Virus record (IMG/VR): IMGVR_UViG_3300018420_002445
Span: 5,974-69,973 of that record
Strand: one strand, 5' to 3'
DNA from: a virus
Length of the DNA: 64,000 nucleotides
Positions within the stretch are counted from its first letter, which is position 1. Every line of letters starts with the position of its first letter. Made by a program: the position numbers and the translations under genes. Positions 1 through 64,000 of the stretch are shown piece by piece. The notes under the pieces are model-generated. The model had not been told where the DNA came from. It worked only from the letters and a program-made list of their open reading frames with translations, and did no database searches.

Positions 1-1031
1 ACACCTACAATATCTGTACCTAAAAATGCGTTTTTCCAATTTAATTTTTTGCCGTAGCCCAATGCCGCGGCTCCTAATGAATTACCTGCATCACCTGGAT
101 TAGGCATAATCCAAATGTTCTCAAAGTATTGACCTAAAAATCTATTAGCAGAACAGTTAAGTGCGACTCCTCCGCCATAGACTAAGTTGTCACTCTTGTT
201 TAATTGTCTTGCTTTGCTCATTACTATCTTAATAAGTTTTTCTACGTATACTTGTGCTGATGCGGCTATGTCGAACTCATCTGCACCTTCTAAGAATGAA
301 TCGTCAATACCAATGTGTGTATTTTCTTTAAACAACAATGAATCTGTGTGGGCGCCGAACTTATCTTCTATGTCTTTAACATATTTAGGCTCACCATATG
401 CGGCCACACCCATTAAAATGTATTCTTCATCTAGTGGGCGTAAACCTAATCTTGCTGTCATTGCACTATAGTATAATCCAATAGAGTTAGGATACTTAAG
501 TGTCCACAACTTTTTATATTTTGCTTTGCCTTTTTTATTGTAATAACCTTTCCAAATAGTAGCACAATCATTTTCACCGATCGCATCTATAATAACTATA
601 GTTGCTTCATCAAAAGATGATGTTTGAAAACTGGCTGCCGCATGACATTTGTGATGAGGGTGCGTTTGAACAAAGTGAGGTATATGTCCGTCATGCATAA
701 AATGACCCCATTGTTTTGTAACTCTTTCATATAGAGTATTGTATATGTCAGTACCAAAAATGTCTGAAAAATTAAATGGTCCTAACTTTTGACCTGCTCT
801 AAACTGGCGCCAGGCTTTTACCCAAGGTCGTTCATAATAGTTTACAAATAACCGGTCGCCGTTATCTACCCATTCTAATGCTTCATCGATAATTTCAGGA
901 CACAACTCTGAGTCATGTTTCTTTTTACTATATCGTTCACTGTGACCTGCAAATAAAATGTCGCCGTTGTCGTCTACCAAAGATACGCCGGCATCATGGA
1001 ATCCGCAACTAATGCCTAAATATTTTTTCAT
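1..1031 (-). CDS. O-carbamoyltransferase (NodU/CmcH/TobZ family), 3' end runs off the window
   Basis: Not in the ORF track. Manual translation from ATG 1031 gives MKKYLGISCGFHDAGVSLVDDNGDILFAGHSERYSKKKHD, followed by HHKCHAAASF, VIIDAIGE, EYILMGVAAYG, LVYGGGVALNC and IWIMPNPGDAGNSLGAAA. These are the Kae1-like N-terminal motifs of this family. Confidence 0.93.
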   Translation of the reverse strand, partial: MKKYLGISCGFHDAGVSLVDDNGDILFAGHSERYSKKKHDSELCPEIIDEALEWVDNGDRLFVNYYERPWVKAWRQFRAGQKLGPFNFSDIFGTDIYNTLYERVTKQWGHFMHDGHIPHFVQTHPHHKCHAAASFQTSSFDEATIVIIDAIGENDCATIWKGYYNKKGKAKYKKLWTLKYPNSIGLYYSAMTARLGLRPLDEEYILMGVAAYGEPKYVKDIEDKFGAHTDSLLFKENTHIGIDDSFLEGADEFDIAASAQVYVEKLIKIVMSKARQLNKSDNLVYGGGVALNCSANRFLGQYFENIWIMPNPGDAGNSLGAAALGYGKKLNWKNAFLGTDIVG

Positions 1032-1177
1032 TTGTAAATAAACGGATCTCTTTTTTTAAGTTCTGCTAAACGTTTCTTGTATTCTTTTTCACGTTTATAT
1101 TTGATGTAGGGCGTCTTTAAGAAATCAGCAATCTTACGTAAGACATTTTTAATTTTATCAATTATCTTTTTAAACAT
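1028..1177 (-). CDS. 49-aa basic protein coupled to the carbamoyltransferase
   Basis: Manual translation MFKKIIDKIKNVLRKIADFLKTPYIKYKREKEYKKRLAELKKRDPFIYK*. The TGA overlaps the carbamoyltransferase ATG (ATGA), and the ORF fills the gap exactly. Confidence 0.75.
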   Translation of the reverse strand: MFKKIIDKIKNVLRKIADFLKTPYIKYKREKEYKKRLAELKKRDPFIYK

Positions 1178-1920
1178 TTGTATTCCTCATTAAAGTTAAT
1201 CAATTCATCAGCAAATAATTTATGCGGTTCTTCGCCGTGATGCCAATACTTTGCTTTTTCGTTGACATATCCCAGACGTTGATATTTTTGATAAAATGCT
1301 TCGTCTTTATTGTTTAACTGATAGTATTTATTATCATCTACCAAGGGCAGAAGATTTTTGATAGCAGGTATATCATCTAAAAAGAATGGCATTGCATTTA
1401 ACATCATATAAGGAATTTTATGTGATTGCAACAAATACTGTATTTGTAAGATTAATTGATATGATTGGTATTCTAAGTAAGGTTGATGATTAGCCATAAA
1501 TTTGTGCAAGTCCGGAGTATATCTTTGTTCTTCTTCATCTCCACCATTCCAACCTATAATAACTTTATAAAAGTAATCACTGCTCTTTTCGTACCAATCA
1601 GTTGAATGTGATGCACTTTGATAGTTGCGTTCTGATTCACTAGGCATTTCTAATCTAGTAGGTTCTGTCCATGATACAAGTACATTGACGTTCATAGTAT
1701 CTGGATTATAACAATTGTGAAACCAGTGCATTACTTGTCTACTAATACCTGTATTAGTTGCACCTACTTGTGCGATATTAACTGGTTTACGTTTTAACTT
1801 TTTAGCAACCAATGCACCGTATGAATGCAGTCTATTGTAGTCTGAATCTTCATTGCCGTCAATCTCAGATCCTGCGGCATGTGAACATCCAGCAATTAAT
1901 AATATCTTTTCTTTTTTCAT
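1162..1920 (-). CDS. SGNH/GDSL-like hydrolase or acyltransferase, paralogue 1
   Basis: N-terminal LIAGCSHAAG (block I Ser), NIAQVGATN (block II) and C-terminal HHGEEPHKLFADEL (block V His). Confidence 0.65.
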   Translation of the reverse strand: MKKEKILLIAGCSHAAGSEIDGNEDSDYNRLHSYGALVAKKLKRKPVNIAQVGATNTGISRQVMHWFHNCYNPDTMNVNVLVSWTEPTRLEMPSESERNYQSASHSTDWYEKSSDYFYKVIIGWNGGDEEEQRYTPDLHKFMANHQPYLEYQSYQLILQIQYLLQSHKIPYMMLNAMPFFLDDIPAIKNLLPLVDDNKYYQLNNKDEAFYQKYQRLGYVNEKAKYWHHGEEPHKLFADELINFNEEYKCLKR

Positions 1921-2798
1921 GCTACTCCTCTCAATCGTTTTACGGTTTCATCATAATCTAAATAAAAACTGCCATTATATCTTTCTGTAAAATATCTCAT
2001 GTTTGCTAATACATTTAATTCTGTAAACAAATCTGTTCGTTCAAAAAGTTCCCAACCAGTATACTTACTTCGTTTATCTTGTGTCCAAGAATTTTGATTG
2101 TACAACGTTCTTTTAATGGGTATTGACGATCTATGCGAAAACTCATTGTTTACTAACTTTTTAATAATTGGTTCTTCTAAAAACGCAAGTACTTGTTCAC
2201 CTGTATATGAACCAAAATCTGAAGTGCCGGGTATTTTGCGAGATTCAAACCAATTACTATAACTGTTTATTCTTTCCATTTCTTCCCAACACCATGTTCC
2301 TTCTTCTGTTTTAATTAATTGCGGTTCACTTGCCATAACCAATGTACCGTCTACTTTAATAAGTCCTTCCATAAGACTACACATCTGATAAGAACAACAT
2401 TTAGATTCTTCTGCATTGTCATATAATTTACCGCTTCTAATTAAATCTTCTAAATCTATATCTATTACAACTGGATCATAGTTATACTTATTGCACCAAT
2501 TTAATGCATATCGTGTGTCATGTTTATTATATTTAAAATCTTTACCATAACTTATAATTGCAACTTTAAATGGTATTTCTGCTTCTCTAAAAACATTAAC
2601 CATATACTCGCCGTCGTTGCCTCCCCCAAACATAAGATGTAAATCATTATTTGATTTTTCATATAGTATGTGAGCAGATGTAGTTGCTTCTTCGTAGAAT
2701 GACCCTACTCTGTTTTTTACCGGTTTAATATCAACTGTAAACTCGTTTCCGTTACCACTGAATACTAAACAATCATCATGTACTACGCCTATTTCCAT
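1917..2798 (-). CDS. PP-loop / adenine-nucleotide alpha-hydrolase-like protein with a degenerate motif
   Basis: LMFGGGNDGE resembles SGGxDS, in a beta-alpha-beta context. ATGA overlap with the next gene. Confidence 0.4.
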   Translation of the reverse strand: MEIGVVHDDCLVFSGNGNEFTVDIKPVKNRVGSFYEEATTSAHILYEKSNNDLHLMFGGGNDGEYMVNVFREAEIPFKVAIISYGKDFKYNKHDTRYALNWCNKYNYDPVVIDIDLEDLIRSGKLYDNAEESKCCSYQMCSLMEGLIKVDGTLVMASEPQLIKTEEGTWCWEEMERINSYSNWFESRKIPGTSDFGSYTGEQVLAFLEEPIIKKLVNNEFSHRSSIPIKRTLYNQNSWTQDKRSKYTGWELFERTDLFTELNVLANMRYFTERYNGSFYLDYDETVKRLRGVA

Positions 2799-4666
2799 TA
2801 AGAATGAAACTCCGTGTCATCAAAATTTGGGCTCCATGTTAGTTTTAAATATGTTTCTCTATTGTGTTCTAATATGGGCATCATTTGTTCGTACATATCA
2901 TGTAGTTCTGACAGAGGTTTATCTAAAATTGATTTAATCAACTCTAATATTTTTCTTAAACGTTCGCCGTGATCTTCAGTTTCATCATAACTTTCGTCCC
3001 AAAACTGATCAAACGTTTGATAACCAGACTCTTTAATATACTTTAATGTATGCGGTGGTGCTAATAATATAAACGGCTTCATGTATTGTATTGGTTGCAA
3101 TACTTTTTCACTATAGTTCGCACAAGACTGTGCAAATCTAGTTTCTGTTACAATATCTACAAACACATTTCTATAAAAGTTTGCTAACATTGTTTCTTTT
3201 GTATTGTATAATGATGGTGTTTGTCCGTCTTTGTATTCTGCAACTTTAGGCCAAATTGCTTCTTGCGAATCGATTCCTATATCACTTGGTTTGTCTACAG
3301 TATAGGGTGCATTCTCTTTACATACTAAATTATTATCTGTTAACTGTTGATAAACTTCAGGTGATGTTGTCATCCATTGATCGATATCAAAATATAAATT
3401 GTCTTTTACAACATCTAATGAATCACTAAAGTACCAACTTAAATAACCATTTTCTCCTGCTAAAAAGTTTGCTAAGATTTGACGATGTTTTGTAAATCTC
3501 CAGTTCAATGATATAAAATGTTTATTGAACTTGTGCTTGTGAAAGTCTTCTTTAATCAATGCGTGTAGTCCTACAATAGGACGTTGTGACATAAGATATA
3601 GGTCTTCACATTCTAAGTTTAGTGCGTTAGCATAATGTGGATAAGATTCTTTGATTCTATATTCACCAGTCTTAACTGTAATCATCATAGGCTTTATACC
3701 ATTGCGATGTTGATAACGTTGAATAGAATCTAATTCTTTAGAACGCATTCTACTCTTATCTTCAGGAAAAGAAAACTCACTATAAAATCCCTGTGTAAAT
3801 TCTTCTCCTTCATAATACGAACACATAGGTTCAAATAACCATATAGTCAATCCCCATCTATTAATTTCATCTACACCATGTTGATCATGTTCAATCTCAT
3901 CAAGTTCTTTAATATAACCATTGTGCATGTATATCATGTGAAATTGTTGTTGATCGTTTTGCGGGTTGATTAAAGGCAAGATTGATGTCTGTACAAACGG
4001 ATGCGACAGTTCTGGCTTTGCATGTTTGTTAGGTACATTAATAGGAAACAAATGTTCTAGTTGTCCAACGTAAGATTCTTTACCTACTAATTGTAACATA
4101 TACATTTTCTTTTTGCCTACGTTTGCATATGATACTTTTGTATCAGCCCAAAACTTAAACCAGTCTCCCTTCTTCCAATTAGTGTGTGGTATGCCACCAA
4201 TTTCTAATAGATGTCCTGGTTGCCAGTCTTCTAACATTAAGTAACCGATCATTACGTCATCAGGATCTGCTTTGTTTTCTATGCAATAATCAGTGATTGT
4301 AGGGACATGCGGGGGAATAACATCATACTGACTTAAACGAACAAATTTAAGACCTTGATCAAACAGTCCAAATACTTTTTCTATATCATTTGCCCACGTA
4401 GGTATAGTCGGTTCAGTGTATTCTTCTACTGTAAAATTAATTGCAGTATTTGTTAAATAACCTTCTTTGTGATACAATGATACTCTTTCGGTTGATAATG
4501 TAGGACGAGTATAAGGCAAAAGCCTATGTTCTTTTTGCCAAGTAACTCCAAAATGACCTCTTTCAGTTTCAGTGTTAATGTTGTACCCCTTTGTTAAAAA
4601 TTTCGTATGTTGATAAATTAGGATAGTCTTTATATGACCATAGTTTAGGTACACGTGCAATTGCAT
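2798..4666 (-). CDS. Fusion of a degenerate 2OG-Fe(II) oxygenase-like N-domain and a putative transferase C-domain; start uncertain (possibly 4579)
   Basis: The N-terminal ~200 aa parallels 8571..9161 (IPPH...MLEDWQPGHLLE...WKKG...ANVG...LQLVG). The C-terminus has DIVTET-SEK-KPF-GYQTF-WDESYD, shared with 13907..15211 and 16177..17706. Confidence 0.55.
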   Translation of the reverse strand: MQLHVYLNYGHIKTILIYQHTKFLTKGYNINTETERGHFGVTWQKEHRLLPYTRPTLSTERVSLYHKEGYLTNTAINFTVEEYTEPTIPTWANDIEKVFGLFDQGLKFVRLSQYDVIPPHVPTITDYCIENKADPDDVMIGYLMLEDWQPGHLLEIGGIPHTNWKKGDWFKFWADTKVSYANVGKKKMYMLQLVGKESYVGQLEHLFPINVPNKHAKPELSHPFVQTSILPLINPQNDQQQFHMIYMHNGYIKELDEIEHDQHGVDEINRWGLTIWLFEPMCSYYEGEEFTQGFYSEFSFPEDKSRMRSKELDSIQRYQHRNGIKPMMITVKTGEYRIKESYPHYANALNLECEDLYLMSQRPIVGLHALIKEDFHKHKFNKHFISLNWRFTKHRQILANFLAGENGYLSWYFSDSLDVVKDNLYFDIDQWMTTSPEVYQQLTDNNLVCKENAPYTVDKPSDIGIDSQEAIWPKVAEYKDGQTPSLYNTKETMLANFYRNVFVDIVTETRFAQSCANYSEKVLQPIQYMKPFILLAPPHTLKYIKESGYQTFDQFWDESYDETEDHGERLRKILELIKSILDKPLSELHDMYEQMMPILEHNRETYLKLTWSPNFDDTEFHS

Positions 4667-5201
4667 CGTCTAATTTATCTAAGCCTAACTGTGCTGTTTC
4701 AAATGTCATATGATAATGATATCCAAATCTTTTGATTTCTTGGTCTGCCCATGCGGCTTCTAATTCTGGCCTACCGTCATACCTTATCTGTCTTAAAATT
4801 TCTGCATCTTCTGCATTGTCTAAAAGTATCATACCGCCTTTACCAACACTCAAATGCTTTTTAAGTTGAAAACTTACACACATAATAGTTGATGGTATGT
4901 ATGAGTTTTGTCTCCACATTGTTGCGGCATCAAATACATTAGTGTTGCCTATTTGATATAACTCTTGCCATTTTTCTGAAGTAAAATACCAATCATAACC
5001 TAACTTTTCAAACGTCATGGGTATAGACAAATATGTCCAATTAGGACAAGTAACTTGATATTTTATTCCACGATCACCTTCATCTATCAATCTTAATGCT
5101 AACTCAATACCATGTGTGCAACAATCAACTGCGACTGCATAGGGTGCACCGAAATAATTTGATACTCTTTCTTCTAATTGTAATATTGGATTCATCTTCA
5201 T
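4575..5201 (-). CDS. DegT/DnrJ/EryC1/StrS-family PLP aminotransferase, short form
   Basis: YAVAVDCCTHGIELAL, VFDAA, SFQLKKHLSVGKGGMIL (Schiff-base Lys region) and GYHYHM. Confidence 0.85.
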   Translation of the reverse strand: MKMNPILQLEERVSNYFGAPYAVAVDCCTHGIELALRLIDEGDRGIKYQVTCPNWTYLSIPMTFEKLGYDWYFTSEKWQELYQIGNTNVFDAATMWRQNSYIPSTIMCVSFQLKKHLSVGKGGMILLDNAEDAEILRQIRYDGRPELEAAWADQEIKRFGYHYHMTFETAQLGLDKLDDAIARVPKLWSYKDYPNLSTYEIFNKGVQH

Positions 5202-7549
5202 GGTAATAATTTAGGGTCAAGTTTTGGTCTGCCTTGTTGTGGTTTCTTTTTAAGAATAGAATCTAGTGTTATTGCTTGTTCCATTTCTGCTTTTTGCGGC
5301 AAGTCTAAATCTTTAGATGAATCTCGTCTTTCTGCTTTTTCTGCTAGTGTGACTTTATATTGATCTAAGTCTTCCCAGTCTCCTGTTCCTTGCCAATCTA
5401 ATTCAAATGAAAAGTCGATACTTGCATTTAATTCTTCTTCTTCACGTAGCAAGTCAGTAAAGTCTTGTCCTGACCTACCTTCATTTACGTCCCATTCTGC
5501 TTTTGCTAATTTTCTTGCACGTTTAGCAGTGTTGGCTTGTATACGTGAATAATCTTGTGCATAGAACGGACCCTTTCTGCCTTCTGGGGGCGGTTCTCTG
5601 TCATCATAAGGATTATCAATTTGATCAAATTTCATTTTAAAATCTGCTGTCCATTGACCTGCATGATCAATTTTAAAATTGTATTCAGCATTAAACATAC
5701 CCGGTCCATACTGAGTGCCGAACTCTTTTAAATCTATTTCTGGATTAAATCTAATGTTTGCTGTGTATCCGCCTCTTGCTCTCCAAAGATTTCTTAAGAA
5801 AGGCCAAATCTCATTAACAAGATGATTAGCAAAAACATTGTTGTTGCCGTTCTTATCTCTTATATCTTCTTTAATAATGTGATAATCAAAGTCTTCTTCA
5901 TATTCTAATGATCCTTGAAATTCTTCATCATCTAATATTATATGGTAATGTTCTTTCTTTAACGCATCTCTAATAGGGTATGTAATAGGAACTTCTGTAC
6001 AGTTTTGAAAAAAGTCTAACCACATATGAATAAGTTTAACTCTCATCATTACATGTGTGCCGCCCATCTTAAAGTCATTTGATATCCAATGACCTTGATA
6101 CTTATGCCACGACACATTGTATGCATGTGGATTTTGTCCTACGATTGTTTCAGGGCCTAAGCCGTAGCCAACACCCAATCCCATGTTGTTAATGTTATTG
6201 TTTCTGTTACGCCACATGAATGTCATAGTGTCTGAATAGTCTTGGTAGTCTTCTGTAGGGAATGCTACGATCCAGTTTGTTGCTCCCCATATACCTACTT
6301 TCTTACAGTCAATAAAGTTTTGTTCCATTGCCTCGACAGTTACACCTTTATGCATATCATCTAATACTTTTTGTGAGCCTGACTCACAACCAAAGTTAAA
6401 CATGATACAACCGCCGTCTGCTAAGTCTTGTAGATATTCTAAGTCCATACGTTTATCACAACGAGCATAACCAGTCCATTTGACTTTTAATTCTTTTGCT
6501 TTACATGCAAGTGCAAAGGCACGCAATTCTTTAATGTTACCATTGATTAACGAGTCAATAAACCAAATAACATCTGTACCTTTATTATAATATAACCATT
6601 CGATTTCGTCAATCAAATCTACTGCTTGTCTTTGACGATATCTCCAAAAGTGTGTCTCCTCACAGAACGTACACTTTGCAGTACAGCCTCGACTAAACTC
6701 TGAGTTGACGCCGTTAGGTACATCATACAAACTAAAATCAATTGATTCATAGTCTGGCATAGGCAAGTTATTAATATTAATTCTTTCACTTTCTGCTTGA
6801 TCTAATATCTTAGGTCCGTCATGTTCGATGCCTTCTTCGATTTCTTCTAACATGACTAAAAGATTCTTTTCACCTTCACCAATGACAACGTAGTCATAAT
6901 AATCTTCGATAGCAAACCAACTTTTATGTACGTTTGGTCCACCTACTGAAATTTTAATACTTGGATCACGTTTCTTAATTTCTTGCATCATATACTTACT
7001 AGGTTCTTCTGAAATATAATACAACGAAAAGCCTACAACATTAGGTTTCATTTCTAATATTCTTTCTATCTGTTCATCAAGCAACGGTTTAAGTATAGGA
7101 TGAATGTCAGTAGTGTAAGTAGGAGGCAGCCAATGCCAAGATGACGATGGATCCCAAAGTCTGAACGGAAGTTTCTCGTTTGGCTGCCAATCTTTTCTAT
7201 ATTCCTGATACGCCATTGCGTTCAAGTCTATAATAGTTGTTTCATATCCTGCGGCTTTTGCAATACCTGATAGTCTTGCTAACGAAAAAGGTGGCATATA
7301 TGGTGACCATTCAGGACACAATACTAATACCATAGTAGTTTCACGTGTTTTGTAGTCTACATAAACTGGAGTTAAATTCTTTTGTTGTACTGGCTTAGCA
7401 TATTCAGAAATAGCCATCATCATGTCATGGTGTCTTGCATCTCCCACATCTGACGGCGGTTTGGGCTTTGGTTCATTTTTTCTTGCTAATGATTGTAGTG
7501 TAAAATCCATACGTTGCTTGTTTACTCCCGTTACATGTATATTTAACAA
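5198..7549 (-). CDS. Cobalamin-binding radical SAM enzyme (class B methyltransferase-like); likely start ATG 7510
   Basis: N-terminal B12-binding-type region (PPFSLARL...VGFS...VGGP...GEGE), SRGCTAKCTFC CxxxCxxC motif and GCESGSQKVLDDMHKG. A GGGAG SD precedes ATG 7510. Confidence 0.88.
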   Translation of the reverse strand: MLNIHVTGVNKQRMDFTLQSLARKNEPKPKPPSDVGDARHHDMMMAISEYAKPVQQKNLTPVYVDYKTRETTMVLVLCPEWSPYMPPFSLARLSGIAKAAGYETTIIDLNAMAYQEYRKDWQPNEKLPFRLWDPSSSWHWLPPTYTTDIHPILKPLLDEQIERILEMKPNVVGFSLYYISEEPSKYMMQEIKKRDPSIKISVGGPNVHKSWFAIEDYYDYVVIGEGEKNLLVMLEEIEEGIEHDGPKILDQAESERININNLPMPDYESIDFSLYDVPNGVNSEFSRGCTAKCTFCEETHFWRYRQRQAVDLIDEIEWLYYNKGTDVIWFIDSLINGNIKELRAFALACKAKELKVKWTGYARCDKRMDLEYLQDLADGGCIMFNFGCESGSQKVLDDMHKGVTVEAMEQNFIDCKKVGIWGATNWIVAFPTEDYQDYSDTMTFMWRNRNNNINNMGLGVGYGLGPETIVGQNPHAYNVSWHKYQGHWISNDFKMGGTHVMMRVKLIHMWLDFFQNCTEVPITYPIRDALKKEHYHIILDDEEFQGSLEYEEDFDYHIIKEDIRDKNGNNNVFANHLVNEIWPFLRNLWRARGGYTANIRFNPEIDLKEFGTQYGPGMFNAEYNFKIDHAGQWTADFKMKFDQIDNPYDDREPPPEGRKGPFYAQDYSRIQANTAKRARKLAKAEWDVNEGRSGQDFTDLLREEEELNASIDFSFELDWQGTGDWEDLDQYKVTLAEKAERRDSSKDLDLPQKAEMEQAITLDSILKKKPQQGRPKLDPKLLP

Positions 7550-7598
7550 AATTTCACACCTGCAATATTTTTACGACTACCCTTTTCTACACTAAATA
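7540..7598. promoter_or_regulatory. Divergent pair of TAAATA late-promoter-like boxes
   Basis: TAAATA on - at 7540-7545 and on + at 7593-7598. Each is followed by GGAGTA and then an ATG (7510 on -, 7622 on +). Confidence 0.5.
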
Positions 7599-7621
7599 TT
7601 AACATAGGAGTAGTTAAACTT

Positions 7622-8584
7622 ATGTACAGCAAAAATGAATGGGGTAAATTAAAGAAGGTAGTCGTTGGTATTGCAGATAATGCACGTATACCAGAAGTTG
7701 ACACCAGCCTTCGACACATCAATTATGCTGACGTTAAAGATGAACTAGACATTCCTACAGGGAAGTACCCCCAAATAGTCGTTGATGAAGCAAATGAAGA
7801 TTTAGAAACATTTGCTGACTTTTTGAGAAACGAAGGCGCGGAAGTAGTTAGGCCCGACATCACGGAGTGTAATTACTACAACTATTGTCCGCGGGATTCC
7901 GTTATTGTTTATAAAGATAAGGCTATTGCTACTCCTATGCCTCTGAGAGCCAGACGTAACGAGTACCAAGCATATGAACGTCATTTAGAAAACGTACATC
8001 CATATGATATTATACGCAGTGATGATCTTTACAACACAGAATGCTTGGGCGACCCAGACGTATTAGCATTAACAGAGGCAGAACCGGCATTTGATGCCGC
8101 TAATGTGTTACGTGCTAATGATGATTTATTATACTTAGTTTCTAACTCCGGTAACAAATCTGGTGCAAGTTTACTACAAAGCATCGTTGATGGCAAAGTA
8201 CATACAGTAGAGGGTATCTACAGTTATATGCACTTAGACTCGACTGTGTGCTTTCTCAGAGACGGTTTGATGCTACTTAACCCTAGTAGAGTCAAAGACG
8301 TTAATCAATTACCAGAACCATTTAGACATTGGGATTACATAATGTGTCCAGATCCTGTACCAATTGGACACTATGAAAATTATCGTAATTCATCAAACTG
8401 GGTAAGTATGAACTTGTTCTCAGTTAATTCAAATTTAGTTGCACTAGAAGAAAGACAAGAACCTCTTAGAAAAGAACTAGAAAAACACGGCATTGAGTGT
8501 GCTATGTTACCTATGAGACATGCAATTACATTGGGTGGATGCTTTCATTGTGTAACTAACGACTTAATACGTGAAGATGATTAA
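7622..8584 (+). CDS. Amidinotransferase (glycine / inosamine-phosphate amidinotransferase family)
   Basis: NEWGKLKKVVVG, YCPRD, FDAAN, HLDST and C-terminal GGCFHCVT carrying the catalytic Cys. Confidence 0.9.
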   Translation: MYSKNEWGKLKKVVVGIADNARIPEVDTSLRHINYADVKDELDIPTGKYPQIVVDEANEDLETFADFLRNEGAEVVRPDITECNYYNYCPRDSVIVYKDKAIATPMPLRARRNEYQAYERHLENVHPYDIIRSDDLYNTECLGDPDVLALTEAEPAFDAANVLRANDDLLYLVSNSGNKSGASLLQSIVDGKVHTVEGIYSYMHLDSTVCFLRDGLMLLNPSRVKDVNQLPEPFRHWDYIMCPDPVPIGHYENYRNSSNWVSMNLFSVNSNLVALEERQEPLRKELEKHGIECAMLPMRHAITLGGCFHCVTNDLIREDD

Positions 8585-9161
8585 AGGCAAAGTAGAAGTT
8601 ATATGGACTGAAGAAGATTATATGAATCTTCCTTGGTTTACAAACGATGTGCATGAAGAAAAGTTTAATGCAACTGTAGAAACTAAAGGGTATGATGTAG
8701 GTGTTTCTATGTGCTTTGAAGATTTGCCTGAAGTCTTTCATAAAGTAGTAGAACAATTTGATTTCTTAGACAAAATTGTCATTGCAATTAACAAACTAGA
8801 AGTAGGTAAAATCTTACCATTTCATACTGACAGATTCATGTCATACAAACAACGAAACAATATCAGTGATAATCAACCAATTGAACGTGTGATTGTGTTC
8901 TTACATGATCAAAAGAAAGGCCATCAATTGTGGATAGAAGATGAAGTGTGTACGGGGCCTGCAGGATCATATTTTGGATGGGAACAAAACACTGAACATA
9001 TGGCCGCTAATTTAGGCGATGAAGATAGATATATTATGCAGGTTACAGGTATTACTAAAAATCGTGTAAAAGAACCACAGCATCCTTCTGAGGGAGAAGC
9101 CTCTTTAAATTCTTATGGCGATGTTGTTATCTATCGTAATGGTACTTGGGTACGCCCTTAG
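8571..9161 (+). CDS. 2OG-Fe(II) oxygenase / cupin-fold protein
   Basis: LPFHTD (HxD), distal EHMAAN (His) and RYIMQVTG. Confidence 0.7.
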   Translation: MKMIKGKVEVIWTEEDYMNLPWFTNDVHEEKFNATVETKGYDVGVSMCFEDLPEVFHKVVEQFDFLDKIVIAINKLEVGKILPFHTDRFMSYKQRNNISDNQPIERVIVFLHDQKKGHQLWIEDEVCTGPAGSYFGWEQNTEHMAANLGDEDRYIMQVTGITKNRVKEPQHPSEGEASLNSYGDVVIYRNGTWVRP

Positions 9162-9358
9162 GCTTGTTTATCTAACATTCCCAATTCTTTTTGTAGTTTT
9201 TCTATTTCTCGTTTAAGATGCAATTTATCGAATTTTTCTTTTTGAATGATGGAATCATCAACTCGGTTTTTGTAATCGTCTGAAACTTTTTTGTCTAATG
9301 CTCTGTGTCTGTCCATTAATACTGCTAATCGATTACGTAGTGATTCTTTTGAACTCAT
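9158..9358 (-). CDS. Small coiled-coil protein, DUF465/YdcH-like
   Basis: L..RHRALDKKV...KLHLKREI pattern; strong AAGGAGGA SD. Confidence 0.6.
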   Translation of the reverse strand: MSSKESLRNRLAVLMDRHRALDKKVSDDYKNRVDDSIIQKEKFDKLHLKREIEKLQKELGMLDKQA

Positions 9359-9412
9359 CGTTGGGGTTCCTCCTTAATTTTTGAATAATTAGTATACAAT
9401 AATACTTAGCAA

Positions 9413-10285
9413 TTAAGGTCTGCGTAAAATAGTTTTCTTTTTTGCAATGTCATCAACAATGCATCGTCCTAGTTGTTCGTGTCCCATTGGCGATGGGTGA
9501 TTATCGTAGGGCTCGCCGCCTATACGTTCATAGTTATATCGATGACATCTAGTTTCAAGACCTAATGGATCATCTTCTAACATTGGAAAACGATCATATA
9601 TGTAGTCTTGTATTTCTTGTGGCATTGCGGCAACATATTGATTAAAGTACCAGTAATAACACTCAATTCCTTTACTAGTCAAAAAATCATACAAGAATCC
9701 CATATGAAATAACCAAGTATACATTCCTTCTTGGTCAGTGTAAGTTCTATATCTGCTTTGCCCTTGTTTGATGACATCAGGATCATTATGATTTTCAGCA
9801 AATGATATAAGACCATGTGGATTTACCTTAGCCCATCGATCTAAATTATGTAAAACATCATAATTATTATTGTTTATTTTTTGCTCATGCCAAATATCTT
9901 CTTTCTGCATAGGTGACACTTGATATCTTTTTTGAAAGTCATCTTGTTCTTCTTTTTTAGGAACATAATATTCATATCTGTCTTCACATGACCATTGAAT
10001 GATAACTGTAGTATTTTTTAAAGTTTCTTCGTCTTGTTCATTGACCCAATCAAATGTAGTTCTACATATACGTTGATTGCTTCCGCAACCTTCAGCAAGA
10101 TTTACACATCTATCAAAGTTCATTAGTTTTTTTACGTGAGCAGGCCAAACAATGTTAGCATGTAGATAGTCTAGGTGTTCTTTAGTGCCCGGTTCATGAG
10201 GAAGATTAAATTGATTTTCTTTGCTAGGTCGATCTAATCCGCCACCATATGTCCAACTACAACCGTTAACGAATAGAGTTTTCAT
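9413..10285 (-). CDS. SGNH/GDSL-like protein, paralogue 2
   Basis: LFVNGCSWTYG, NLAEGCGSN, IIQWS and DNHPSPMGH. Confidence 0.7.
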   Translation of the reverse strand: MKTLFVNGCSWTYGGGLDRPSKENQFNLPHEPGTKEHLDYLHANIVWPAHVKKLMNFDRCVNLAEGCGSNQRICRTTFDWVNEQDEETLKNTTVIIQWSCEDRYEYYVPKKEEQDDFQKRYQVSPMQKEDIWHEQKINNNNYDVLHNLDRWAKVNPHGLISFAENHNDPDVIKQGQSRYRTYTDQEGMYTWLFHMGFLYDFLTSKGIECYYWYFNQYVAAMPQEIQDYIYDRFPMLEDDPLGLETRCHRYNYERIGGEPYDNHPSPMGHEQLGRCIVDDIAKKKTILRRP

Positions 10286-10640
10286 ATAATGCCTGTGCTT
10301 CTGGTTTTAATTGTATATCGAACATGTCTTCAAAGTATGATTGTGCATATAAAAATCCACCTTTGTCATAAAAGTCAGTATTGAATTCAAATATAACTAA
10401 CGGATTGTAATCAGGCTTGTCTATAGTGTGTGCTAAAATAAAAACACTGTCTTCTCGTAAATCTTCAGGAATAGAATCAAAATCATCACTACGAACAACA
10501 AGAGTTTTATTCGCAGATTCAACTATGTCTCTGTTTAATTCTAAGACAGTTTGATGTTCGTTCATTACTTCATCATCATATTCTAGCATGTTTGCTATTT
10601 CAGATGAAAGTCCTATTAGATATATTCTTTTTGTAATCAT
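10266..10640 (-). CDS. Hypothetical acidic protein
   Basis: 124-aa ORF overlapping both neighbours in the operon; no motif recognised. Confidence 0.65.
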   Translation of the reverse strand: MITKRIYLIGLSSEIANMLEYDDEVMNEHQTVLELNRDIVESANKTLVVRSDDFDSIPEDLREDSVFILAHTIDKPDYNPLVIFEFNTDFYDKGGFLYAQSYFEDMFDIQLKPEAQALYENSIR

Positions 10641-12565
10641 AATTTAGTTAGCCATGCTTTGCCAAAGTTTCTGCGCCTTGCAAAGAAGATTTGCTCACAA
10701 AATCTTTCAAGTGACTGTTCTTTATCTTCTGGGAAGTCAAACTCATACTCTGCCGGAGTTTCTAACTCACATTGATCTTGTAAGTAGCCAGATATGTCAT
10801 GTTCAAATTGAATGTTTAATGGATAATCTGCTTTATCTTCAAAGTTGATTAAGAACTTACGTTGAAACAACATTAAGTCTTGGAATAATTCATGTGATAA
10901 TAAATCACCATATCTTTCTTTAACAAATCTTTCGATCATATCGAATACTTGTTTGTGTTTGCTTTGTCCTTGAAGATTAATAACTGTACTATGAATTAAG
11001 TTCCAACCGTGTATCTCCATACCTTGTATCGGTTCGTGGTCTATTTTACCATTTTCTGTCCAATTAAAGTAATGTTCTCTGATTCGTTCCATTTCATCAT
11101 TTATCCATGGATCTTGTTTGATAAATTCTAACAAGTTATCATAGAAATCTTCATATTGTACGCCATGTTTCTTTTCTAAAACTCTGCTGATATAGTTAGT
11201 CATGCCATTAATGTGAAACGTATTCATAAACCAACTAAACAACTGTGCTTCGATCATTTGATCTCTTGGCAAGTCTCTTGTTGAAGTAATAACTTCAATA
11301 CCCTCTTTTACTTCATGTTCATTATAAGTGCCAACTAAGTAATCATAAACAACTCTGCCTTCCATCTTAAACATTTTCTTTTGTGTCAAATTCATTTCTG
11401 CATTTTCAAGCAATTGTGCTTGATAGACAGTAATACCTGTATGATTTCCTGATCTATATAGTTCATAGAAGTTGTTTTTCCATGACCTCAGAGTCTCTCC
11501 GGGCAGGCCTAAGATGAGTTCTGTGTAAAGAGGTATATTATGTTCTTCACATAAGTCAAATACTTGTTCTATTTTGTTTATTTCTAAGTTTTTACGTTTG
11601 ATAATATCAAGGACACCTTCGTCCATTGATTGCACTGATAAGTTAAGACCCATTTTAGATCCTCCCTCATATATCAGTTTTTTAACAATGTCTACTACTT
11701 CTTGTTTTTGATTTTTTGCCCATGCAATTGTATATGCTTTGGGATTGTCATATTCTTTTTGTACGGCAATAAGTTTTTCTGCAATTTTCATATCACGTTC
11801 AGGGAACATACCAAAATTTGCATCTGCTAACGAAATAAAGTCACAACCGTTTTTGCCGACCCATTCTAATTCATCATATACTCTGTTAAGACAAAACTTT
11901 TTAACTTTGTTATATGTTAAACTGCCCCAATCGCAAAATGTACATTGATAAGGACAACCTCTATTTGTTTCAAGTGTGACATTCCATCTGACTTCTGGAT
12001 GTTTTGCCATCAAATCTTTAAATACATCTGTTAAATATGGACTTGGTATTTCATCTAATTCATTGATACGTTCTGGTTCTCCTGTTCTAACAGTTTTACC
12101 ATCTACATTAATAAGTAAACCCGGTATATGTGTAAAGTCTGGCTTATCGTTTTTTAATTCTTCTAAGATTGCTTTTGCTGAACGTTCTCCCTCTTGTACT
12201 ACGACAACATCTATATAGGGAAACTTTTCAAAGAACTCTGGGTCAGTAACCGGGGGTTCAGGACCACCTGCAAAAATAAAGATGTCTGGATTTGATAATT
12301 TTAATTCTCTACCAAGTACGTGATTATATGCACGATTCCAAATGTATGTAGAAAATCCTACGACATCACTATCGGCTAATGTTTTAATTGCTTCTTCGAT
12401 AGGATCTCTGCGCCATATAAACTCACCCAACTCATAATGCTGGTTGATAGAATCAAATTGATTCACATAACTCCAAACAATGCCCGGTGAGTATGGCAAA
12501 TAATATGCATTATACTCTTTGGGTCCTTGTTGAAAGTTAGGGTTTACAAAACTGACTTTTTTCAA
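10637..12565 (-). CDS. Cobalamin-binding radical SAM enzyme (class B methyltransferase-like), TTG start
   Basis: VVGFSTYIWN, AGGPE, QEGE, IPSPYL, ETNRGCPYQCTFCDWG, ADANFG and ELILGLPGET. Confidence 0.9.
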   Translation of the reverse strand: MKKVSFVNPNFQQGPKEYNAYYLPYSPGIVWSYVNQFDSINQHYELGEFIWRRDPIEEAIKTLADSDVVGFSTYIWNRAYNHVLGRELKLSNPDIFIFAGGPEPPVTDPEFFEKFPYIDVVVVQEGERSAKAILEELKNDKPDFTHIPGLLINVDGKTVRTGEPERINELDEIPSPYLTDVFKDLMAKHPEVRWNVTLETNRGCPYQCTFCDWGSLTYNKVKKFCLNRVYDELEWVGKNGCDFISLADANFGMFPERDMKIAEKLIAVQKEYDNPKAYTIAWAKNQKQEVVDIVKKLIYEGGSKMGLNLSVQSMDEGVLDIIKRKNLEINKIEQVFDLCEEHNIPLYTELILGLPGETLRSWKNNFYELYRSGNHTGITVYQAQLLENAEMNLTQKKMFKMEGRVVYDYLVGTYNEHEVKEGIEVITSTRDLPRDQMIEAQLFSWFMNTFHINGMTNYISRVLEKKHGVQYEDFYDNLLEFIKQDPWINDEMERIREHYFNWTENGKIDHEPIQGMEIHGWNLIHSTVINLQGQSKHKQVFDMIERFVKERYGDLLSHELFQDLMLFQRKFLINFEDKADYPLNIQFEHDISGYLQDQCELETPAEYEFDFPEDKEQSLERFCEQIFFARRRNFGKAWLTKL

Positions 12566-13502
12566 TGTAACCTCGTTTGTTAATAAATTTTGCTAACTCG
12601 TCAGCAATAACTCTGTAACCTTTAATAGTAGGATGTGCTCCGTCATCATTAGTAAGATACTCTGAATGTGTACTTAGGTTTCTTGGATTATATATTTCAT
12701 TAAATCCTCCCCAATGTATACTTGCTGGTTTGGAAATCAAACCATCTAAGTCTACTAATTTTTCCATAAACGCAACGTACTCTACATCTGCATCATTGTG
12801 CAGATAACAAGACCAATCAAATTGTGATACTAACGGCCCTGCATATTCTATTAACCAATTCTGTATACCGTCATGCCAATTTTTAGAATCATGCATACGT
12901 TGATTAAATGCATTGGCTAAAATAATTTTAAAATTATGTGCTTTAGCCCATGATTGTAAATTTAATAGTGCTGTCATTGTCATACATGCTACAAATTGTT
13001 CACTCCATAATTCACGTGCATAACAATTCCAAAATTTATAATCTCCTTGATCTGATTCCATAGGCCAAGCAGTGCGCCACTTTTCATGTTTAAAATGACC
13101 TTTGTTGTATCCATCTGGTTCTTTAAATCCCCAATGATCCATTGGTCTTGTTTGAAAGACATCAAATCTTTCAAATCCAGTTAGCATCATAATTACAATA
13201 CCTTCAGAATCATTAAAATCATAATTATTAGCAAAGTGTAATTGATTAACGGCGGCTGTATTTCCAATACCCTTGATTCCTAAATTTATAGATTTATATT
13301 CAGGAAAATGATATTTTGTTAATTGATTAACCCAACTGTTTTCTAATTCATGTTCACGTAAGTAATAATCCGTGTCAGGTTGTCCTTTTTGTCCGGGTCT
13401 AAGTTGCGTATACCCACCGTGTGCGTCTACAACTTCTTTTGGATATCCACCTTCTCCTTGAGTCCAACTACAGCCTAAGCCAATTATATACTTTTGTTTC
13501 AT
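12537..13502 (-). CDS. SGNH/GDSL-like protein, paralogue 3
   Basis: IIGLGCSWTQGEG, NLGIKGIGN and DGAHPTIKGYRVIADEL. Confidence 0.7.
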   Translation of the reverse strand: MKQKYIIGLGCSWTQGEGGYPKEVVDAHGGYTQLRPGQKGQPDTDYYLREHELENSWVNQLTKYHFPEYKSINLGIKGIGNTAAVNQLHFANNYDFNDSEGIVIMMLTGFERFDVFQTRPMDHWGFKEPDGYNKGHFKHEKWRTAWPMESDQGDYKFWNCYARELWSEQFVACMTMTALLNLQSWAKAHNFKIILANAFNQRMHDSKNWHDGIQNWLIEYAGPLVSQFDWSCYLHNDADVEYVAFMEKLVDLDGLISKPASIHWGGFNEIYNPRNLSTHSEYLTNDDGAHPTIKGYRVIADELAKFINKRGYIEKSQFCKP

Positions 13503-13513
13503 GCACTATTACT

Positions 13514-13801
13514 TCACTTTTTAGCAGTCTTACGAGGCGCTTTTTTCTTTTTGGTAACAGTTTTTTTAACCGAAGAGTTTTGCACACCAGGTGTTTTAGG
13601 ATCAGTGTCTTTAAACTTACCCTTAGCACTTTTCTTAACTTTTACGTATGCTTCATCAACGTTAGGTGTTGACTTATCATCACCTTTATATTTACCTTTT
13701 GCATCTCTATTTCTAACAACGACCCAGTCTTCTTCTACTGGTGCTGGGCCAAGAGTAAAGAATGATTTTACTTTTTTCCAAAAACTCATAATAATCTCCA
13801 T
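13514..13801 (-). CDS. Small Lys-rich protein with an internal duplicated motif and a histone-like tail (start possibly 13789)
   Basis: AKGKYKGDDKSTPNV / AKGKFKDTDPKTPGV repeat; C-terminus KKTVTKKKKAPRKTAKK; ATAAATA box at 13823-13829. Confidence 0.7.
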   Translation of the reverse strand: MEIIMSFWKKVKSFFTLGPAPVEEDWVVVRNRDAKGKYKGDDKSTPNVDEAYVKVKKSAKGKFKDTDPKTPGVQNSSVKKTVTKKKKAPRKTAKK

Positions 13802-13906
13802 TAATTAATGTGTTCTAACATCTATTTATTCTATGATGGGTTTGCACAAACCTTTTAACTATCTACCAAACCCTCTTATCCAAGCCCGTTTAGCAGTAAG
13901 AGACTT

Positions 13907-15211
13907 CTATGTTTCATTATTACTTCCCCATATCTGTTCTAAACTTTCATCAACAGAAAAGTAATTTTGGTAGCGGTCCCACAAATCACCGCCGACATAA
14001 GATGAGTCATTTCTATAATGTATGACTACTTCTCTAAAAAAATCTAACACCCAATGAAGTTCACTACCTGTATTATCCATATGATCAGGAGTTAAAACAT
14101 TGTCTAACTTTTCTAATTTATATTCAAGAGGATCGGGTGAATTTATTCCAATGTGATGCATAATGGATTCTGTAGTTATACCGCTTCGCACAGTTGCCAT
14201 ATACCTAAAAAGATTACGTTGTGTTTTTGCTTTTACACTTTCCCACAATCGTTTATAATCATCAGGTGATTTATATATTTCTGACAAATGTTTTATGTTA
14301 TTTACAATAGCATTAATGCGTTGTCTATAATCAGGCCAATCATCAAAACCATAATCAAATATTTCATCATAAAGTTCTATACCCTTTTCTTTTTCTAACC
14401 ATCGATGATAGCCAGGGGCGCCAACAACTAAAAATGGTTTGTGTGCGAACAAAGGTTTACATGTTTTTTCTGACAAATAGAATTCACCTTCTTCTATTAT
14501 ACTTTCTGTTACAATATCAATAACACCTCTGTGGTAACTATGGGGCAATGAATTTGGCCGAAACTGCCAGCCAGAATTTAATTTAAAATCGTGTTCTGCT
14601 GGATGTGGATCTTTTAAAGGCATAAGATAAGGCACATTTCCAATTTCTTCCCAATGTTCTGGTTGCCAGTCCGGCTGTTTTGGATATTCAACTGTAAAGT
14701 GACGATACGTAATTATACCTAAATCTTGTAGACTTTCACCGAATAATTTATTAACAGTATAACTTCTATAATGATCCGGTCTGTTGTTATAACATGTAAA
14801 TAAAAGATCAGGCGAGTAGTCATCACCAATCGGTGTTAAAGTTTTGTCTTCTTGTAAGGGACAAAAATAAGCAAGAACGGTGTGATAATTAATTATGTCA
14901 TAAGTTGAACATACTATTGGTACTACATAATCAGGATAATCATATTGGTATTGTTTACATGATGTAAATGCATAGATTTTTTTTCCTGTTTTGTTACACC
15001 ATTCTTCTAATTCAGATATTGCAATACCATATATACATTTAATGTCTGATTCACTGCCACTGGCTATGATAAATCCTGCAGGATCATGTTGTTCAATTAT
15101 TTTATTAAGATAATCTTTAACTTGTTGCCTTCTTTGCCACTTTGTATATTCATGACCTTGAACGTCAACTGCTGAAGTATTACGATGGTCTAATAAACAC
15201 CATTTAGACAT
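13907..15211 (-). CDS. Putative transferase (DIVTE-SEK-KPF family), paralogue 2
   Basis: FTCYNNRPDHYR, DIVTES...LSEKTCKP...KPFLVVG...FDYGFD. The glycosyltransferase-like role is inferred. Confidence 0.5.
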   Translation of the reverse strand: MSKWCLLDHRNTSAVDVQGHEYTKWQRRQQVKDYLNKIIEQHDPAGFIIASGSESDIKCIYGIAISELEEWCNKTGKKIYAFTSCKQYQYDYPDYVVPIVCSTYDIINYHTVLAYFCPLQEDKTLTPIGDDYSPDLLFTCYNNRPDHYRSYTVNKLFGESLQDLGIITYRHFTVEYPKQPDWQPEHWEEIGNVPYLMPLKDPHPAEHDFKLNSGWQFRPNSLPHSYHRGVIDIVTESIIEEGEFYLSEKTCKPLFAHKPFLVVGAPGYHRWLEKEKGIELYDEIFDYGFDDWPDYRQRINAIVNNIKHLSEIYKSPDDYKRLWESVKAKTQRNLFRYMATVRSGITTESIMHHIGINSPDPLEYKLEKLDNVLTPDHMDNTGSELHWVLDFFREVVIHYRNDSSYVGGDLWDRYQNYFSVDESLEQIWGSNNET

Positions 15212-16184
15212 CTTCTACACCGGATTCAATTTGTCCGCAAATCCAGTTATAAGTCTTTTCAATTCCAGTTTCTAAGTCTTCATCTGGCGCCCAACCAATT
15301 GTTTCTTTAATTAAATTGTTATCAGATGTGCGACCCATAACACCTCGGGGTCCATCGATATTTTTAATTGTAACTCTTTTGTTTGATATCTCTGCGATGA
15401 GGTGTACTAATTCATTAATAGATATTTTACGTGTACTACCCAAGTTCACAGGCTCTGTGAGGTCACTTTCCATGATGCGTTGTATACCTTCGACACATTC
15501 GTCAATAAACAAAAATGAACGTGTTTGATTGCCCGGGCCCCATACTTCGATAACGCCATCGTTATCAACCATAGCAACTTTTCGGCATAAGGCAGCCGGC
15601 GCTTTTTCTTTCCCGTTGTTCCAAGAACCTTGAGGGCCAAAGATGTTGTGAAATCTTGCAATTTTCACATTCATATTATAACATCTTCCGTATGCTAAGT
15701 AAAGCCTTTCTGAAAATAATTTTTCCCAACCATAATCTGAATCTGGGTTTGCTGGATATGCTGTATGTTCTGCTAGATCAGGATTGTCAGGGTCTAGTTG
15801 ATTGTGTTCAGGGTACATACATGCACTTGAACTATAAAATATCTTTTTAACATTGTATTTACGAGCAGACTCTAATACATTTAAATTAATTGTAGCAGAG
15901 TTATGCATAATATCTGCATCGTTTTCACCTACAAATATATAACCTGCGCCTCCCATGTCTGCTGCCAATTGATACACTTCATCAAACTCATGTTGCGAAA
16001 AAATAAAATCAACCATTTCTGCTTGACGTAAATCTTGTTTATAAAAATCATTTGCTCTTGTGTCTTCATATAAAGGAAACTTAAGATCAACACCTATGAC
16101 TGTGTGACCTTGTGCTTTTAGGTCGTTGACTAAATGTGTGCCGATGAATCCACCTGCTCCACATACTAATATTGTTTTATTCAA
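15204..16184 (-). CDS. NAD-dependent nucleotide-sugar epimerase, GDP-mannose 3,5-epimerase-like
   Basis: GAGGFIG, LAADMGGAGYI, YSSSACMYPE, YGWEK (YxxxK), RFHNIFGP and KEKAPAALCRK. TTG start with AGGAG SD. Confidence 0.9.
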   Translation of the reverse strand: MNKTILVCGAGGFIGTHLVNDLKAQGHTVIGVDLKFPLYEDTRANDFYKQDLRQAEMVDFIFSQHEFDEVYQLAADMGGAGYIFVGENDADIMHNSATINLNVLESARKYNVKKIFYSSSACMYPEHNQLDPDNPDLAEHTAYPANPDSDYGWEKLFSERLYLAYGRCYNMNVKIARFHNIFGPQGSWNNGKEKAPAALCRKVAMVDNDGVIEVWGPGNQTRSFLFIDECVEGIQRIMESDLTEPVNLGSTRKISINELVHLIAEISNKRVTIKNIDGPRGVMGRTSDNNLIKETIGWAPDEDLETGIEKTYNWICGQIESGVEDV

Positions 16185-17706
16185 AATGACATCTCCTGTC
16201 TGTAGTACACCAATGGGTGTAGTCTTGGTTAAAGTTATTGGTTATGTGTTCATATATGTTATTTACTACTGCAATAGATCCAGGATCTTTAAACATTTGA
16301 TAATTATGTTCTATGATAGGTTTGACTCTACGTTTAAAATCTAAAATTTGATCTGGTGTCCAAGATGCAATTTCTTGTAATACTTTTTCTATAGCAATAA
16401 ATCGTTTACTTGGTTCTTCAATCGTATCATATTCTTCATTCCAAAACTCACTAAATGTTTTAAAGCCTAAATCTCTTAGCCCTTGTACAGAACCTGCTAC
16501 ACCTATTATAATAAAAGGATGTTTATTATACATAGGTTTAAATGATTTTTCTGTTAACGTACATTCATCTACATTAAAGTTTGTTTCTGTAATCAAAGAT
16601 ATCAATGATTGTTGATAATAAGTCTTTGTGTACCCATAGTCTTCGCACATTTTATTAATATCTTTTTCTCCATCAATTTCTAATGGGCAACGATCAATAA
16701 ATCTTTGTGCTACTTCTTCTGGTATGTCAAGGTCTAAACAATCATATAATCGTATGTGGTTACCATTACGTTGATTGTTTATCTCCTCATTTACTGTGTG
16801 GTGTTGCATTTCACCATCTATTTTAGCAAAACTCATAAGTGATCGTTCAATTAAGTTGTTCTTTTCTAATATTAATGCTAAACTAGTTCTGTGTTTTCTA
16901 AATCGTCTGTTCCAAGTCAAAAACAATTTATCAGGAACATATGAATCGTCATAAGGTGTTTCTTTGAACTCTGAAATATCTTCACCGTGATGAGATGGAT
17001 CATCTTTTTTCATTTCAGTATAAAAATTATAAAAAATTTCACGTGAGGACGCATACGGAATAACATGCATTCTATGCTCTCTGTCATTGCCTATGCGATG
17101 TCTTTTACAAAACTTTTCATAAACTGTACTTGCATTTACAGTACCTGTCAAGTATATAATTTTATACATGGGTATTTGATGTCCACTATGAAAATATGAA
17201 AACATTGCATGTAGTTCTGTATTTGACATAAATGCTTCTACACTATGATCGATTAATATATAACCGTTTTTTGTAGAAACCATATGTATCAACCATTGTG
17301 GCATATGTGAAAATTCTAATACACCTGAATCTTTAATAAAATATGATGCAAAAGGTATTCTCCATGTCATAGAAAAAGGGTAAATGAACGGAGTCATTGC
17401 ATCTGCTCCGATACCTTGCACTGGTGTCAACTCAAATTTATCTTTTGCTTTAGAGAACTGTTTATTCCAAACATCATCAGACCAAAAATGGCGTGATGTC
17501 ATGTTTGGATTTGTGCCTTCTGCTTCAGCAGACATAGTTAGAATGTTTGGTAGTTCAGTATTCCATACGGGACCTTTGGGGCCGAACCAACTATAGACAA
17601 CTTTTACTTTGTCGTCTTGGCTATGCGATATGACTGATCGGAATTTTTCGTTCACTTTTAACGGTCTCTCCTGTCCATTGTTTAGGTATGATAATATCTG
17701 TACCAC
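16177..17706 (-). CDS. Putative transferase (DIVTE-SEK-KPF family), paralogue 3; start uncertain
   Basis: FLTWNRRFRKHR, SLITETN...LTEKSFKP...HPF...GFKTFSEFWNEEYD. Confidence 0.5.
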   Translation of the reverse strand: MVQILSYLNNGQERPLKVNEKFRSVISHSQDDKVKVVYSWFGPKGPVWNTELPNILTMSAEAEGTNPNMTSRHFWSDDVWNKQFSKAKDKFELTPVQGIGADAMTPFIYPFSMTWRIPFASYFIKDSGVLEFSHMPQWLIHMVSTKNGYILIDHSVEAFMSNTELHAMFSYFHSGHQIPMYKIIYLTGTVNASTVYEKFCKRHRIGNDREHRMHVIPYASSREIFYNFYTEMKKDDPSHHGEDISEFKETPYDDSYVPDKLFLTWNRRFRKHRTSLALILEKNNLIERSLMSFAKIDGEMQHHTVNEEINNQRNGNHIRLYDCLDLDIPEEVAQRFIDRCPLEIDGEKDINKMCEDYGYTKTYYQQSLISLITETNFNVDECTLTEKSFKPMYNKHPFIIIGVAGSVQGLRDLGFKTFSEFWNEEYDTIEEPSKRFIAIEKVLQEIASWTPDQILDFKRRVKPIIEHNYQMFKDPGSIAVVNNIYEHITNNFNQDYTHWCTTDRRCHFE

Positions 17707-18634
17707 ACATGCACATTTCTTTGTAGCATGTAATTTCTTTAGGACCTATATTTTTAATGTCTTCTAATATATGTCCTACATCTCCGCCCATACCACAACT
17801 TGCTAAACTCATTGTACCTACAGGATTAATAAAAATACAATCGCCTACATTGCATTTCCAACCACTAAAGAAGTTCTGACTATTTACTATGATATCATTT
17901 GCATTACATACTTGCTCTGTGCCATCGTCATAACGATTGTATGATACAGTCATCTCTGTTCTTTTGTTTGGCTTAGGAACACTTTGATGTGTTTCTATGT
18001 TATGTTCTTCAATAAACTTTACTTTCTCTGGATCACTGTACTTCCATGGACCAGTTACATGTGATAGTTCATCGTAGAGAGGTGTCCATTCTAAAAAGTA
18101 ATTAGGCATTACTTCTTTTAATTCGTTACCGAACTCAACACACTCCCAAAATCTTTCTTCGTGTAATAATATTTTTGTACTTAAGTAGTTAACGTTCTCA
18201 CATAACCATAGTGAGTTTTCTTTGTATCTGTCTTTGTTTACTTGTTCTATGTGTAGACTAGCAACAATGTCATCAAATAGATATGCATGTTTTTGCCACC
18301 ATTTCAAAGGTCTTGACAAATTTGTATTAACTGCTAAAGTAGCATGTGGTAGATTTTCATATAACCATTCACAGATAGGAATAAAGTTACGCCATGCTGT
18401 TGGCTCTCCACCAGAGAAAAAGAATTTAAAGTTTTTGTACCCTGCTTTCTTATAACGTTTAACTATTTCATCTAGGTTGTTGATGTAAACGTCTAAGTTT
18501 CCGTTGTTAGGATTATCGCCCGCCCAGTTACCAGGATTACAATAACTACAACTGAAGTTGCAAAAGTTATTGACCTGCCATGTTATTGCTAAGTATGGCT
18601 CAGGTGCAAATACTTCTCTTAACTCTCTGCCCAC
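17621..18634 (-). CDS. Radical SAM protein with a C-terminal Cys-rich (SPASM/twitch-like) region
   Basis: CNFSCSYC, SGGEPT, NTNLS; C-terminal WKCNVG...SCG...CYKEMCMC. Confidence 0.88.
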   Translation of the reverse strand: MGRELREVFAPEPYLAITWQVNNFCNFSCSYCNPGNWAGDNPNNGNLDVYINNLDEIVKRYKKAGYKNFKFFFSGGEPTAWRNFIPICEWLYENLPHATLAVNTNLSRPLKWWQKHAYLFDDIVASLHIEQVNKDRYKENSLWLCENVNYLSTKILLHEERFWECVEFGNELKEVMPNYFLEWTPLYDELSHVTGPWKYSDPEKVKFIEEHNIETHQSVPKPNKRTEMTVSYNRYDDGTEQVCNANDIIVNSQNFFSGWKCNVGDCIFINPVGTMSLASCGMGGDVGHILEDIKNIGPKEITCYKEMCMCGTDIIIPKQWTGETVKSERKIPISHIA

Positions 18635-19899
18635 TCGTATACTTCCTTGATTTCTGGTACGATGTCTTCAAACTTTTCATCTCTATATTCATCTAGTTCG
18701 TCATTGAACTTTTTGAACTCTAGTATTCCACCTTTGTTTTCATCACCTACTGTTAAGTTATAGATGATCATTTTAAAGCCATTGTAAATGTCTACATTGT
18801 CTTTATGTTTCTCCTGATATACACGATACAGTTCTGCTAGTCTGCGTTTAACACTTTGTGGTAAGATCATTACGTTAGCATACCACGGGTTAGTCGCAAG
18901 ATTGAATCTTGGCGAAGAGTATTCAACATCAATAAAGCCATTGTCAACCATGTAATCCCAGAAGTCAGGAAAATCAAAGATGTTCCAAATGGATATCGTG
19001 GGAGTTATTTGAAATTGAGCATGTGGAACCTGCTCTTTGACCTCTCTGATATTCCTGACAATTTTTTCCCAATCGGTACCTGAACGAATGCACTCTGCGA
19101 CTTCGCCATGTGCATCTAAACTCGCCCAAATCTTCAATTGCGGAAACTTTTTCCAATACGCAATCAAGTCAACATTTTTCTTATAATTAAGTGTTGAAAA
19201 GTTTGTCGTATAGGTTAATTCTACTTGATCTGTTAGATCGTTTTCAATCCAATAATCTAAACACTCGTAATGCTCTGGAGTAATAACAATTTCTCCACCT
19301 GCAAAATAAACTTCTGTAACGTCATCTAAGTAAGGCTTAAGTTTTGACATCAACGTCATTTCATCATTGTTACTGATAACAATTTTACCTTTGTTCTTAG
19401 GGAAGTACTCATCGAATACTTCTTGTCCACGTTCATTTAAAAACTCTTGTGACCATAGTGATGAGCATGAAGGACCGCATGATCTACATTTCATATTACA
19501 TATATTACTAAAACGAATATCCATATACTTCATCTGAAACTCTTTCAGTGAGCCGTCATCGTTAGTAACATCTGCTATGTAATCAACATAGTCAAGTCCT
19601 TTACGTTTGTTATGTGACTGTCGCATAGTCCACTCGCCCATTAACTCTAAGTCATAACAACGTTTACATTCTGCTACAGGTTCATCACGCATCATCTTAG
19701 AACGTAAATCATTATACTTGTCAGAATTCATCATCTGTATAATTGATTCATCATCTCTAAGTTCTGCTGTAGGCAACTCACTGTCTGCGACACAGCAAGG
19801 CATCACACGTTTGTCTGGCCATGCATGAAAATGTACCCAGGGTAAAACACAGAAATGCTTACCGTTTTCGACTAGATTCTTTACTACGATCTTTTCCAT
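18619..19899 (-). CDS. Radical SAM protein with an N-terminal twitch/SPASM-like domain
   Basis: CVLPW...PCC...CKRC, then DIRFSNICNMKCRSC, FAGGE, YTTN and SLDA. Confidence 0.9.
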   Translation of the reverse strand: MEKIVVKNLVENGKHFCVLPWVHFHAWPDKRVMPCCVADSELPTAELRDDESIIQMMNSDKYNDLRSKMMRDEPVAECKRCYDLELMGEWTMRQSHNKRKGLDYVDYIADVTNDDGSLKEFQMKYMDIRFSNICNMKCRSCGPSCSSLWSQEFLNERGQEVFDEYFPKNKGKIVISNNDEMTLMSKLKPYLDDVTEVYFAGGEIVITPEHYECLDYWIENDLTDQVELTYTTNFSTLNYKKNVDLIAYWKKFPQLKIWASLDAHGEVAECIRSGTDWEKIVRNIREVKEQVPHAQFQITPTISIWNIFDFPDFWDYMVDNGFIDVEYSSPRFNLATNPWYANVMILPQSVKRRLAELYRVYQEKHKDNVDIYNGFKMIIYNLTVGDENKGGILEFKKFNDELDEYRDEKFEDIVPEIKEVYEWAES

Positions 19900-19900
19900 A

Positions 19901-20575
19901 TTAAAACTTTACTCCCAAAGTTATATTAAAAATACTTCTTTCTATTGGATCTTTTGTATAAACATTTTTAAGACCCACTGTTACTTTATCTGTTACACTA
20001 TAATCAAATGATGTTTCGTTTCTTATGTAATCATCTTGTCCTGATTCCCATAACAACTTATTTACAAATGTAACTTTTTTGTTTAAGTTGTATGCATACC
20101 AAAGTGATGAACGTATAATAGGTTCACTAATCTCATTTGAATTAAGGTATGCAATTGAATTTTCTATCGATGCTTTGTGATTTTCTGTTCTGAAAATTTT
20201 ATATCCATGACCCATACCTATTACGATTCTATCATTGTTATCTCTAAATTCATCGTAATCATAACTGGTAGATCCTATTACATAATGCTTTTCAGTTATA
20301 GTTCTAATTGCTTTACCACTAGTTCTAAACTTATTAATTGTTTGCTCACTGTCTTCTGATTTGTAGGCATAGTCTGCATCAAATACTCCCTGCCATATAT
20401 CTGATTCCCATTTATGATCAAACGATCCTGTGAATACAATTGACTCATCGATGTTAACAAACGTTCCACCGACTTTTGCTTTTGTTTCTGCTGATGCAGT
20501 AGGCGCTAATATAATCATTGCGGCAACTGCAAGTAATATAGTCATATCTCCTATAAATTTTAATTTCTTTTTCAT
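19901..20575 (-). CDS. Outer-membrane beta-barrel protein, DUF481/YdiY-like
   Basis: Signal peptide ending ASA, alternating aromatic beta-strands (YDYDEF, GMGHGYKI) and C-terminal ITLGVKF (BAM beta-signal). Confidence 0.75.
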   Translation of the reverse strand: MKKKLKFIGDMTILLAVAAMIILAPTASAETKAKVGGTFVNIDESIVFTGSFDHKWESDIWQGVFDADYAYKSEDSEQTINKFRTSGKAIRTITEKHYVIGSTSYDYDEFRDNNDRIVIGMGHGYKIFRTENHKASIENSIAYLNSNEISEPIIRSSLWYAYNLNKKVTFVNKLLWESGQDDYIRNETSFDYSVTDKVTVGLKNVYTKDPIERSIFNITLGVKF

Positions 20576-21822
20576 TCTTCTAAATCTCGTAAACTATTGA
20601 GTTCTGGAAACACACTCCAGAAGTCCTCATCTCTTATTTTATCTATGGACGCAGTGTGTTGCATCATAATCTTTTTGTTATCTTGCCATGTATTATCTTC
20701 ATTAGCAAAATTAACTGCATCTCTAATTAAACGTGATAAACTTGTCTTGTCACCTTCAAACTTGTCAGCAAACTTTAAAGCATTCTCTGCCGCTGGTCCC
20801 TTCATTGCAGTAGGTAAACTCTTAGCACTATAGTAACTAGGATGCACAGCAAGATATAAACTATGATACCAATCTTCTGCTCTTACAATATTCTTATCTT
20901 TAAGATATTGATAAAACTCACCGATCATTGGGTAATTAAACATAGAGAATACTGTGTTCATTTGAAATGTTACGTAATCTAAATCTCTGAATGTAAGTAA
21001 GTTGTTTTCTACTACACCCCAGTCTGTTCCTTTACGTAACCATTCTGCTCTTTCGCCATAATGATCAACTGAACAACTTAACTCAATATTATCAAAGTGT
21101 TTCCAAAGTTCTAATATATCATGCTTCTTATATTTAATATTACTTGCGTTAGTATTATACCTTAAGACAGGTTTTTTACCACGTCTAATAAATTCTTCTA
21201 ACATGACATAATGTTCGTCTGTAATAAGTGGCTCTCCACCTGCAAAATAACATAAGTCAATATTGTCAATGTGTTCTAGTGTTTCTTCTAGTACTGTTCC
21301 TGTTTGATCGTCTGCATGTATTAAGATAGGATGTTTAGGATCGTGGTTGGCTCGCATCTCTGCTCCCCATTGCGAACTAAACTCACTGCCACATGTGCGA
21401 CATTTGAAATTACATATATTAGAGAACCTAATATCAAAGTAATGCATTCTAAAGTCATCTACTGTTCCGTCTGCTTTTGTCTGTGGTACTAATTCATCGA
21501 ATCGTTTACCAAAATGTTCTTTAGAATAGTTTCTAAAACTATGTGGACCTGCTTCTTCATGTTTGTAGCAGAAATCACATACACTATTCTTTTTATCGTT
21601 TAGCATATCTAAACGTAATTGTTTCATTTTGTCATTGTTAAATGCTTCTTTCAATGATGTTTCTTTTGTGTTGCCAAATGGTTGTGTATAGTCATTAGAA
21701 CAACAAGGATAGATATCTCCTTTAGGTGTCACGTTTAAATGCAACCAAGGAAACATACAGAATGTTTTACTTTCTTCTAATAAGTAAGTTTTGTCTACTA
21801 TTGGTATACGTTCATTGCTCAT
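20572..21822 (-). CDS. Radical SAM protein with an N-terminal twitch/SPASM-like domain
   Basis: CMFPW...PCC...CDFC, DIRFSNICNFKCRTC, FAGGEP and YNTN. Confidence 0.9.
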   Translation of the reverse strand: MSNERIPIVDKTYLLEESKTFCMFPWLHLNVTPKGDIYPCCSNDYTQPFGNTKETSLKEAFNNDKMKQLRLDMLNDKKNSVCDFCYKHEEAGPHSFRNYSKEHFGKRFDELVPQTKADGTVDDFRMHYFDIRFSNICNFKCRTCGSEFSSQWGAEMRANHDPKHPILIHADDQTGTVLEETLEHIDNIDLCYFAGGEPLITDEHYVMLEEFIRRGKKPVLRYNTNASNIKYKKHDILELWKHFDNIELSCSVDHYGERAEWLRKGTDWGVVENNLLTFRDLDYVTFQMNTVFSMFNYPMIGEFYQYLKDKNIVRAEDWYHSLYLAVHPSYYSAKSLPTAMKGPAAENALKFADKFEGDKTSLSRLIRDAVNFANEDNTWQDNKKIMMQHTASIDKIRDEDFWSVFPELNSLRDLEE

Positions 21823-23141
21823 GGTCGCAACGCCTTTGGTACTTTATACAATGCTGCCAACTCAGGGAAAGTAGTTAAAAAGTCTTCTCCCCTTAACGCA
21901 TCTATTCTTTTTATTTCTTCTTTAAACTCTACTTCTCTTTCGTTCCAAGTATCTTTAGACATTAACCATGGAATAACCTGTTGTATTTCATTTATCTGTT
22001 CTTGTCTAAAGTTTAAATCTTTCATGTAATGCATAGTTAAATGCAACTGTTCTAGTGCTTGTTCTTTATAGCCGTCAGGCAATACATGTGAAGATAAGTG
22101 TTCTGGTGATCCCATGCTATAGAGAGTCCACACAGAACTCTCAGGCGTATAAAAATGATTGTCTATCATATACTTGTAAAAGTGAGAAATAGTCAATGCA
22201 TTGAATATACTGTACACAGTATTCACCTGAAAATTAACATTCTTTGCTTTCTTTAATTTTTTTAAATTTGTTTCAATTGTTTTCCATTTAGTTCCGTGTC
22301 TAATGTATTCTGCCTTTTCTCCCATATGATCAATTGATGCATAAATTTGAACTGGCTGTTCAAAATGGTCCCATAGTTTAAAAATATCACGTTTCTTATA
22401 TTTAAAATTAGATATGTTTGTATTATACCTTAATTGAATATCTGTTTTCTTTTTCTTAATCATCTCATCAATTAACATATAATGTTCATCAGTGATTAAT
22501 GGCTCTCCACCTGCAAAGTATGCAACTTCAAAATTGGGAACTTGTTTTAATACTTCTAATATAAATTCTTCTCTGTTGCCTTTTTCTAACTCTATAGCAT
22601 ACATAGGCAACCCTGTTTGCTCACGTGATTCTAAATCTTCTTGTTCCCATTTAGAACTAAATGCACTGCCGCATGTACGACATTTAAAGTTGCAAATGTT
22701 ACTAAAACGAATATCAAAATATCTCATACGAAAGTTTACAATTCTTCCTGTATTCATATCTGTTGTTTCAATTACATCGTTAAAGTAATCAGCCCATGCT
22801 TCGTTGCTTTGTGTTCTGAAACTTGGTACACCCTGATCATCATGTTTATGGCAATTCGCACATTCAGGATTTTTGTTTCCTTTTAACATATCTAAACGCA
22901 ACTTCTTCATTTTAGGAGAGTTAACTAAGTCTGCAAGACTGCTACGATTAGAGTTACCAACGCCCTGATTGTCTGCACATGATTTTGAGATGCAACAAGG
23001 AGCACCTTGTCCTGTGGGTGTAGTATGCATGTGTACCCATGGAATCATGCAGAAAGTTTCTGATCTATTAAGAAGCAAATCTTTTAGAAAGATTGCCTGC
23101 TTCTTATCTACAGCGGGTTTGTTAGGCTTACTTGCTGGCAT
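21819..23141 (-). CDS. Radical SAM protein with an N-terminal twitch/SPASM-like domain
   Basis: CMIPW...PCC...CANC, DIRFSNICNFKCRTC and FAGGEPLITDEHY (the same string occurs in 20572..21822). Confidence 0.9.
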   Translation of the reverse strand: MPASKPNKPAVDKKQAIFLKDLLLNRSETFCMIPWVHMHTTPTGQGAPCCISKSCADNQGVGNSNRSSLADLVNSPKMKKLRLDMLKGNKNPECANCHKHDDQGVPSFRTQSNEAWADYFNDVIETTDMNTGRIVNFRMRYFDIRFSNICNFKCRTCGSAFSSKWEQEDLESREQTGLPMYAIELEKGNREEFILEVLKQVPNFEVAYFAGGEPLITDEHYMLIDEMIKKKKTDIQLRYNTNISNFKYKKRDIFKLWDHFEQPVQIYASIDHMGEKAEYIRHGTKWKTIETNLKKLKKAKNVNFQVNTVYSIFNALTISHFYKYMIDNHFYTPESSVWTLYSMGSPEHLSSHVLPDGYKEQALEQLHLTMHYMKDLNFRQEQINEIQQVIPWLMSKDTWNEREVEFKEEIKRIDALRGEDFLTTFPELAALYKVPKALRP

Positions 23142-24508
23142 AATTTATAAAAATCCATATACTCTGGATACACTGTTAATATATCTGTTTCTCTACGATC
23201 ATCTAGTTCGTTAAAGAAGTTGTAAAAATCTCTTCTACCTTCAATTAATTTGTCTTCGTCATAATGTGTATTTTCCATATAATCAACGACACGTTTGAAC
23301 TTTTCATATTCTATTGTAGTAAACTTATCACTACGTTCATTATCTACGTTGTCTTCGATAAACTTAAGTGACTCGTACATGTAAGGCATGAATTCTTCTT
23401 TAGGTAAAATATTCATATCATACTGTAAAGGTTCTTTCAAGTATGGAGTATCAAATCTAACTCTGTGTTTATCTTCTGACTTCCAATCGTACCATCCATA
23501 GATCGCACGCCATTCTAAAAACTTTTCTAATAGACTTTTAAAGTCTGTTACTGCTAACAAATTAAAAGTACACATAAATGTAACAGGAGAGTCTGTCTCT
23601 GTTAGATACGTATGTAAGTTCTGTTGAAAGAGTTCCAAGTCTAGTCCAGTTCTAATATATTCTGCTCGTTCTCCCCAGCAGTCTAAACTAGTAAACAATT
23701 TAAAACTTTCTAGTTTTTCTTCGTCACACAATTTCTTTACAGAACTACTTAGTTTTTTTACTAATGCATTTTTTGTACCTAAGTTACTGTTTACATTAAG
23801 TTCTAACCAAGGCATAGGTTCTTCATCGATTTGTTTTAGCAGTCTCCATGTTGATGTATGCATTGTTGGTTCTCCACCTGTTACACGTAAGATATTTAAG
23901 TCTTTACGCATAGATGGCCACCACTCCCAAAACGCATCAACATATGGATTTTCTTCTTCACGTTCAAACAGTTTCATCCAATCAACATCATTTCTATGGT
24001 TCTTTACAGTTTCAACTGGACCGAATTGTTTAATCTCACTGTGATAACTTGATGAATACTTTGGATGACAATAACCACATTTAAAGTTACACTCATTACC
24101 AAAGTTAATTTCTAAATATTCTGGATTAATATTTTGATCCCAAGGGCCATTAAGTGCTTGATCGAATCTTTCTTCTGTGAAAATAGAACCGTTACGAATA
24201 TGTCTGTCTGAAATATAATCAGGACCCATGTCTTCAACATTCCAGCAATATTGACAACCTTCTGGTCTCTCACCTGCTAACATTTGTTTGCGTTCCATTT
24301 TCTTTTCCCAAGTATTATGTAATGCACTTGGGTTATCTTTTAATTCATGTAATGGAATTTTGTGTGGGCGAGGATGATAACAACTATGCGTTTCACCTGT
24401 TTGTAAGTACATAGTAACATGTTGCCATTTAGCCAAACAGAATGAAGGCGTTGCTTCATTTTCAACTCTTATCTGAATTGTTTTTATTCTATCTGTTTCT
24501 TTGGACAT
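23108..24508 (-). CDS. Radical SAM protein with an N-terminal Cys-rich domain
   Basis: CLAKW...SCYH...CQYC, CNFKCGYC, TGGEP and NSNL. Confidence 0.88.
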   Translation of the reverse strand: MSKETDRIKTIQIRVENEATPSFCLAKWQHVTMYLQTGETHSCYHPRPHKIPLHELKDNPSALHNTWEKKMERKQMLAGERPEGCQYCWNVEDMGPDYISDRHIRNGSIFTEERFDQALNGPWDQNINPEYLEINFGNECNFKCGYCHPKYSSSYHSEIKQFGPVETVKNHRNDVDWMKLFEREEENPYVDAFWEWWPSMRKDLNILRVTGGEPTMHTSTWRLLKQIDEEPMPWLELNVNSNLGTKNALVKKLSSSVKKLCDEEKLESFKLFTSLDCWGERAEYIRTGLDLELFQQNLHTYLTETDSPVTFMCTFNLLAVTDFKSLLEKFLEWRAIYGWYDWKSEDKHRVRFDTPYLKEPLQYDMNILPKEEFMPYMYESLKFIEDNVDNERSDKFTTIEYEKFKRVVDYMENTHYDEDKLIEGRRDFYNFFNELDDRRETDILTVYPEYMDFYKLCQQVSLTNPL

Positions 24509-25467
24509 TACCAGCCCTCTATTTCTCTGATAATCTCCATCTCTGTCACTAGGGGACCTAGGTTTCTTTTATCTGCGTTATAATGCCTTTTGAAAAACTT
24601 TGATTGTTCAGCATCAAGCATGTTCATGGGTAAGCCCAACTTGGCTTTTAGTTCTACCCCAATTTCTTTTGCGGCTTCGATTGGGTCATTGTTCATATGC
24701 TGTTCCCACATATTCGGATAGTTATCAAACCATTGAATGTCTGTGTGTTCAAAATCTGTTAACATTGTCATATATGTTCCCAATCTTGCGCCGTATATTG
24801 CCCAGTCACCGTTCTCTGCATCTAAGCCTACATTCTGCCATATAGTTAGATTGTTTAAATTTTTATCTGCTACTCTACCTTTAAACTCATCTACAGTTAC
24901 TAATGCTCCGCGGTCTAATACCATCTTTACGCCTTCTCTAAAACCAGCACGCCATGCTTGGAATGCTGATTTGTTAGGGTAAGTAGTTGAGTAGCAATCA
25001 TACATTGCCCAGTACAATGAGTCTGCTGAGTTCATCATAAAATCAACTTGAGTTGCTTCAGAACCGTCAGTATGTTCATGCGTAGTCATATTCTCTACAT
25101 AAGTTTTAGTCCATGAACTCATTCCACCGTTGCCATAACGCAAACCATTAATATTGTTGATTGACTTCCATCTAAACTGTGCTTGTTGATATCTTGGGTC
25201 TTTATCTGTGAAATCTAGTTGAATGTTAAAGAAATCTTCTTCTGGTAAAGTGTCACCATCGATAAGAATAAATCTTTCCGTTTCACTTAACTCACCTGCG
25301 GCTTTGTGAGCCGCATCACTTCCTAATACGCCGTCAACTCTTTGAGCCCACGGAACCATGTTTTTAACTTGTACCCAAAATTCTTCTTTTTGTGGTTCAT
25401 CGTAACTTAAATAAATTACATCTAAGTCTGCAATATCAACAATATTACTCATCAAATTTCTTTTCAC
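24508..25467 (-). CDS. GT-A fold (GT2-like) glycosyltransferase-like protein; likely start ATG 25452
   Basis: DVIYLSYDEP, GVLGSDAAH, FILIDGD (DxD), YGNGG and QAWRAGFREGVKM. Confidence 0.6.
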   Translation of the reverse strand: MKRNLMSNIVDIADLDVIYLSYDEPQKEEFWVQVKNMVPWAQRVDGVLGSDAAHKAAGELSETERFILIDGDTLPEEDFFNIQLDFTDKDPRYQQAQFRWKSINNINGLRYGNGGMSSWTKTYVENMTTHEHTDGSEATQVDFMMNSADSLYWAMYDCYSTTYPNKSAFQAWRAGFREGVKMVLDRGALVTVDEFKGRVADKNLNNLTIWQNVGLDAENGDWAIYGARLGTYMTMLTDFEHTDIQWFDNYPNMWEQHMNNDPIEAAKEIGVELKAKLGLPMNMLDAEQSKFFKRHYNADKRNLGPLVTEMEIIREIEGW

Positions 25468-25600
25468 CTCTGGAATAACTATCTTCAGGATTTATTTCGG
25501 CATCAGCATTTATAAATCGCATACGTTGAATTAAATCCCAATTGACATCTTTCCAATTTTCGTTAACACTTGTGTATTCTTCGTTATTAGATTTCTTCAC
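25445..25600 (-). CDS. Uncalled 51-aa protein
   Basis: GTG start with GGAG SD; MKKSNNEEYTSVNENWKDVNWDLIQRMRFINADAEINPEDSYSRGEKKFDE*. It overlaps both neighbours and fills the gap. Confidence 0.6.
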   Translation of the reverse strand: MKKSNNEEYTSVNENWKDVNWDLIQRMRFINADAEINPEDSYSRGEKKFDE

Positions 25601-25915
25601 TGAATAACTCCCAATATCTACCTTTAGATTTATTTGTTACTAGTATACTTATATCATCTACAGAAGCCAGTACACCTGATGTACTAGGCTTATATTTTTG
25701 TACACCCGCTTTACGTCTATTACGTGTAATACGACCATCGATCACTTTGATGTCAGGTCTGGCTTCTGCAAATACTCCGGCGTCGATGACTATGAAATTG
25801 CCCTCAGGCTTTTCACATGTATAAAAGTCAACGGTGCCGTCTTCTTTATAGTACAATCTAAACTCGGGATCCTCAATCTTGGGTGCTTCCCAAACAGTGA
25901 TGTATTCTTCGTTAT
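25573..25915. repeat. 15-bp direct repeat TGTATTCTTCGTTAT (25573-25587 and 25901-25915)
   Basis: Exact match read from the sequence; each copy encodes NEEY near the N-terminus of adjacent ORFs. Confidence 0.7.
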
Positions 25916-25943
25916 CAGTCGGGCTGTGTTTTTCATCACTCAT
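25587..25943 (-). CDS. Hypothetical protein
   Basis: 118-aa ORF with ATGA coupling to the upstream gene. Confidence 0.7.
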   Translation of the reverse strand: MSDEKHSPTDNEEYITVWEAPKIEDPEFRLYYKEDGTVDFYTCEKPEGNFIVIDAGVFAEARPDIKVIDGRITRNRRKAGVQKYKPSTSGVLASVDDISILVTNKSKGRYWELFSEEI

Positions 25944-26737
25944 TGAATCGACTCCTTTATTTTATCAGAAAATGATTTGATATGATAGTGAAAAGGATAC
26001 GTCTGTGGGATTGTATTCACTCTCAATGTATGTGGATAAATCTCATATACAAAAGTATCAGTCCATTTTTCTGATGCAGTACCATTAATAAATTGCTTCA
26101 TGTGTATCATTGAAAATTCTTTAAAAGTTGGTAGTGTAGACTTTTCAACTCCTATAACATGACACGCATAAGCATAAACCCAGTCAGTCGTTGCTGGCTC
26201 ATCTGGGTTACATTGAAGTGTGTCTCTAAACTCACTCCAATTCTCAAAGACATGTCTTACGATGTCAAAAAATTCTTTTGCTGTTTCTGACTTTTTAAAA
26301 TAAGTTATAGCATTATATACGTCTGGCAGTTCATTATCGTCTATAAACCTACGGTAGGTGCGTACATGCGATATATTTTGTTTAAAGTCACGTATATGTG
26401 TAGAGACAACTAAGTCTCTTTGTTTCAGTATATCCCACCAATAGTCTATTGATGTTGGGACATATAAATCTGCTTCTAGTTTAATTGTGTGTTTATAAGG
26501 ACTTGCTTCATACACTTGCCAATCGTTAATAAGTTTCCAATCACTGTCGGGTTCTAAGTCTCCATAGGGCAATGGAATAACTTTATGAAATGCTTTGCAC
26601 TTTGTTTTGTCATCAGAGATTAAAGATACTTTTGCATCTGGCATCACTCTCATAATAGACTCTGCTAATTGTTCGGCACATTGGACATAGTTGACATCGG
26701 CAGTGTTTTGTGCTAATATAACGAAACCCTTATCCAT
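25940..26737 (-). CDS. GT-A fold nucleotide-diphospho-sugar transferase-like protein (ExD variant)
   Basis: KGFVILAQN, YEASPYKHTIKLEADL, YFKKS and FHYH; paralogue of 26730..27596. Confidence 0.6.
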   Translation of the reverse strand: MDKGFVILAQNTADVNYVQCAEQLAESIMRVMPDAKVSLISDDKTKCKAFHKVIPLPYGDLEPDSDWKLINDWQVYEASPYKHTIKLEADLYVPTSIDYWWDILKQRDLVVSTHIRDFKQNISHVRTYRRFIDDNELPDVYNAITYFKKSETAKEFFDIVRHVFENWSEFRDTLQCNPDEPATTDWVYAYACHVIGVEKSTLPTFKEFSMIHMKQFINGTASEKWTDTFVYEIYPHTLRVNTIPQTYPFHYHIKSFSDKIKESIQ

Positions 26738-27596
26738 TCATAATCCCCACAAATAAATCTTTGTTCATAACATGAAAGTCCATGTCTTTGATTAACATAT
26801 ATTCTTTTCTAACTTTGCTTTTCTTCCAATGATCAAACATGATTGTAAATTCTGTGTTAAAGTCATATACGTTACCGTCACAAGGTACTTGTACATCTAT
26901 TTGATTTGGATATACAGAAGTATTCTTACCTACATGAATTAAGTTCCATGGTATATAATCACTTGGTACATCTGTGTGACCATTGACAATCTTAAGTGCT
27001 ATCGTTAATCCATAGTCATTACGATATACTCCGCCAATAAAACTATGAATGCCTGCATAGTGTTCATAATTGTTTTGTACCATTTCTAAAGTTTCAAAGA
27101 TTTGTTTTGCACGTTCAGACTTTTTAAACATAATTACAGTTGCCCATAATGTTTCGTATGTATAACCCATCTTTTCTTGTGCCGCTTCTGGATGCATGAG
27201 CATATGCGTATTGCTATGACAACAAAACGTGTCAGATAAATCAAATGTTTTTAGTAGTGTATCAGAATTGACAAGATAGTCAACATCTATTACTAGAGTT
27301 TCATCATAAGGACTAAGTTCATATGCTTGATAACGTCCTTTGTTGATCCAAGATGTTTGATCTTTAATATTAGTTAAATCAGGCTCGACTTCAACGACAC
27401 CATCAAAAACTTTTCTATCGTCTAAAATAGTTTTATAAGTGTCTACGTCTGTAATTAAAGTTGTAGGTAAATCTAAGAATGCCTTAACTCTTTTTGCAGT
27501 ATATACGGCCATATCGGCATAATTATATTTGCTAGAATTAAATGCAAATAAAACTACGCCTCTAGTTTTTACCTCTTTCGTTCTAGTTCTTTCCAT
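26730..27596 (-). CDS. GT-A fold nucleotide-diphospho-sugar transferase-like protein (GT8-like)
   Basis: RGVVLFAFN, YELSPYDETLVIDVDY (DxD), WATVIMFKKS, RNDY and HVMNK. Confidence 0.65.
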   Translation of the reverse strand: MERTRTKEVKTRGVVLFAFNSSKYNYADMAVYTAKRVKAFLDLPTTLITDVDTYKTILDDRKVFDGVVEVEPDLTNIKDQTSWINKGRYQAYELSPYDETLVIDVDYLVNSDTLLKTFDLSDTFCCHSNTHMLMHPEAAQEKMGYTYETLWATVIMFKKSERAKQIFETLEMVQNNYEHYAGIHSFIGGVYRNDYGLTIALKIVNGHTDVPSDYIPWNLIHVGKNTSVYPNQIDVQVPCDGNVYDFNTEFTIMFDHWKKSKVRKEYMLIKDMDFHVMNKDLFVGIMNG

Positions 27597-27892
27597 TCAC
27601 TGTTCCACTCAGTCATTACGTTAGTATATGTTGTAGTAAGAGATTCTAATAATTTCAGTCTATCTACTTTTACTGGATTATCAAACGTGTCTATAACGAC
27701 AAGAGTTTCATCAGAGAATGAATTAAGAAAGCCTATAGTTTGAGCATCGGCATTCCACAAACCGCCTTGTTCTGCAATGACAAGTTTGCTCTTATATTTT
27801 TCTTGTAGGTATGCTTTGGCTGAATTATGACTGAATCTAGCCTTTGCATCTTTGATTAATTTTGTTGTATCCATAGTAAATAATACTCCCAT
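27569..27892 (-). CDS. Hypothetical protein; likely start ATG 27874
   Basis: TAAATA box at 27896-27901 and GGGAG SD precede ATG 27874. Confidence 0.7.
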   Translation of the reverse strand: MGVLFTMDTTKLIKDAKARFSHNSAKAYLQEKYKSKLVIAEQGGLWNADAQTIGFLNSFSDETLVVIDTFDNPVKVDRLKLLESLTTTYTNVMTEWNSEWKELERKR

Positions 27893-27929
27893 GAGTATTT
27901 AGATGGATTTCAAAGTGGCTGAAAAAAAC

Positions 27930-28883
27930 TTATGAGCCGGATACTGAACCTGAGATCGAAGGTGTTCCCCACGATGCAGATAAGTATGTAGTCTCAGGAA
28001 GTTGAACAGTACATGTAACAGCACTACCACTAGTTGCTACTAAGTCATTAGGAATCTCGTCCCAAACAGAGTAGATTGTGATAACTGATCCAGTGTCACC
28101 GTTAGATCCTTGAGCACCATTAGACTTAACAATATACCTAATGAATGATGACAAGTATCCTGAAGGACCTGAGTCTGCTAACTGTGTAAATGCAGTTGCG
28201 TTTGCTGTTGTAAGTCCAAAATATCCTTTGTCTGCGTCAACAGTAGGCGTATTACCACCACCACCGACTTTAGTAATACCAGAATATGATGAACCTGAAA
28301 TACTGATTGTACCTGAGTTAGGTGCAGATACAGTAACTGTTCCTGTGTCACTTGCTAAATCTGAGAAAAGCAAGTTAATACCTGAACCAGTTGGGTGTGA
28401 AGCAGTCATTTTGATTTGACCACCTGCGTTAAAGAAGTAACGAGCGGCATCTCCTGATGCGAATGTAACTGTATGAGTGAATGTAAGACCATTCTGCCAT
28501 GAACTACTACGTGTTGCTGTATCAGCAATCGTAGATCCTTGTGATGCGGCGTTTCTTCTGTTAGTGTAAATTGTTGTTAAGTTTGTAGGGATCGCAGACA
28601 AATATGATACAGTTCCACCCGATGTAGGTGCAGTAACTGAAGTGATTGATGACCCTTGATGTGATGCAGACGATGCAGTATTAGTTACAAGAGCATTCCA
28701 TTGTCCTGTTGCAACTACAGTGTCTCCGCCACTTACTTGTGATACAGCAGTTTGTCCGTATCCAGCAGTTGTGCCACCAGTTGACCAAACAGTGTTTAGT
28801 TTGTTTGCTCCGGTTTCTGGGTTACCCCCGACAAATCCATTGAAGTCTGTTGCTTCGATTAAACCATTTTGTGCGTAACTCAT
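27930..28883 (-). CDS. Putative virion structural or fibre-associated protein, Ser/Thr/Gly-rich
   Basis: Composition, FASGDAARYFFNAGG motif and position next to the tail-fibre gene. Confidence 0.6.
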   Translation of the reverse strand: MSYAQNGLIEATDFNGFVGGNPETGANKLNTVWSTGGTTAGYGQTAVSQVSGGDTVVATGQWNALVTNTASSASHQGSSITSVTAPTSGGTVSYLSAIPTNLTTIYTNRRNAASQGSTIADTATRSSSWQNGLTFTHTVTFASGDAARYFFNAGGQIKMTASHPTGSGINLLFSDLASDTGTVTVSAPNSGTISISGSSYSGITKVGGGGNTPTVDADKGYFGLTTANATAFTQLADSGPSGYLSSFIRYIVKSNGAQGSNGDTGSVITIYSVWDEIPNDLVATSGSAVTCTVQLPETTYLSASWGTPSISGSVSGS

Positions 28884-28899
28884 GTTAAGTATTCCCTAA

Positions 28900-30117
28900 T
28901 TATTTAATAGTAACAATGGCTTCTACTGTGCCAAAGTCTGTTGTTGTTTTATCTTCTAATGCTCTACCAATAACATTAAAAGCAGATGCTTCTCCGTCTT
29001 CAGCGGCTCTTGCATAACCTTCTCCAGCACTTACAAGTCGTTGACCTTTACGTACTGTTCCTAATGTTTTCACTCGTACACGTCCTGTCATTGCAACAGC
29101 AGGGTGAGTATCATTGTCACCTGCGCCGTTGTTCATTAAGAACGCCATGTTATCAGAGATAACACCGAATACGTCTTCACTTAATTCATATTTAACAGCA
29201 GTAATTTCTGCACTGCCGCCTAATTCTACAACTGTACCAGGCTCATATACATCATCAGCACTAAATCTTTCCGCTAAGTCAGCATATGTTGCTGTAAGAC
29301 GAGAACCTGTTGATAGAGTCCAATTACCTGTAATTGTACCTGCTGTTGTGTTTGCACCAGTTGTTAATGTTGTTGCTTGAGTTTGTACTGTTAAAATATT
29401 ACCGTTATATGTTGGTAAATATGAGGCTACGTTTGAGTTACTGTATGTACCTGCAAATGAGATCGGATCTCCGTTTGCATACATGTATTTGTCAGTTCTG
29501 ATACCATACAAGTTACCAGAATTATTAATGTATATACCACCTGTATCTAGCAAAAGAGCAGAAGCATTTGCACCAGTATTACCTGTTACAGTCCAAATAC
29601 CTGTTAATGTGCCAGGTGTAGTTGCTGAACCTGTTGTAATTGCTGTTGTTGTTAGTGTACCGATGTTTGCTGTTGTTATACTAGCATCTGCAATAGTTGC
29701 ATTTGCTGATATTGTTAAATATCCTGCTGTAAATGCATTTGCTGTAACTTCGTTTGTTGCTGTAAAATTGTTTGCTGTTGCATTGCCTGTTATGTTGACT
29801 GATCCGAATGTTGTATTACCACCTGATGCTGTTGAAGTCAATGACAACCAGGCTAAACTATTTGATTCGCCGTCAGTTGGGCAAACTTTTAACGTAGTGT
29901 CAGATGTGTCGTACCAAATTTGACCTCTAAGAGGATTAGCAGGTGGAGTGCTGTCTGCAAAATTCTCAGTTACATGGACAAAGTTAGTATCTAAAGACTG
30001 GCCATATCCTGCGTAGTTTCTACCAGGAAGACCTAATGAAGTACTACTTGTATTAATAGTACCGTCGGCAATGGTCGTTAAGACTGTCCCATCACTTTTT
30101 ACAATTGTATATGCCAT
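28900..30117 (-). CDS. Tail fibre-like protein with a C-terminal autocleaving chaperone-like domain
   Basis: N-terminal LPGRNYAGYG...NF...ENFA...PLRGQIWYD, Thr-rich beta repeats, and C-terminal YADLAERF...GVIS...MN...VAMTGRVRVK...VIGRALE. Confidence 0.7.
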   Translation of the reverse strand: MAYTIVKSDGTVLTTIADGTINTSSTSLGLPGRNYAGYGQSLDTNFVHVTENFADSTPPANPLRGQIWYDTSDTTLKVCPTDGESNSLAWLSLTSTASGGNTTFGSVNITGNATANNFTATNEVTANAFTAGYLTISANATIADASITTANIGTLTTTAITTGSATTPGTLTGIWTVTGNTGANASALLLDTGGIYINNSGNLYGIRTDKYMYANGDPISFAGTYSNSNVASYLPTYNGNILTVQTQATTLTTGANTTAGTITGNWTLSTGSRLTATYADLAERFSADDVYEPGTVVELGGSAEITAVKYELSEDVFGVISDNMAFLMNNGAGDNDTHPAVAMTGRVRVKTLGTVRKGQRLVSAGEGYARAAEDGEASAFNVIGRALEDKTTTDFGTVEAIVTIK

Positions 30118-30148
30118 TTTCTAATTCACTCCGTTAATATTATTTATC

Positions 30149-30769
30149 TTAAATGGTAACTAAATTAGTTAGAGATTGTATCCTAACCGTGTAATCTATC
30201 TGTATTTGCCTATTCAAGGACTTTTGGACAGGGTGAAAGATTACATGAGTTAAAAGTCTTGTAATTACGTTCCCGTTTGCGTCTGTTCCGTAGTTTGCTA
30301 ATAGCCCTAATTCATCAAATATGAAGTTGGAATCAGTTTGCGTACTATTATCAAATGCGGCTTGTCCTGCAGGTTCTCCATAATCTAGTAAACATTGTAC
30401 TAAGATATCTGTGTACACACGACCTGTTGTGTGAAACACTGTCATTTTATTTCTTGTTGGGTCTAAGTTAAAAACACTTGTATCGTCTACAATTTTTGCA
30501 TATGTTTGGTTATATAATGCCGCATTTTGACCCGTAGTATTAGGTGGTAGATATGTAATCACACCTGTTTCATCAACAGAGGCTCCACCATTACCGAATG
30601 CCATTTGATATATTTCACCATAACCTCTACTAGACAATGTATCAGCAATTGCTTCTGACATGTTTTCGTAGTTAATTGCGTTCTTTGCTTCTTGTAAAAT
30701 TTCGCCGGTGTTATAGTCTCTGATCGTCAGGAACCCTTCCATTTTTAGAATTTGTTGATCACCGGACAT
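30149..30769 (-). CDS. Putative baseplate / structural protein
   Basis: MAFGNGG, FDELGL and THVIFHPVQKSLNR; lies in the structural operon. Confidence 0.55.
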   Translation of the reverse strand: MSGDQQILKMEGFLTIRDYNTGEILQEAKNAINYENMSEAIADTLSSRGYGEIYQMAFGNGGASVDETGVITYLPPNTTGQNAALYNQTYAKIVDDTSVFNLDPTRNKMTVFHTTGRVYTDILVQCLLDYGEPAGQAAFDNSTQTDSNFIFDELGLLANYGTDANGNVITRLLTHVIFHPVQKSLNRQIQIDYTVRIQSLTNLVTI

Positions 30770-30909
30770 TAACTATCTCCTCGCACTTGCACTAATACTT
30801 CTTCAGTATTAGGATCAGTGATTTTAAGGCTTGAAGAAAAGTAAATTCCACTGTTTTCATTGGGTTTTACTTCTTTCGGCTCTTGGTTCTCTGATTTATT
30901 ATCGTTCAT
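30769..30909 (-). CDS. Uncalled 46-aa protein
   Basis: MNDNKSENQEPKEVKPNENSGIYFSSSLKITDPNTEEVLVQVRGDS*. TAATG overlap with the next gene; GATAAATA box 5 nt upstream. Confidence 0.7.
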   Translation of the reverse strand: MNDNKSENQEPKEVKPNENSGIYFSSSLKITDPNTEEVLVQVRGDS

Positions 30910-30924
30910 CTCTTTATTTATCAT

Positions 30925-33900
30925 TTACGTTATATCCGTATGTAGAAATTGTGCAGGAACAGTTTCTGATATTGATAATGGATCTCCTTCTACTGTATTA
31001 AAGTTATAAGAGTTCCAACTTTGATCAATATATAAGTCAGGTAAGCGGTTATTGCTTAATAAACTGAACACTTCTGTATATTTTGCAATGTATTCTTGGA
31101 CTGCTGTGCCGTTTGCGCCGCGTTGTAATCCAGTTACTGAATTATTATTAAAGTCTACACTACTAAATTTAATTTGCTCTCCATTAATATACAACACATT
31201 ACCTTCTAATGATGTAATTGTCAATGAATCTCCTGCAGAAATATATGTACCATCTGTGATTTTTAAGATAGGTGCAAGTTCTTCAATAACAACTTCATAT
31301 GTATCAGTGTCTAATGTGTTTCCAGTAGTATTATTTAGAACAGTTACACCACTCAAAATGTTTTTGTCTGAGTTTAGTCCAATTGAATAGATATTGTTGA
31401 TCGGAGTAGGTGCAGTTCTTTCTTCTACTAAATTATCAGTCACTCTAGTTACATCACCTAAGTAAATTACTTGTGATAGAGGGAAGATAGGTTGTGCTAA
31501 CCAAGTTCTACTTTGAGTATTTGCTCTATAAATTGACTGAGTACTCTCTGCATTCACTGCATTTAAATAAATTTCTTCGTCAGGTGTTGAGTGCGGTATC
31601 ATATTGGTTATAACAACAACATCACCTGGTGCAATGTCGGTTAAAAGACTTACTTCATTGTCTTCATCTAGTCTTAGTCTACTTGTTGGTAAACGGTAAC
31701 CATTAACTGTAACCCAAAGTCTTTCAACATTTGTTTGTTCCCATTGTGTTACATTCATAACACCTGTATCATTAGTCAAAGACACTTCAACAGTTGCATT
31801 TCTAGTCAAGCCAACAGTAAATTCAGTATTGCTTAATATTTGCTTGATATAATAAGTCGTACCCTGTATTAATCCACCTAATACTGAAGAACCTGCTACT
31901 TGTCCTTGTTGTGAGAATATAACTTCATTATTAACAACAAGTTGACTTGTATCTTGGCATGTGATTCTATTTGTAGTTGCTGTTGCAGTTGCTTGTGTAG
32001 TAACTAAGAAGAATGTTCCTTGTTTCCAAACATAACCACCTGATATATATGTTGATACACCAGTAACTGGGTAATTGACTGCATCTAATGCTGGATTGTA
32101 TACTTGTGTATAAATTTCAAATCTATATTGATCGAACACTCTTGCATAATATGAGTTACCGTTCAATTCAACAGCACCATATACACCATCAATTTTTACT
32201 AATTGATCAGTTGCTAATGAGTGAGGAATACCCGTTGTAATTCTTGTTGTTGGGTTACCTCCTACTGTTGTAACCATTAACCCGGTTGCTGTAGATAATA
32301 CAACTTGTGCACCTGTTTGATCTTTAATAGTTGCAGTTGTAGCATCTATAACATTTTCTACAAAGTAAACTTGTCCTTGTTCTAGTCCACCAAAGTCATT
32401 TCCTTGGAAATAAATTTGTTGATCAACAGCAAAACCTGTTGTAGAATCAAATGTAATTTCATTTGATGTCGCGGTTGTAGCAGTTGCCTGAACAACAGCA
32501 AGAGGATTTTCTTGTCCAGTTTCGATGTTTGTAATATTTGCGACTGTGATAGCATTTGAACTACCTACCATTGATCCTGTATCAGTTGTCACTGTAACTG
32601 GAGTACCGCCTACTTGTAATGAAATTGTAAACGTAGTTGCATCAATAATCTCTAAGATATAATATGTTACACCTGCTGTAATACCACCTATAGTTGGATT
32701 AGAGAATACAATTGGTTCGTCTTCCGCTAAGACCGATGTGTCAGCACATGTTAAGTAATCTAATAATTCATCATACAAGACAACTGTAGGTGTATCTTGG
32801 TCGTATGTCTCTACATCAGGAGTATCTTCGTCAAATGTACCTTCTAAATGAGTAGTTGCTGTAACTGTAATAGTCGTAAATGAACTGCCTGATGTACCTG
32901 AAATACCGTATTGTGTTGTTAGATATTGTCTTTCAGTATTATTATATGTTAAGACAGAAACTTTTGCTCCAAGTGCGGGAGGTGAATTAAACAGAACTGT
33001 GTTTGATCCGTCATCGATAGTATATGACGTATTTGTTTGTCGCAGACCATCGATTTCAACAATTGCGTTGTGTGGATTGTCTCCTCCATTGTAATTGTTC
33101 ATTGGGAAGGATGCTTGTGATCCATTACCAACATATTCTTGTATTTCTGGTAGAGAGTATCCGTACTGTGATGGATCTCCTGAATCTCCAAATATTGTGT
33201 AAACAATGTAATCGTCAGCATTGTTATAGCCACTTGGATTTGCTAGTACAAGTTCTGCTTGTATACCATTTGGCTGTATGCCTATTGCATAATCATTAGT
33301 TACATAAGATGAGATTCCTGCTGAATCAGTTAAAGTAACAGCAGGGCCACCGTCAGTTTCTGAAATTGTAAATTCATTGTTATCTATAATTGATTCAATA
33401 TAATAAACAGTATTTGGTGTAATATCTGAACCAAACATATCTGCCGCAAATTGTATTCTGTTACCCACAGATAAACCTAATGTAGTGCCTGTCGTAATCG
33501 CATTATTAGATGCTTTAGTTTTACTTACAGTATTTGTCAAACCTAATACTAATCTATTACCATTGTGATATACGAGAGGATCAGTCCATACTGTACCTGT
33601 TCCGGTTTGAACATTAACAAGCATAGATCCAGTTGCATCAGTTAACGATTTAATCGGACCTGCTAATCCTGTACTTGAATCATAACTTTCTGATATTGTA
33701 ATAGAATTTGTTGCTGTAGAAATAGACTTAACATAATAAGTTGTGTCTTCTGCTACTCCGCCGAATACTACTCCTTGGAATGATATTGCTTCGTTTGCTG
33801 TAAATTTAGTTACACTTTCACATACAATCGTATCACCTGCGGCAATAGTTTCAATTGCTTCTACTTCAATTGCATTTGACCCGGGTCTGATTGCTCCTGA

Positions 33901-36900
33901 ACCCTGGAAGAATGATGCACTATAATTACAGTTTAAATAGATGTCGTTAAAGCCTGTTGATGCAATTTCTCTAATAGGATCAGTATCAGTATTACCTTTA
34001 ACTATTTGATTACCATTACCTACTTCATAAACATCTATACGCAATGATTCTTTTGGTGCAAATGATAGTGGAGTATTCAACGTAATTACTTTTGTAACCC
34101 AATTAATAGAGTATTCACTTGTTGCTAATCCAGTTCCTAAACCAGTTGCTGGATCAATGATTTGTATTGACATATCTATTGGATATTGAACAAACTGATC
34201 AAAACTATAATCAACTTGGAATTCAGTTGTAGGTGCAACAACTCTACTTACAACATTAAATCCTGTATGAGAATATTCAGTTACGTCCCAAACTGTGCCA
34301 GGACGAGTAACTACAGTTAAGTTTACATTGTCTTTAATTAGACCCGGCACTAATTCTTCTGGACCGTAACCAGATGTAAAGTCTTCGCCTTTAACATCAT
34401 AAACAGGTGCTTCTACTGTAAATGCACTTGTCGATGTCCAAGTAACACCTGAGTCTGTAGATTGTAAAATAGTATTGTTGTCACCAACAACTATAAATGT
34501 GTCTGTTTCAGATGCATATGTAACGCCATTCAAGTCTTGTGTTGTACCTGATGTTTGTGTTGTCCAACGTAAGCCATTTGTTGATGTTTGAATTCTACCG
34601 TTATCTCCAACTGTCATCCAAATACTATCAGCATAAATCACATCACGCAAGTTATCTGAATTTGCATCATACAAATACATTCTTGCTTGTAATGGAATAA
34701 CATCATCTACTAATGTTACTTGTGATGTTAGTCCTGAATCAGTATATATTTCTACTTGTGTAGAACTTACAATGTTTATATAATAAGTTGTATCTACTAA
34801 CAATCCACCGAATGAATTAGTAACTCTAATAGGATCTGCATTTACAAACCCGGCTGTGTTAGTGATGTTAAGTTCGTTAGAAGATTCATTTATAGATACG
34901 ATTCCTACTTCATTAATTCCTGTCCAGTCGCCGCCGTTAGATGTTTGATACTTAACATCATTTTCACCAACTGCAATTGCAATTGTGCCGTTACTTGCTA
35001 CGCCATACAATCCGTTTGGAGTAAGTTGAGGTCCGTCTTGCCAATACTCTCCAGTTGGTTCATATGAGTATGCAATAATATTAGTATCGATTAATTCTGT
35101 TATTCCAGTTGAGTAATCATATTTTTTACCTTTACCAACTGCAATAAATCCGCCAAAGTCTGTAGTGTCAATTGAATTGACTCCGTATAAAGTTACTGCT
35201 AATGGTGTGTCATATGTTTTTCTTTCTGACCATACATATGTATCAGGAGAGTTTACAATACTATCTCCAACACTGACATAATAATTATTTCTATATGCTG
35301 TACTTTGTAACGACAACGCCGCAATAGATAATGATGTTGATGAATATGGTGTTGTATCATATGGTAACGCACCATACGGTGTAAACCAACCGTTTGTTGT
35401 CCATGTAACACCATCGTTTGATCTGTAAACTGGTGTTGCAGTATTTGTAGTTGTCATTACATATAAACCACCACCATATACTATATCAGTTGCATCAACA
35501 ACAATATTTGAAATTTGTTTTGTTGACCAACTTTGTCCATTGATAGATGCAATAACACCTGAATACTTGTCAAAATTAGCAGATGCTATATAATTAATTC
35601 CGTTCCATAAAACACCTGTAATTGAAACTCCTGTTGGATAGAACGGCTCATCTTTTAATATAGTGTCTATTGCAAACTGATCTTCAGGTGCAAATGCATT
35701 ACCTAAATAAACTGCATTTGGATATGTTGTTCCTGCAAATAATTGATTTAAATCAACGCCTGGCATATTGATATTAGGTTGATAATAGCCTTCTACTCTG
35801 TCAAGTGCATTTAAAATTCTATTGTCTGATCTTAATTCTTCCCACTTACCAATAACAAACTCTGGGTCGTTGTTAGAAATAACACAACGATAAACCCTAT
35901 CTAAGTATTTGATAATAGACTGATTAAAGTAGAATGGTTCTGGTAAGAATGCATAACTACCTGGTTTAGATAAAGTAAGACCTGTAATAGAAACTGTTGT
36001 AATTACATTGACCGCAGTACCACCTGGGTTTGTTGATATTGTAATTTCATTTGTGCTTGTATCAATTGTTTTAATGTAGTAAGACGTTGATACTTCTGCA
36101 TCGATTGAATTGCTCGGTATTGTTCCTGCAAATATTACTTCATCATTTAATGAAAATCCAGTTACATCTGTTAATGTAATTGAATCTGTGCCCGATGTGC
36201 AACCTGTTACATCAGTTGTTGTAAATCCATTAAAGTCAAATCCGATACCAGTAACTGGCACAGTCATTCTTGCATCTGAATACACTTCTAATTGATTTTG
36301 ACTTATAACTTTTAAATAATAATCTGTTGTAAGATCGTTGGGTTCACCTGATACTATCAAACTTGTAATTGCGCCGTCATCGTCAACCTCATTGACTTGC
36401 AAAGTAGCATCATTGAGAGGAGATGTTCCTCCTAATTCTGTTCCTGCAATAGTGATAATATTATCGATTGCATATCCTTCACCTGCATTTGATAAAATTA
36501 CTCTATAACCACCTAATTTATATCCTATATCAAAGATTGCATCTGTTGTTGGTGCTTGAGATAAACTAAATGTAGTGTTCGTGTCTGATACAGTAACATC
36601 TTGTGTTCCACCTGATGTTGTTGATAATCTAATCCAAGGGTTACCAGTACCAATCATTGGACCATTGTCATTTTGTAATACAAATGTGCTTCCGCCTACG
36701 AGTTCTGAGATTGTAAATTGAGTTGCATTATCAATCGACTTGACATAATACTCATCTCCAACTATAATATTACCTAAACCGACACCCGTAAATGTGATCG
36801 GCATGTTTACCCATAGTGAAGAAGTATCTGCACATGTAATTCTATTTGTACTTGATGAAGTAGATGTACAATCTACACTTATGTATGTACTTTCATCTCC

Positions 36901-39900
36901 GTCTGTTGAAAAATCAAACAAGTAATATGTTACACCAGTAGAAAGTCCTGATCCGCCTGGAACAGAATTAAAGACAATAGGCATCCCGGCATAAAAATTA
37001 AATGTTCCTTTGTCTTGGTCACTTAATGCAATTCTGTTGTCTGTGCCTTGTGCGTTGTCACCTGCAATAGTAGCATAACATGTTCTATCAAGTGTATTTG
37101 TTAACACTCCTGTATTGATGTCTGTATAGTATGCAGACGTATTATACATTGTAAACTTCTGGCCGTCAACCTGACCCGGTGATACGGGAAGTGAAACGTG
37201 CATTAACATAGAACCAGTTGCTGTACTTAATTCTACTGTATCTTTCTGATTGGTTAATAATGCTGAGCCTGTTGTTACTGTAGATAAGGTTAGTGGCGAT
37301 ACGTTTACACTAACTCCAATTTTTAATTCAGTTGTTGACACAATTTCATTTACATAGTATACTGTACCTGATGTAATTCCGCCAAAGTCTGTAATTTTAT
37401 TACCACTTGCATCCAGCATCATATTAAATATAACTGGATCATTTACTGAGAAGCCTGTAGTGTCAGCAACAGTAATAACATCTGTGGTAGCAGTTGTAGC
37501 ACTCACTGTGGTTGTCAGAGCCGTTTCTGTAGTACCTAACGTGATTGTTTGCTCGTCTACTACTGTTGTTACATAGTATACATCATTTTCTTCTATGCCG
37601 CCAAATACGTCACCAGTAAAGAATAATGAAATGCCTTGATAAAATCCATCAGTGCCGCCTGTACCTACAACACTTTGTGGAATAGTAACTTTGTTAGTAA
37701 CTGCTTCTGTTGCTGTTGCTGTCAGTAAGCCTGGGTAATTAAGAGTAACTACTGCTGTATCCGTGACTTCACCTGCATATGCAAACATACCTGCACTTGG
37801 TGCAGTTGCATCTGGTAGAGTTTTAACTGCTCCACCGGGTGTTTCACTGATTGTAAAGTCTGTTACATTGACAACAGACTCTACATAATAGACTTGCTCA
37901 TCAACAATGCCACCGATTACTGCTCCAGTAAATTTAATTGGCATACCTACATAAAAACCTATAGTTGAGCCTGATGCATTAAGTTCACCATTGTTTTCAT
38001 CGTAAGGATCTAATCTAATAAGATTGCCTGTTGCTTCTGTTAACTCTACTGTGCGTTTAAATTCTGTATAATAAACGTCATTATCATTAGTAACATTAAC
38101 TATTTCAAAAATTGCACCTTGGGCTGATGCAGATATGTCTGCTATCGGCGGTTGTGTTGCTTGTAATGAGATAGACGAACTTGAAACGTTTTCACTGTTA
38201 AAATAAGACCCTGCAAAGAATGAACCATAAAAAACATTTGCTTCCCAATCTAAAATTTGGCTAGTATAAGTTGTTCTATCAAAACGGATTGCAATTTCAT
38301 TTTCTCTTGTAGGTACTGAACTTGTAATTGCAGATGCTTTTGCACCCAAATTAAGAGCAAAGTCACCGTCTGTATTTCCTGCACTAAGTTTTACTCTATT
38401 TGTTTCATTAACTGCATCATCATAACTAGTATACAATCCAACTATAGTTGTTGGAGTTGTTTCTAATACATTGATGTAGTACCATTGTCCGTTGACTAAT
38501 CTATCTACTGAGGCTCCAGTAGTACTATCATCTTTATATTGTATTAAATTACCAGTTTGCAAACTTGGTGCAAACAATTTAATCGTGTGCAACGTAGAGT
38601 TAATATCATCATTAGTAAAGAAATATTGCTCTGCTGGTGCAATTCTAATTTCTGGTAATACAGCATACCCTTCTCCGGGATTTATTACGTTCACACTGAT
38701 TACACTATCAACACTCATTACTGCTTCAAGTTCTGCTTCAACTCTTGGTGCTGGATATTTTTCTAAATCAATGTATGCTGTTATCTTGGGCGGTTCTATA
38801 TAATTTTTTCCACCGTCAAGTATTACCACTGCAGGCAAATCAATAATAATTTTTGCGCCAGGTAAATGTGTAGTCGGAGTAGTTCCGTTTAAGCCTCTTT
38901 GTAATCCACCAAGAGTATTTAAAGCACGATCAACAAAAGAGTAACTTATAATTTCGTCATCTATTTGTATTGTGCCGTTAATCGGGAAACCCTGAGCATT
39001 ATCTACCATTATTAAAACTGAACCAATTGTCATATATTCATTTAATTCAGTTATTTCGTAATCTGTTTGTCCAACTATAGATAATCCATAGTTGTTATAC
39101 CAATTTTGATATTGTTCTTTTTGCCATATGGCGTCAGTTGGTAAGAATTCATTTGTTCCGTCAACGTTTTCGTATACTAATTGAGGAGAAATATAAGATT
39201 GAGTTGACTCATTCCATTCAGCAGGTAAATCAAAGTCTGTTATGTTTCCTGCATATGTATCGATACCGGTATACTTAAATAAGAAGTCTTTAATTACTAC
39301 ATGATAGGGTTTTGCTTCATTAATATACCCAGACAAGAACTCTTGGTTGTCTTGTTGATAATTCTGAATTGGTTTTAGTTCTCTAATAACATGAGATACA
39401 TCTACTAACGATGTTTTATTCAACCAAGGTAAATAGTTTTGTGATTCATCTGTTTCACTTTGAATATATTCAAACAAAATAATTAATGACTTGTTTCTAA
39501 ATTCAACTAATTCATCAATATAAATTTGTTCGTTTAATGCACGAATAATCCAACGTGTTTCTTCACTTGGATATTCATCAAAATCTGTTGTGTCAAAGAA
39601 ATTATCTCCGAAACCTGTTTTGCCTGCGGCGTAGTCCCAAAGATATGTTTTAAATTGTATTGTTCCGTTTTCTAAACCTATACGAGTCCAAACACTGTTA
39701 CCATCGTAACGATACATTTCCCATTTACTGTCGCCGTTTGCTTCTACTGTAGCAATAGTGTTTATATCTACATTTAGTTTTGCAAGGTCTGCATAGGTTG
39801 CAACACTAACCGTTGATTTAGTATTGTTGTTATATTGTCCTACAGGGTTAGTTGTAGGTAACCACCAATTAACATACTGCCAATAATCTGCTGTGTCGTA

Positions 39901-42900
39901 AAATTCTCCAGTAGCAAATAAGTATGTTGCATCTTGTCTTGTTTCTGAAATTGGATATTCAGCAAGAACTTTGTTTGCATATTCTAAATAATTTTTTAAC
40001 CCTAAGAATCTACTAAAGAAGAAACTTTGTCTTGGACGTGCTAATACTCCTGACTGCACTGCTTTTGGTAAATATGGATTAGGTACAACTTCACCCACTT
40101 CATCTACACCCGATAATGAATCTAGTAAACGATCATAAAGACCTTCTGGTCTGTTAGTTGAAGTTTGTGGACCGAATTTAGGTAGACCCGGTAAGAAATC
40201 ATCTGGCTCACCGGCTTTAATTAAATTAAATTCTTGGTGTGAAGGATCGTCATTGTTTCCTTCTGCATATCCTATATGGAATACACTATCAGTTGTGTTT
40301 ATATAAGGTTGTGTATTATATAAAGCAAACGTATTTTGTAATAAAGGTGCAAAGTATGCGATGCCGGATCTAGTAGGATTAGCAATGTATGTTTGCAATG
40401 TAGCATCACTTAATGTTTTGCCTATAGATGTTTCTACTACATTTGTATTGCGTACCCAGAAATAGTAACAAGGTTGAACAGTGTTGGTTGCATTAATATC
40501 TGTTTCAACACTATACTTTGTATTTGATTTCGGTACGCCCGGGCCACGATATTGTGCGGGTGGTCTAGTTGATTTTACCCAAGTATAACATGCAACTTGA
40601 GAGCCTGGGAATACTCTACCCCAAAACCTAGCATTGTATGCTACATCATTTTGATGATAATTCATCCATCTTACTTTTGATGTATCAAACCAAATATGAC
40701 CCTTTTGATTTGCACCCCAAGTTAATCCTGAATTTAGTTCTCCTACAGCACTATTATATGTTGCTGGATCGACACTATTAATATAGTCGATATTTTCTCT
40801 GACTGCACCTAATAATTTTTCTTGCATCGGATCCATATAATCTAAATTGATTAATGTATCATTTGTTTCTGCACTATAAACTTGTGAATTTTGTATTCTA
40901 CTGATGTCTACTATAGGGGAAGACTGTCTATAAAGTGCCCAGTCTTTAGCAGTACCTGAATTTTTAAATAGTGTTATCTGTCCTTCTAAGTCACCGACAC
41001 TTAAGTTCGGTGTACCAATAATAACTTGATTGTTAGTAAAGTCTAATGCAGTTGCGTATTGAGGTTCAAAGCCATAATTTTGCTCTTGGCTATTTAAGTT
41101 TTGTGCATATATAAACTTGCCAGGATCAGCAATTGATCCGTTGTAGTTTGCAAGATAATCATACATGTAAAGTGCGCCTGCATTATCCCATGTATCTACC
41201 CAACGAGTTGCATTGTTATCAAAAATTGTATCGTTGTCTAAATTTTCATCATCAATAAAGTCAAACGTAGTTGCTAAAAATCTTGTTGATACTGGCGCAG
41301 AAATTACTACTGAATCACTTTCATTAAATTTAATTGTGTTACCAAATAATGTTCTGCTTACATTATGAGGTGCAAAGATTGTTTGTGTTTCTGAATATAT
41401 TTCTAATCCAAGTTCACTGAATGTATTTGTATTCGGTGCTTGTAATAATAATTTTTCATTTACTAATGCTAAACTTGCATCAATGATTGAAATAATAAGT
41501 TTACCATCGGATGCACTTGCAGTTATATTTGTAATACCATATTGATTGATAAGATTTGCAACCGTTGTTGCATTGCTACCACTTGCTAACTCTACAAGAT
41601 AACCATTAATTAGTAGTTTTCTATCGGCTGTAAGTAAGCAATCACTAGTACCTATGACAGTGCCATATTTGCCTCCGCCATTAGTATATCTATAAACAGT
41701 ACCGTCTGTTTGTTTTTCGCCGTTGATTCTTATTTCACCGGGTGCACCTATTAAAAGTTCACTACCATATGAAGTCATGTCAGAATCATAACCCATAAAT
41801 GTACCAACTCTTTCATCAGCATATGACACCATTGTCTGTACCCATTGAATATTACGAGTACTAATATTAATAATGTCTCCTGCTCTAATATCACCAAAGT
41901 ATCTAAAGTCTGATGTACCGCCACCAACTGCATAATTGTCGTCATCAACAACTGTGCCATTTACCGAAACTAGTAAAGGTTCTGTTTGTACGTAGATATC
42001 AAAGTTAACAGTATCATTCGTAAATGTTAAAGTAGAAGAACTTGATCTGCTTTCTTTTAATTTAAATGTGTTACCAGAAATATCAGACAAGTAATAGACT
42101 TGATTAGGTGTAATTCCTGTATCTCCAAAATCTCCGCCTTCATTGAATGCTACAGGATCATTATTATTAAATCCTGTCATTGTTGCGTTAGCAGTAATAA
42201 CACTTGATGCTACTGCACTTGCACTTCTACTTGTAAACGATGTAGTCCATGCTAATGGATACTGTTGTGGTTGATTGGGTATTGCAGTGTATTGTGATTC
42301 TATATTTTGTACTAAACGTGAGTACACAAAATTCTTACCCCAATTAACTTTTGAAGTTGGAGAAGGGGTATTAGGCGCGCCAATCGATATAGTGTCTCCA
42401 TTGCTATCACAACTTACAGAAAAACCAAAGTTATCTCCTGCAGTTGCATTAACTGGGGCGAGAGTGCCATCGATATCACTTAACGCCTCATATGAAATTT
42501 GATTTGCTGTACCGGTGCCTGTTCCTACGCCAGTTGCATTAAAAATTATTCCTACTTTGTTTTCTACAGCACCTATTGCTGTAAAGTCAGTTGTTCCTAC
42601 AGCAGTAATTTCATATGTTTCACCTATATTAAAGTACCCTGCAGTTAAAGGTATGCGTTGTCTTCCATATACTTGTACTGAATTATTACTAGGGTTACCA
42701 GCAAAAATAAAGTTTTGATCATTACTGATTGCAAGACTTGTACCTGAACTAAATGTTGCTGTAAAAGATTGCAACTCTAAGATGTCATCAGTTAATACAG
42801 AATCATTTAAAGTATAAATTCTAAGTGTTGATGTAGTTAATGATGTTTCGGGTTCACTAATAACAAATAAATTATCAGAGTATGCAATTGCTGTACCGAA

Positions 42901-45900
42901 TGATGCAGACTCTGTTAAAAGACTTCCGGTGTCTTCATCAAATGCATTTGTTTGAGGATTTAAACCATAACGATAAACTTTACCTGCGGCTGAGTCTCCT
43001 ATTAAATAACCCATTCTTGGAGTGTATGCTACCGAACTACCGAACTCTTGTCCATCAGTACGATTTAAATTGTTTGTTAAACTATAATTAATTGATTTAC
43101 GATATACTCCCCAATCGCCATCACTTGCTTCGTCTACCCAAACAGTATTTTTTGAAAACTCTGCTTCAAGTAAATCTAAATCTACAATTTCTCCTGGCTT
43201 TGATACACGTTGATCAACAAATGTCAATCCTAATCCAGATGCATTAATTGGAAACGTTGATGCATTTTCTAAATCTAATGTTAAGTTAATTATAATTTGA
43301 TTATTATTAGGAACCTTAGTTACAATATAATATCCATTAACATTTGGTGATACTTCTATAAATGCTACTGCATCTAATACCGACAAGCCATGTCTTTGTC
43401 TAAATGTAACTGTAGTCGTATTGTCATTATTTGGTTGTACTTGTGAAACTTGTCCAACTGGCTTAATTGAATAGACTCTCCAGTGTTCTTTAAAGTTAGC
43501 AATCCACATATAATCTCTTACATAAAATTGCTGAAGAGGAATACGTCTACCATTAACATTAGTTGCTCTATTACTTAAAGACCTAAAGTCATAAGCGGCC
43601 ATTTTGACATCGTTATAATTTACAAAACCTGCAGTAGGGTAAAGACTTAGTGGGTCTTCACTTTGTAATGTAGATAAAATATTAGGACCTTCAATAGGTC
43701 TTGCATAGTTAAATAAATTGTGTACTGATACTTCTTGTTGAGAGCCAATTGTTGGCATACCTTCAGTTAAAGATACAATCCCTGGATTACCTGTTAATTT
43801 TGCTTGATCTAATTTAAAGTCAACAAAATTGTTGTTTAATGTTCCGCCGAACTCTCCAGACAGAATAGCCCAGTTTTCATAAACATCATAATCAATGCCA
43901 CCAGTAGGTAATTGCGTTCCTTTAAATGCTGATACTGCGTTTGTTGTACCTTTAGTTTCAATTAAATTTTTATAAACGTTTACCTGAGTAATATCTGATA
44001 AATTTACACTTGCCAAATAATCTCTAGGTCTAAAGCCAATTAATGAAAATGACAATTGATCAGCATCGTTTTCTAAGTTTGCTTTTGTACTATTATAGTA
44101 CAGTGTACTTTCATAAGAACGTGTTGCAGAGTTAGGCAACAAGCCTTTTTGTATGTCATTATAATCTGTTTCTGTCCAGTCAAGTTCTACAAATGTGGCA
44201 CTTGGTTCGATTGTTTTATTAGCAATAAAATATTTGTTTTTGTATCTAACAATTTCACCTTTTGCATATTTAAATGCAACTTGCCATTCTTTAATATTAT
44301 CTTGGTTAAGAATAAAACCAGAAGCATTAACTGTGCCATTCCATTCAGCAGTTTTAGTACCGCGTAAGTAAATACGATTCTGTCTTAAGCCTGTTACCAA
44401 ATTATAAATGACATCATTGAAAACTGTATTGTTATCGAATACAATACCATGTTCGATACTAGACATATTGAATTGACCATATCCCATAGTATCGCCTACA
44501 TTCAAAGTTTTAACTTGGAACTTAGTGTCTAATCTTTCTATTGCTAAATCTTTAGTTGCAATAGGATACAAGTTTTGATTTAATAAAAAGTTATCTTGTT
44601 CGACTGTAAGTGGCTGAACAACAAGACTATCTTTTTCAATTTTTAAATTTTGTGCAGACGGATTGACTGTTATAATTGACCCGTTTTCCCAATTAAATTG
44701 TGTCCAATAGAGATACTCTCGTATCATTGTGTTCCAATTTATTTCTGCACCGTTTTCAATTAAATCAAACTTCATACCCTTACGTTGTAACCAAGCGCCA
44801 TAACTTGCTAAGAATTGTGAAAGGGCTTGATATGTATAGAACTGTGTACCGTAAGGGACAATTTTTTCATCTGTTTTGGATTGGGTATAGTCGTTTGCAA
44901 TTTCAACTACATATTCGTCTACTTCGACTTTACTTTTGTTTCCATTACTAATAGGAGTATCGGTAGTAAAGTATGCTTGATCTTGTGAATTACCAAATAC
45001 TTTCCAACCGTTTGGTACAATTTGAATTAGAACACTTGAAAATTTAATTTGATCGTTAGGTTGATTGTCGTGTAACAATACAGCATAACTTTCATCTGGT
45101 ATCAACAATGATGAATTATCAGAGTTAGGCGTTGCTTTTTCTACAAAGAATTTTAATAATGTCTTATCACTAAAGCCTGCTAGTCTATAAATTAAACGAA
45201 CATCTACGTTGTTTAATACTCTTGTAATATCTACAGTTGCATCCACGCCTTGTTGTTTTTCAAAATCAACAATCCAGTTTATATAACTTGTTTTTGCGGT
45301 ACCGTTTCCATAAATATCAATTGCACTAATGTTTAAATGACTTCGATCATTTACTAGATACTGATTAAATTCTGTGTTAAATTTGTAGTTGTCTAAGTCT
45401 GCTCCTAAGTTAAAAAACTGTGAAGGCTTAGTTAATGCAAATATTCGCATTAAGTCGAACGGATAAGATGAACTTCTTCTGTATGAGAATTCTGCCGGAG
45501 CGTCATCTCCTACTTTCCAATCACGTTGTAGAGTGTTAGAATCATATGCACCTACTAGTGCATCAAACGGAGATAAAAGATCACCATGTTCATCTACAGG
45601 AATAATTTTGCTTAAGCCTGGTCGTTTTAATTCATCAATAGTAATACTTGTTGTTCCACCTGCATTATAAATAATACCTGCTTCGATGTCTCCCCACATA
45701 ATACCGTTTTCACTTGTGTACGGAGCAGGTCCATAACGACTAGTCCACCAACTAGGCATTTCAGTAAATCCTAACATTTCCCATGGTGCTATGTTTGGCT
45801 GAGATGTTCCATAGAAATATTCATAGATACCTCTCCAATAACCTTGATCAATTGGTGTATTAGTTAGTTTATTTCCTGATTGAAAATAGTTCCAACTAAA

Positions 45901-48900
45901 TTGATTGCTTTTGGTATATCCTGTTTGTGTTTTATAATCGATTCTATTTTGTCCAGCCCAATTTAAAAACTGTGAACTGTAAATTTTTAAATAGTCTTCA
46001 GTCGAATATGTTGACTCTCTAAAGAATCCAGGTAGCACTTCATAACGTTCAATAGGAACAAGTGTGCTTAATTTAATATTATTATAAATTCTAGTTTCAA
46101 ATTCTAATAATGCTTGATCTCTAAAATCAGTAAGACCTGTTTCTGGAGTATAATCAATAGTATACAAAGATGTATACGACCCATCATGTCCTCTCAACAT
46201 ATATGTTGGTGTTTGATAATTCGGATCTAATACTACTTCAGGTTTCCATTTAGGATACATGCCCAATTTACTAGGAGTGTTAGGTACAAAGTTACCATAT
46301 GTTTGATTGTATTCTTTAATAGTAACAACATCACCTGCTTGTAAATCTTTTGTTACTGTCAATGAAGGCGCAGTTGTTGATACAACATAATCTACATCTC
46401 TAATCAACTGAGATGTCGTAGTAACGCCTGAAGTTGTCCTTGTGAGATAAACTAAGACACCTTTATAATTTGCTTTAGTAAAGTCATACGTTTGGGCTAG
46501 AGGGTAAATGGACTCTTGCAATGCGTTTGCAAACGTATATGTATTTGTTTTGTAGGGTGCTTGTGATGGTAACATGTCTGACCAAAAGAAAGAATCTTGT
46601 TCAGACTTTGCTGATACCATTTGTTCTAATGCTGTATCTAAAATATAACTAGGTTCAAATCTACGTTCCCATTCGATATCATTTACAGTTTTTACAAGTT
46701 GTTGCTTGTATTGAATATATTGATCAGAATTGTATTGGAGTGCATTAAACAAATTATGTTCAGACTTACGCAAGAACACACTAGGCAATACCAATGATGC
46801 AGAGTTTTGAATAATCTTTGTGCCGTACGGCACTAAATTACCTAAGTCTCTTAAATTGTTTGATCCAAAGATTGTACCTTCTGAGTTTGGATTGTTAATA
46901 AAGATGTCTTGGTATTGTGATCTAATGTCACCAATGTCTGCAATTTCTAAATCTGTATTAAAAGGGTTGTTACTTAAATTAATAGGTATACTATAATATG
47001 CAGTATCAGATGTTTGATTACTGAGTACTAAAATTTGTACAGGTGTATCTACTGTTGGTGCAGTATTTAATTTAATTTTTGTTGTCGTGTCTGTTTCAGT
47101 AACTGTGTATGTAGACTCTAATTGATACACATTGTTTACATACACTTGTATGCGTGGCCATGAGTCATCAGACTCAGGAATCACAGCAACATCACACGTG
47201 AACGAGGCTTCGGACCCTTTACTATATTCTAATTCAAATATTTGATACTGAACTGAGGGGGCAAGTGCTGTTTGCCAGCCCAACTCACGTGTTTTGTCAG
47301 TCCGTGTAGTATAATTATACACGTAACCTGTATTGACTTTTTCAGTTACTGGCGTTGATCCAGTAACATATGAAAAAGAGTCAACATTAAGAGAGCAATC
47401 AAAACTAATATCTCCCACATTGTCTACTGCCGAGTAACGTAATGGGAAGCCAAGTATAGCATCGTTGACTCCTGTACCTCTACCGTAAGCAAATAGTTTA
47501 TTACCTAAAAATGATGTGCCTTGATAGACTGAAGCATCTCCAAATGATACTCCGTCTTTGTCAAAGATATCAAATTGCGGTGCTTGGTTGACTGTAAGTT
47601 TTTGTTGTGCTTCTTCCCATGCTGTTCCATCAAACCAAAAAGTAGAACCTTGATAATTATATCCTCTGAGTGCTACTGTTTGATCGTCAACTAAACAAAG
47701 AGAATCTTCTGCTTCAGTCAAAGTTATAACTGGTGTAGATCCAAATGTAATCGTTGAGAAACCAACAACATAAATTTTATTTCTAACTTCTAAATTAGTG
47801 TCTGCTGTAAAAACAATTCTTGCACCAGAGAATAATTCATAATTGTTTACTGTTGTGTCACTACCTACAATTGATACGTTTGTTTGACCAACTACTGTTG
47901 AGTTAGCAAACTCAACTGTTAAAACAGTATTAGTACCAACTTCTTCAATATTGGTAATTTGCGTGTTGTTTGGTAATGCAAAGTTAGAGTCTGTTACATA
48001 CATATTAACATCAAATGATGTAAAGATATCTGCTGTAGGAATAGTAATCGTTGTGCTGGTTCCTGTAACCCCTGCAATTGTCGCAGTGTAACTTGTATAT
48101 GTTTCGATGTCAGGATAATATTGTTGTTTGTTTGCAACTTGATCAAATGCATTTGTTGTTCTTGTATCAATAAAGTCTACTGGTGCTTTGGCATTTGTAC
48201 CAGCATCAAATAGTTTTAAGTTTGGATAAAACTCAATAATCGGACGTTTTGCTTTGTTTGCTCCTGTTGCATAAGTCGTAACAATCGACGGATCTTCATT
48301 ATAATCAGCAGTTGCATTTATGACATCAATGTGAAACCATCTATTAGAACGTGACCATGCATTTCTGTTAATAGAGTTTCTACCGATTGTAATATAATCT
48401 TGGTCGACAGGAATAAACAATTCTGTATCAAAGTTACCAATCGAATATGGCAACGAGTCATAAGGAATATAATTTGTTCCTGTAAAATCCTCAGGTACTG
48501 TTAGGTCTGTTGTAGGAATCAAATTAATAGATTCGCCAACACCTTGAACATAATATTCACCTGTCAAATATTTTGACGGTACAACGTCTCCGTCAAATTG
48601 TACTTTTAATCCGTTTGTAAATACAACTTCATTTGTTGATGTAAATGTTTTTTGACCTATAATATCTTCGTCAACGTTTAATGTGTTTGTTAAATTACTT
48701 TCAATTAATTTAATTGTACCAACTTTATTTGGGTTTGTGCCATCTTGGTAATATAATGTATCTAACAATGCTGAAAGATAAGGTATCTTTGTAATTTCAC
48801 CACTTAGTGATCTATAAAAATCTAAGCCAATAAATTCTGTACCAAATTGAGCAGTAATTTTTTCTTCAGTTGGAATAACTCCAGCCGGAATCAAACGAAT

Positions 48901-50217
48901 TGTAGGATCTGATGAATCTCCTACGTATGTGATTGTATAAAAATTTTCATTAACATTTGTGTAAAAACCTTCTTCCCACAAACCTTCATTAATGTTTGCT
49001 ACCATTGAACCTGTTTCAGCAACTAAGGTTAATGTTGGACCGTTTAGTGTTAATGAAATAGTAAAGGATGTTGAATCGATAATATCTTTTACATAATAAA
49101 TCGTATCTACATCTAATCCACCAATTAACGGATCATTTGCAGGTACTGCTGTAAAGGTAACAGTCTGATTAGCAACTAAATCATCTGTTGTTCCAGATGA
49201 TAATTTAAGTTGTGATGTTGTAGTTTCATCAATTGCTAATGTTACAGGAGCAACAATCTCTGGTGATGTTAGATTGACATCATAGTTTGCTCCACTCTCA
49301 TCAAAGAATGATTGAACAAATCCTACTTCGTTAGGTTCTTCTGTTTGATAGAACATAACAGTAAGACCTTCTAATGACGTTACACCATCAATGTTTCCTA
49401 CTTGACTAACTGTTAAGCCGTTAATTTCTGAAAATAGTTTTGTACTAACAACACCTACTGTGTTTTCTCCGGGGAACAAAAAGTCATTTTGTGCTTCTCT
49501 ACTAGGAACAGTAAATGTTACATAACCTGAAGTCGCACCATTATTGTTAACACCTAAAATTTCTCTTGTGTTTTGTGCACCGTCCATGCCCGTAACACCA
49601 GGTACACCTTGTATCCAAAATTGAGTTTCTTGGTTGATTGCAAATCTATATGACCCGCCACGTAATAAAGTAAGAGTAGGATTAAGAGAACCTGATGCAG
49701 TACCTAATGCTCTAATACTATATGCATTTGCTGTGTCTGTTACAATATAATCAGACTCTGAAAATACTGTTGCACTAGCAACTGTAACTGCTGGGGGACC
49801 GTCTGGTATCCAGTAGTACTGATTAAAGTTAATTAATTTATCTAAGTCTGTAAAAGAGTCCCATGAATAAAATTGACTATTAAACAAACGAGAATTATCT
49901 AATGTTACTCCACCTTTAAGTTGTAATGCATCAATAAGTTCTGGATAAGTTAAAAAGTCTTTAGCAGTAGATTGGTTTTCATTTAAGAATGCAGTACCGG
50001 GTGCAAGTTGATAATCTGTTCTTGTTTTGTTTGGTTCAGTTACATAGTAATCTTTTGCGTTAACACCATAACCAAACTTACTTCCAACATAACCTTGCAA
50101 CGTTTCTGTTTTGGGTTCATTGACTAACTGATCTAATGTTGCACCTAAAAACTGTGCATTGGTAGAGGTTTTAAATATCTCTGGTAAAAACTCTAATGTC
50201 CTGATCTTTTGTGCCAT
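30925..50217 (-). CDS. Giant 6430-aa virion protein (baseplate wedge-type scaffold with repeated beta domains and propellers)
   Basis: Uninterrupted 19.3-kb ORF directly after the gp6-like gene. N-terminal FLPEIF motif, repeated F..GG....YYV..I...FTIS units, and FG-GAP-like and Asp-box-like repeats. Confidence 0.75.
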   Translation of the reverse strand: MAQKIRTLEFLPEIFKTSTNAQFLGATLDQLVNEPKTETLQGYVGSKFGYGVNAKDYYVTEPNKTRTDYQLAPGTAFLNENQSTAKDFLTYPELIDALQLKGGVTLDNSRLFNSQFYSWDSFTDLDKLINFNQYYWIPDGPPAVTVASATVFSESDYIVTDTANAYSIRALGTASGSLNPTLTLLRGGSYRFAINQETQFWIQGVPGVTGMDGAQNTREILGVNNNGATSGYVTFTVPSREAQNDFLFPGENTVGVVSTKLFSEINGLTVSQVGNIDGVTSLEGLTVMFYQTEEPNEVGFVQSFFDESGANYDVNLTSPEIVAPVTLAIDETTTSQLKLSSGTTDDLVANQTVTFTAVPANDPLIGGLDVDTIYYVKDIIDSTSFTISLTLNGPTLTLVAETGSMVANINEGLWEEGFYTNVNENFYTITYVGDSSDPTIRLIPAGVIPTEEKITAQFGTEFIGLDFYRSLSGEITKIPYLSALLDTLYYQDGTNPNKVGTIKLIESNLTNTLNVDEDIIGQKTFTSTNEVVFTNGLKVQFDGDVVPSKYLTGEYYVQGVGESINLIPTTDLTVPEDFTGTNYIPYDSLPYSIGNFDTELFIPVDQDYITIGRNSINRNAWSRSNRWFHIDVINATADYNEDPSIVTTYATGANKAKRPIIEFYPNLKLFDAGTNAKAPVDFIDTRTTNAFDQVANKQQYYPDIETYTSYTATIAGVTGTSTTITIPTADIFTSFDVNMYVTDSNFALPNNTQITNIEEVGTNTVLTVEFANSTVVGQTNVSIVGSDTTVNNYELFSGARIVFTADTNLEVRNKIYVVGFSTITFGSTPVITLTEAEDSLCLVDDQTVALRGYNYQGSTFWFDGTAWEEAQQKLTVNQAPQFDIFDKDGVSFGDASVYQGTSFLGNKLFAYGRGTGVNDAILGFPLRYSAVDNVGDISFDCSLNVDSFSYVTGSTPVTEKVNTGYVYNYTTRTDKTRELGWQTALAPSVQYQIFELEYSKGSEASFTCDVAVIPESDDSWPRIQVYVNNVYQLESTYTVTETDTTTKIKLNTAPTVDTPVQILVLSNQTSDTAYYSIPINLSNNPFNTDLEIADIGDIRSQYQDIFINNPNSEGTIFGSNNLRDLGNLVPYGTKIIQNSASLVLPSVFLRKSEHNLFNALQYNSDQYIQYKQQLVKTVNDIEWERRFEPSYILDTALEQMVSAKSEQDSFFWSDMLPSQAPYKTNTYTFANALQESIYPLAQTYDFTKANYKGVLVYLTRTTSGVTTTSQLIRDVDYVVSTTAPSLTVTKDLQAGDVVTIKEYNQTYGNFVPNTPSKLGMYPKWKPEVVLDPNYQTPTYMLRGHDGSYTSLYTIDYTPETGLTDFRDQALLEFETRIYNNIKLSTLVPIERYEVLPGFFRESTYSTEDYLKIYSSQFLNWAGQNRIDYKTQTGYTKSNQFSWNYFQSGNKLTNTPIDQGYWRGIYEYFYGTSQPNIAPWEMLGFTEMPSWWTSRYGPAPYTSENGIMWGDIEAGIIYNAGGTTSITIDELKRPGLSKIIPVDEHGDLLSPFDALVGAYDSNTLQRDWKVGDDAPAEFSYRRSSSYPFDLMRIFALTKPSQFFNLGADLDNYKFNTEFNQYLVNDRSHLNISAIDIYGNGTAKTSYINWIVDFEKQQGVDATVDITRVLNNVDVRLIYRLAGFSDKTLLKFFVEKATPNSDNSSLLIPDESYAVLLHDNQPNDQIKFSSVLIQIVPNGWKVFGNSQDQAYFTTDTPISNGNKSKVEVDEYVVEIANDYTQSKTDEKIVPYGTQFYTYQALSQFLASYGAWLQRKGMKFDLIENGAEINWNTMIREYLYWTQFNWENGSIITVNPSAQNLKIEKDSLVVQPLTVEQDNFLLNQNLYPIATKDLAIERLDTKFQVKTLNVGDTMGYGQFNMSSIEHGIVFDNNTVFNDVIYNLVTGLRQNRIYLRGTKTAEWNGTVNASGFILNQDNIKEWQVAFKYAKGEIVRYKNKYFIANKTIEPSATFVELDWTETDYNDIQKGLLPNSATRSYESTLYYNSTKANLENDADQLSFSLIGFRPRDYLASVNLSDITQVNVYKNLIETKGTTNAVSAFKGTQLPTGGIDYDVYENWAILSGEFGGTLNNNFVDFKLDQAKLTGNPGIVSLTEGMPTIGSQQEVSVHNLFNYARPIEGPNILSTLQSEDPLSLYPTAGFVNYNDVKMAAYDFRSLSNRATNVNGRRIPLQQFYVRDYMWIANFKEHWRVYSIKPVGQVSQVQPNNDNTTTVTFRQRHGLSVLDAVAFIEVSPNVNGYYIVTKVPNNNQIIINLTLDLENASTFPINASGLGLTFVDQRVSKPGEIVDLDLLEAEFSKNTVWVDEASDGDWGVYRKSINYSLTNNLNRTDGQEFGSSVAYTPRMGYLIGDSAAGKVYRYGLNPQTNAFDEDTGSLLTESASFGTAIAYSDNLFVISEPETSLTTSTLRIYTLNDSVLTDDILELQSFTATFSSGTSLAISNDQNFIFAGNPSNNSVQVYGRQRIPLTAGYFNIGETYEITAVGTTDFTAIGAVENKVGIIFNATGVGTGTGTANQISYEALSDIDGTLAPVNATAGDNFGFSVSCDSNGDTISIGAPNTPSPTSKVNWGKNFVYSRLVQNIESQYTAIPNQPQQYPLAWTTSFTSRSASAVASSVITANATMTGFNNNDPVAFNEGGDFGDTGITPNQVYYLSDISGNTFKLKESRSSSSTLTFTNDTVNFDIYVQTEPLLVSVNGTVVDDDNYAVGGGTSDFRYFGDIRAGDIINISTRNIQWVQTMVSYADERVGTFMGYDSDMTSYGSELLIGAPGEIRINGEKQTDGTVYRYTNGGGKYGTVIGTSDCLLTADRKLLINGYLVELASGSNATTVANLINQYGITNITASASDGKLIISIIDASLALVNEKLLLQAPNTNTFSELGLEIYSETQTIFAPHNVSRTLFGNTIKFNESDSVVISAPVSTRFLATTFDFIDDENLDNDTIFDNNATRWVDTWDNAGALYMYDYLANYNGSIADPGKFIYAQNLNSQEQNYGFEPQYATALDFTNNQVIIGTPNLSVGDLEGQITLFKNSGTAKDWALYRQSSPIVDISRIQNSQVYSAETNDTLINLDYMDPMQEKLLGAVRENIDYINSVDPATYNSAVGELNSGLTWGANQKGHIWFDTSKVRWMNYHQNDVAYNARFWGRVFPGSQVACYTWVKSTRPPAQYRGPGVPKSNTKYSVETDINATNTVQPCYYFWVRNTNVVETSIGKTLSDATLQTYIANPTRSGIAYFAPLLQNTFALYNTQPYINTTDSVFHIGYAEGNNDDPSHQEFNLIKAGEPDDFLPGLPKFGPQTSTNRPEGLYDRLLDSLSGVDEVGEVVPNPYLPKAVQSGVLARPRQSFFFSRFLGLKNYLEYANKVLAEYPISETRQDATYLFATGEFYDTADYWQYVNWWLPTTNPVGQYNNNTKSTVSVATYADLAKLNVDINTIATVEANGDSKWEMYRYDGNSVWTRIGLENGTIQFKTYLWDYAAGKTGFGDNFFDTTDFDEYPSEETRWIIRALNEQIYIDELVEFRNKSLIILFEYIQSETDESQNYLPWLNKTSLVDVSHVIRELKPIQNYQQDNQEFLSGYINEAKPYHVVIKDFLFKYTGIDTYAGNITDFDLPAEWNESTQSYISPQLVYENVDGTNEFLPTDAIWQKEQYQNWYNNYGLSIVGQTDYEITELNEYMTIGSVLIMVDNAQGFPINGTIQIDDEIISYSFVDRALNTLGGLQRGLNGTTPTTHLPGAKIIIDLPAVVILDGGKNYIEPPKITAYIDLEKYPAPRVEAELEAVMSVDSVISVNVINPGEGYAVLPEIRIAPAEQYFFTNDDINSTLHTIKLFAPSLQTGNLIQYKDDSTTGASVDRLVNGQWYYINVLETTPTTIVGLYTSYDDAVNETNRVKLSAGNTDGDFALNLGAKASAITSSVPTRENEIAIRFDRTTYTSQILDWEANVFYGSFFAGSYFNSENVSSSSISLQATQPPIADISASAQGAIFEIVNVTNDNDVYYTEFKRTVELTEATGNLIRLDPYDENNGELNASGSTIGFYVGMPIKFTGAVIGGIVDEQVYYVESVVNVTDFTISETPGGAVKTLPDATAPSAGMFAYAGEVTDTAVVTLNYPGLLTATATEAVTNKVTIPQSVVGTGGTDGFYQGISLFFTGDVFGGIEENDVYYVTTVVDEQTITLGTTETALTTTVSATTATTDVITVADTTGFSVNDPVIFNMMLDASGNKITDFGGITSGTVYYVNEIVSTTELKIGVSVNVSPLTLSTVTTGSALLTNQKDTVELSTATGSMLMHVSLPVSPGQVDGQKFTMYNTSAYYTDINTGVLTNTLDRTCYATIAGDNAQGTDNRIALSDQDKGTFNFYAGMPIVFNSVPGGSGLSTGVTYYLFDFSTDGDESTYISVDCTSTSSSTNRITCADTSSLWVNMPITFTGVGLGNIIVGDEYYVKSIDNATQFTISELVGGSTFVLQNDNGPMIGTGNPWIRLSTTSGGTQDVTVSDTNTTFSLSQAPTTDAIFDIGYKLGGYRVILSNAGEGYAIDNIITIAGTELGGTSPLNDATLQVNEVDDDGAITSLIVSGEPNDLTTDYYLKVISQNQLEVYSDARMTVPVTGIGFDFNGFTTTDVTGCTSGTDSITLTDVTGFSLNDEVIFAGTIPSNSIDAEVSTSYYIKTIDTSTNEITISTNPGGTAVNVITTVSITGLTLSKPGSYAFLPEPFYFNQSIIKYLDRVYRCVISNNDPEFVIGKWEELRSDNRILNALDRVEGYYQPNINMPGVDLNQLFAGTTYPNAVYLGNAFAPEDQFAIDTILKDEPFYPTGVSITGVLWNGINYIASANFDKYSGVIASINGQSWSTKQISNIVVDATDIVYGGGLYVMTTTNTATPVYRSNDGVTWTTNGWFTPYGALPYDTTPYSSTSLSIAALSLQSTAYRNNYYVSVGDSIVNSPDTYVWSERKTYDTPLAVTLYGVNSIDTTDFGGFIAVGKGKKYDYSTGITELIDTNIIAYSYEPTGEYWQDGPQLTPNGLYGVASNGTIAIAVGENDVKYQTSNGGDWTGINEVGIVSINESSNELNITNTAGFVNADPIRVTNSFGGLLVDTTYYINIVSSTQVEIYTDSGLTSQVTLVDDVIPLQARMYLYDANSDNLRDVIYADSIWMTVGDNGRIQTSTNGLRWTTQTSGTTQDLNGVTYASETDTFIVVGDNNTILQSTDSGVTWTSTSAFTVEAPVYDVKGEDFTSGYGPEELVPGLIKDNVNLTVVTRPGTVWDVTEYSHTGFNVVSRVVAPTTEFQVDYSFDQFVQYPIDMSIQIIDPATGLGTGLATSEYSINWVTKVITLNTPLSFAPKESLRIDVYEVGNGNQIVKGNTDTDPIREIASTGFNDIYLNCNYSASFFQGSGAIRPGSNAIEVEAIETIAAGDTIVCESVTKFTANEAISFQGVVFGGVAEDTTYYVKSISTATNSITISESYDSSTGLAGPIKSLTDATGSMLVNVQTGTGTVWTDPLVYHNGNRLVLGLTNTVSKTKASNNAITTGTTLGLSVGNRIQFAADMFGSDITPNTVYYIESIIDNNEFTISETDGGPAVTLTDSAGISSYVTNDYAIGIQPNGIQAELVLANPSGYNNADDYIVYTIFGDSGDPSQYGYSLPEIQEYVGNGSQASFPMNNYNGGDNPHNAIVEIDGLRQTNTSYTIDDGSNTVLFNSPPALGAKVSVLTYNNTERQYLTTQYGISGTSGSSFTTITVTATTHLEGTFDEDTPDVETYDQDTPTVVLYDELLDYLTCADTSVLAEDEPIVFSNPTIGGITAGVTYYILEIIDATTFTISLQVGGTPVTVTTDTGSMVGSSNAITVANITNIETGQENPLAVVQATATTATSNEITFDSTTGFAVDQQIYFQGNDFGGLEQGQVYFVENVIDATTATIKDQTGAQVVLSTATGLMVTTVGGNPTTRITTGIPHSLATDQLVKIDGVYGAVELNGNSYYARVFDQYRFEIYTQVYNPALDAVNYPVTGVSTYISGGYVWKQGTFFLVTTQATATATTNRITCQDTSQLVVNNEVIFSQQGQVAGSSVLGGLIQGTTYYIKQILSNTEFTVGLTRNATVEVSLTNDTGVMNVTQWEQTNVERLWVTVNGYRLPTSRLRLDEDNEVSLLTDIAPGDVVVITNMIPHSTPDEEIYLNAVNAESTQSIYRANTQSRTWLAQPIFPLSQVIYLGDVTRVTDNLVEERTAPTPINNIYSIGLNSDKNILSGVTVLNNTTGNTLDTDTYEVVIEELAPILKITDGTYISAGDSLTITSLEGNVLYINGEQIKFSSVDFNNNSVTGLQRGANGTAVQEYIAKYTEVFSLLSNNRLPDLYIDQSWNSYNFNTVEGDPLSISETVPAQFLHTDIT

Positions 50218-50232
50218 ATTTTATTTACAACC

Positions 50233-53200
50233 TTAAGACTGCATTGTCGCAGGAGTTAATGCTGGAACAATTACTATATCTTCTGTAGTAGCCGCATTTA
50301 CAAATATTTCATACGGTCTACATTTAATTTCATATAAATCACCAAATAATTTTTCTGGATCATCTGAAACAAGTATAACTGAACTCACTAATTCTCCTAT
50401 TTGTTCATGTAGATACGCACTTAATTCTGAAAAGAAAAAAGTATCGCCAAAGTTCCAATTGTTGATATCAAAATAGTTATCCATTGTTGCTAATACAGAA
50501 CTTCTTATTTCACTATTAGATGCATTTGTTGACTGTGATTTCACCACTTTAATAGTTGCTCTTAATGATTGATCTGCTTTAGGGCCAAACAATGGCTTAA
50601 ACGTGACACTATTTAATATAACTGAGTCTGATAGCATTTTATAATTTTGTACTAAAGGATATTCAGTATTCAATTCATTTAATGTTGGTTGTTCAGGTTC
50701 TTTAACTGTGTCCGTTGTGTCTTTAATATAGTTGCTGTATGCAGTATAGTATGATTGTGTTACTACATAAAGATCAATAATATTTGTTGTCGCCGGATCA
50801 ATACGTGTAGTGTTATTAGCATTATGTCTATATTGATAGTCTAATCCTTGTCTGCCTGATTTAATAGAATAATCTAATTGTTCAGTCATAATATAATTAG
50901 GCGTTGTTATTGTAGGATCTTGTACCGACTTATAAAATTTGTTTTCATTAAAGGCATAAAATAATTGTCCTACAGGGAATTCATATTTAACAATTTCAAT
51001 TTGATTTTTAGTTCCATAAGTATAAACAACATCTGTACTTGGTACGATTAATTGTCTGGTTAAATTAACTGGATCTGTTATTGTTCTAAAGAAAACATAA
51101 ACGCCTGTATTGGCTCCGTTATTTACATACCCAGTAATATCATTAAAGAAGTCAGGGTCTAATATTAATTGACCATTGTTGACATCAGTTGCGGCAACTT
51201 CAACTTGGAAGTCATTGACGTATCCATCACTTTCGACAGTTTGTCCTAATATATTAACTTTAGTGTCTGCGCCTAGTGCGGTTGCTGTATTAAACACTGT
51301 ATTAATACCTAATACATTAATAAAGTCTTGTATAATTTTACCTGTAAACGGATCATATACTAATTCATCTTTGCTATAAGTAAATCTTGTATCTGCAACA
51401 CTACCAAAATAATATGTAAGTGATCGGTAAGATACTGTATAACGATTGTTTCCTAAACTTGTAAACTTAACAAAATAATTTGCATTTGATGCAGAACCAA
51501 TTGACCAACGTTCTTGGTTAACTAATAATGAATTATTAAAAATTAAAGTAAAGTCTTGTTGTAATTCAATTTTAAGAATTGCTTCTTGTATAATCTCAGA
51601 AGACAAAGAGTTATCAAATACAGGAATAAGTTCTGTAAGTATTACGCCATCGGGTACATATCCATTTACTGTTACTGGTCCTTGACCGTTTGCAAATGTT
51701 CCTTCTCCGTTATTATTACCATCACCCACAACATTTAATACTGTTGACCATATATAATTCTTTTCTCCACCTGTAGGTACACCTGCAACTAAACGATTGT
51801 CTGCATCGAAATAATACCCTGTAGGTGCATTAAATTTTAATAACGCACCTTTAGTTGCATATTTTGCATTGGTCGTTGTAAATGTTCCTATAGGTTGAGG
51901 TCGTTCTATTGTTCCGTCAAGTGAGTAAAAATATCCTGTTTCACTTGATGCATCAACTGAACTTGTTTTCCAATATAAAGTATTTCCACCACCTGTGCCT
52001 GGATAAGCATAACGAGTATAATTTTGAATGTAATATTGATTAGCACGATTTAATGCAAGTACAGATGCTAAATCATCTGTAAAAAATTGAATAATATCTG
52101 ATGTATTATTTACTTGTAACGTTAAAAATCCATCTACGTTATCTTGGTATAGTGCTCCGTCATCTCCAAACGAATTTGTGCTTGAATACTTTCCTGTTGG
52201 ATCAAGCAAGTCTAAGTTTTTAGATACACCAACTGAACTTCTATTAATTGCTTTTGACTTAATAATAGAGTTATATAAAGTGTATGGGAAGTTTGTATAA
52301 TCTTCACCATTAACCATTCGATTTTGTGTGTAATATCTTGTCGGTGCTCTTTGTTTAATTTGTGCTAATGGTTCTCTTGCTTGTGCATTTGTTACTGCAA
52401 CAGGCAATTGAAAATTTATAGATAGAGTCTGAGTACTGCCTGTTCGATCAACATAGTTAATAGAAACACTTACGCCGTTCATTTCTGAAGGGTCAATAGT
52501 ATATGTTAGTGCGTTACTTGATCTTACATATGCTCTAAAATTACCTACGGGCATTTCTGAAAACACACCATCACCAAATACATATGTGACTTGATCGTTT
52601 ACACGTGAGTTTACAGAAAATATTTTCTTGTTACTTGACTCAGTTTGTAAGTAAGCATCAGCATAAACATTTTCTACTTGTGTCCATGAACCTAATGTGT
52701 TATCCGCGTTTAATTGATACAACCATGTATCAGTTTCATTGACACCTGCAACATCAACATTAATTGTTTGGTTTGAAATTTGTTGCTGGAAATTAAAATT
52801 AAAAGGAGTCAATGATCCTTGTTTAAAGAAAAACATAAATCCTGTATTAGGACTACCAAAACCTAATCTGTCATTTCTATATAACATATTAATTTTATTA
52901 GTAGGTTTAGGTGGAAGTTCATAGACATAATTTTCATCTAATGACGTTGCACTTACCAATTCAAAATTCATACCCTTACCGTCTACTTGTGAAGTAAAAG
53001 GTACAATAGGCATTGTTCCTTCTGGCAATCTTATTCCATATTCACTTGTTCTAACACCTAAAATATCAGAACTGTTTCCTGGACGTCCTATTCTTTGCGA
53101 ATCTACCATAGCCGCATTGAATATCGTGTTCATTTGATCTAACCAATTAGTGTTAGACGGATCATTCCAACTTATTGGAGTATTACTTAAATTGACACCA

Positions 53201-53616
53201 TTTGCATCTCTAACATTTTCAGTTGTTCTGATAGAAGATACTTTTAGATAACCAGATGCACATGAGTTTCTTTTAGGTGTGTATCCAACTAAGTCTGCTA
53301 ATTTTACTACAGAGTCTCTGCGTTCGGCCGTGTCGATGAAATTTTCACGTGTGTTTAAATCGTTTCTAAAGGCAAGACCTTGACCCATAAAAGCCATGAT
53401 ATCAAGTAGAGCAATGAACTCCGAACTTTCGATATAATCATTGTAGGTTTCAGGATAATAAAGTCTAATATAGTCGATAAAACTTTTTCTTAGAGTTTCA
53501 TAATCATATGATCGAAAGTCTGCCTCACGAAAGGTTTCGTAGATTGCTTTCCAATCATTTACTCCAAAGAGTCCTGATTGCCTTGAACTTGTAGCCATAG
53601 TTTTTCCCTGTTTCAA
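50233..53616 (-). CDS. gp6: Baseplate wedge subunit, T4 gp6-like; likely start ATG 53598
   Basis: YDYETLRKS...NDYIESS...LLD...ENFIDTAERRDSV..LA..VGY.P, FGDG and QNRMVNGEDY. Confidence 0.85.
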   Translation of the reverse strand: MKQGKTMATSSRQSGLFGVNDWKAIYETFREADFRSYDYETLRKSFIDYIRLYYPETYNDYIESSEFIALLDIMAFMGQGLAFRNDLNTRENFIDTAERRDSVVKLADLVGYTPKRNSCASGYLKVSSIRTTENVRDANGVNLSNTPISWNDPSNTNWLDQMNTIFNAAMVDSQRIGRPGNSSDILGVRTSEYGIRLPEGTMPIVPFTSQVDGKGMNFELVSATSLDENYVYELPPKPTNKINMLYRNDRLGFGSPNTGFMFFFKQGSLTPFNFNFQQQISNQTINVDVAGVNETDTWLYQLNADNTLGSWTQVENVYADAYLQTESSNKKIFSVNSRVNDQVTYVFGDGVFSEMPVGNFRAYVRSSNALTYTIDPSEMNGVSVSINYVDRTGSTQTLSINFQLPVAVTNAQAREPLAQIKQRAPTRYYTQNRMVNGEDYTNFPYTLYNSIIKSKAINRSSVGVSKNLDLLDPTGKYSSTNSFGDDGALYQDNVDGFLTLQVNNTSDIIQFFTDDLASVLALNRANQYYIQNYTRYAYPGTGGGNTLYWKTSSVDASSETGYFYSLDGTIERPQPIGTFTTTNAKYATKGALLKFNAPTGYYFDADNRLVAGVPTGGEKNYIWSTVLNVVGDGNNNGEGTFANGQGPVTVNGYVPDGVILTELIPVFDNSLSSEIIQEAILKIELQQDFTLIFNNSLLVNQERWSIGSASNANYFVKFTSLGNNRYTVSYRSLTYYFGSVADTRFTYSKDELVYDPFTGKIIQDFINVLGINTVFNTATALGADTKVNILGQTVESDGYVNDFQVEVAATDVNNGQLILDPDFFNDITGYVNNGANTGVYVFFRTITDPVNLTRQLIVPSTDVVYTYGTKNQIEIVKYEFPVGQLFYAFNENKFYKSVQDPTITTPNYIMTEQLDYSIKSGRQGLDYQYRHNANNTTRIDPATTNIIDLYVVTQSYYTAYSNYIKDTTDTVKEPEQPTLNELNTEYPLVQNYKMLSDSVILNSVTFKPLFGPKADQSLRATIKVVKSQSTNASNSEIRSSVLATMDNYFDINNWNFGDTFFFSELSAYLHEQIGELVSSVILVSDDPEKLFGDLYEIKCRPYEIFVNAATTEDIVIVPALTPATMQS

Positions 53617-53647
53617 GTATTTATCTTTATGGAAAAACCGACTTTTT

Positions 53648-54097
53648 TTATACTACTGAGGCAGTATTTGTTTCAGAATCAAAGAATAATGCTAGGTCTC
53701 CAGCATTATTATACGGAGAAATAGAGAGTTGTACTTCTATTAAAATGCCATTATCTCTAGGAGAAACTAGTATTGTATTGATAGTAAGACGCGGATCTAA
53801 TCCGGCAACTCGTCTAACTTCATTTTGTATGGCTGTTTGAACATCACTTGTGTTAGGATCAAAAACAAAATCCCATAAAGTAGTACCATAACTCGGTTTA
53901 CCTACTTTTTCTCCTCGTCTAATATTAAGTGCGTTAACTAAATCTTGTATAACAAGTTGTTCATCGGTTAATCTGAACTTTTTACCAAAGACTATAGGAT
54001 TAGTTATGCCGTTGGCTTCCCCGTCAATAGCCGGGACAGGGTTAACTGTTCGTGCTTTGTCTGCATTTATTGTTGAAAAACCTATGTAAGTTGCCAT
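53648..54097 (-). CDS. gp25: Baseplate wedge protein, gp25-like
   Basis: DLVNALNIRRGEKVGKPSYGTTLWDFVFDP...DPRL. Confidence 0.88.
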   Translation of the reverse strand: MATYIGFSTINADKARTVNPVPAIDGEANGITNPIVFGKKFRLTDEQLVIQDLVNALNIRRGEKVGKPSYGTTLWDFVFDPNTSDVQTAIQNEVRRVAGLDPRLTINTILVSPRDNGILIEVQLSISPYNNAGDLALFFDSETNTASVV

Positions 54098-54102
54098 AAT
54101 AC

Positions 54103-54110
54103 TATTTATA
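54103..54110 (-). promoter_or_regulatory. T4-type late promoter TATAAATA (related boxes at 13823, 27896, 28901, 30141, 30915, 50222, 53618, 61464)
   Basis: Exact T4 late consensus upstream of the gp25-like gene. TAAATA recurs just upstream of many - strand genes, and a gp55-like gene is in the window. Confidence 0.7.
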
Positions 54111-54115
54111 CCCTA

Positions 54116-57100
54116 TTATTTTAGTACCCATTTACTACCATTATAAATCCACTTAAGTGAGGCACCGCCTAGATAACCAGTAACATAGTTCTCATTGATT
54201 GTAATAACTCCGCCGCCGCCGCCTGTTGTACCAGTATAGCCTGCACTTCCGCCTTCTGAACCACCTGCATCTACATTATCAGCATCTGAGTTATCTGATG
54301 TTAGTGGACCATCTCCGATATCTTCGCCTTCGACACTTTCAACTGTATTTTCTGGTGCAGGATATCCTGTTATAACAGGCGTATAATCAGTAGTAAAGGG
54401 TTCAGTTTTAAATTGTGTCTTTTTCTTCGGTACAAATGTTTTTGCAATAGTTGCTAATATGTTTGAGTATGTTGTATCATCATAATCATTAGGGTTCAAG
54501 CCTTGAATGCCTTCAAGTATTGCGGCATTAAAATAATCTTCGTTGTCCGGGCCTGCAGCCTCGGCGCCGGGTGTTAATATACCGTCACCATCCTGATCAG
54601 TAGCATACCCACCTCCAAGTTGAGCATTAGACCAAGCCTTAAGACTATTTTCTATAGCACTGAATGGATTTGTTGCTGGGGCAACAGAATTGTCTACATC
54701 AATACTAGCAAATAGTGCTTCTGCGGCTTCGATTTTTGTTACCAAGTTTGTATATGTAGATGATGTTGCGGCCGCTTCGTATGCCGCTTGAGCCGCTGTA
54801 ATTTCAGGTGACCCTGCAGGGAACGTTGTTTGTACTTCAAATAGTTTTGCTTGTTTCTTAGCAATTCCTTTAGATAAAACACTTAATGTTTGTATATCTT
54901 TTGACAGTTCTTTTCTTACTGCTAGTAGATTGCTAGCCGCAGTGAGTGTACCTTGAGGTATTTCTCCTAATAAGTTAGGTCTAGGTACAATTGGATCTAA
55001 CACACTATCTATTAAGGATGTAATAGAAGATCGATCATATGTATTGACTGCAACAACAGGTAGTTTAATAGTAGACCCTCCACCTGCAGTCAAAGATGAC
55101 AACGCAGATTGCAGTGCGGCTGATGCTCCAGGACTTAACGCATTTGAAAGCGGTCCCTCTATAGCACCTGTCAATTGTTTTGTCATAGAACTAAAAGTAT
55201 CTTTGACATCTCCTAAACCAGTCCAGTTTTGATTACCCCATACAGCGGCGCCGACATCGCTGCCGCTGAATGCCAAGGCCCCTACTCCCTTTAGACCTTC
55301 AGTAACATCTTCTATGCCGTCTGCAATTGGATTAACTGCACCGACAGCATTGTTTACAACTGCGCCTGCTAGTTTTTGTCCACCAGGTAATTGACTTACA
55401 CCGGATGCGATAGTTCCTGCAATTTTTGATGATTGTCCTTGTTGTACTTGCCTTGCCGCGGCTCCTAATGTTCCTTGAACTGCTAAAGTTTCTGCACTGA
55501 CTCCAGAAGCATTCAAGGCATTTATAGATTCGCTAATTGCGGCTTTAGCCGCATCGTCACCAGATGCGGCAATTGCGGCAACTGCTCCTGCTTGAGTCGT
55601 TAACACGCCTGTAATTCCGTCAGTTACTCTAGGTCTAGTTCCTAATTCTGCATCAGGCACAACTCCTTGTGTAATGAATGGGGCCGTTCCATCGCCCAAC
55701 GCCGTTGCAAGGTCTGAATCAATTGAGTCTGCAAGTGCTAAATCTAATCCCGTCATACCAGCACTTGCTCCGGCGACGCCGGCTGCGGCTGCGCCTGCAG
55801 TTGCTACTAAATCAACAGGAACGTCAGCAGGTAAAACAGGGAATGAATTAACGATAGATTTAAATGATGATGCCGCCGCTCCTATATTTAGATCGGCACC
55901 GACACCTGGTAAATCAAGACCGCTGTTACTAAGTGTATCTAATGCTGATACAATGCCACCACCGGCACCTGACAAAGCAGATGCTATCATTGCTGATGAA
56001 CCGCTTTTCATTTTTGATAGTACTTCGGCTTTGGCTCCTGAAACACTTAGATCACTTCCTTGACTTTTATAACTGGTAATTATGCTCCCTACATCTTGTG
56101 CATTTTCTGCTACATTTCCTTTATCTGCTAATGTTGTTGCTGTACCCTGTACAAGTGCCCCGATACCGCCTGAGTTTTCTTTACCTGATATGGCTTTTAT
56201 TTCTTGTAATGCTTTTTGTCCTTTCTGTAATACTTGTACTGAAGATTTTGCCTGTGCTCCTGTAGAATTTGTAAATTGTTCTAATGTGTTAACACCATCT
56301 TTTCCAGTAAATGCAGTTGATGGCATAACTGATGATAATTTATCGGGACTAATAAAGCCATCAAAATCACCATTTGCTTGTACGTTTTCACTGCTAACTA
56401 GTTTCCCGGCGTTCGCCGCAATCAAAGTATTAACCATAGTATCGGCGCCTGGCTTAAGAATGCCGCCTGCCGCCATTTGCGATGGGGTTTGACCAAATAC
56501 ACCTATGACTGCTGTTGATGAGGCTGTTGTTGAATTAACTCCATTAACAGAGTTAATGTCTGTAACTACCGCTTTAAGTTGACCTCCTGCCCCTCCTATA
56601 CCAAAATCTGAAGCAGTATCTTGTGCTATGCTACCTAACATTTGTGCTGTAGCATTTTTATCTATTGCATCACTAATGCTACCCACTTCATTAATTGTTG
56701 CGGCAGTTGAAGGGTTGGTTAAGGCTGTTGTTCCTCCTAAATCTCCGGCCAAGTCTGCATTTAAATCTGCTACTGTCTCTGGTGGTTCTGCAGGAAGTGC
56801 GCCAGATGCTGAAGGGTCAACTTGTACATCTGCTCCCTGATTTGCATTCATCCAAGGCATATGAGCAGGTGCACGTGAAGTAATACTTGGAAGTTTTGCT
56901 AGTGCGGCAGCCCAGCCCTTGACATCATCAAATAATGTGTCTGGGTGCATGACAACTTCTATAGGCTCAACTTCATCTGGTGATAAACTTGCGGCTCCGT
57001 CGTTTAAATGTATTTTTGTACCTTCGTTAAAAATTTCAGCATCGGATTTTATTCCTACTTGCCCGGTAGCAGCCATTGCAAGTGCGGCGTCTGCTTTAAA

Positions 57101-58240
57101 TTTTAAGTTTTGTAATGCATATAAACTGTAGTCTTCTCCTACTCTTTGTTTAAATACCTTATCAGTATTCATTGTAGTATTTTCAGATGCGTTTATGTTT
57201 ACGTTTTTTGCATTTAAGTTAAGTGTTTCGTCTGCATGTAAGTTGAGATCACCCTGAGTACGTAGGTTAATAGAGTTTGTACTAAAGACATCTACAGTAC
57301 CTTCTTTTCCCAATTCAATATATGATTGCCCATTTGCATGTAAGATAGATAACATTTGTCCGTCATCACTCATCAGTATTTGATGACCTAATGATGTACG
57401 TAATCTAATTAATTGATCTCTACCAATGATGTCTCCATCATCCATGACAAGTGAGTGTCCACCTCGTCTTGTTACTACTCTAAAGTCTTGTGGATCATCT
57501 CCTAATTTACCTGCAATGTCTTCATCTGTTGCACCGCCTATATAAACAGGACGACCCGGAGTGCTTACGCCCCACCCTACTCTACTTGATGCTTCTCTTG
57601 TTGCACTTGAGCCTATAGGACCTCTATACTTGTCTCTTAGAACACCTTGTTGTTGCATAATAGATGCAGTAAAACTATGAACTGGTTTTGCGTCTTTTAA
57701 ATAATTAACACTGTCTGCAATATCTTTGTTGTTTGTGTTGATATTAGTAGTGGGTAATCTTGTTGCACCACCATATGACGCCGCTTCTGCTCCGTTAAGA
57801 GTTACATTTTCCGATGCACCTATCGCAGGTATCATCGATAATGTTTCTGGTTTAGGTATTGTTCCTATATAAAATCCATAGTTAGGATCACCATTAACAA
57901 ATATACAAATAACTTGAGTTTGTTTATCTGGTGGTGCATTCCATTGTCCATAAGAACTAGGGTTTTGGGTATATGATCCATACTCTCCTATCTCGTCTGG
58001 ACCTAAAGGCGCTGTTTGCCCTGCAAAAGTTGCAAGTCTACCTACCCATAGCCAGTTGTTAGCATTGTATGCATCTTTGTCTAAATTTTCAGAAGGATAA
58101 ACAGCAATACGTCCTTGGTGTGTAGGATCGACAGTACTCATTACTGTACAAAGAATAGGTACATCGATTACAGAGGCTACTCCCGCTCCGGGTTGATTCT
58201 TTTTTAATTTCCCTCTGGGCTTAAAAACATCAATAGCCAT
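54116..58240 (-). CDS. gp5: Baseplate hub/spike protein, gp5/VgrG-like N-terminus with a long Ala/Gly-rich extension
   Basis: DPTHQGRIAV, SYGQWNAPPD, IFVNGDP..GFYIG (OB-fold), RRGGHSLVMDDG, GHQILMSD and beta-helix-like repeats. Confidence 0.72.
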   Translation of the reverse strand: MAIDVFKPRGKLKKNQPGAGVASVIDVPILCTVMSTVDPTHQGRIAVYPSENLDKDAYNANNWLWVGRLATFAGQTAPLGPDEIGEYGSYTQNPSSYGQWNAPPDKQTQVICIFVNGDPNYGFYIGTIPKPETLSMIPAIGASENVTLNGAEAASYGGATRLPTTNINTNNKDIADSVNYLKDAKPVHSFTASIMQQQGVLRDKYRGPIGSSATREASSRVGWGVSTPGRPVYIGGATDEDIAGKLGDDPQDFRVVTRRGGHSLVMDDGDIIGRDQLIRLRTSLGHQILMSDDGQMLSILHANGQSYIELGKEGTVDVFSTNSINLRTQGDLNLHADETLNLNAKNVNINASENTTMNTDKVFKQRVGEDYSLYALQNLKFKADAALAMAATGQVGIKSDAEIFNEGTKIHLNDGAASLSPDEVEPIEVVMHPDTLFDDVKGWAAALAKLPSITSRAPAHMPWMNANQGADVQVDPSASGALPAEPPETVADLNADLAGDLGGTTALTNPSTAATINEVGSISDAIDKNATAQMLGSIAQDTASDFGIGGAGGQLKAVVTDINSVNGVNSTTASSTAVIGVFGQTPSQMAAGGILKPGADTMVNTLIAANAGKLVSSENVQANGDFDGFISPDKLSSVMPSTAFTGKDGVNTLEQFTNSTGAQAKSSVQVLQKGQKALQEIKAISGKENSGGIGALVQGTATTLADKGNVAENAQDVGSIITSYKSQGSDLSVSGAKAEVLSKMKSGSSAMIASALSGAGGGIVSALDTLSNSGLDLPGVGADLNIGAAASSFKSIVNSFPVLPADVPVDLVATAGAAAAGVAGASAGMTGLDLALADSIDSDLATALGDGTAPFITQGVVPDAELGTRPRVTDGITGVLTTQAGAVAAIAASGDDAAKAAISESINALNASGVSAETLAVQGTLGAAARQVQQGQSSKIAGTIASGVSQLPGGQKLAGAVVNNAVGAVNPIADGIEDVTEGLKGVGALAFSGSDVGAAVWGNQNWTGLGDVKDTFSSMTKQLTGAIEGPLSNALSPGASAALQSALSSLTAGGGSTIKLPVVAVNTYDRSSITSLIDSVLDPIVPRPNLLGEIPQGTLTAASNLLAVRKELSKDIQTLSVLSKGIAKKQAKLFEVQTTFPAGSPEITAAQAAYEAAATSSTYTNLVTKIEAAEALFASIDVDNSVAPATNPFSAIENSLKAWSNAQLGGGYATDQDGDGILTPGAEAAGPDNEDYFNAAILEGIQGLNPNDYDDTTYSNILATIAKTFVPKKKTQFKTEPFTTDYTPVITGYPAPENTVESVEGEDIGDGPLTSDNSDADNVDAGGSEGGSAGYTGTTGGGGGVITINENYVTGYLGGASLKWIYNGSKWVLK

Positions 58241-60318
58241 TATGTATCATCGTTTCCTTCGTTATTTTCACTTTCACCTTGTTCTTGTGCTCCTGCTTCA
58301 TCTCCTGATGTTTCTATAGGTTCAGGATCTGCGAATGTATTAATTGCACAGGATAATTCTTGTGTGAATTTCCCGTCACTAAAAGTACTATCTATAGTTA
58401 TGACTTTATAACTTACCCCTTTAATTTGTTCTTCTATTGCTGTAGGATATCTGAAAAATAAAATAGAGTCATTAAGATCCATTACACCTGTTTCGCCATT
58501 GTAATCTATTGCTTCTTTAAAATCAATTTCAATAAAGACTTGACCACCGTTTGCAGTTACTCTAAATCCATCGTCTCCATAAAATCTTTGATAGAGGTTA
58601 TCTATTGCTGACCGATGTTCCTGTACTAGAAAATCAGGATCTCCCAATATTTTAATTTTTGCGGTAGCATAAGAATCAGGAGAATAAAGACTTGTTACAT
58701 ATTCATTCTGCGATGATCTACCTCCACCTACAGCATTGAGTGTTGGCATAGATGTTTTTTTGTTTGTTGCAACTGGAGTTTGTGCGGCGCCGCCTGATCC
58801 TCTACCTTTTTCATCGGCTGGCGCCGCTTCGCCGTCGACAGTTTTAACGTTTAAATTTGCATTTCCTAATACTTCATTGTAAAATAAATTATCTAATTTC
58901 TGTGAGTATTCTAAAATTTCTCTGTTTTCTCCGGTCCACCAATATTCATATCTTTTATGGGGACCATAATAATCAGTCGATGGGTTTGTAACACTTGTAG
59001 TAACAATAGGTGTTTCATATCTTTCTATTATAAAAAGAGTTTGATATGCCCAATCAACTACAATACTATCCCATTTGGCTTTTTGAATAACCGGTGTTAC
59101 TTTATACCAAGCAACTTTTGTATCACTGCCTGGATCTTCTTGTGGTTGTTCTCCTGTTGTTAAGTCAGGAGTAGCCTGACTTTTATAGATGGCTTTTAAT
59201 GCATCATACATATAACCACTGCCTTTAAGAATTTCATCAAAGATTTCTATAAACGTAGTGTCGCCATTAAATATTATTTTTCTATGTGCATCGTTTGGTA
59301 CTGCTGTCGCGGCTTCAGCATCAGTTGCGTTATCTGTATTTAATGCGCCGCCGTCTGGTCCGCACCATTTACTTTTGTCTGTGTCTGTAGGCAAAATAAG
59401 TCTAGCATCTTTAATAGCATCTACTCCATCTCCTACATATTTTACTTGATATACATTTGGAAATTCTGCTTCGCCATTTTGAACCTTTTGTGCTTCTATC
59501 GCATTAAGTTGTGTGAATAATCCTACACCAGGTATTGGAGGATCAGCATTTGGATCTCCTCCTTGCAGGGCTTGATCAAATGTCTGACCAGAAATTGTTT
59601 TAGTTGAATCTATTCTGCCTCTTTTTGTACCAAATGCTTTTCCAGGAGATAATGCTACACCTGATAATGCATATCTGGTTGCACCACCTTCAATTGAAAA
59701 TTTAATACCTGTAATACTTATATCATAATATGTTTGAAAAATAGAGTTGCCACTTGCATTTGGATCCAGCACGTCACCTTCGAAATCTTGGTCTCCTGAT
59801 ATTAAATTACCACTAGCATCGTAACCTAAAAATTTAATACCTATAATAAAAAACTGCCTGCTTGGATTTTCAACTGCACCATTACCTGAATATCCTGTTT
59901 CGTTGTAATATGATTGTAATTGATCACTGGCTCTTTTTAGTTTTGTGTTGAAAGAAAACCCATATGGCTCTATAATATCAAACGAGACTGAATAAGTGTT
60001 AGTAGACGATTGTGTGGCAGCACCATTGATTGCTTGTTTTAGTTTAAAATTATCTATATAGTAATCTAAATCAAAACCTGGTGCCCTTTGAGATGCATCA
60101 TTATTGATGCCACCTGATTGTGCAATTAAATATGCACCGCCCGTGTTCTCTTCCCCTGATGCTTCTGCTAATGCATTAATTGATCTTCTGCCTGTTGCAT
60201 TAAAAGCATCGTATGCATCCGGAGTAATCATATACAGACTTAATTGGTAAGTATAGGAAGACAGAACTCCTAACGGGTTTTTTAATCTTCTGCCAGGTGC
60301 ATCAGTTGGACTTGGCAT
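58240..60318 (-). CDS. Putative baseplate hub protein (gp27-like position)
   Basis: NPL...SYTYQLSL, IIEPYG, ILGDPDFL and FSDGKFTQEL; lies between the gp53-like and gp5-like genes. Confidence 0.55.
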   Translation of the reverse strand: MPSPTDAPGRRLKNPLGVLSSYTYQLSLYMITPDAYDAFNATGRRSINALAEASGEENTGGAYLIAQSGGINNDASQRAPGFDLDYYIDNFKLKQAINGAATQSSTNTYSVSFDIIEPYGFSFNTKLKRASDQLQSYYNETGYSGNGAVENPSRQFFIIGIKFLGYDASGNLISGDQDFEGDVLDPNASGNSIFQTYYDISITGIKFSIEGGATRYALSGVALSPGKAFGTKRGRIDSTKTISGQTFDQALQGGDPNADPPIPGVGLFTQLNAIEAQKVQNGEAEFPNVYQVKYVGDGVDAIKDARLILPTDTDKSKWCGPDGGALNTDNATDAEAATAVPNDAHRKIIFNGDTTFIEIFDEILKGSGYMYDALKAIYKSQATPDLTTGEQPQEDPGSDTKVAWYKVTPVIQKAKWDSIVVDWAYQTLFIIERYETPIVTTSVTNPSTDYYGPHKRYEYWWTGENREILEYSQKLDNLFYNEVLGNANLNVKTVDGEAAPADEKGRGSGGAAQTPVATNKKTSMPTLNAVGGGRSSQNEYVTSLYSPDSYATAKIKILGDPDFLVQEHRSAIDNLYQRFYGDDGFRVTANGGQVFIEIDFKEAIDYNGETGVMDLNDSILFFRYPTAIEEQIKGVSYKVITIDSTFSDGKFTQELSCAINTFADPEPIETSGDEAGAQEQGESENNEGNDDT

Positions 60319-60641
60319 TATATGCTCAATACTCTTTTAAGAGTATCCATAGTAGGAACATATATTTTTGCTCCTGAAACAAAATTAAAATATGGATCGG
60401 GTCCTAATAAATTGGGGTTACGTGCCGCAAACACCCACCATAAACGTGAATCATTATATAAATGTTCTGCTAACATATCAGGTCTAAATTCATATTGTGG
60501 TGTAATAGTAAAAGATGCGTCTGATTGCAATCTAGGTATTTTTGGAAACGGTTCCATAATACCTAAATATTTACCATCAATGACTTCTGTTCTGTTATAT
60601 GGACTTGAGGGTGGGTATATATTATTTGTAGCCATTACCAA
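60318..60641 (-). CDS. gp53: Baseplate wedge protein, gp53/LysM-like
   Basis: YEFRPDMLAEHLYNDSRLWWVFAARNP. Confidence 0.75.
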   Translation of the reverse strand: MVMATNNIYPPSSPYNRTEVIDGKYLGIMEPFPKIPRLQSDASFTITPQYEFRPDMLAEHLYNDSRLWWVFAARNPNLLGPDPYFNFVSGAKIYVPTMDTLKRVLSI

Positions 60642-61399
60642 ATTCCTGGTTTATCATTTTGTGATCCGCGTAATAATTTTCCTGTTGCATACTCTTTAAC
60701 ACTAAAGTCATTACTAATTGTATTTCTACTAACAACAGGTACGCATGTAAGTGTTATTGTAATTTTTGTAGGGACATATGTGATTGCTTGATCTTCTGTG
60801 TCAATAAATGTCGCAGGAGGCCTGTTGCCACCTGGTTGCAGTTGACCACCTATTAAATTAAGATTAGATGTTGAAGATGCATCGTCTGTATTTGTTGCTC
60901 GGATATAGTCAACATTATTGGGTAAATTATAAGAAAAATTAGTAACAACGACAGGATGATTGTCTAATTGAAATGCTCCTAATCCATAAAAGAAACCTAA
61001 TGGAGGAGGAGTTCCGTTTGTTGGGTTTTCGTCTTGTCCATAAAACATTTTAGTCATTGCTTTGAAAAAATGTATTGATGCTAATAAGTAATTTGCTTCA
61101 AATGTGTCTTGTGCTGTAAAGTCTGCGGTTACTGTTACTTGCTCTACTGCACTATTCATATATTGTTGAATTCTAAAGTTTGTATGAGTTGGCAATACAC
61201 CATCATAATTTGCTACATATGAAGTATTAATTGTAGGAGTATATGGAAAAACAACTCCGTCTGTTTTTGCTAGAGGAGCCATGATGCCAGGTGGATCAGC
61301 CCTATACAAATAATTAGCCGTTGATGCCAATGATAGTCGTACTCTCCAGTCGGCTAGTCTAACATCTGCGGCTGTATTTGCTTGGTCTTCTGCTGACAT
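60635..61399 (-). CDS. Tail-tube initiator / baseplate protein, gp48/gp54-like
   Basis: VVFPYTP, TKMFYG...GTPPP, PVVVTNFSYNLPNNVDY and VPTKITITL; first gene of the baseplate operon. Confidence 0.55.
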   Translation of the reverse strand: MSAEDQANTAADVRLADWRVRLSLASTANYLYRADPPGIMAPLAKTDGVVFPYTPTINTSYVANYDGVLPTHTNFRIQQYMNSAVEQVTVTADFTAQDTFEANYLLASIHFFKAMTKMFYGQDENPTNGTPPPLGFFYGLGAFQLDNHPVVVTNFSYNLPNNVDYIRATNTDDASSTSNLNLIGGQLQPGGNRPPATFIDTEDQAITYVPTKITITLTCVPVVSRNTISNDFSVKEYATGKLLRGSQNDKPGIW

Positions 61400-61439
61400 A
61401 TATGATTTCTCCGAATATTTCCCAAGACTTACCTATTTG

Positions 61440-61471
61440 TATAAATAGTAGTCTTACATGATATATTTATC
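61440..61471. promoter_or_regulatory. Face-to-face late-promoter-like boxes (TATAAATA on +, GATAAATA on -)
   Basis: + strand box at 61440-61447; - strand box at 61464-61471. Confidence 0.55.
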
Positions 61472-61505
61472 TATTACAAAAACCACTAAATTTTACCCGT
61501 TCATG

Positions 61506-61534
61506 TTGCATTCGGGAAAGAAATCACATAGAAT
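61506..61534 (+). promoter_or_regulatory. Sigma70-like promoter upstream of the gp55-like gene
   Basis: TTGCAT-N17-TAGAAT; a GAGG SD precedes ATG 61585. Confidence 0.5.
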
Positions 61535-61584
61535 AGATATATCGACTCCATACTTGTCGAAATAATCAAACTAGAGGAATATTA

Positions 61585-62538
61585 ATGCCAGCACCACGCA
61601 AAACAACAAATTATCTTAATAACAAGGATATATTAAAAGAAATTCACAAAAGCAAATCATCATATTGCTATTTTACTAAAAAAGATTATCATCAATATGA
61701 TCTAATTACTGATTTGGATCTTGCTAATGATGGTCAAACAGGCATTGAAAAGAGTCTGACATGGGCACTTAAGCCTGAACAGATTCAACAAGCAAAAGAA
61801 AACAAAGCCGCACGTTTATCAGCAGAGCAAGGCTTGACCGGAAAAAACAAAATTGATCCAGCAACGATTGAAACAGATGGATTAATCTTTAGAGTTATGA
61901 CTTGGGACCATATTCCTGTTGCACAAAAGCAACCTAGAAAAGTTACTAAGAAAAAGAAAGCGGCAGACATTATTGATTTTGAAGACGATTTAAGTGCAAA
62001 CCAAGATTTGTTCTCAGATATAGAAGACAAGAAAACAAAGAAAGAAGTTGAAGACTTAGTTCACGTAAAAGTTAACTTCCCTCCTTTTCAGCATTTTAGA
62101 TTAGATGCTGAAACAATGTCTACCCATTTAGTTGGCAAGTCACATTGGAAGGGCGGTCTTAAGACTGGTAAATTTACTGCGACTGACGGTAATCTTACAG
62201 ATAAGTTAGCACGTATGTACATTATGTTATGTGAAAAGTATGCTATGAAGTTTAACTGGCGTGGCTATACTTACAATGACGAAATGAGACAAAGTGCCAT
62301 TCTTCAATTGACTTATGTCGGCTTAAGATTCAATGAAGCCAAGTCAGCAAATCCATTCGCATATTACACTGCGGCAATTACAAATAGTTTCTGTAGAGTT
62401 CTTAACTCTGAAAAACGTAACCAAAATATCAGAGACGATATTTTAGAAATGAATGGGTTGAATCCTTCGTTCACTAGACAGATGAAAGATTACAACGGTT
62501 TAGGTTACGAAAAGAAAGCAGAAGCATACTCTGAATAA
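61585..62538 (+). CDS. gp55: Late-transcription sigma factor, T4 gp55-like
   Basis: NYLNNKDILKEI, FNWRGYTYNDEM and FNEAKSANPFAYYTAAITNSF; synteny with gp47-gp46. Confidence 0.82.
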   Translation: MPAPRKTTNYLNNKDILKEIHKSKSSYCYFTKKDYHQYDLITDLDLANDGQTGIEKSLTWALKPEQIQQAKENKAARLSAEQGLTGKNKIDPATIETDGLIFRVMTWDHIPVAQKQPRKVTKKKKAADIIDFEDDLSANQDLFSDIEDKKTKKEVEDLVHVKVNFPPFQHFRLDAETMSTHLVGKSHWKGGLKTGKFTATDGNLTDKLARMYIMLCEKYAMKFNWRGYTYNDEMRQSAILQLTYVGLRFNEAKSANPFAYYTAAITNSFCRVLNSEKRNQNIRDDILEMNGLNPSFTRQMKDYNGLGYEKKAEAYSE

Positions 62539-62546
62539 CATTTTCG

Positions 62547-62579
62547 GGCAAACAAGGCATCCAAATGTCTTGCTTTGCC
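62547..62579 (+). other. Inverted repeat / hairpin after the gp55-like gene
   Basis: GGCAAACAAGGCAT-ccaa-ATGTCTTGCTTTGCC: a 14-bp stem with one bulge and one G-U pair; no strong U tract. Confidence 0.55.
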
Positions 62580-62598
62580 TACCTTTAACATGTATAAT
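62570..62598 (+). promoter_or_regulatory. Sigma70-like promoter upstream of the gp47-like gene
   Basis: TTGCTT-N17-TATAAT. Confidence 0.55.
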
Positions 62599-62625
62599 AG
62601 ATGTTGAATACTGGGAAAACTAATT

Positions 62626-63642
62626 ATGTCAAATCTTTTTAAAAAGGCAGCCGTATTCACAGATATACACTTCGGTTTAAAGAGCAATAGCATACAACAT
62701 AACCGAGACTGTAGTGATTTTGTGGATTGGTTTATTGATAAATCAAAAGAAGAAGGCTGTGAAACATGTTTGTTCTTAGGTGATTGGAATCATCACAGAG
62801 CAAGTATTAACATGCATACCTTACAGTTCGGACTTAATGCATTAGAAAAACTAAACGATGCATTTGAAAAAGTTTATTTCATAACAGGTAACCACGATCT
62901 TTATTACAGAGACAAACGTGACATTCATTCAGTCGAATGGGCTAAACATCTCAAAAACGTAGTCATTGTCGATCACTTTATCGAAGAGGGTAACTGTGTT
63001 ATTGCTCCTTGGTTATGTGGTGATGACTATAAACTTCTTAAAAAGAAGAAAGGTAAATATTTGTTTGCTCATTTAGAGTTACCACACTTTTATATGAATG
63101 CTATGATAGAAATGCCTGATCATGGCGAGACTAATGCTGACCATTTATCTCATTTTGAAAAAGTATTCTCTGGGCATTTCCATAAACGTCAAGCAAGAAA
63201 AAATATTTGGTATATGGGTAATGCTTTCCCACACAACTATGCAGATGCAGGTGATGATGCTAGAGGCATGATGGTACTAGAATGGGATAAAGAACCCGAG
63301 TTTCATTCATGGCCCGATCAACCTGTATACAGAGTGTACAAACTAAGTGAAGTATTAGATAACCCAGAAGGGTTGCTAATTAAGAATGCTCATGTTAGAG
63401 TACATTTAGATATCGATATATCTTATGAAGAATCAAACTTTATAAGAGAACAATTGATACCAAAACATGAATTAAGAGAAATGTCGTTGATTCCTGTTAA
63501 GTCTGACGAACATGCACAAGACTTAGCACCCGGTGAGATTTCTTTTGAAAGTGTTGATTCAATTATTATCGAACAGATTAAAAACATAGAATCTGATTTC
63601 TATGACAAGGGTGTACTATTGGAGATTTATCAGTCTATATGA
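62626..63642 (+). CDS. gp47: Recombination endonuclease subunit (gp47/Mre11/SbcD-like metallophosphoesterase)
   Basis: FTDIHFG, FLGDW, GNHD, AHLE and SGHFH motifs. Confidence 0.92.
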   Translation: MSNLFKKAAVFTDIHFGLKSNSIQHNRDCSDFVDWFIDKSKEEGCETCLFLGDWNHHRASINMHTLQFGLNALEKLNDAFEKVYFITGNHDLYYRDKRDIHSVEWAKHLKNVVIVDHFIEEGNCVIAPWLCGDDYKLLKKKKGKYLFAHLELPHFYMNAMIEMPDHGETNADHLSHFEKVFSGHFHKRQARKNIWYMGNAFPHNYADAGDDARGMMVLEWDKEPEFHSWPDQPVYRVYKLSEVLDNPEGLLIKNAHVRVHLDIDISYEESNFIREQLIPKHELREMSLIPVKSDEHAQDLAPGEISFESVDSIIIEQIKNIESDFYDKGVLLEIYQSI

Positions 63643-64000
63643 TCAATTTAAAACATGTAACTCTCAGAAACTTTTTAAGTGTGGGGTCAGTTACACAAGC
63701 AATTGACTTGCAGAATGAAGAACTAACACTGATTTTAGGTGACAACTTAGACTTAGGTGGAGACGGTGCTAGAAATGGTACTGGTAAGACTACTATTATA
63801 CAAGCAATCAGTTATGCATTGTATGGTGTTCCACTTAACAATATCAAACAGAATAATTTAATCAATAGAACTAACGGCAAAGGCATGATGGTCACATTAG
63901 ACTTTGAAGCCAATGGCGTTGAGTATCGTATTGAACGTGGTCGTAAGCCTCACGGCATGAAGTTCTTTATTAACGGAACAGAAGAAGAAGACAACGAAGC
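63639..64000 (+). CDS. gp46: Recombination ATPase subunit (gp46/Rad50/SbcC-like), truncated by the window
   Basis: Manual translation MINLKHVTLRNFLSVG...LTLILGDNLDLGGDGARNGTGKTT (Walker A); ATGA overlap with gp47. Confidence 0.9.
   Translation, partial: MINLKHVTLRNFLSVGSVTQAIDLQNEELTLILGDNLDLGGDGARNGTGKTTIIQAISYALYGVPLNNIKQNNLINRTNGKGMMVTLDFEANGVEYRIERGRKPHGMKFFINGTEEEDNE

Follow-up and report, generated by a model that had tools for sequence, protein, structure and literature searches.

The window analysed here is a stretch of 64,000 nt from the IMG/VR record IMGVR_UViG_3300018420_002445 (positions 5,974-69,973), the contig of which is designated L001. The source is a large phage, a T4-like marine myovirus, and the contig covers about a fifth (~19%) of its genome. 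The following features were annotated at the left end of the window:

1..1031 (ORF from 3), minus strand: O-carbamoyltransferase, N-terminal 343 aa in the window (Pfam Carbam_trans_N, E 3e-37)
1162..1920, minus strand: SGNH-fold esterase or acyltransferase, DUF6071 family, 252 aa (AF2/Foldseek; homologues match DUF6071)
1917..2798, minus strand: 293-aa protein, possible PP-loop ATP-dependent amidating enzyme (a lead)
2801..4054, minus strand: GT-B glycosyltransferase domain, C-terminal part of ORF 2798-4666 (AF2 and Foldseek)
4076..4549, minus strand: cupin domain, N-terminal part of the 622-aa ORF 2798-4666, paralog of the cupin at 8571-9161 (BLASTP)
4575..5201, minus strand: mini-DegT, PLP aminotransferase-like, 208 aa (Pfam DegT, 62.8 bits against a cut-off of 19.8)
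5198..7549, minus strand: class B (cobalamin-binding) radical SAM protein, 783 aa (Pfam B12-binding and Radical_SAM; CxxxCxxC motif)
7622..8584, plus strand: StrB1-like L-arginine amidinotransferase, 320 aa (PDB 1bwd, E 2e-60, residues 4-317)
8571..9161, plus strand: small 2OG/Fe(II)-oxygenase-like cupin, 196 aa (motif conservation and weak homologue matches)

The five enzymes named in a sequence-only reading of positions 1-8584, namely an aminotransferase, an amidinotransferase, a carbamoyltransferase, a cobalamin radical SAM protein and an SGNH protein, were all found where it had placed them. The window edge truncates the carbamoyltransferase gene, which is complete in the contig, where it extends 504 bases further left (511 aa, L001:5469-7004, minus strand).

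ORF 7622-8584 has no match in Pfam and only a weak dimethylargininase match in NCBIfam. Among solved structures its best relative is StrB1, the inosamine-phosphate amidinotransferase of streptomycin biosynthesis, with an end-to-end alignment (208 bits), followed by HsvA (118 bits, E 5e-33), AGAT (103 bits) and SxtG (95 bits). The Asp158/His204/Cys310 catalytic triad is invariant in 51/51 amidinotransferase sequences, and the proposed StrB1-like identity is upheld. Both enzymes carry the C-terminal GGxFHC motif besides the Asp-His-Cys triad, and the phage protein is compact too, without the extra segments of AGAT (320 aa in the phage, 348 aa in StrB1 and 386-423 aa in AGAT), although the phage protein is 28 residues shorter than StrB1 and is surrounded by glycosyltransferases and nucleotide-sugar enzymes rather than by an aminoglycoside cluster. 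An analogy with the saxitoxin cluster, which had also been drawn, was not supported, as SxtG scores lowest among the four amidinotransferases with solved structures and Pfam detected no SxtA-type gene in the window. The family is large (2267 homologous 90% clusters), and a relative of the window enzyme is present in only 13 phage records, one of them a cyanophage.

The mini-DegT passes the Pfam family cut-off, in agreement with its earlier identification as a DegT enzyme, but it is a minimal form, which had gone unremarked. The PLP-lysine, the aspartate and the flanking motifs of the DegT/DnrJ/EryC1/StrS sugar aminotransferases are all retained (Lys115, Asp91 and Ser110 are invariant in 18/18 sequences), whereas those enzymes have 360-400 aa and the mini-DegT about 200 aa. 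Its profile covers DegT residues of about 35-85 and 148-251 only, so that some 60 internal residues and all of the C-terminal domain are missing; of the large domain one third is lacking, and of the small domain everything. With these parts absent, the protein may not be an aminotransferase at all, or it may require a partner. It belongs to a large, mostly viral family of its own with 1320 homologous clusters, and its length is 192-213 aa in 43 of 45 viral loci. The best solved relatives are nucleotide-sugar aminotransferases (7b0m, E 3e-10; perosamine synthetase 3bn1, 5e-10) whereas inosose aminotransferases match the profile more weakly (2c7t and 7b0d, E 3e-6 and 3e-4).

The start of the small cupin overlaps the stop of the amidinotransferase by 14 bases. 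Its HxD...H...R residues (H85-x-D87, H143 and R153) are invariant in 19/19 sequences, and Asp_Arg_Hydrox matches its homologues weakly (E 7e-4 and 0.011). A second cupin domain is fused to a glycosyltransferase in ORF 2798-4666, where residues of about 40-197 match cupins of 164-191 aa from other loci in BLASTP. The model of the GT-B domain (AF2; pLDDT 76, pTM 0.80) retrieved, among the Foldseek matches listed with E <= 0.001, GT-B enzymes only, and the VIA-align Z scores were 9.7 for T4 beta-glucosyltransferase, 9.3 for EXT1-EXT2, 8.7 for T4 alpha-glucosyltransferase, 8.5 for FUT11 and 8.3 for alpha1,3-fucosyltransferase. Its C-terminal region is common to ORFs 13907-15211 and 16177-17706, which share targets with it, and the paralogy reaches E 1e-16 to the o509 ortholog. 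The cupin-glycosyltransferase fusion could carry out a hydroxylate-then-glycosylate chemistry on a protein instead of a sugar.

The remaining genes of the region would be involved in tailoring. The full carbamoyltransferase carries both Carbam_trans domains (Carbam_trans_C, E 2e-50), and NovN, GdmN and TobZ are its best solved relatives (E 3e-47 to 1e-35), which bears out its assignment as a TobZ/NovN-type O-carbamoyltransferase. It has the same two-domain build as TobZ, NovN, GdmN and NodU, a Kae1-like N-terminal and a YrdC-like C-terminal domain, although it is shorter than the solved enzymes (511 against 576-702 aa); the common cyanophage carbamoyltransferases share just 27-30% identity with it. 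The SGNH and cobalamin radical SAM assignments likewise stand. Pfam gave no SGNH match for ORF 1162-1920, and the AF2 model (pLDDT 85.8) has CE2 carbohydrate esterase, TesA and GDSL lipases as its top Foldseek matches (probability 1.00), with the GCSH, G and GxSN motifs being present in alignment A4. The radical SAM protein is probably a methyltransferase, as judged from NCBIfam, where the best models are radical SAM C- and P-methyltransferases, every one of them under its cut-off; it accompanies the amidinotransferase in 7/49 loci. For the 293-aa protein the PDB profile search returned nothing significant, while QueC (PF06508) was found in one of 38 homologues, and QueC or Asn_synthase occurs in 14-38% of the members of its nearest Atlas clusters (0.98).

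We compared 49 viral loci carrying the amidinotransferase, which together with one cultured cyanophage and the window represent 18 amidinotransferase lineages. The conserved core consists of the amidinotransferase, the mini-DegT and the small 2OG/Fe(II) cupin, and not of the aminotransferase, amidinotransferase and carbamoyltransferase trio proposed earlier. The mini-DegT and the cupin are each found in 45/49 loci, in 27/27 and 26/27 respectively of those with at least 5 kb on either side, and each in 17/18 lineages. Usually the mini-DegT comes first, followed by the cupin and then the amidinotransferase, and the gene ends overlap. Since the amidinotransferase and the mini-DegT travel together in 17/18 lineages, their clustering is not due to chance. 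Co-occurrence of the trio in related genomes, the test that the sequence-only reading had set itself, was borne out for the aminotransferase and amidinotransferase but for the most part not for the carbamoyltransferase, which lies within 10 kb of the amidinotransferase in 15/49 loci, representing 3/18 lineages.

The carbamoyltransferase is found in 148 phage records against 13 for relatives of the amidinotransferase, and this, together with its linkage to the pair in only 3/18 lineages, leaves a shared substrate as no more than a candidate. The earlier interpretation is supported in part. For the proposed N-amidino, O-carbamoyl building block, transamination by the mini-DegT followed by amidination would be the simplest reading of the linked pair, whereas the carbamoyl part is not matched by a comparable linkage. 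The same module is found in the Synechococcus phage S-SCSM2R (ORF305-ORF310), including a radical SAM protein, glycosyltransferases and a 2OG-Fe(II) protein corresponding to the cupin. Its 195-aa 'AHBA synthase' is the mini-DegT (49% identity) and its 'inosamine amidinotransferase' has 62% identity to the window enzyme; in contrast to the window, the carbamoyltransferase is 43 kb distant and the module contains neither a cobalamin radical SAM nor an SGNH gene.

To the right, the genes continue as follows (9413..25467, minus strand; domain searches and synteny with loci L009, L011, L016, L045 and L051):

9413-10285, minus strand: DUF6071 paralog of the SGNH gene
10637-12565, minus strand: KedN5-like B12 radical SAM protein
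13907-15211, minus strand: 434-aa ORF, C-terminal region common with the GT-B family
15204-16184, minus strand: SDR epimerase/dehydratase (best models, GDP-fucose synthase and GalE)
16177-17706, minus strand: second ORF with a GT-B-family C-terminal region
17621-18634, minus strand: radical SAM protein
18619-19899, 20572-21822, 21819-23141 and 23108-24508, minus strand: four N-terminal-twitch radical SAM paralogs
19901-20575, minus strand: DUF481 outer-membrane-type protein
24508-25467, minus strand: 319-aa protein

Positions 1-8584 may form the left portion of an island that builds and decorates a glycan, a view that we hold at roughly even odds. Inside the window the island extends to about 25.5 kb, in the contig it reaches a further 6 kb or more to the left, and it adjoins tail-fibre-like and giant structural ORFs. 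Neither the cupin as a third conserved partner nor the location of the region at one end of an island exceeding 25 kb had been part of the earlier reading. In the subgroup of the window (L009, L011, L016 and L045) the order of the radical SAM, GT-B, mini-DegT and amidinotransferase genes is kept, with the mini-DegT not being found in L011 and the SGNH gene in the kept order in three of the four loci.

The earlier reading had left the scaffold as either a sugar or a cyclitol, and the gene context points to the sugar. The window contains three GT-B glycosyltransferase paralogs and the SDR. A UDP-glucose/GDP-mannose dehydrogenase directly follows the amidinotransferase in L049, and in L009 a single protein of 968 aa unites it with a GT-B and a cupin domain. 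On a Bdellovibrio chromosome (L052), an N-twitch radical SAM protein, a UDP-sugar dehydrogenase, an SDR and the mini-DegT form an overlapping run, next to an amidinotransferase (44% identity) and a GT-B gene. This cellular case is nearly unique, with only 2/401 sampled genomes of the phylum matching at E 1e-57 or below. In the UDP-Ara4N-type route (ArnA/ArnB), a UDP-sugar dehydrogenase is followed by a decarboxylating SDR and a DegT aminotransferase; this trio is paralleled in L052 and partly in viral loci, although formyltransferase and lipid-carrier genes are absent here, an amidinotransferase follows, and the window has no dehydrogenase. Together, the glycosyltransferases and the SDR, the neighbouring or fused UDP-sugar dehydrogenases of relatives and the bacterial operon favour a sugar scaffold. 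Against it, no sugar nucleotidyltransferase or UDP-sugar dehydrogenase was found in the window ORFs, no cupin was found in L052, the cupin weakly resembles protein hydroxylases, and StrB1 uses a cyclitol phosphate.

A diffusible streptidine- or bluensidine-like product, in which an inosose is transaminated by a DegT-type enzyme, amidinated by a StrB1-like enzyme and O-carbamoylated, appears improbable. Bluensidine chemistry is a precedent for a guanidino, carbamoyl cyclitol, aminoglycosides are substrates of TobZ-type carbamoyltransferases, no other solved relative comes close to StrB1, and inosose aminotransferases are among the mini-DegT profile matches. The S-SCSM2R paper labels the same genes 'antibiotic synthesis genes', as an annotation without analysis (PMC12801897). 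However, the mini-DegT matches nucleotide-sugar aminotransferases better, the recurrent neighbours are glycosyltransferases, UDP-sugar dehydrogenase and SDRs, and a Pfam search of the window ORFs and of representatives of the recurrent neighbour families of the 49 loci detected no inositol-phosphate synthase, inositol dehydrogenase or kinase; as the contig is about 19% of the genome, this absence holds for the sampled part. Quite unlikely, too, is an amine acceptor other than a carbohydrate, such as a polyamine (as for HsvA), lysine or ornithine (as for AmtA) or a virion protein side chain, with a protein residue being hydroxylated by the cupin and then glycosylated by the fused GT-B domain in the manner of the collagen lysyl hydroxylase-glycosyltransferases. 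LH3 and Mimivirus L230 are precedents for such a fusion, which occurs in the window and in L009; the protein-hydroxylase resemblance of the cupin, HsvA as the second-best solved relative, the adjoining structural ORFs and an S-adenosylmethionine decarboxylase (SpeD) within 10 kb in 13 loci are in line with it. SpeD, however, is common among cyanophages, where it belongs to this same variable region, and the window has no copy of it. Neither the almost constant linkage to a PLP enzyme resembling sugar aminotransferases nor the Bdellovibrio dehydrogenase/SDR/mini-DegT operon would be explained.

Hypermodification of DNA is very improbable. Here the products would be carbamoylated 5-hydroxymethylcytosine and GT-B-glycosylated hydroxymethyl bases, with a guanidinomethyl base derived from a 5-methyl or formyl pyrimidine through the oxygenase, aminotransferase and amidinotransferase. 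The T4 enzymes rank high in the structural comparison with the GT-B domain, but their Z scores are within 1.5 of those of many non-DNA GT-B enzymes. Distant amidinotransferase homologues (25-26% identity) occur in Campylobacter phages, the DNA of which is modified. Thymidylat_synt has no match in three closely related sequences (128, 67 and 55 kb) or in two cyanophage genomes, complete or nearly so, that carry the module, and in four records TGT has no match and Tet_JBP none above the cut-off, which all counts against DNA modification. A phage TobZ-family enzyme makes 5-carbamoyloxymethylcytosine, but according to the same paper the DNA-modifying carbamoyltransferases adjoin thymidylate-synthase homologues while those of unmodified contigs adjoin glycosyltransferases, as in the window (PMC8670742). 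Finally, the region might hold no single pathway but be a hypervariable accessory region gathering independent surface-modification genes, where the substrates of the carbamoyltransferase, SGNH and radical SAM proteins differ from those of the amidinotransferase pair. The gene content flanking the core differs strongly among loci, and in the complete cyanophage genomes G002 and S-SCSM2R the carbamoyltransferase is more than 40 kb from the amidinotransferase, in keeping with its sparse linkage. We regard this as unlikely, given the gene order kept within the subgroup of the window and one cyanophage lineage of 12 loci in which the carbamoyltransferase lies downstream on the same strand, at 851-854 bases in 11 and at 2299 bases in the twelfth.

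We therefore return to the guanidino-sugar reading, to which we assign a probability of about 0.5 and in which every step is derived from homology and gene neighbourhood. A nucleotide-activated sugar would be oxidised to a keto sugar, for which the oxidant could be the island SDR, an N-twitch radical SAM protein or the 2OG oxygenase, and the mini-DegT would then transaminate it to an amino sugar. The amidino group of L-arginine would be taken up by Cys310 and passed to the amine, giving a guanidino sugar and ornithine, and the GT-B glycosyltransferases would install the sugar on an acceptor, perhaps the host envelope or a protein of the virion. Lineage-specific tailoring would fall to the O-carbamoyltransferase, the SGNH protein, the PP-loop candidate and the cobalamin radical SAM protein, through which this residue or one next to it would receive O-carbamoyl, acyl, amide and methyl groups. 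To our knowledge no guanidino sugar has been described in a glycan and, if this reading is true, the phage may make one not yet known from any glycan.

A total of seven ORFs fill positions 1-8584 of the window, and an eighth starts at 8571. All five enzymes named in the sequence-only reading (aminotransferase, amidinotransferase, carbamoyltransferase, cobalamin radical SAM enzyme and SGNH protein) were found at their positions by Pfam, solved-structure search and an AF2 model. For comparison we used 49 IMG/VR loci in which the amidinotransferase has a relative at 57-100% identity, and every window protein was searched against them.

Features and number of the 49 loci with a relative (L001, whole contig coordinates; all others, window coordinates)
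7622-8584, amidinotransferase, defines the locus set
4575-5201, DegT-derived protein (mini-DegT), 45/49
8571-9161, cupin, 45/49
2798-4666, ORF with a GT-B part, 42/49
L001:5469-7004, carbamoyltransferase, 15/49
5198-7549, cobalamin radical SAM (783 aa), 7/49
1162-1920, SGNH gene, 6/49
1917-2798, 293-aa gene, 2/49

Of these loci, 27 have no less than 5 kb of sequence on each side; the mini-DegT is present in all 27, whereas 26 have the cupin and 12 have the carbamoyltransferase. Near-duplicate loci were collapsed at 90% amidinotransferase identity into 18 lineages, including the window's own and that of the cyanophage S-SCSM2R; the cupin occurs in 17 of them, and in the sole lineage without a mini-DegT (L011) the downstream sequence is only 1 kb long. 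The co-occurrence of aminotransferase, amidinotransferase and carbamoyltransferase expected in relatives therefore holds for the first two (17/18 lineages) but not for the carbamoyltransferase (3/18), which is no fixed partner. Usually the mini-DegT gene comes first, then the cupin and then the amidinotransferase, each overlapping the next, as in locus L036 (8914-9507, 9504-10004 and 10001-10960), while in the window the start of the cupin ORF overlaps the amidinotransferase stop by 14 bases. These three genes form the uncharacterised conserved core of a proposed virus-encoded glycan pathway.

The Pfam scan of the amidinotransferase ORF gave no match, and NCBIfam pointed weakly to dimethylargininase. 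Among solved structures, StrB1 (1bwd) aligns to residues 4-317 of 320 (E 2e-60, 208 bits), followed at lower scores and likewise end to end by HsvA (118 bits), AGAT (103) and SxtG (95). Residues D158, H204 and C310 are invariant in 51/51 amidinotransferases (the window's, those of the 49 viral loci and that of S-SCSM2R), and counting on the alignment places them at the triad positions of StrB1, which we take to be Cys332/His227/Asp179. We assign the protein, from its sequence, to the AGAT/StrB1 amidinotransferase family with the pentein fold, and its putative function is the transfer of the L-arginine amidino group to an amine. The family comprises more than 2000 clusters at 90% identity. A distant homologue at 25-26% identity was also observed in CP220-type Campylobacter phages (e.g. 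NC_027997, 75917-76972), where in CP220 it adjoins a radical SAM gene.

The mini-DegT matches PF01041 in two stretches with 62.8 bits against a gathering score of 19.8, and its top-scoring solved relatives are nucleotide-sugar aminotransferases. K115 (in SFQxKK) and D91, presumably the PLP Schiff-base lysine and the pyridine-N aspartate, are invariant in 18/18 sequences and line up with the equivalent region of 7b0m and 3bn1. The protein has 208 aa, compared with about 360-400 aa for a complete fold-type-I DegT with large and small domains. A profile of 18 members covers two target blocks only, approximately 35-85 and 148-251 of about 375, so that by this alignment the N-terminal segment, about 60 internal residues and the entire C-terminal domain are missing. 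It is not a broken gene, because its size is kept both across loci (of 45 viral loci, 43 have a protein of 192-213 aa and two have one called at 234 aa) and across the family, which has 1320 clusters at 90% identity, nearly all of 190-210 aa among the 120 listed. Since the Pfam threshold is passed but the architecture of a complete DegT protein is lacking, the ORF was filed as a DegT-derived minimal family and not as an ordinary DegT member.

In the cupin family, H85-x-D87, H143 and R153 are invariant in 19/19 sequences, a pattern that we take to be that of 2OG/Fe(II) oxygenases; weak Asp_Arg_Hydrox matches were found in cupin homologues. A paralog of this cupin makes up the N-terminal part of the 622-aa ORF 2798-4666, the C-terminal 418 residues of which are elsewhere a free-standing protein of about 390 aa. 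With the AF2 model of this C-terminal part (pLDDT 76, pTM 0.80), all listed Foldseek matches at E <= 0.001 were GT-B glycosyltransferases. A GT-B fold is supported by the model whereas the specificity is not, because the VIA-align Z values are middling (T4 beta-glucosyltransferase, 9.7; EXT1-EXT2, 9.3; FUT11, 8.5; alpha1,3-fucosyltransferase, 8.3). The C-terminal region of this GT-B family recurs in ORFs 16177-17706 and 13907-15211. A 968-aa fusion in a related locus (L009:10974-13880, +) joins a 2OG-type cupin, a GT-B part and a UDP-glucose/GDP-mannose dehydrogenase. The cupin-glycosyltransferase fusion would be compatible with a hydroxylate-then-glycosylate chemistry on protein.

Only part of the carbamoyltransferase gene lies in the window; in full it encodes 511 aa that match PF02543 (Kae1-like N-terminal, E 2e-37) and PF16861 (YrdC-like C-terminal, E 2e-50), with NovN (2.8e-47), GdmN (about 1e-44) and TobZ (about 1e-35) as solved relatives. 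This places it among the predicted TobZ/NodU/CmcH O-carbamoyltransferases. NodU itself was ruled out, as the NCBIfam NodU equivalog scored 131 bits against a cut-off of 1000 bits. In the cyanophage lineage of 12 loci, the gene lies 851-854 bases after the amidinotransferase in 11 and 2299 bases after it in the twelfth, while in two complete or near-complete cyanophage genomes with the module (G002 and S-SCSM2R) more than 40 kb separate the two. Named phage records contain the carbamoyltransferase in 148 cases and an amidinotransferase relative in 13, one of them a cyanophage.

ORF 5198-7549 combines an N-terminal B12-binding domain (PF02310) with a radical SAM domain (PF04055) in which the CxxxCxxC motif reads CTAKCTFC; it reached no NCBIfam equivalog cut-off and is predicted to be a class B cobalamin-dependent radical SAM enzyme. 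ORF 1162-1920 matched no SGNH Pfam model, and DUF6071 was matched by four of its scanned homologues, two of them above the model cut-off. Its AF2 model (pLDDT 85.8, pTM 0.88) gave 34 PDB matches at E <= 0.001, all of those listed being SGNH/GDSL esterases, and an SGNH fold is assigned on this model. GCS13H, G35 and N56 are invariant in 8/8 sequences of the family, and the C-terminal (E/D)xxH is present but spread over more than one column of the alignment. Profiles of the cupin (best AtsK, E 0.5), the GT-B domain, DUF6071 and the 293-aa protein (NAD synthetase only, E 0.43) gave nothing significant against solved structures, and the fold calls therefore rest on the two AF2 models. The 293-aa product is a possible PP-loop enzyme.

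The window covers positions 5974-69973 of a single contig of 69,973 bases, which is about 19% complete (CheckV) with a G+C content of about 35%; the whole genome is estimated at roughly 350 kb. A 128-kb relative (G004, 37% complete), 99% identical to the window phage, carries T4-type genes for the portal (Gp20), major capsid protein (Gp23), prohead protease and baseplate. In the window, a gp25-like baseplate gene and genes for gp46/gp47-like nucleases were found, together with an ORF of 6430 aa. Because of the T4-type genes in this relative and the gp25-like and gp46/gp47-like genes, the window is a fragment of a large T4-like myovirus. The named-phage collection gave no DNA match to window positions 1-9000 (megablast) and no relative of the window's 692-aa structural ORF (tblastn). 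The 6430-aa ORF is a single reading frame (30925-50217, -) between tail-fibre-like and baseplate genes. Left of the window, directly downstream of the carbamoyltransferase, lies another giant ORF (L001:3-5459, -) of at least 1819 aa that runs off the contig end and contains about 17 protein repeats of about 90 aa each with the motif FDFSWHPD...PYIYxFGTQW..GGP; it had no Pfam match and no DNA-level tandem repeats by Tandem Repeats Finder. Two other ORFs share homology with its C-terminal domain, one through the N-terminus of window ORF 24508-25467 (E 7e-11) and the other through the C-terminus of a 1848-aa ORF after the SGNH gene in locus L045 (E 2e-23).

The island extends to about 25.5 kb in the window. 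It contains an SDR with GDP-fucose synthase and GalE as best models, a second cobalamin radical SAM (KedN5-like), one further radical SAM and four radical SAM paralogs (18619-24508, -) whose auxiliary-cluster (SPASM/twitch) domain is N-terminal and which score 309-375 bits for NF033640 against a cut-off of 170. Interrupting this set of four is a DUF481 gene (19901-20575) for a beta-barrel of the outer-membrane type. Most of the gene set is common to five other loci (L009, L011, L016, L045 and L051), with the order kept in the first four. At 108001-128000 of the 99%-related phage (L058, G004:C1), consecutive genes encode S-adenosylmethionine synthetase, a NifU-type Fe-S scaffold, a ferredoxin-reductase-like protein and peroxiredoxin, and this series seems suited to supplying the many radical SAM enzymes of the phage. 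Beyond it lies a second group of tailoring genes, which comprises three methyltransferases, a GNAT and a QueC-like PP-loop protein as well as one more DUF6071 gene.

The sequence-only reading had left open whether the product is a sugar or a cyclitol, with streptidine and saxitoxin as analogies. No inositol-forming or -oxidising enzyme and no inosamine kinase was found in the window ORFs by Pfam and NCBIfam, on a contig of about 19% of the genome, nor were inositol-pathway enzymes or the kinase found by Pfam among sampled recurrent neighbours in the 49 loci; the cyclitol analogy, with its streptidine/bluensidine-type pathway genes, thus finds no counterpart. The saxitoxin analogy fares no better, as the window has no SxtA-type PKS/aminotransferase domains or further sxt core genes by Pfam, Pfam scans of the sampled neighbours showed no SxtA-like protein either, and of the four solved matches of the amidinotransferase SxtG scores lowest. 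In one locus (L049), the gene immediately after the amidinotransferase encodes a UDP-glucose/GDP-mannose dehydrogenase. A Bdellovibrio chromosome (L052) encodes an amidinotransferase of 44% identity with N-twitch radical SAMs on either side and, beside it, overlapping genes for a radical SAM, a UDP-sugar dehydrogenase, an SDR and a mini-DegT of 222 aa, followed by a GT-B of the phage GT-B family and a polysaccharide lyase. The context points to sugar rather than cyclitol chemistry, so that of the earlier interpretation the enzyme identities stand, the sugar option is favoured and the cyclitol option is improbable.

The cupin is not part of this cellular operon, since hhalign found no relation between the cupin profile and the 161-aa ORF after the mini-DegT. 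Three N-twitch radical SAMs and an OMP beta-barrel gene were also observed in the Bdellovibrio locus. Across 401 genomes of the Bdellovibrio phylum, the cellular distribution is sparse, with 8 matches at E <= 1e-20 and 2 at E 1e-57 or better. A 74.7-kb Rhodobacteraceae MAG contig (L054) was rejected as host evidence, the phage match being only 3.9 kb long at 80% DNA identity with frameshifts. Its end is a copy of window 4052-7938, a stretch that reaches from the cupin part of ORF 2798-4666 into the beginning of the amidinotransferase gene, and the adjoining 6.4 kb match none of the available sequence of this phage. A chimera, wrong binning of a relative or integration of a fragment could each explain the contig.

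Modification of DNA offers another role for these genes, with the carbamoyltransferase and its neighbours acting on 5-hydroxymethylcytosine-type bases, and the relevant passages of PMC8670742 describe one phage TobZ-family enzyme that carbamoylates 5-hydroxymethylcytosine. According to the same passages, however, DNA-modifying carbamoyltransferases adjoin thymidylate-synthase homologues, whereas in unmodified contigs the gene lies beside glycosyltransferases, as it does here (PMC8670742). No Thymidylat_synt (PF00303) match was found in three close relatives (G004, G005 and G006), at about 19-37% coverage of the window phage genome, nor in the two complete or near-complete cyanophage genomes. 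Four records likewise gave no TGT match and no Tet_JBP match above cut-off, and we regard a role in DNA hypermodification as very improbable.

A far-reaching reading, at a probability of roughly one in three (0.35), is that ocean phages make a guanidino sugar by way of the mini-DegT as a hitherto unrecognised minimal PLP aminotransferase, the StrB1-like amidinotransferase and a small 2OG oxygenase, and show this cationic sugar on virions or on the infected-cell surface. In the pathway that we propose, a nucleotide sugar would be oxidised to a keto sugar, which the mini-DegT would transaminate to an amino sugar; the amidinotransferase would then move the arginine amidino group via Cys310 to the amine, and the guanidino sugar so formed would be attached by the GT-B enzymes. 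Further decorations specific to this lineage may come from the carbamoyltransferase, the SGNH protein, the possible PP-loop enzyme and the cobalamin radical SAM. Candidate acceptors are the host envelope and virion proteins such as those encoded by the neighbouring giant ORFs.

We know of no glycan in which a guanidino sugar, an amino sugar N-amidinated from arginine, has been described, and the phrase 'guanidino sugar' was not found in the best-ranked amidinotransferase literature. Among the best-ranked papers on amidinotransferase and phage, PMC12801897 was the sole relevant one. PMC11360552 was set aside, as amidinotransferase appears in its reference list only and its text deals with GAMT. 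In the relevant sections of the S-SCSM2R report, the same genes are listed as 'antibiotic synthesis genes' with no analysis given there, and such genes are stated to be previously unreported in cyanophages (PMC12801897). Its virion proteome section describes the detection, in purified virions, of a different 'glycine amidinotransferase' (ORF266) along with a prolyl dihydroxylase-like protein, ORF269 (PMC12801897). ORF266 was not recovered by tblastn at E <= 1e-5 and is therefore a distant paralog.

If the mini-DegT is an aminotransferase, it would be, at about 200 aa, the smallest known of its enzyme class, and it would make a good model for testing what share of the fold-type-I scaffold is needed for PLP transamination. 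Amidinotransferases are familiar from creatine, toxins and aminoglycosides; if the proposed pathway is true, they would also be active in viral glycobiology, and the guanidino sugar would be a new, permanently cationic glycan building block. Since the module is common in viral metagenomes from the sea and one cultured cyanophage has it too, the question is directly testable, and it bears on how marine phages change their own surface or that of the host.
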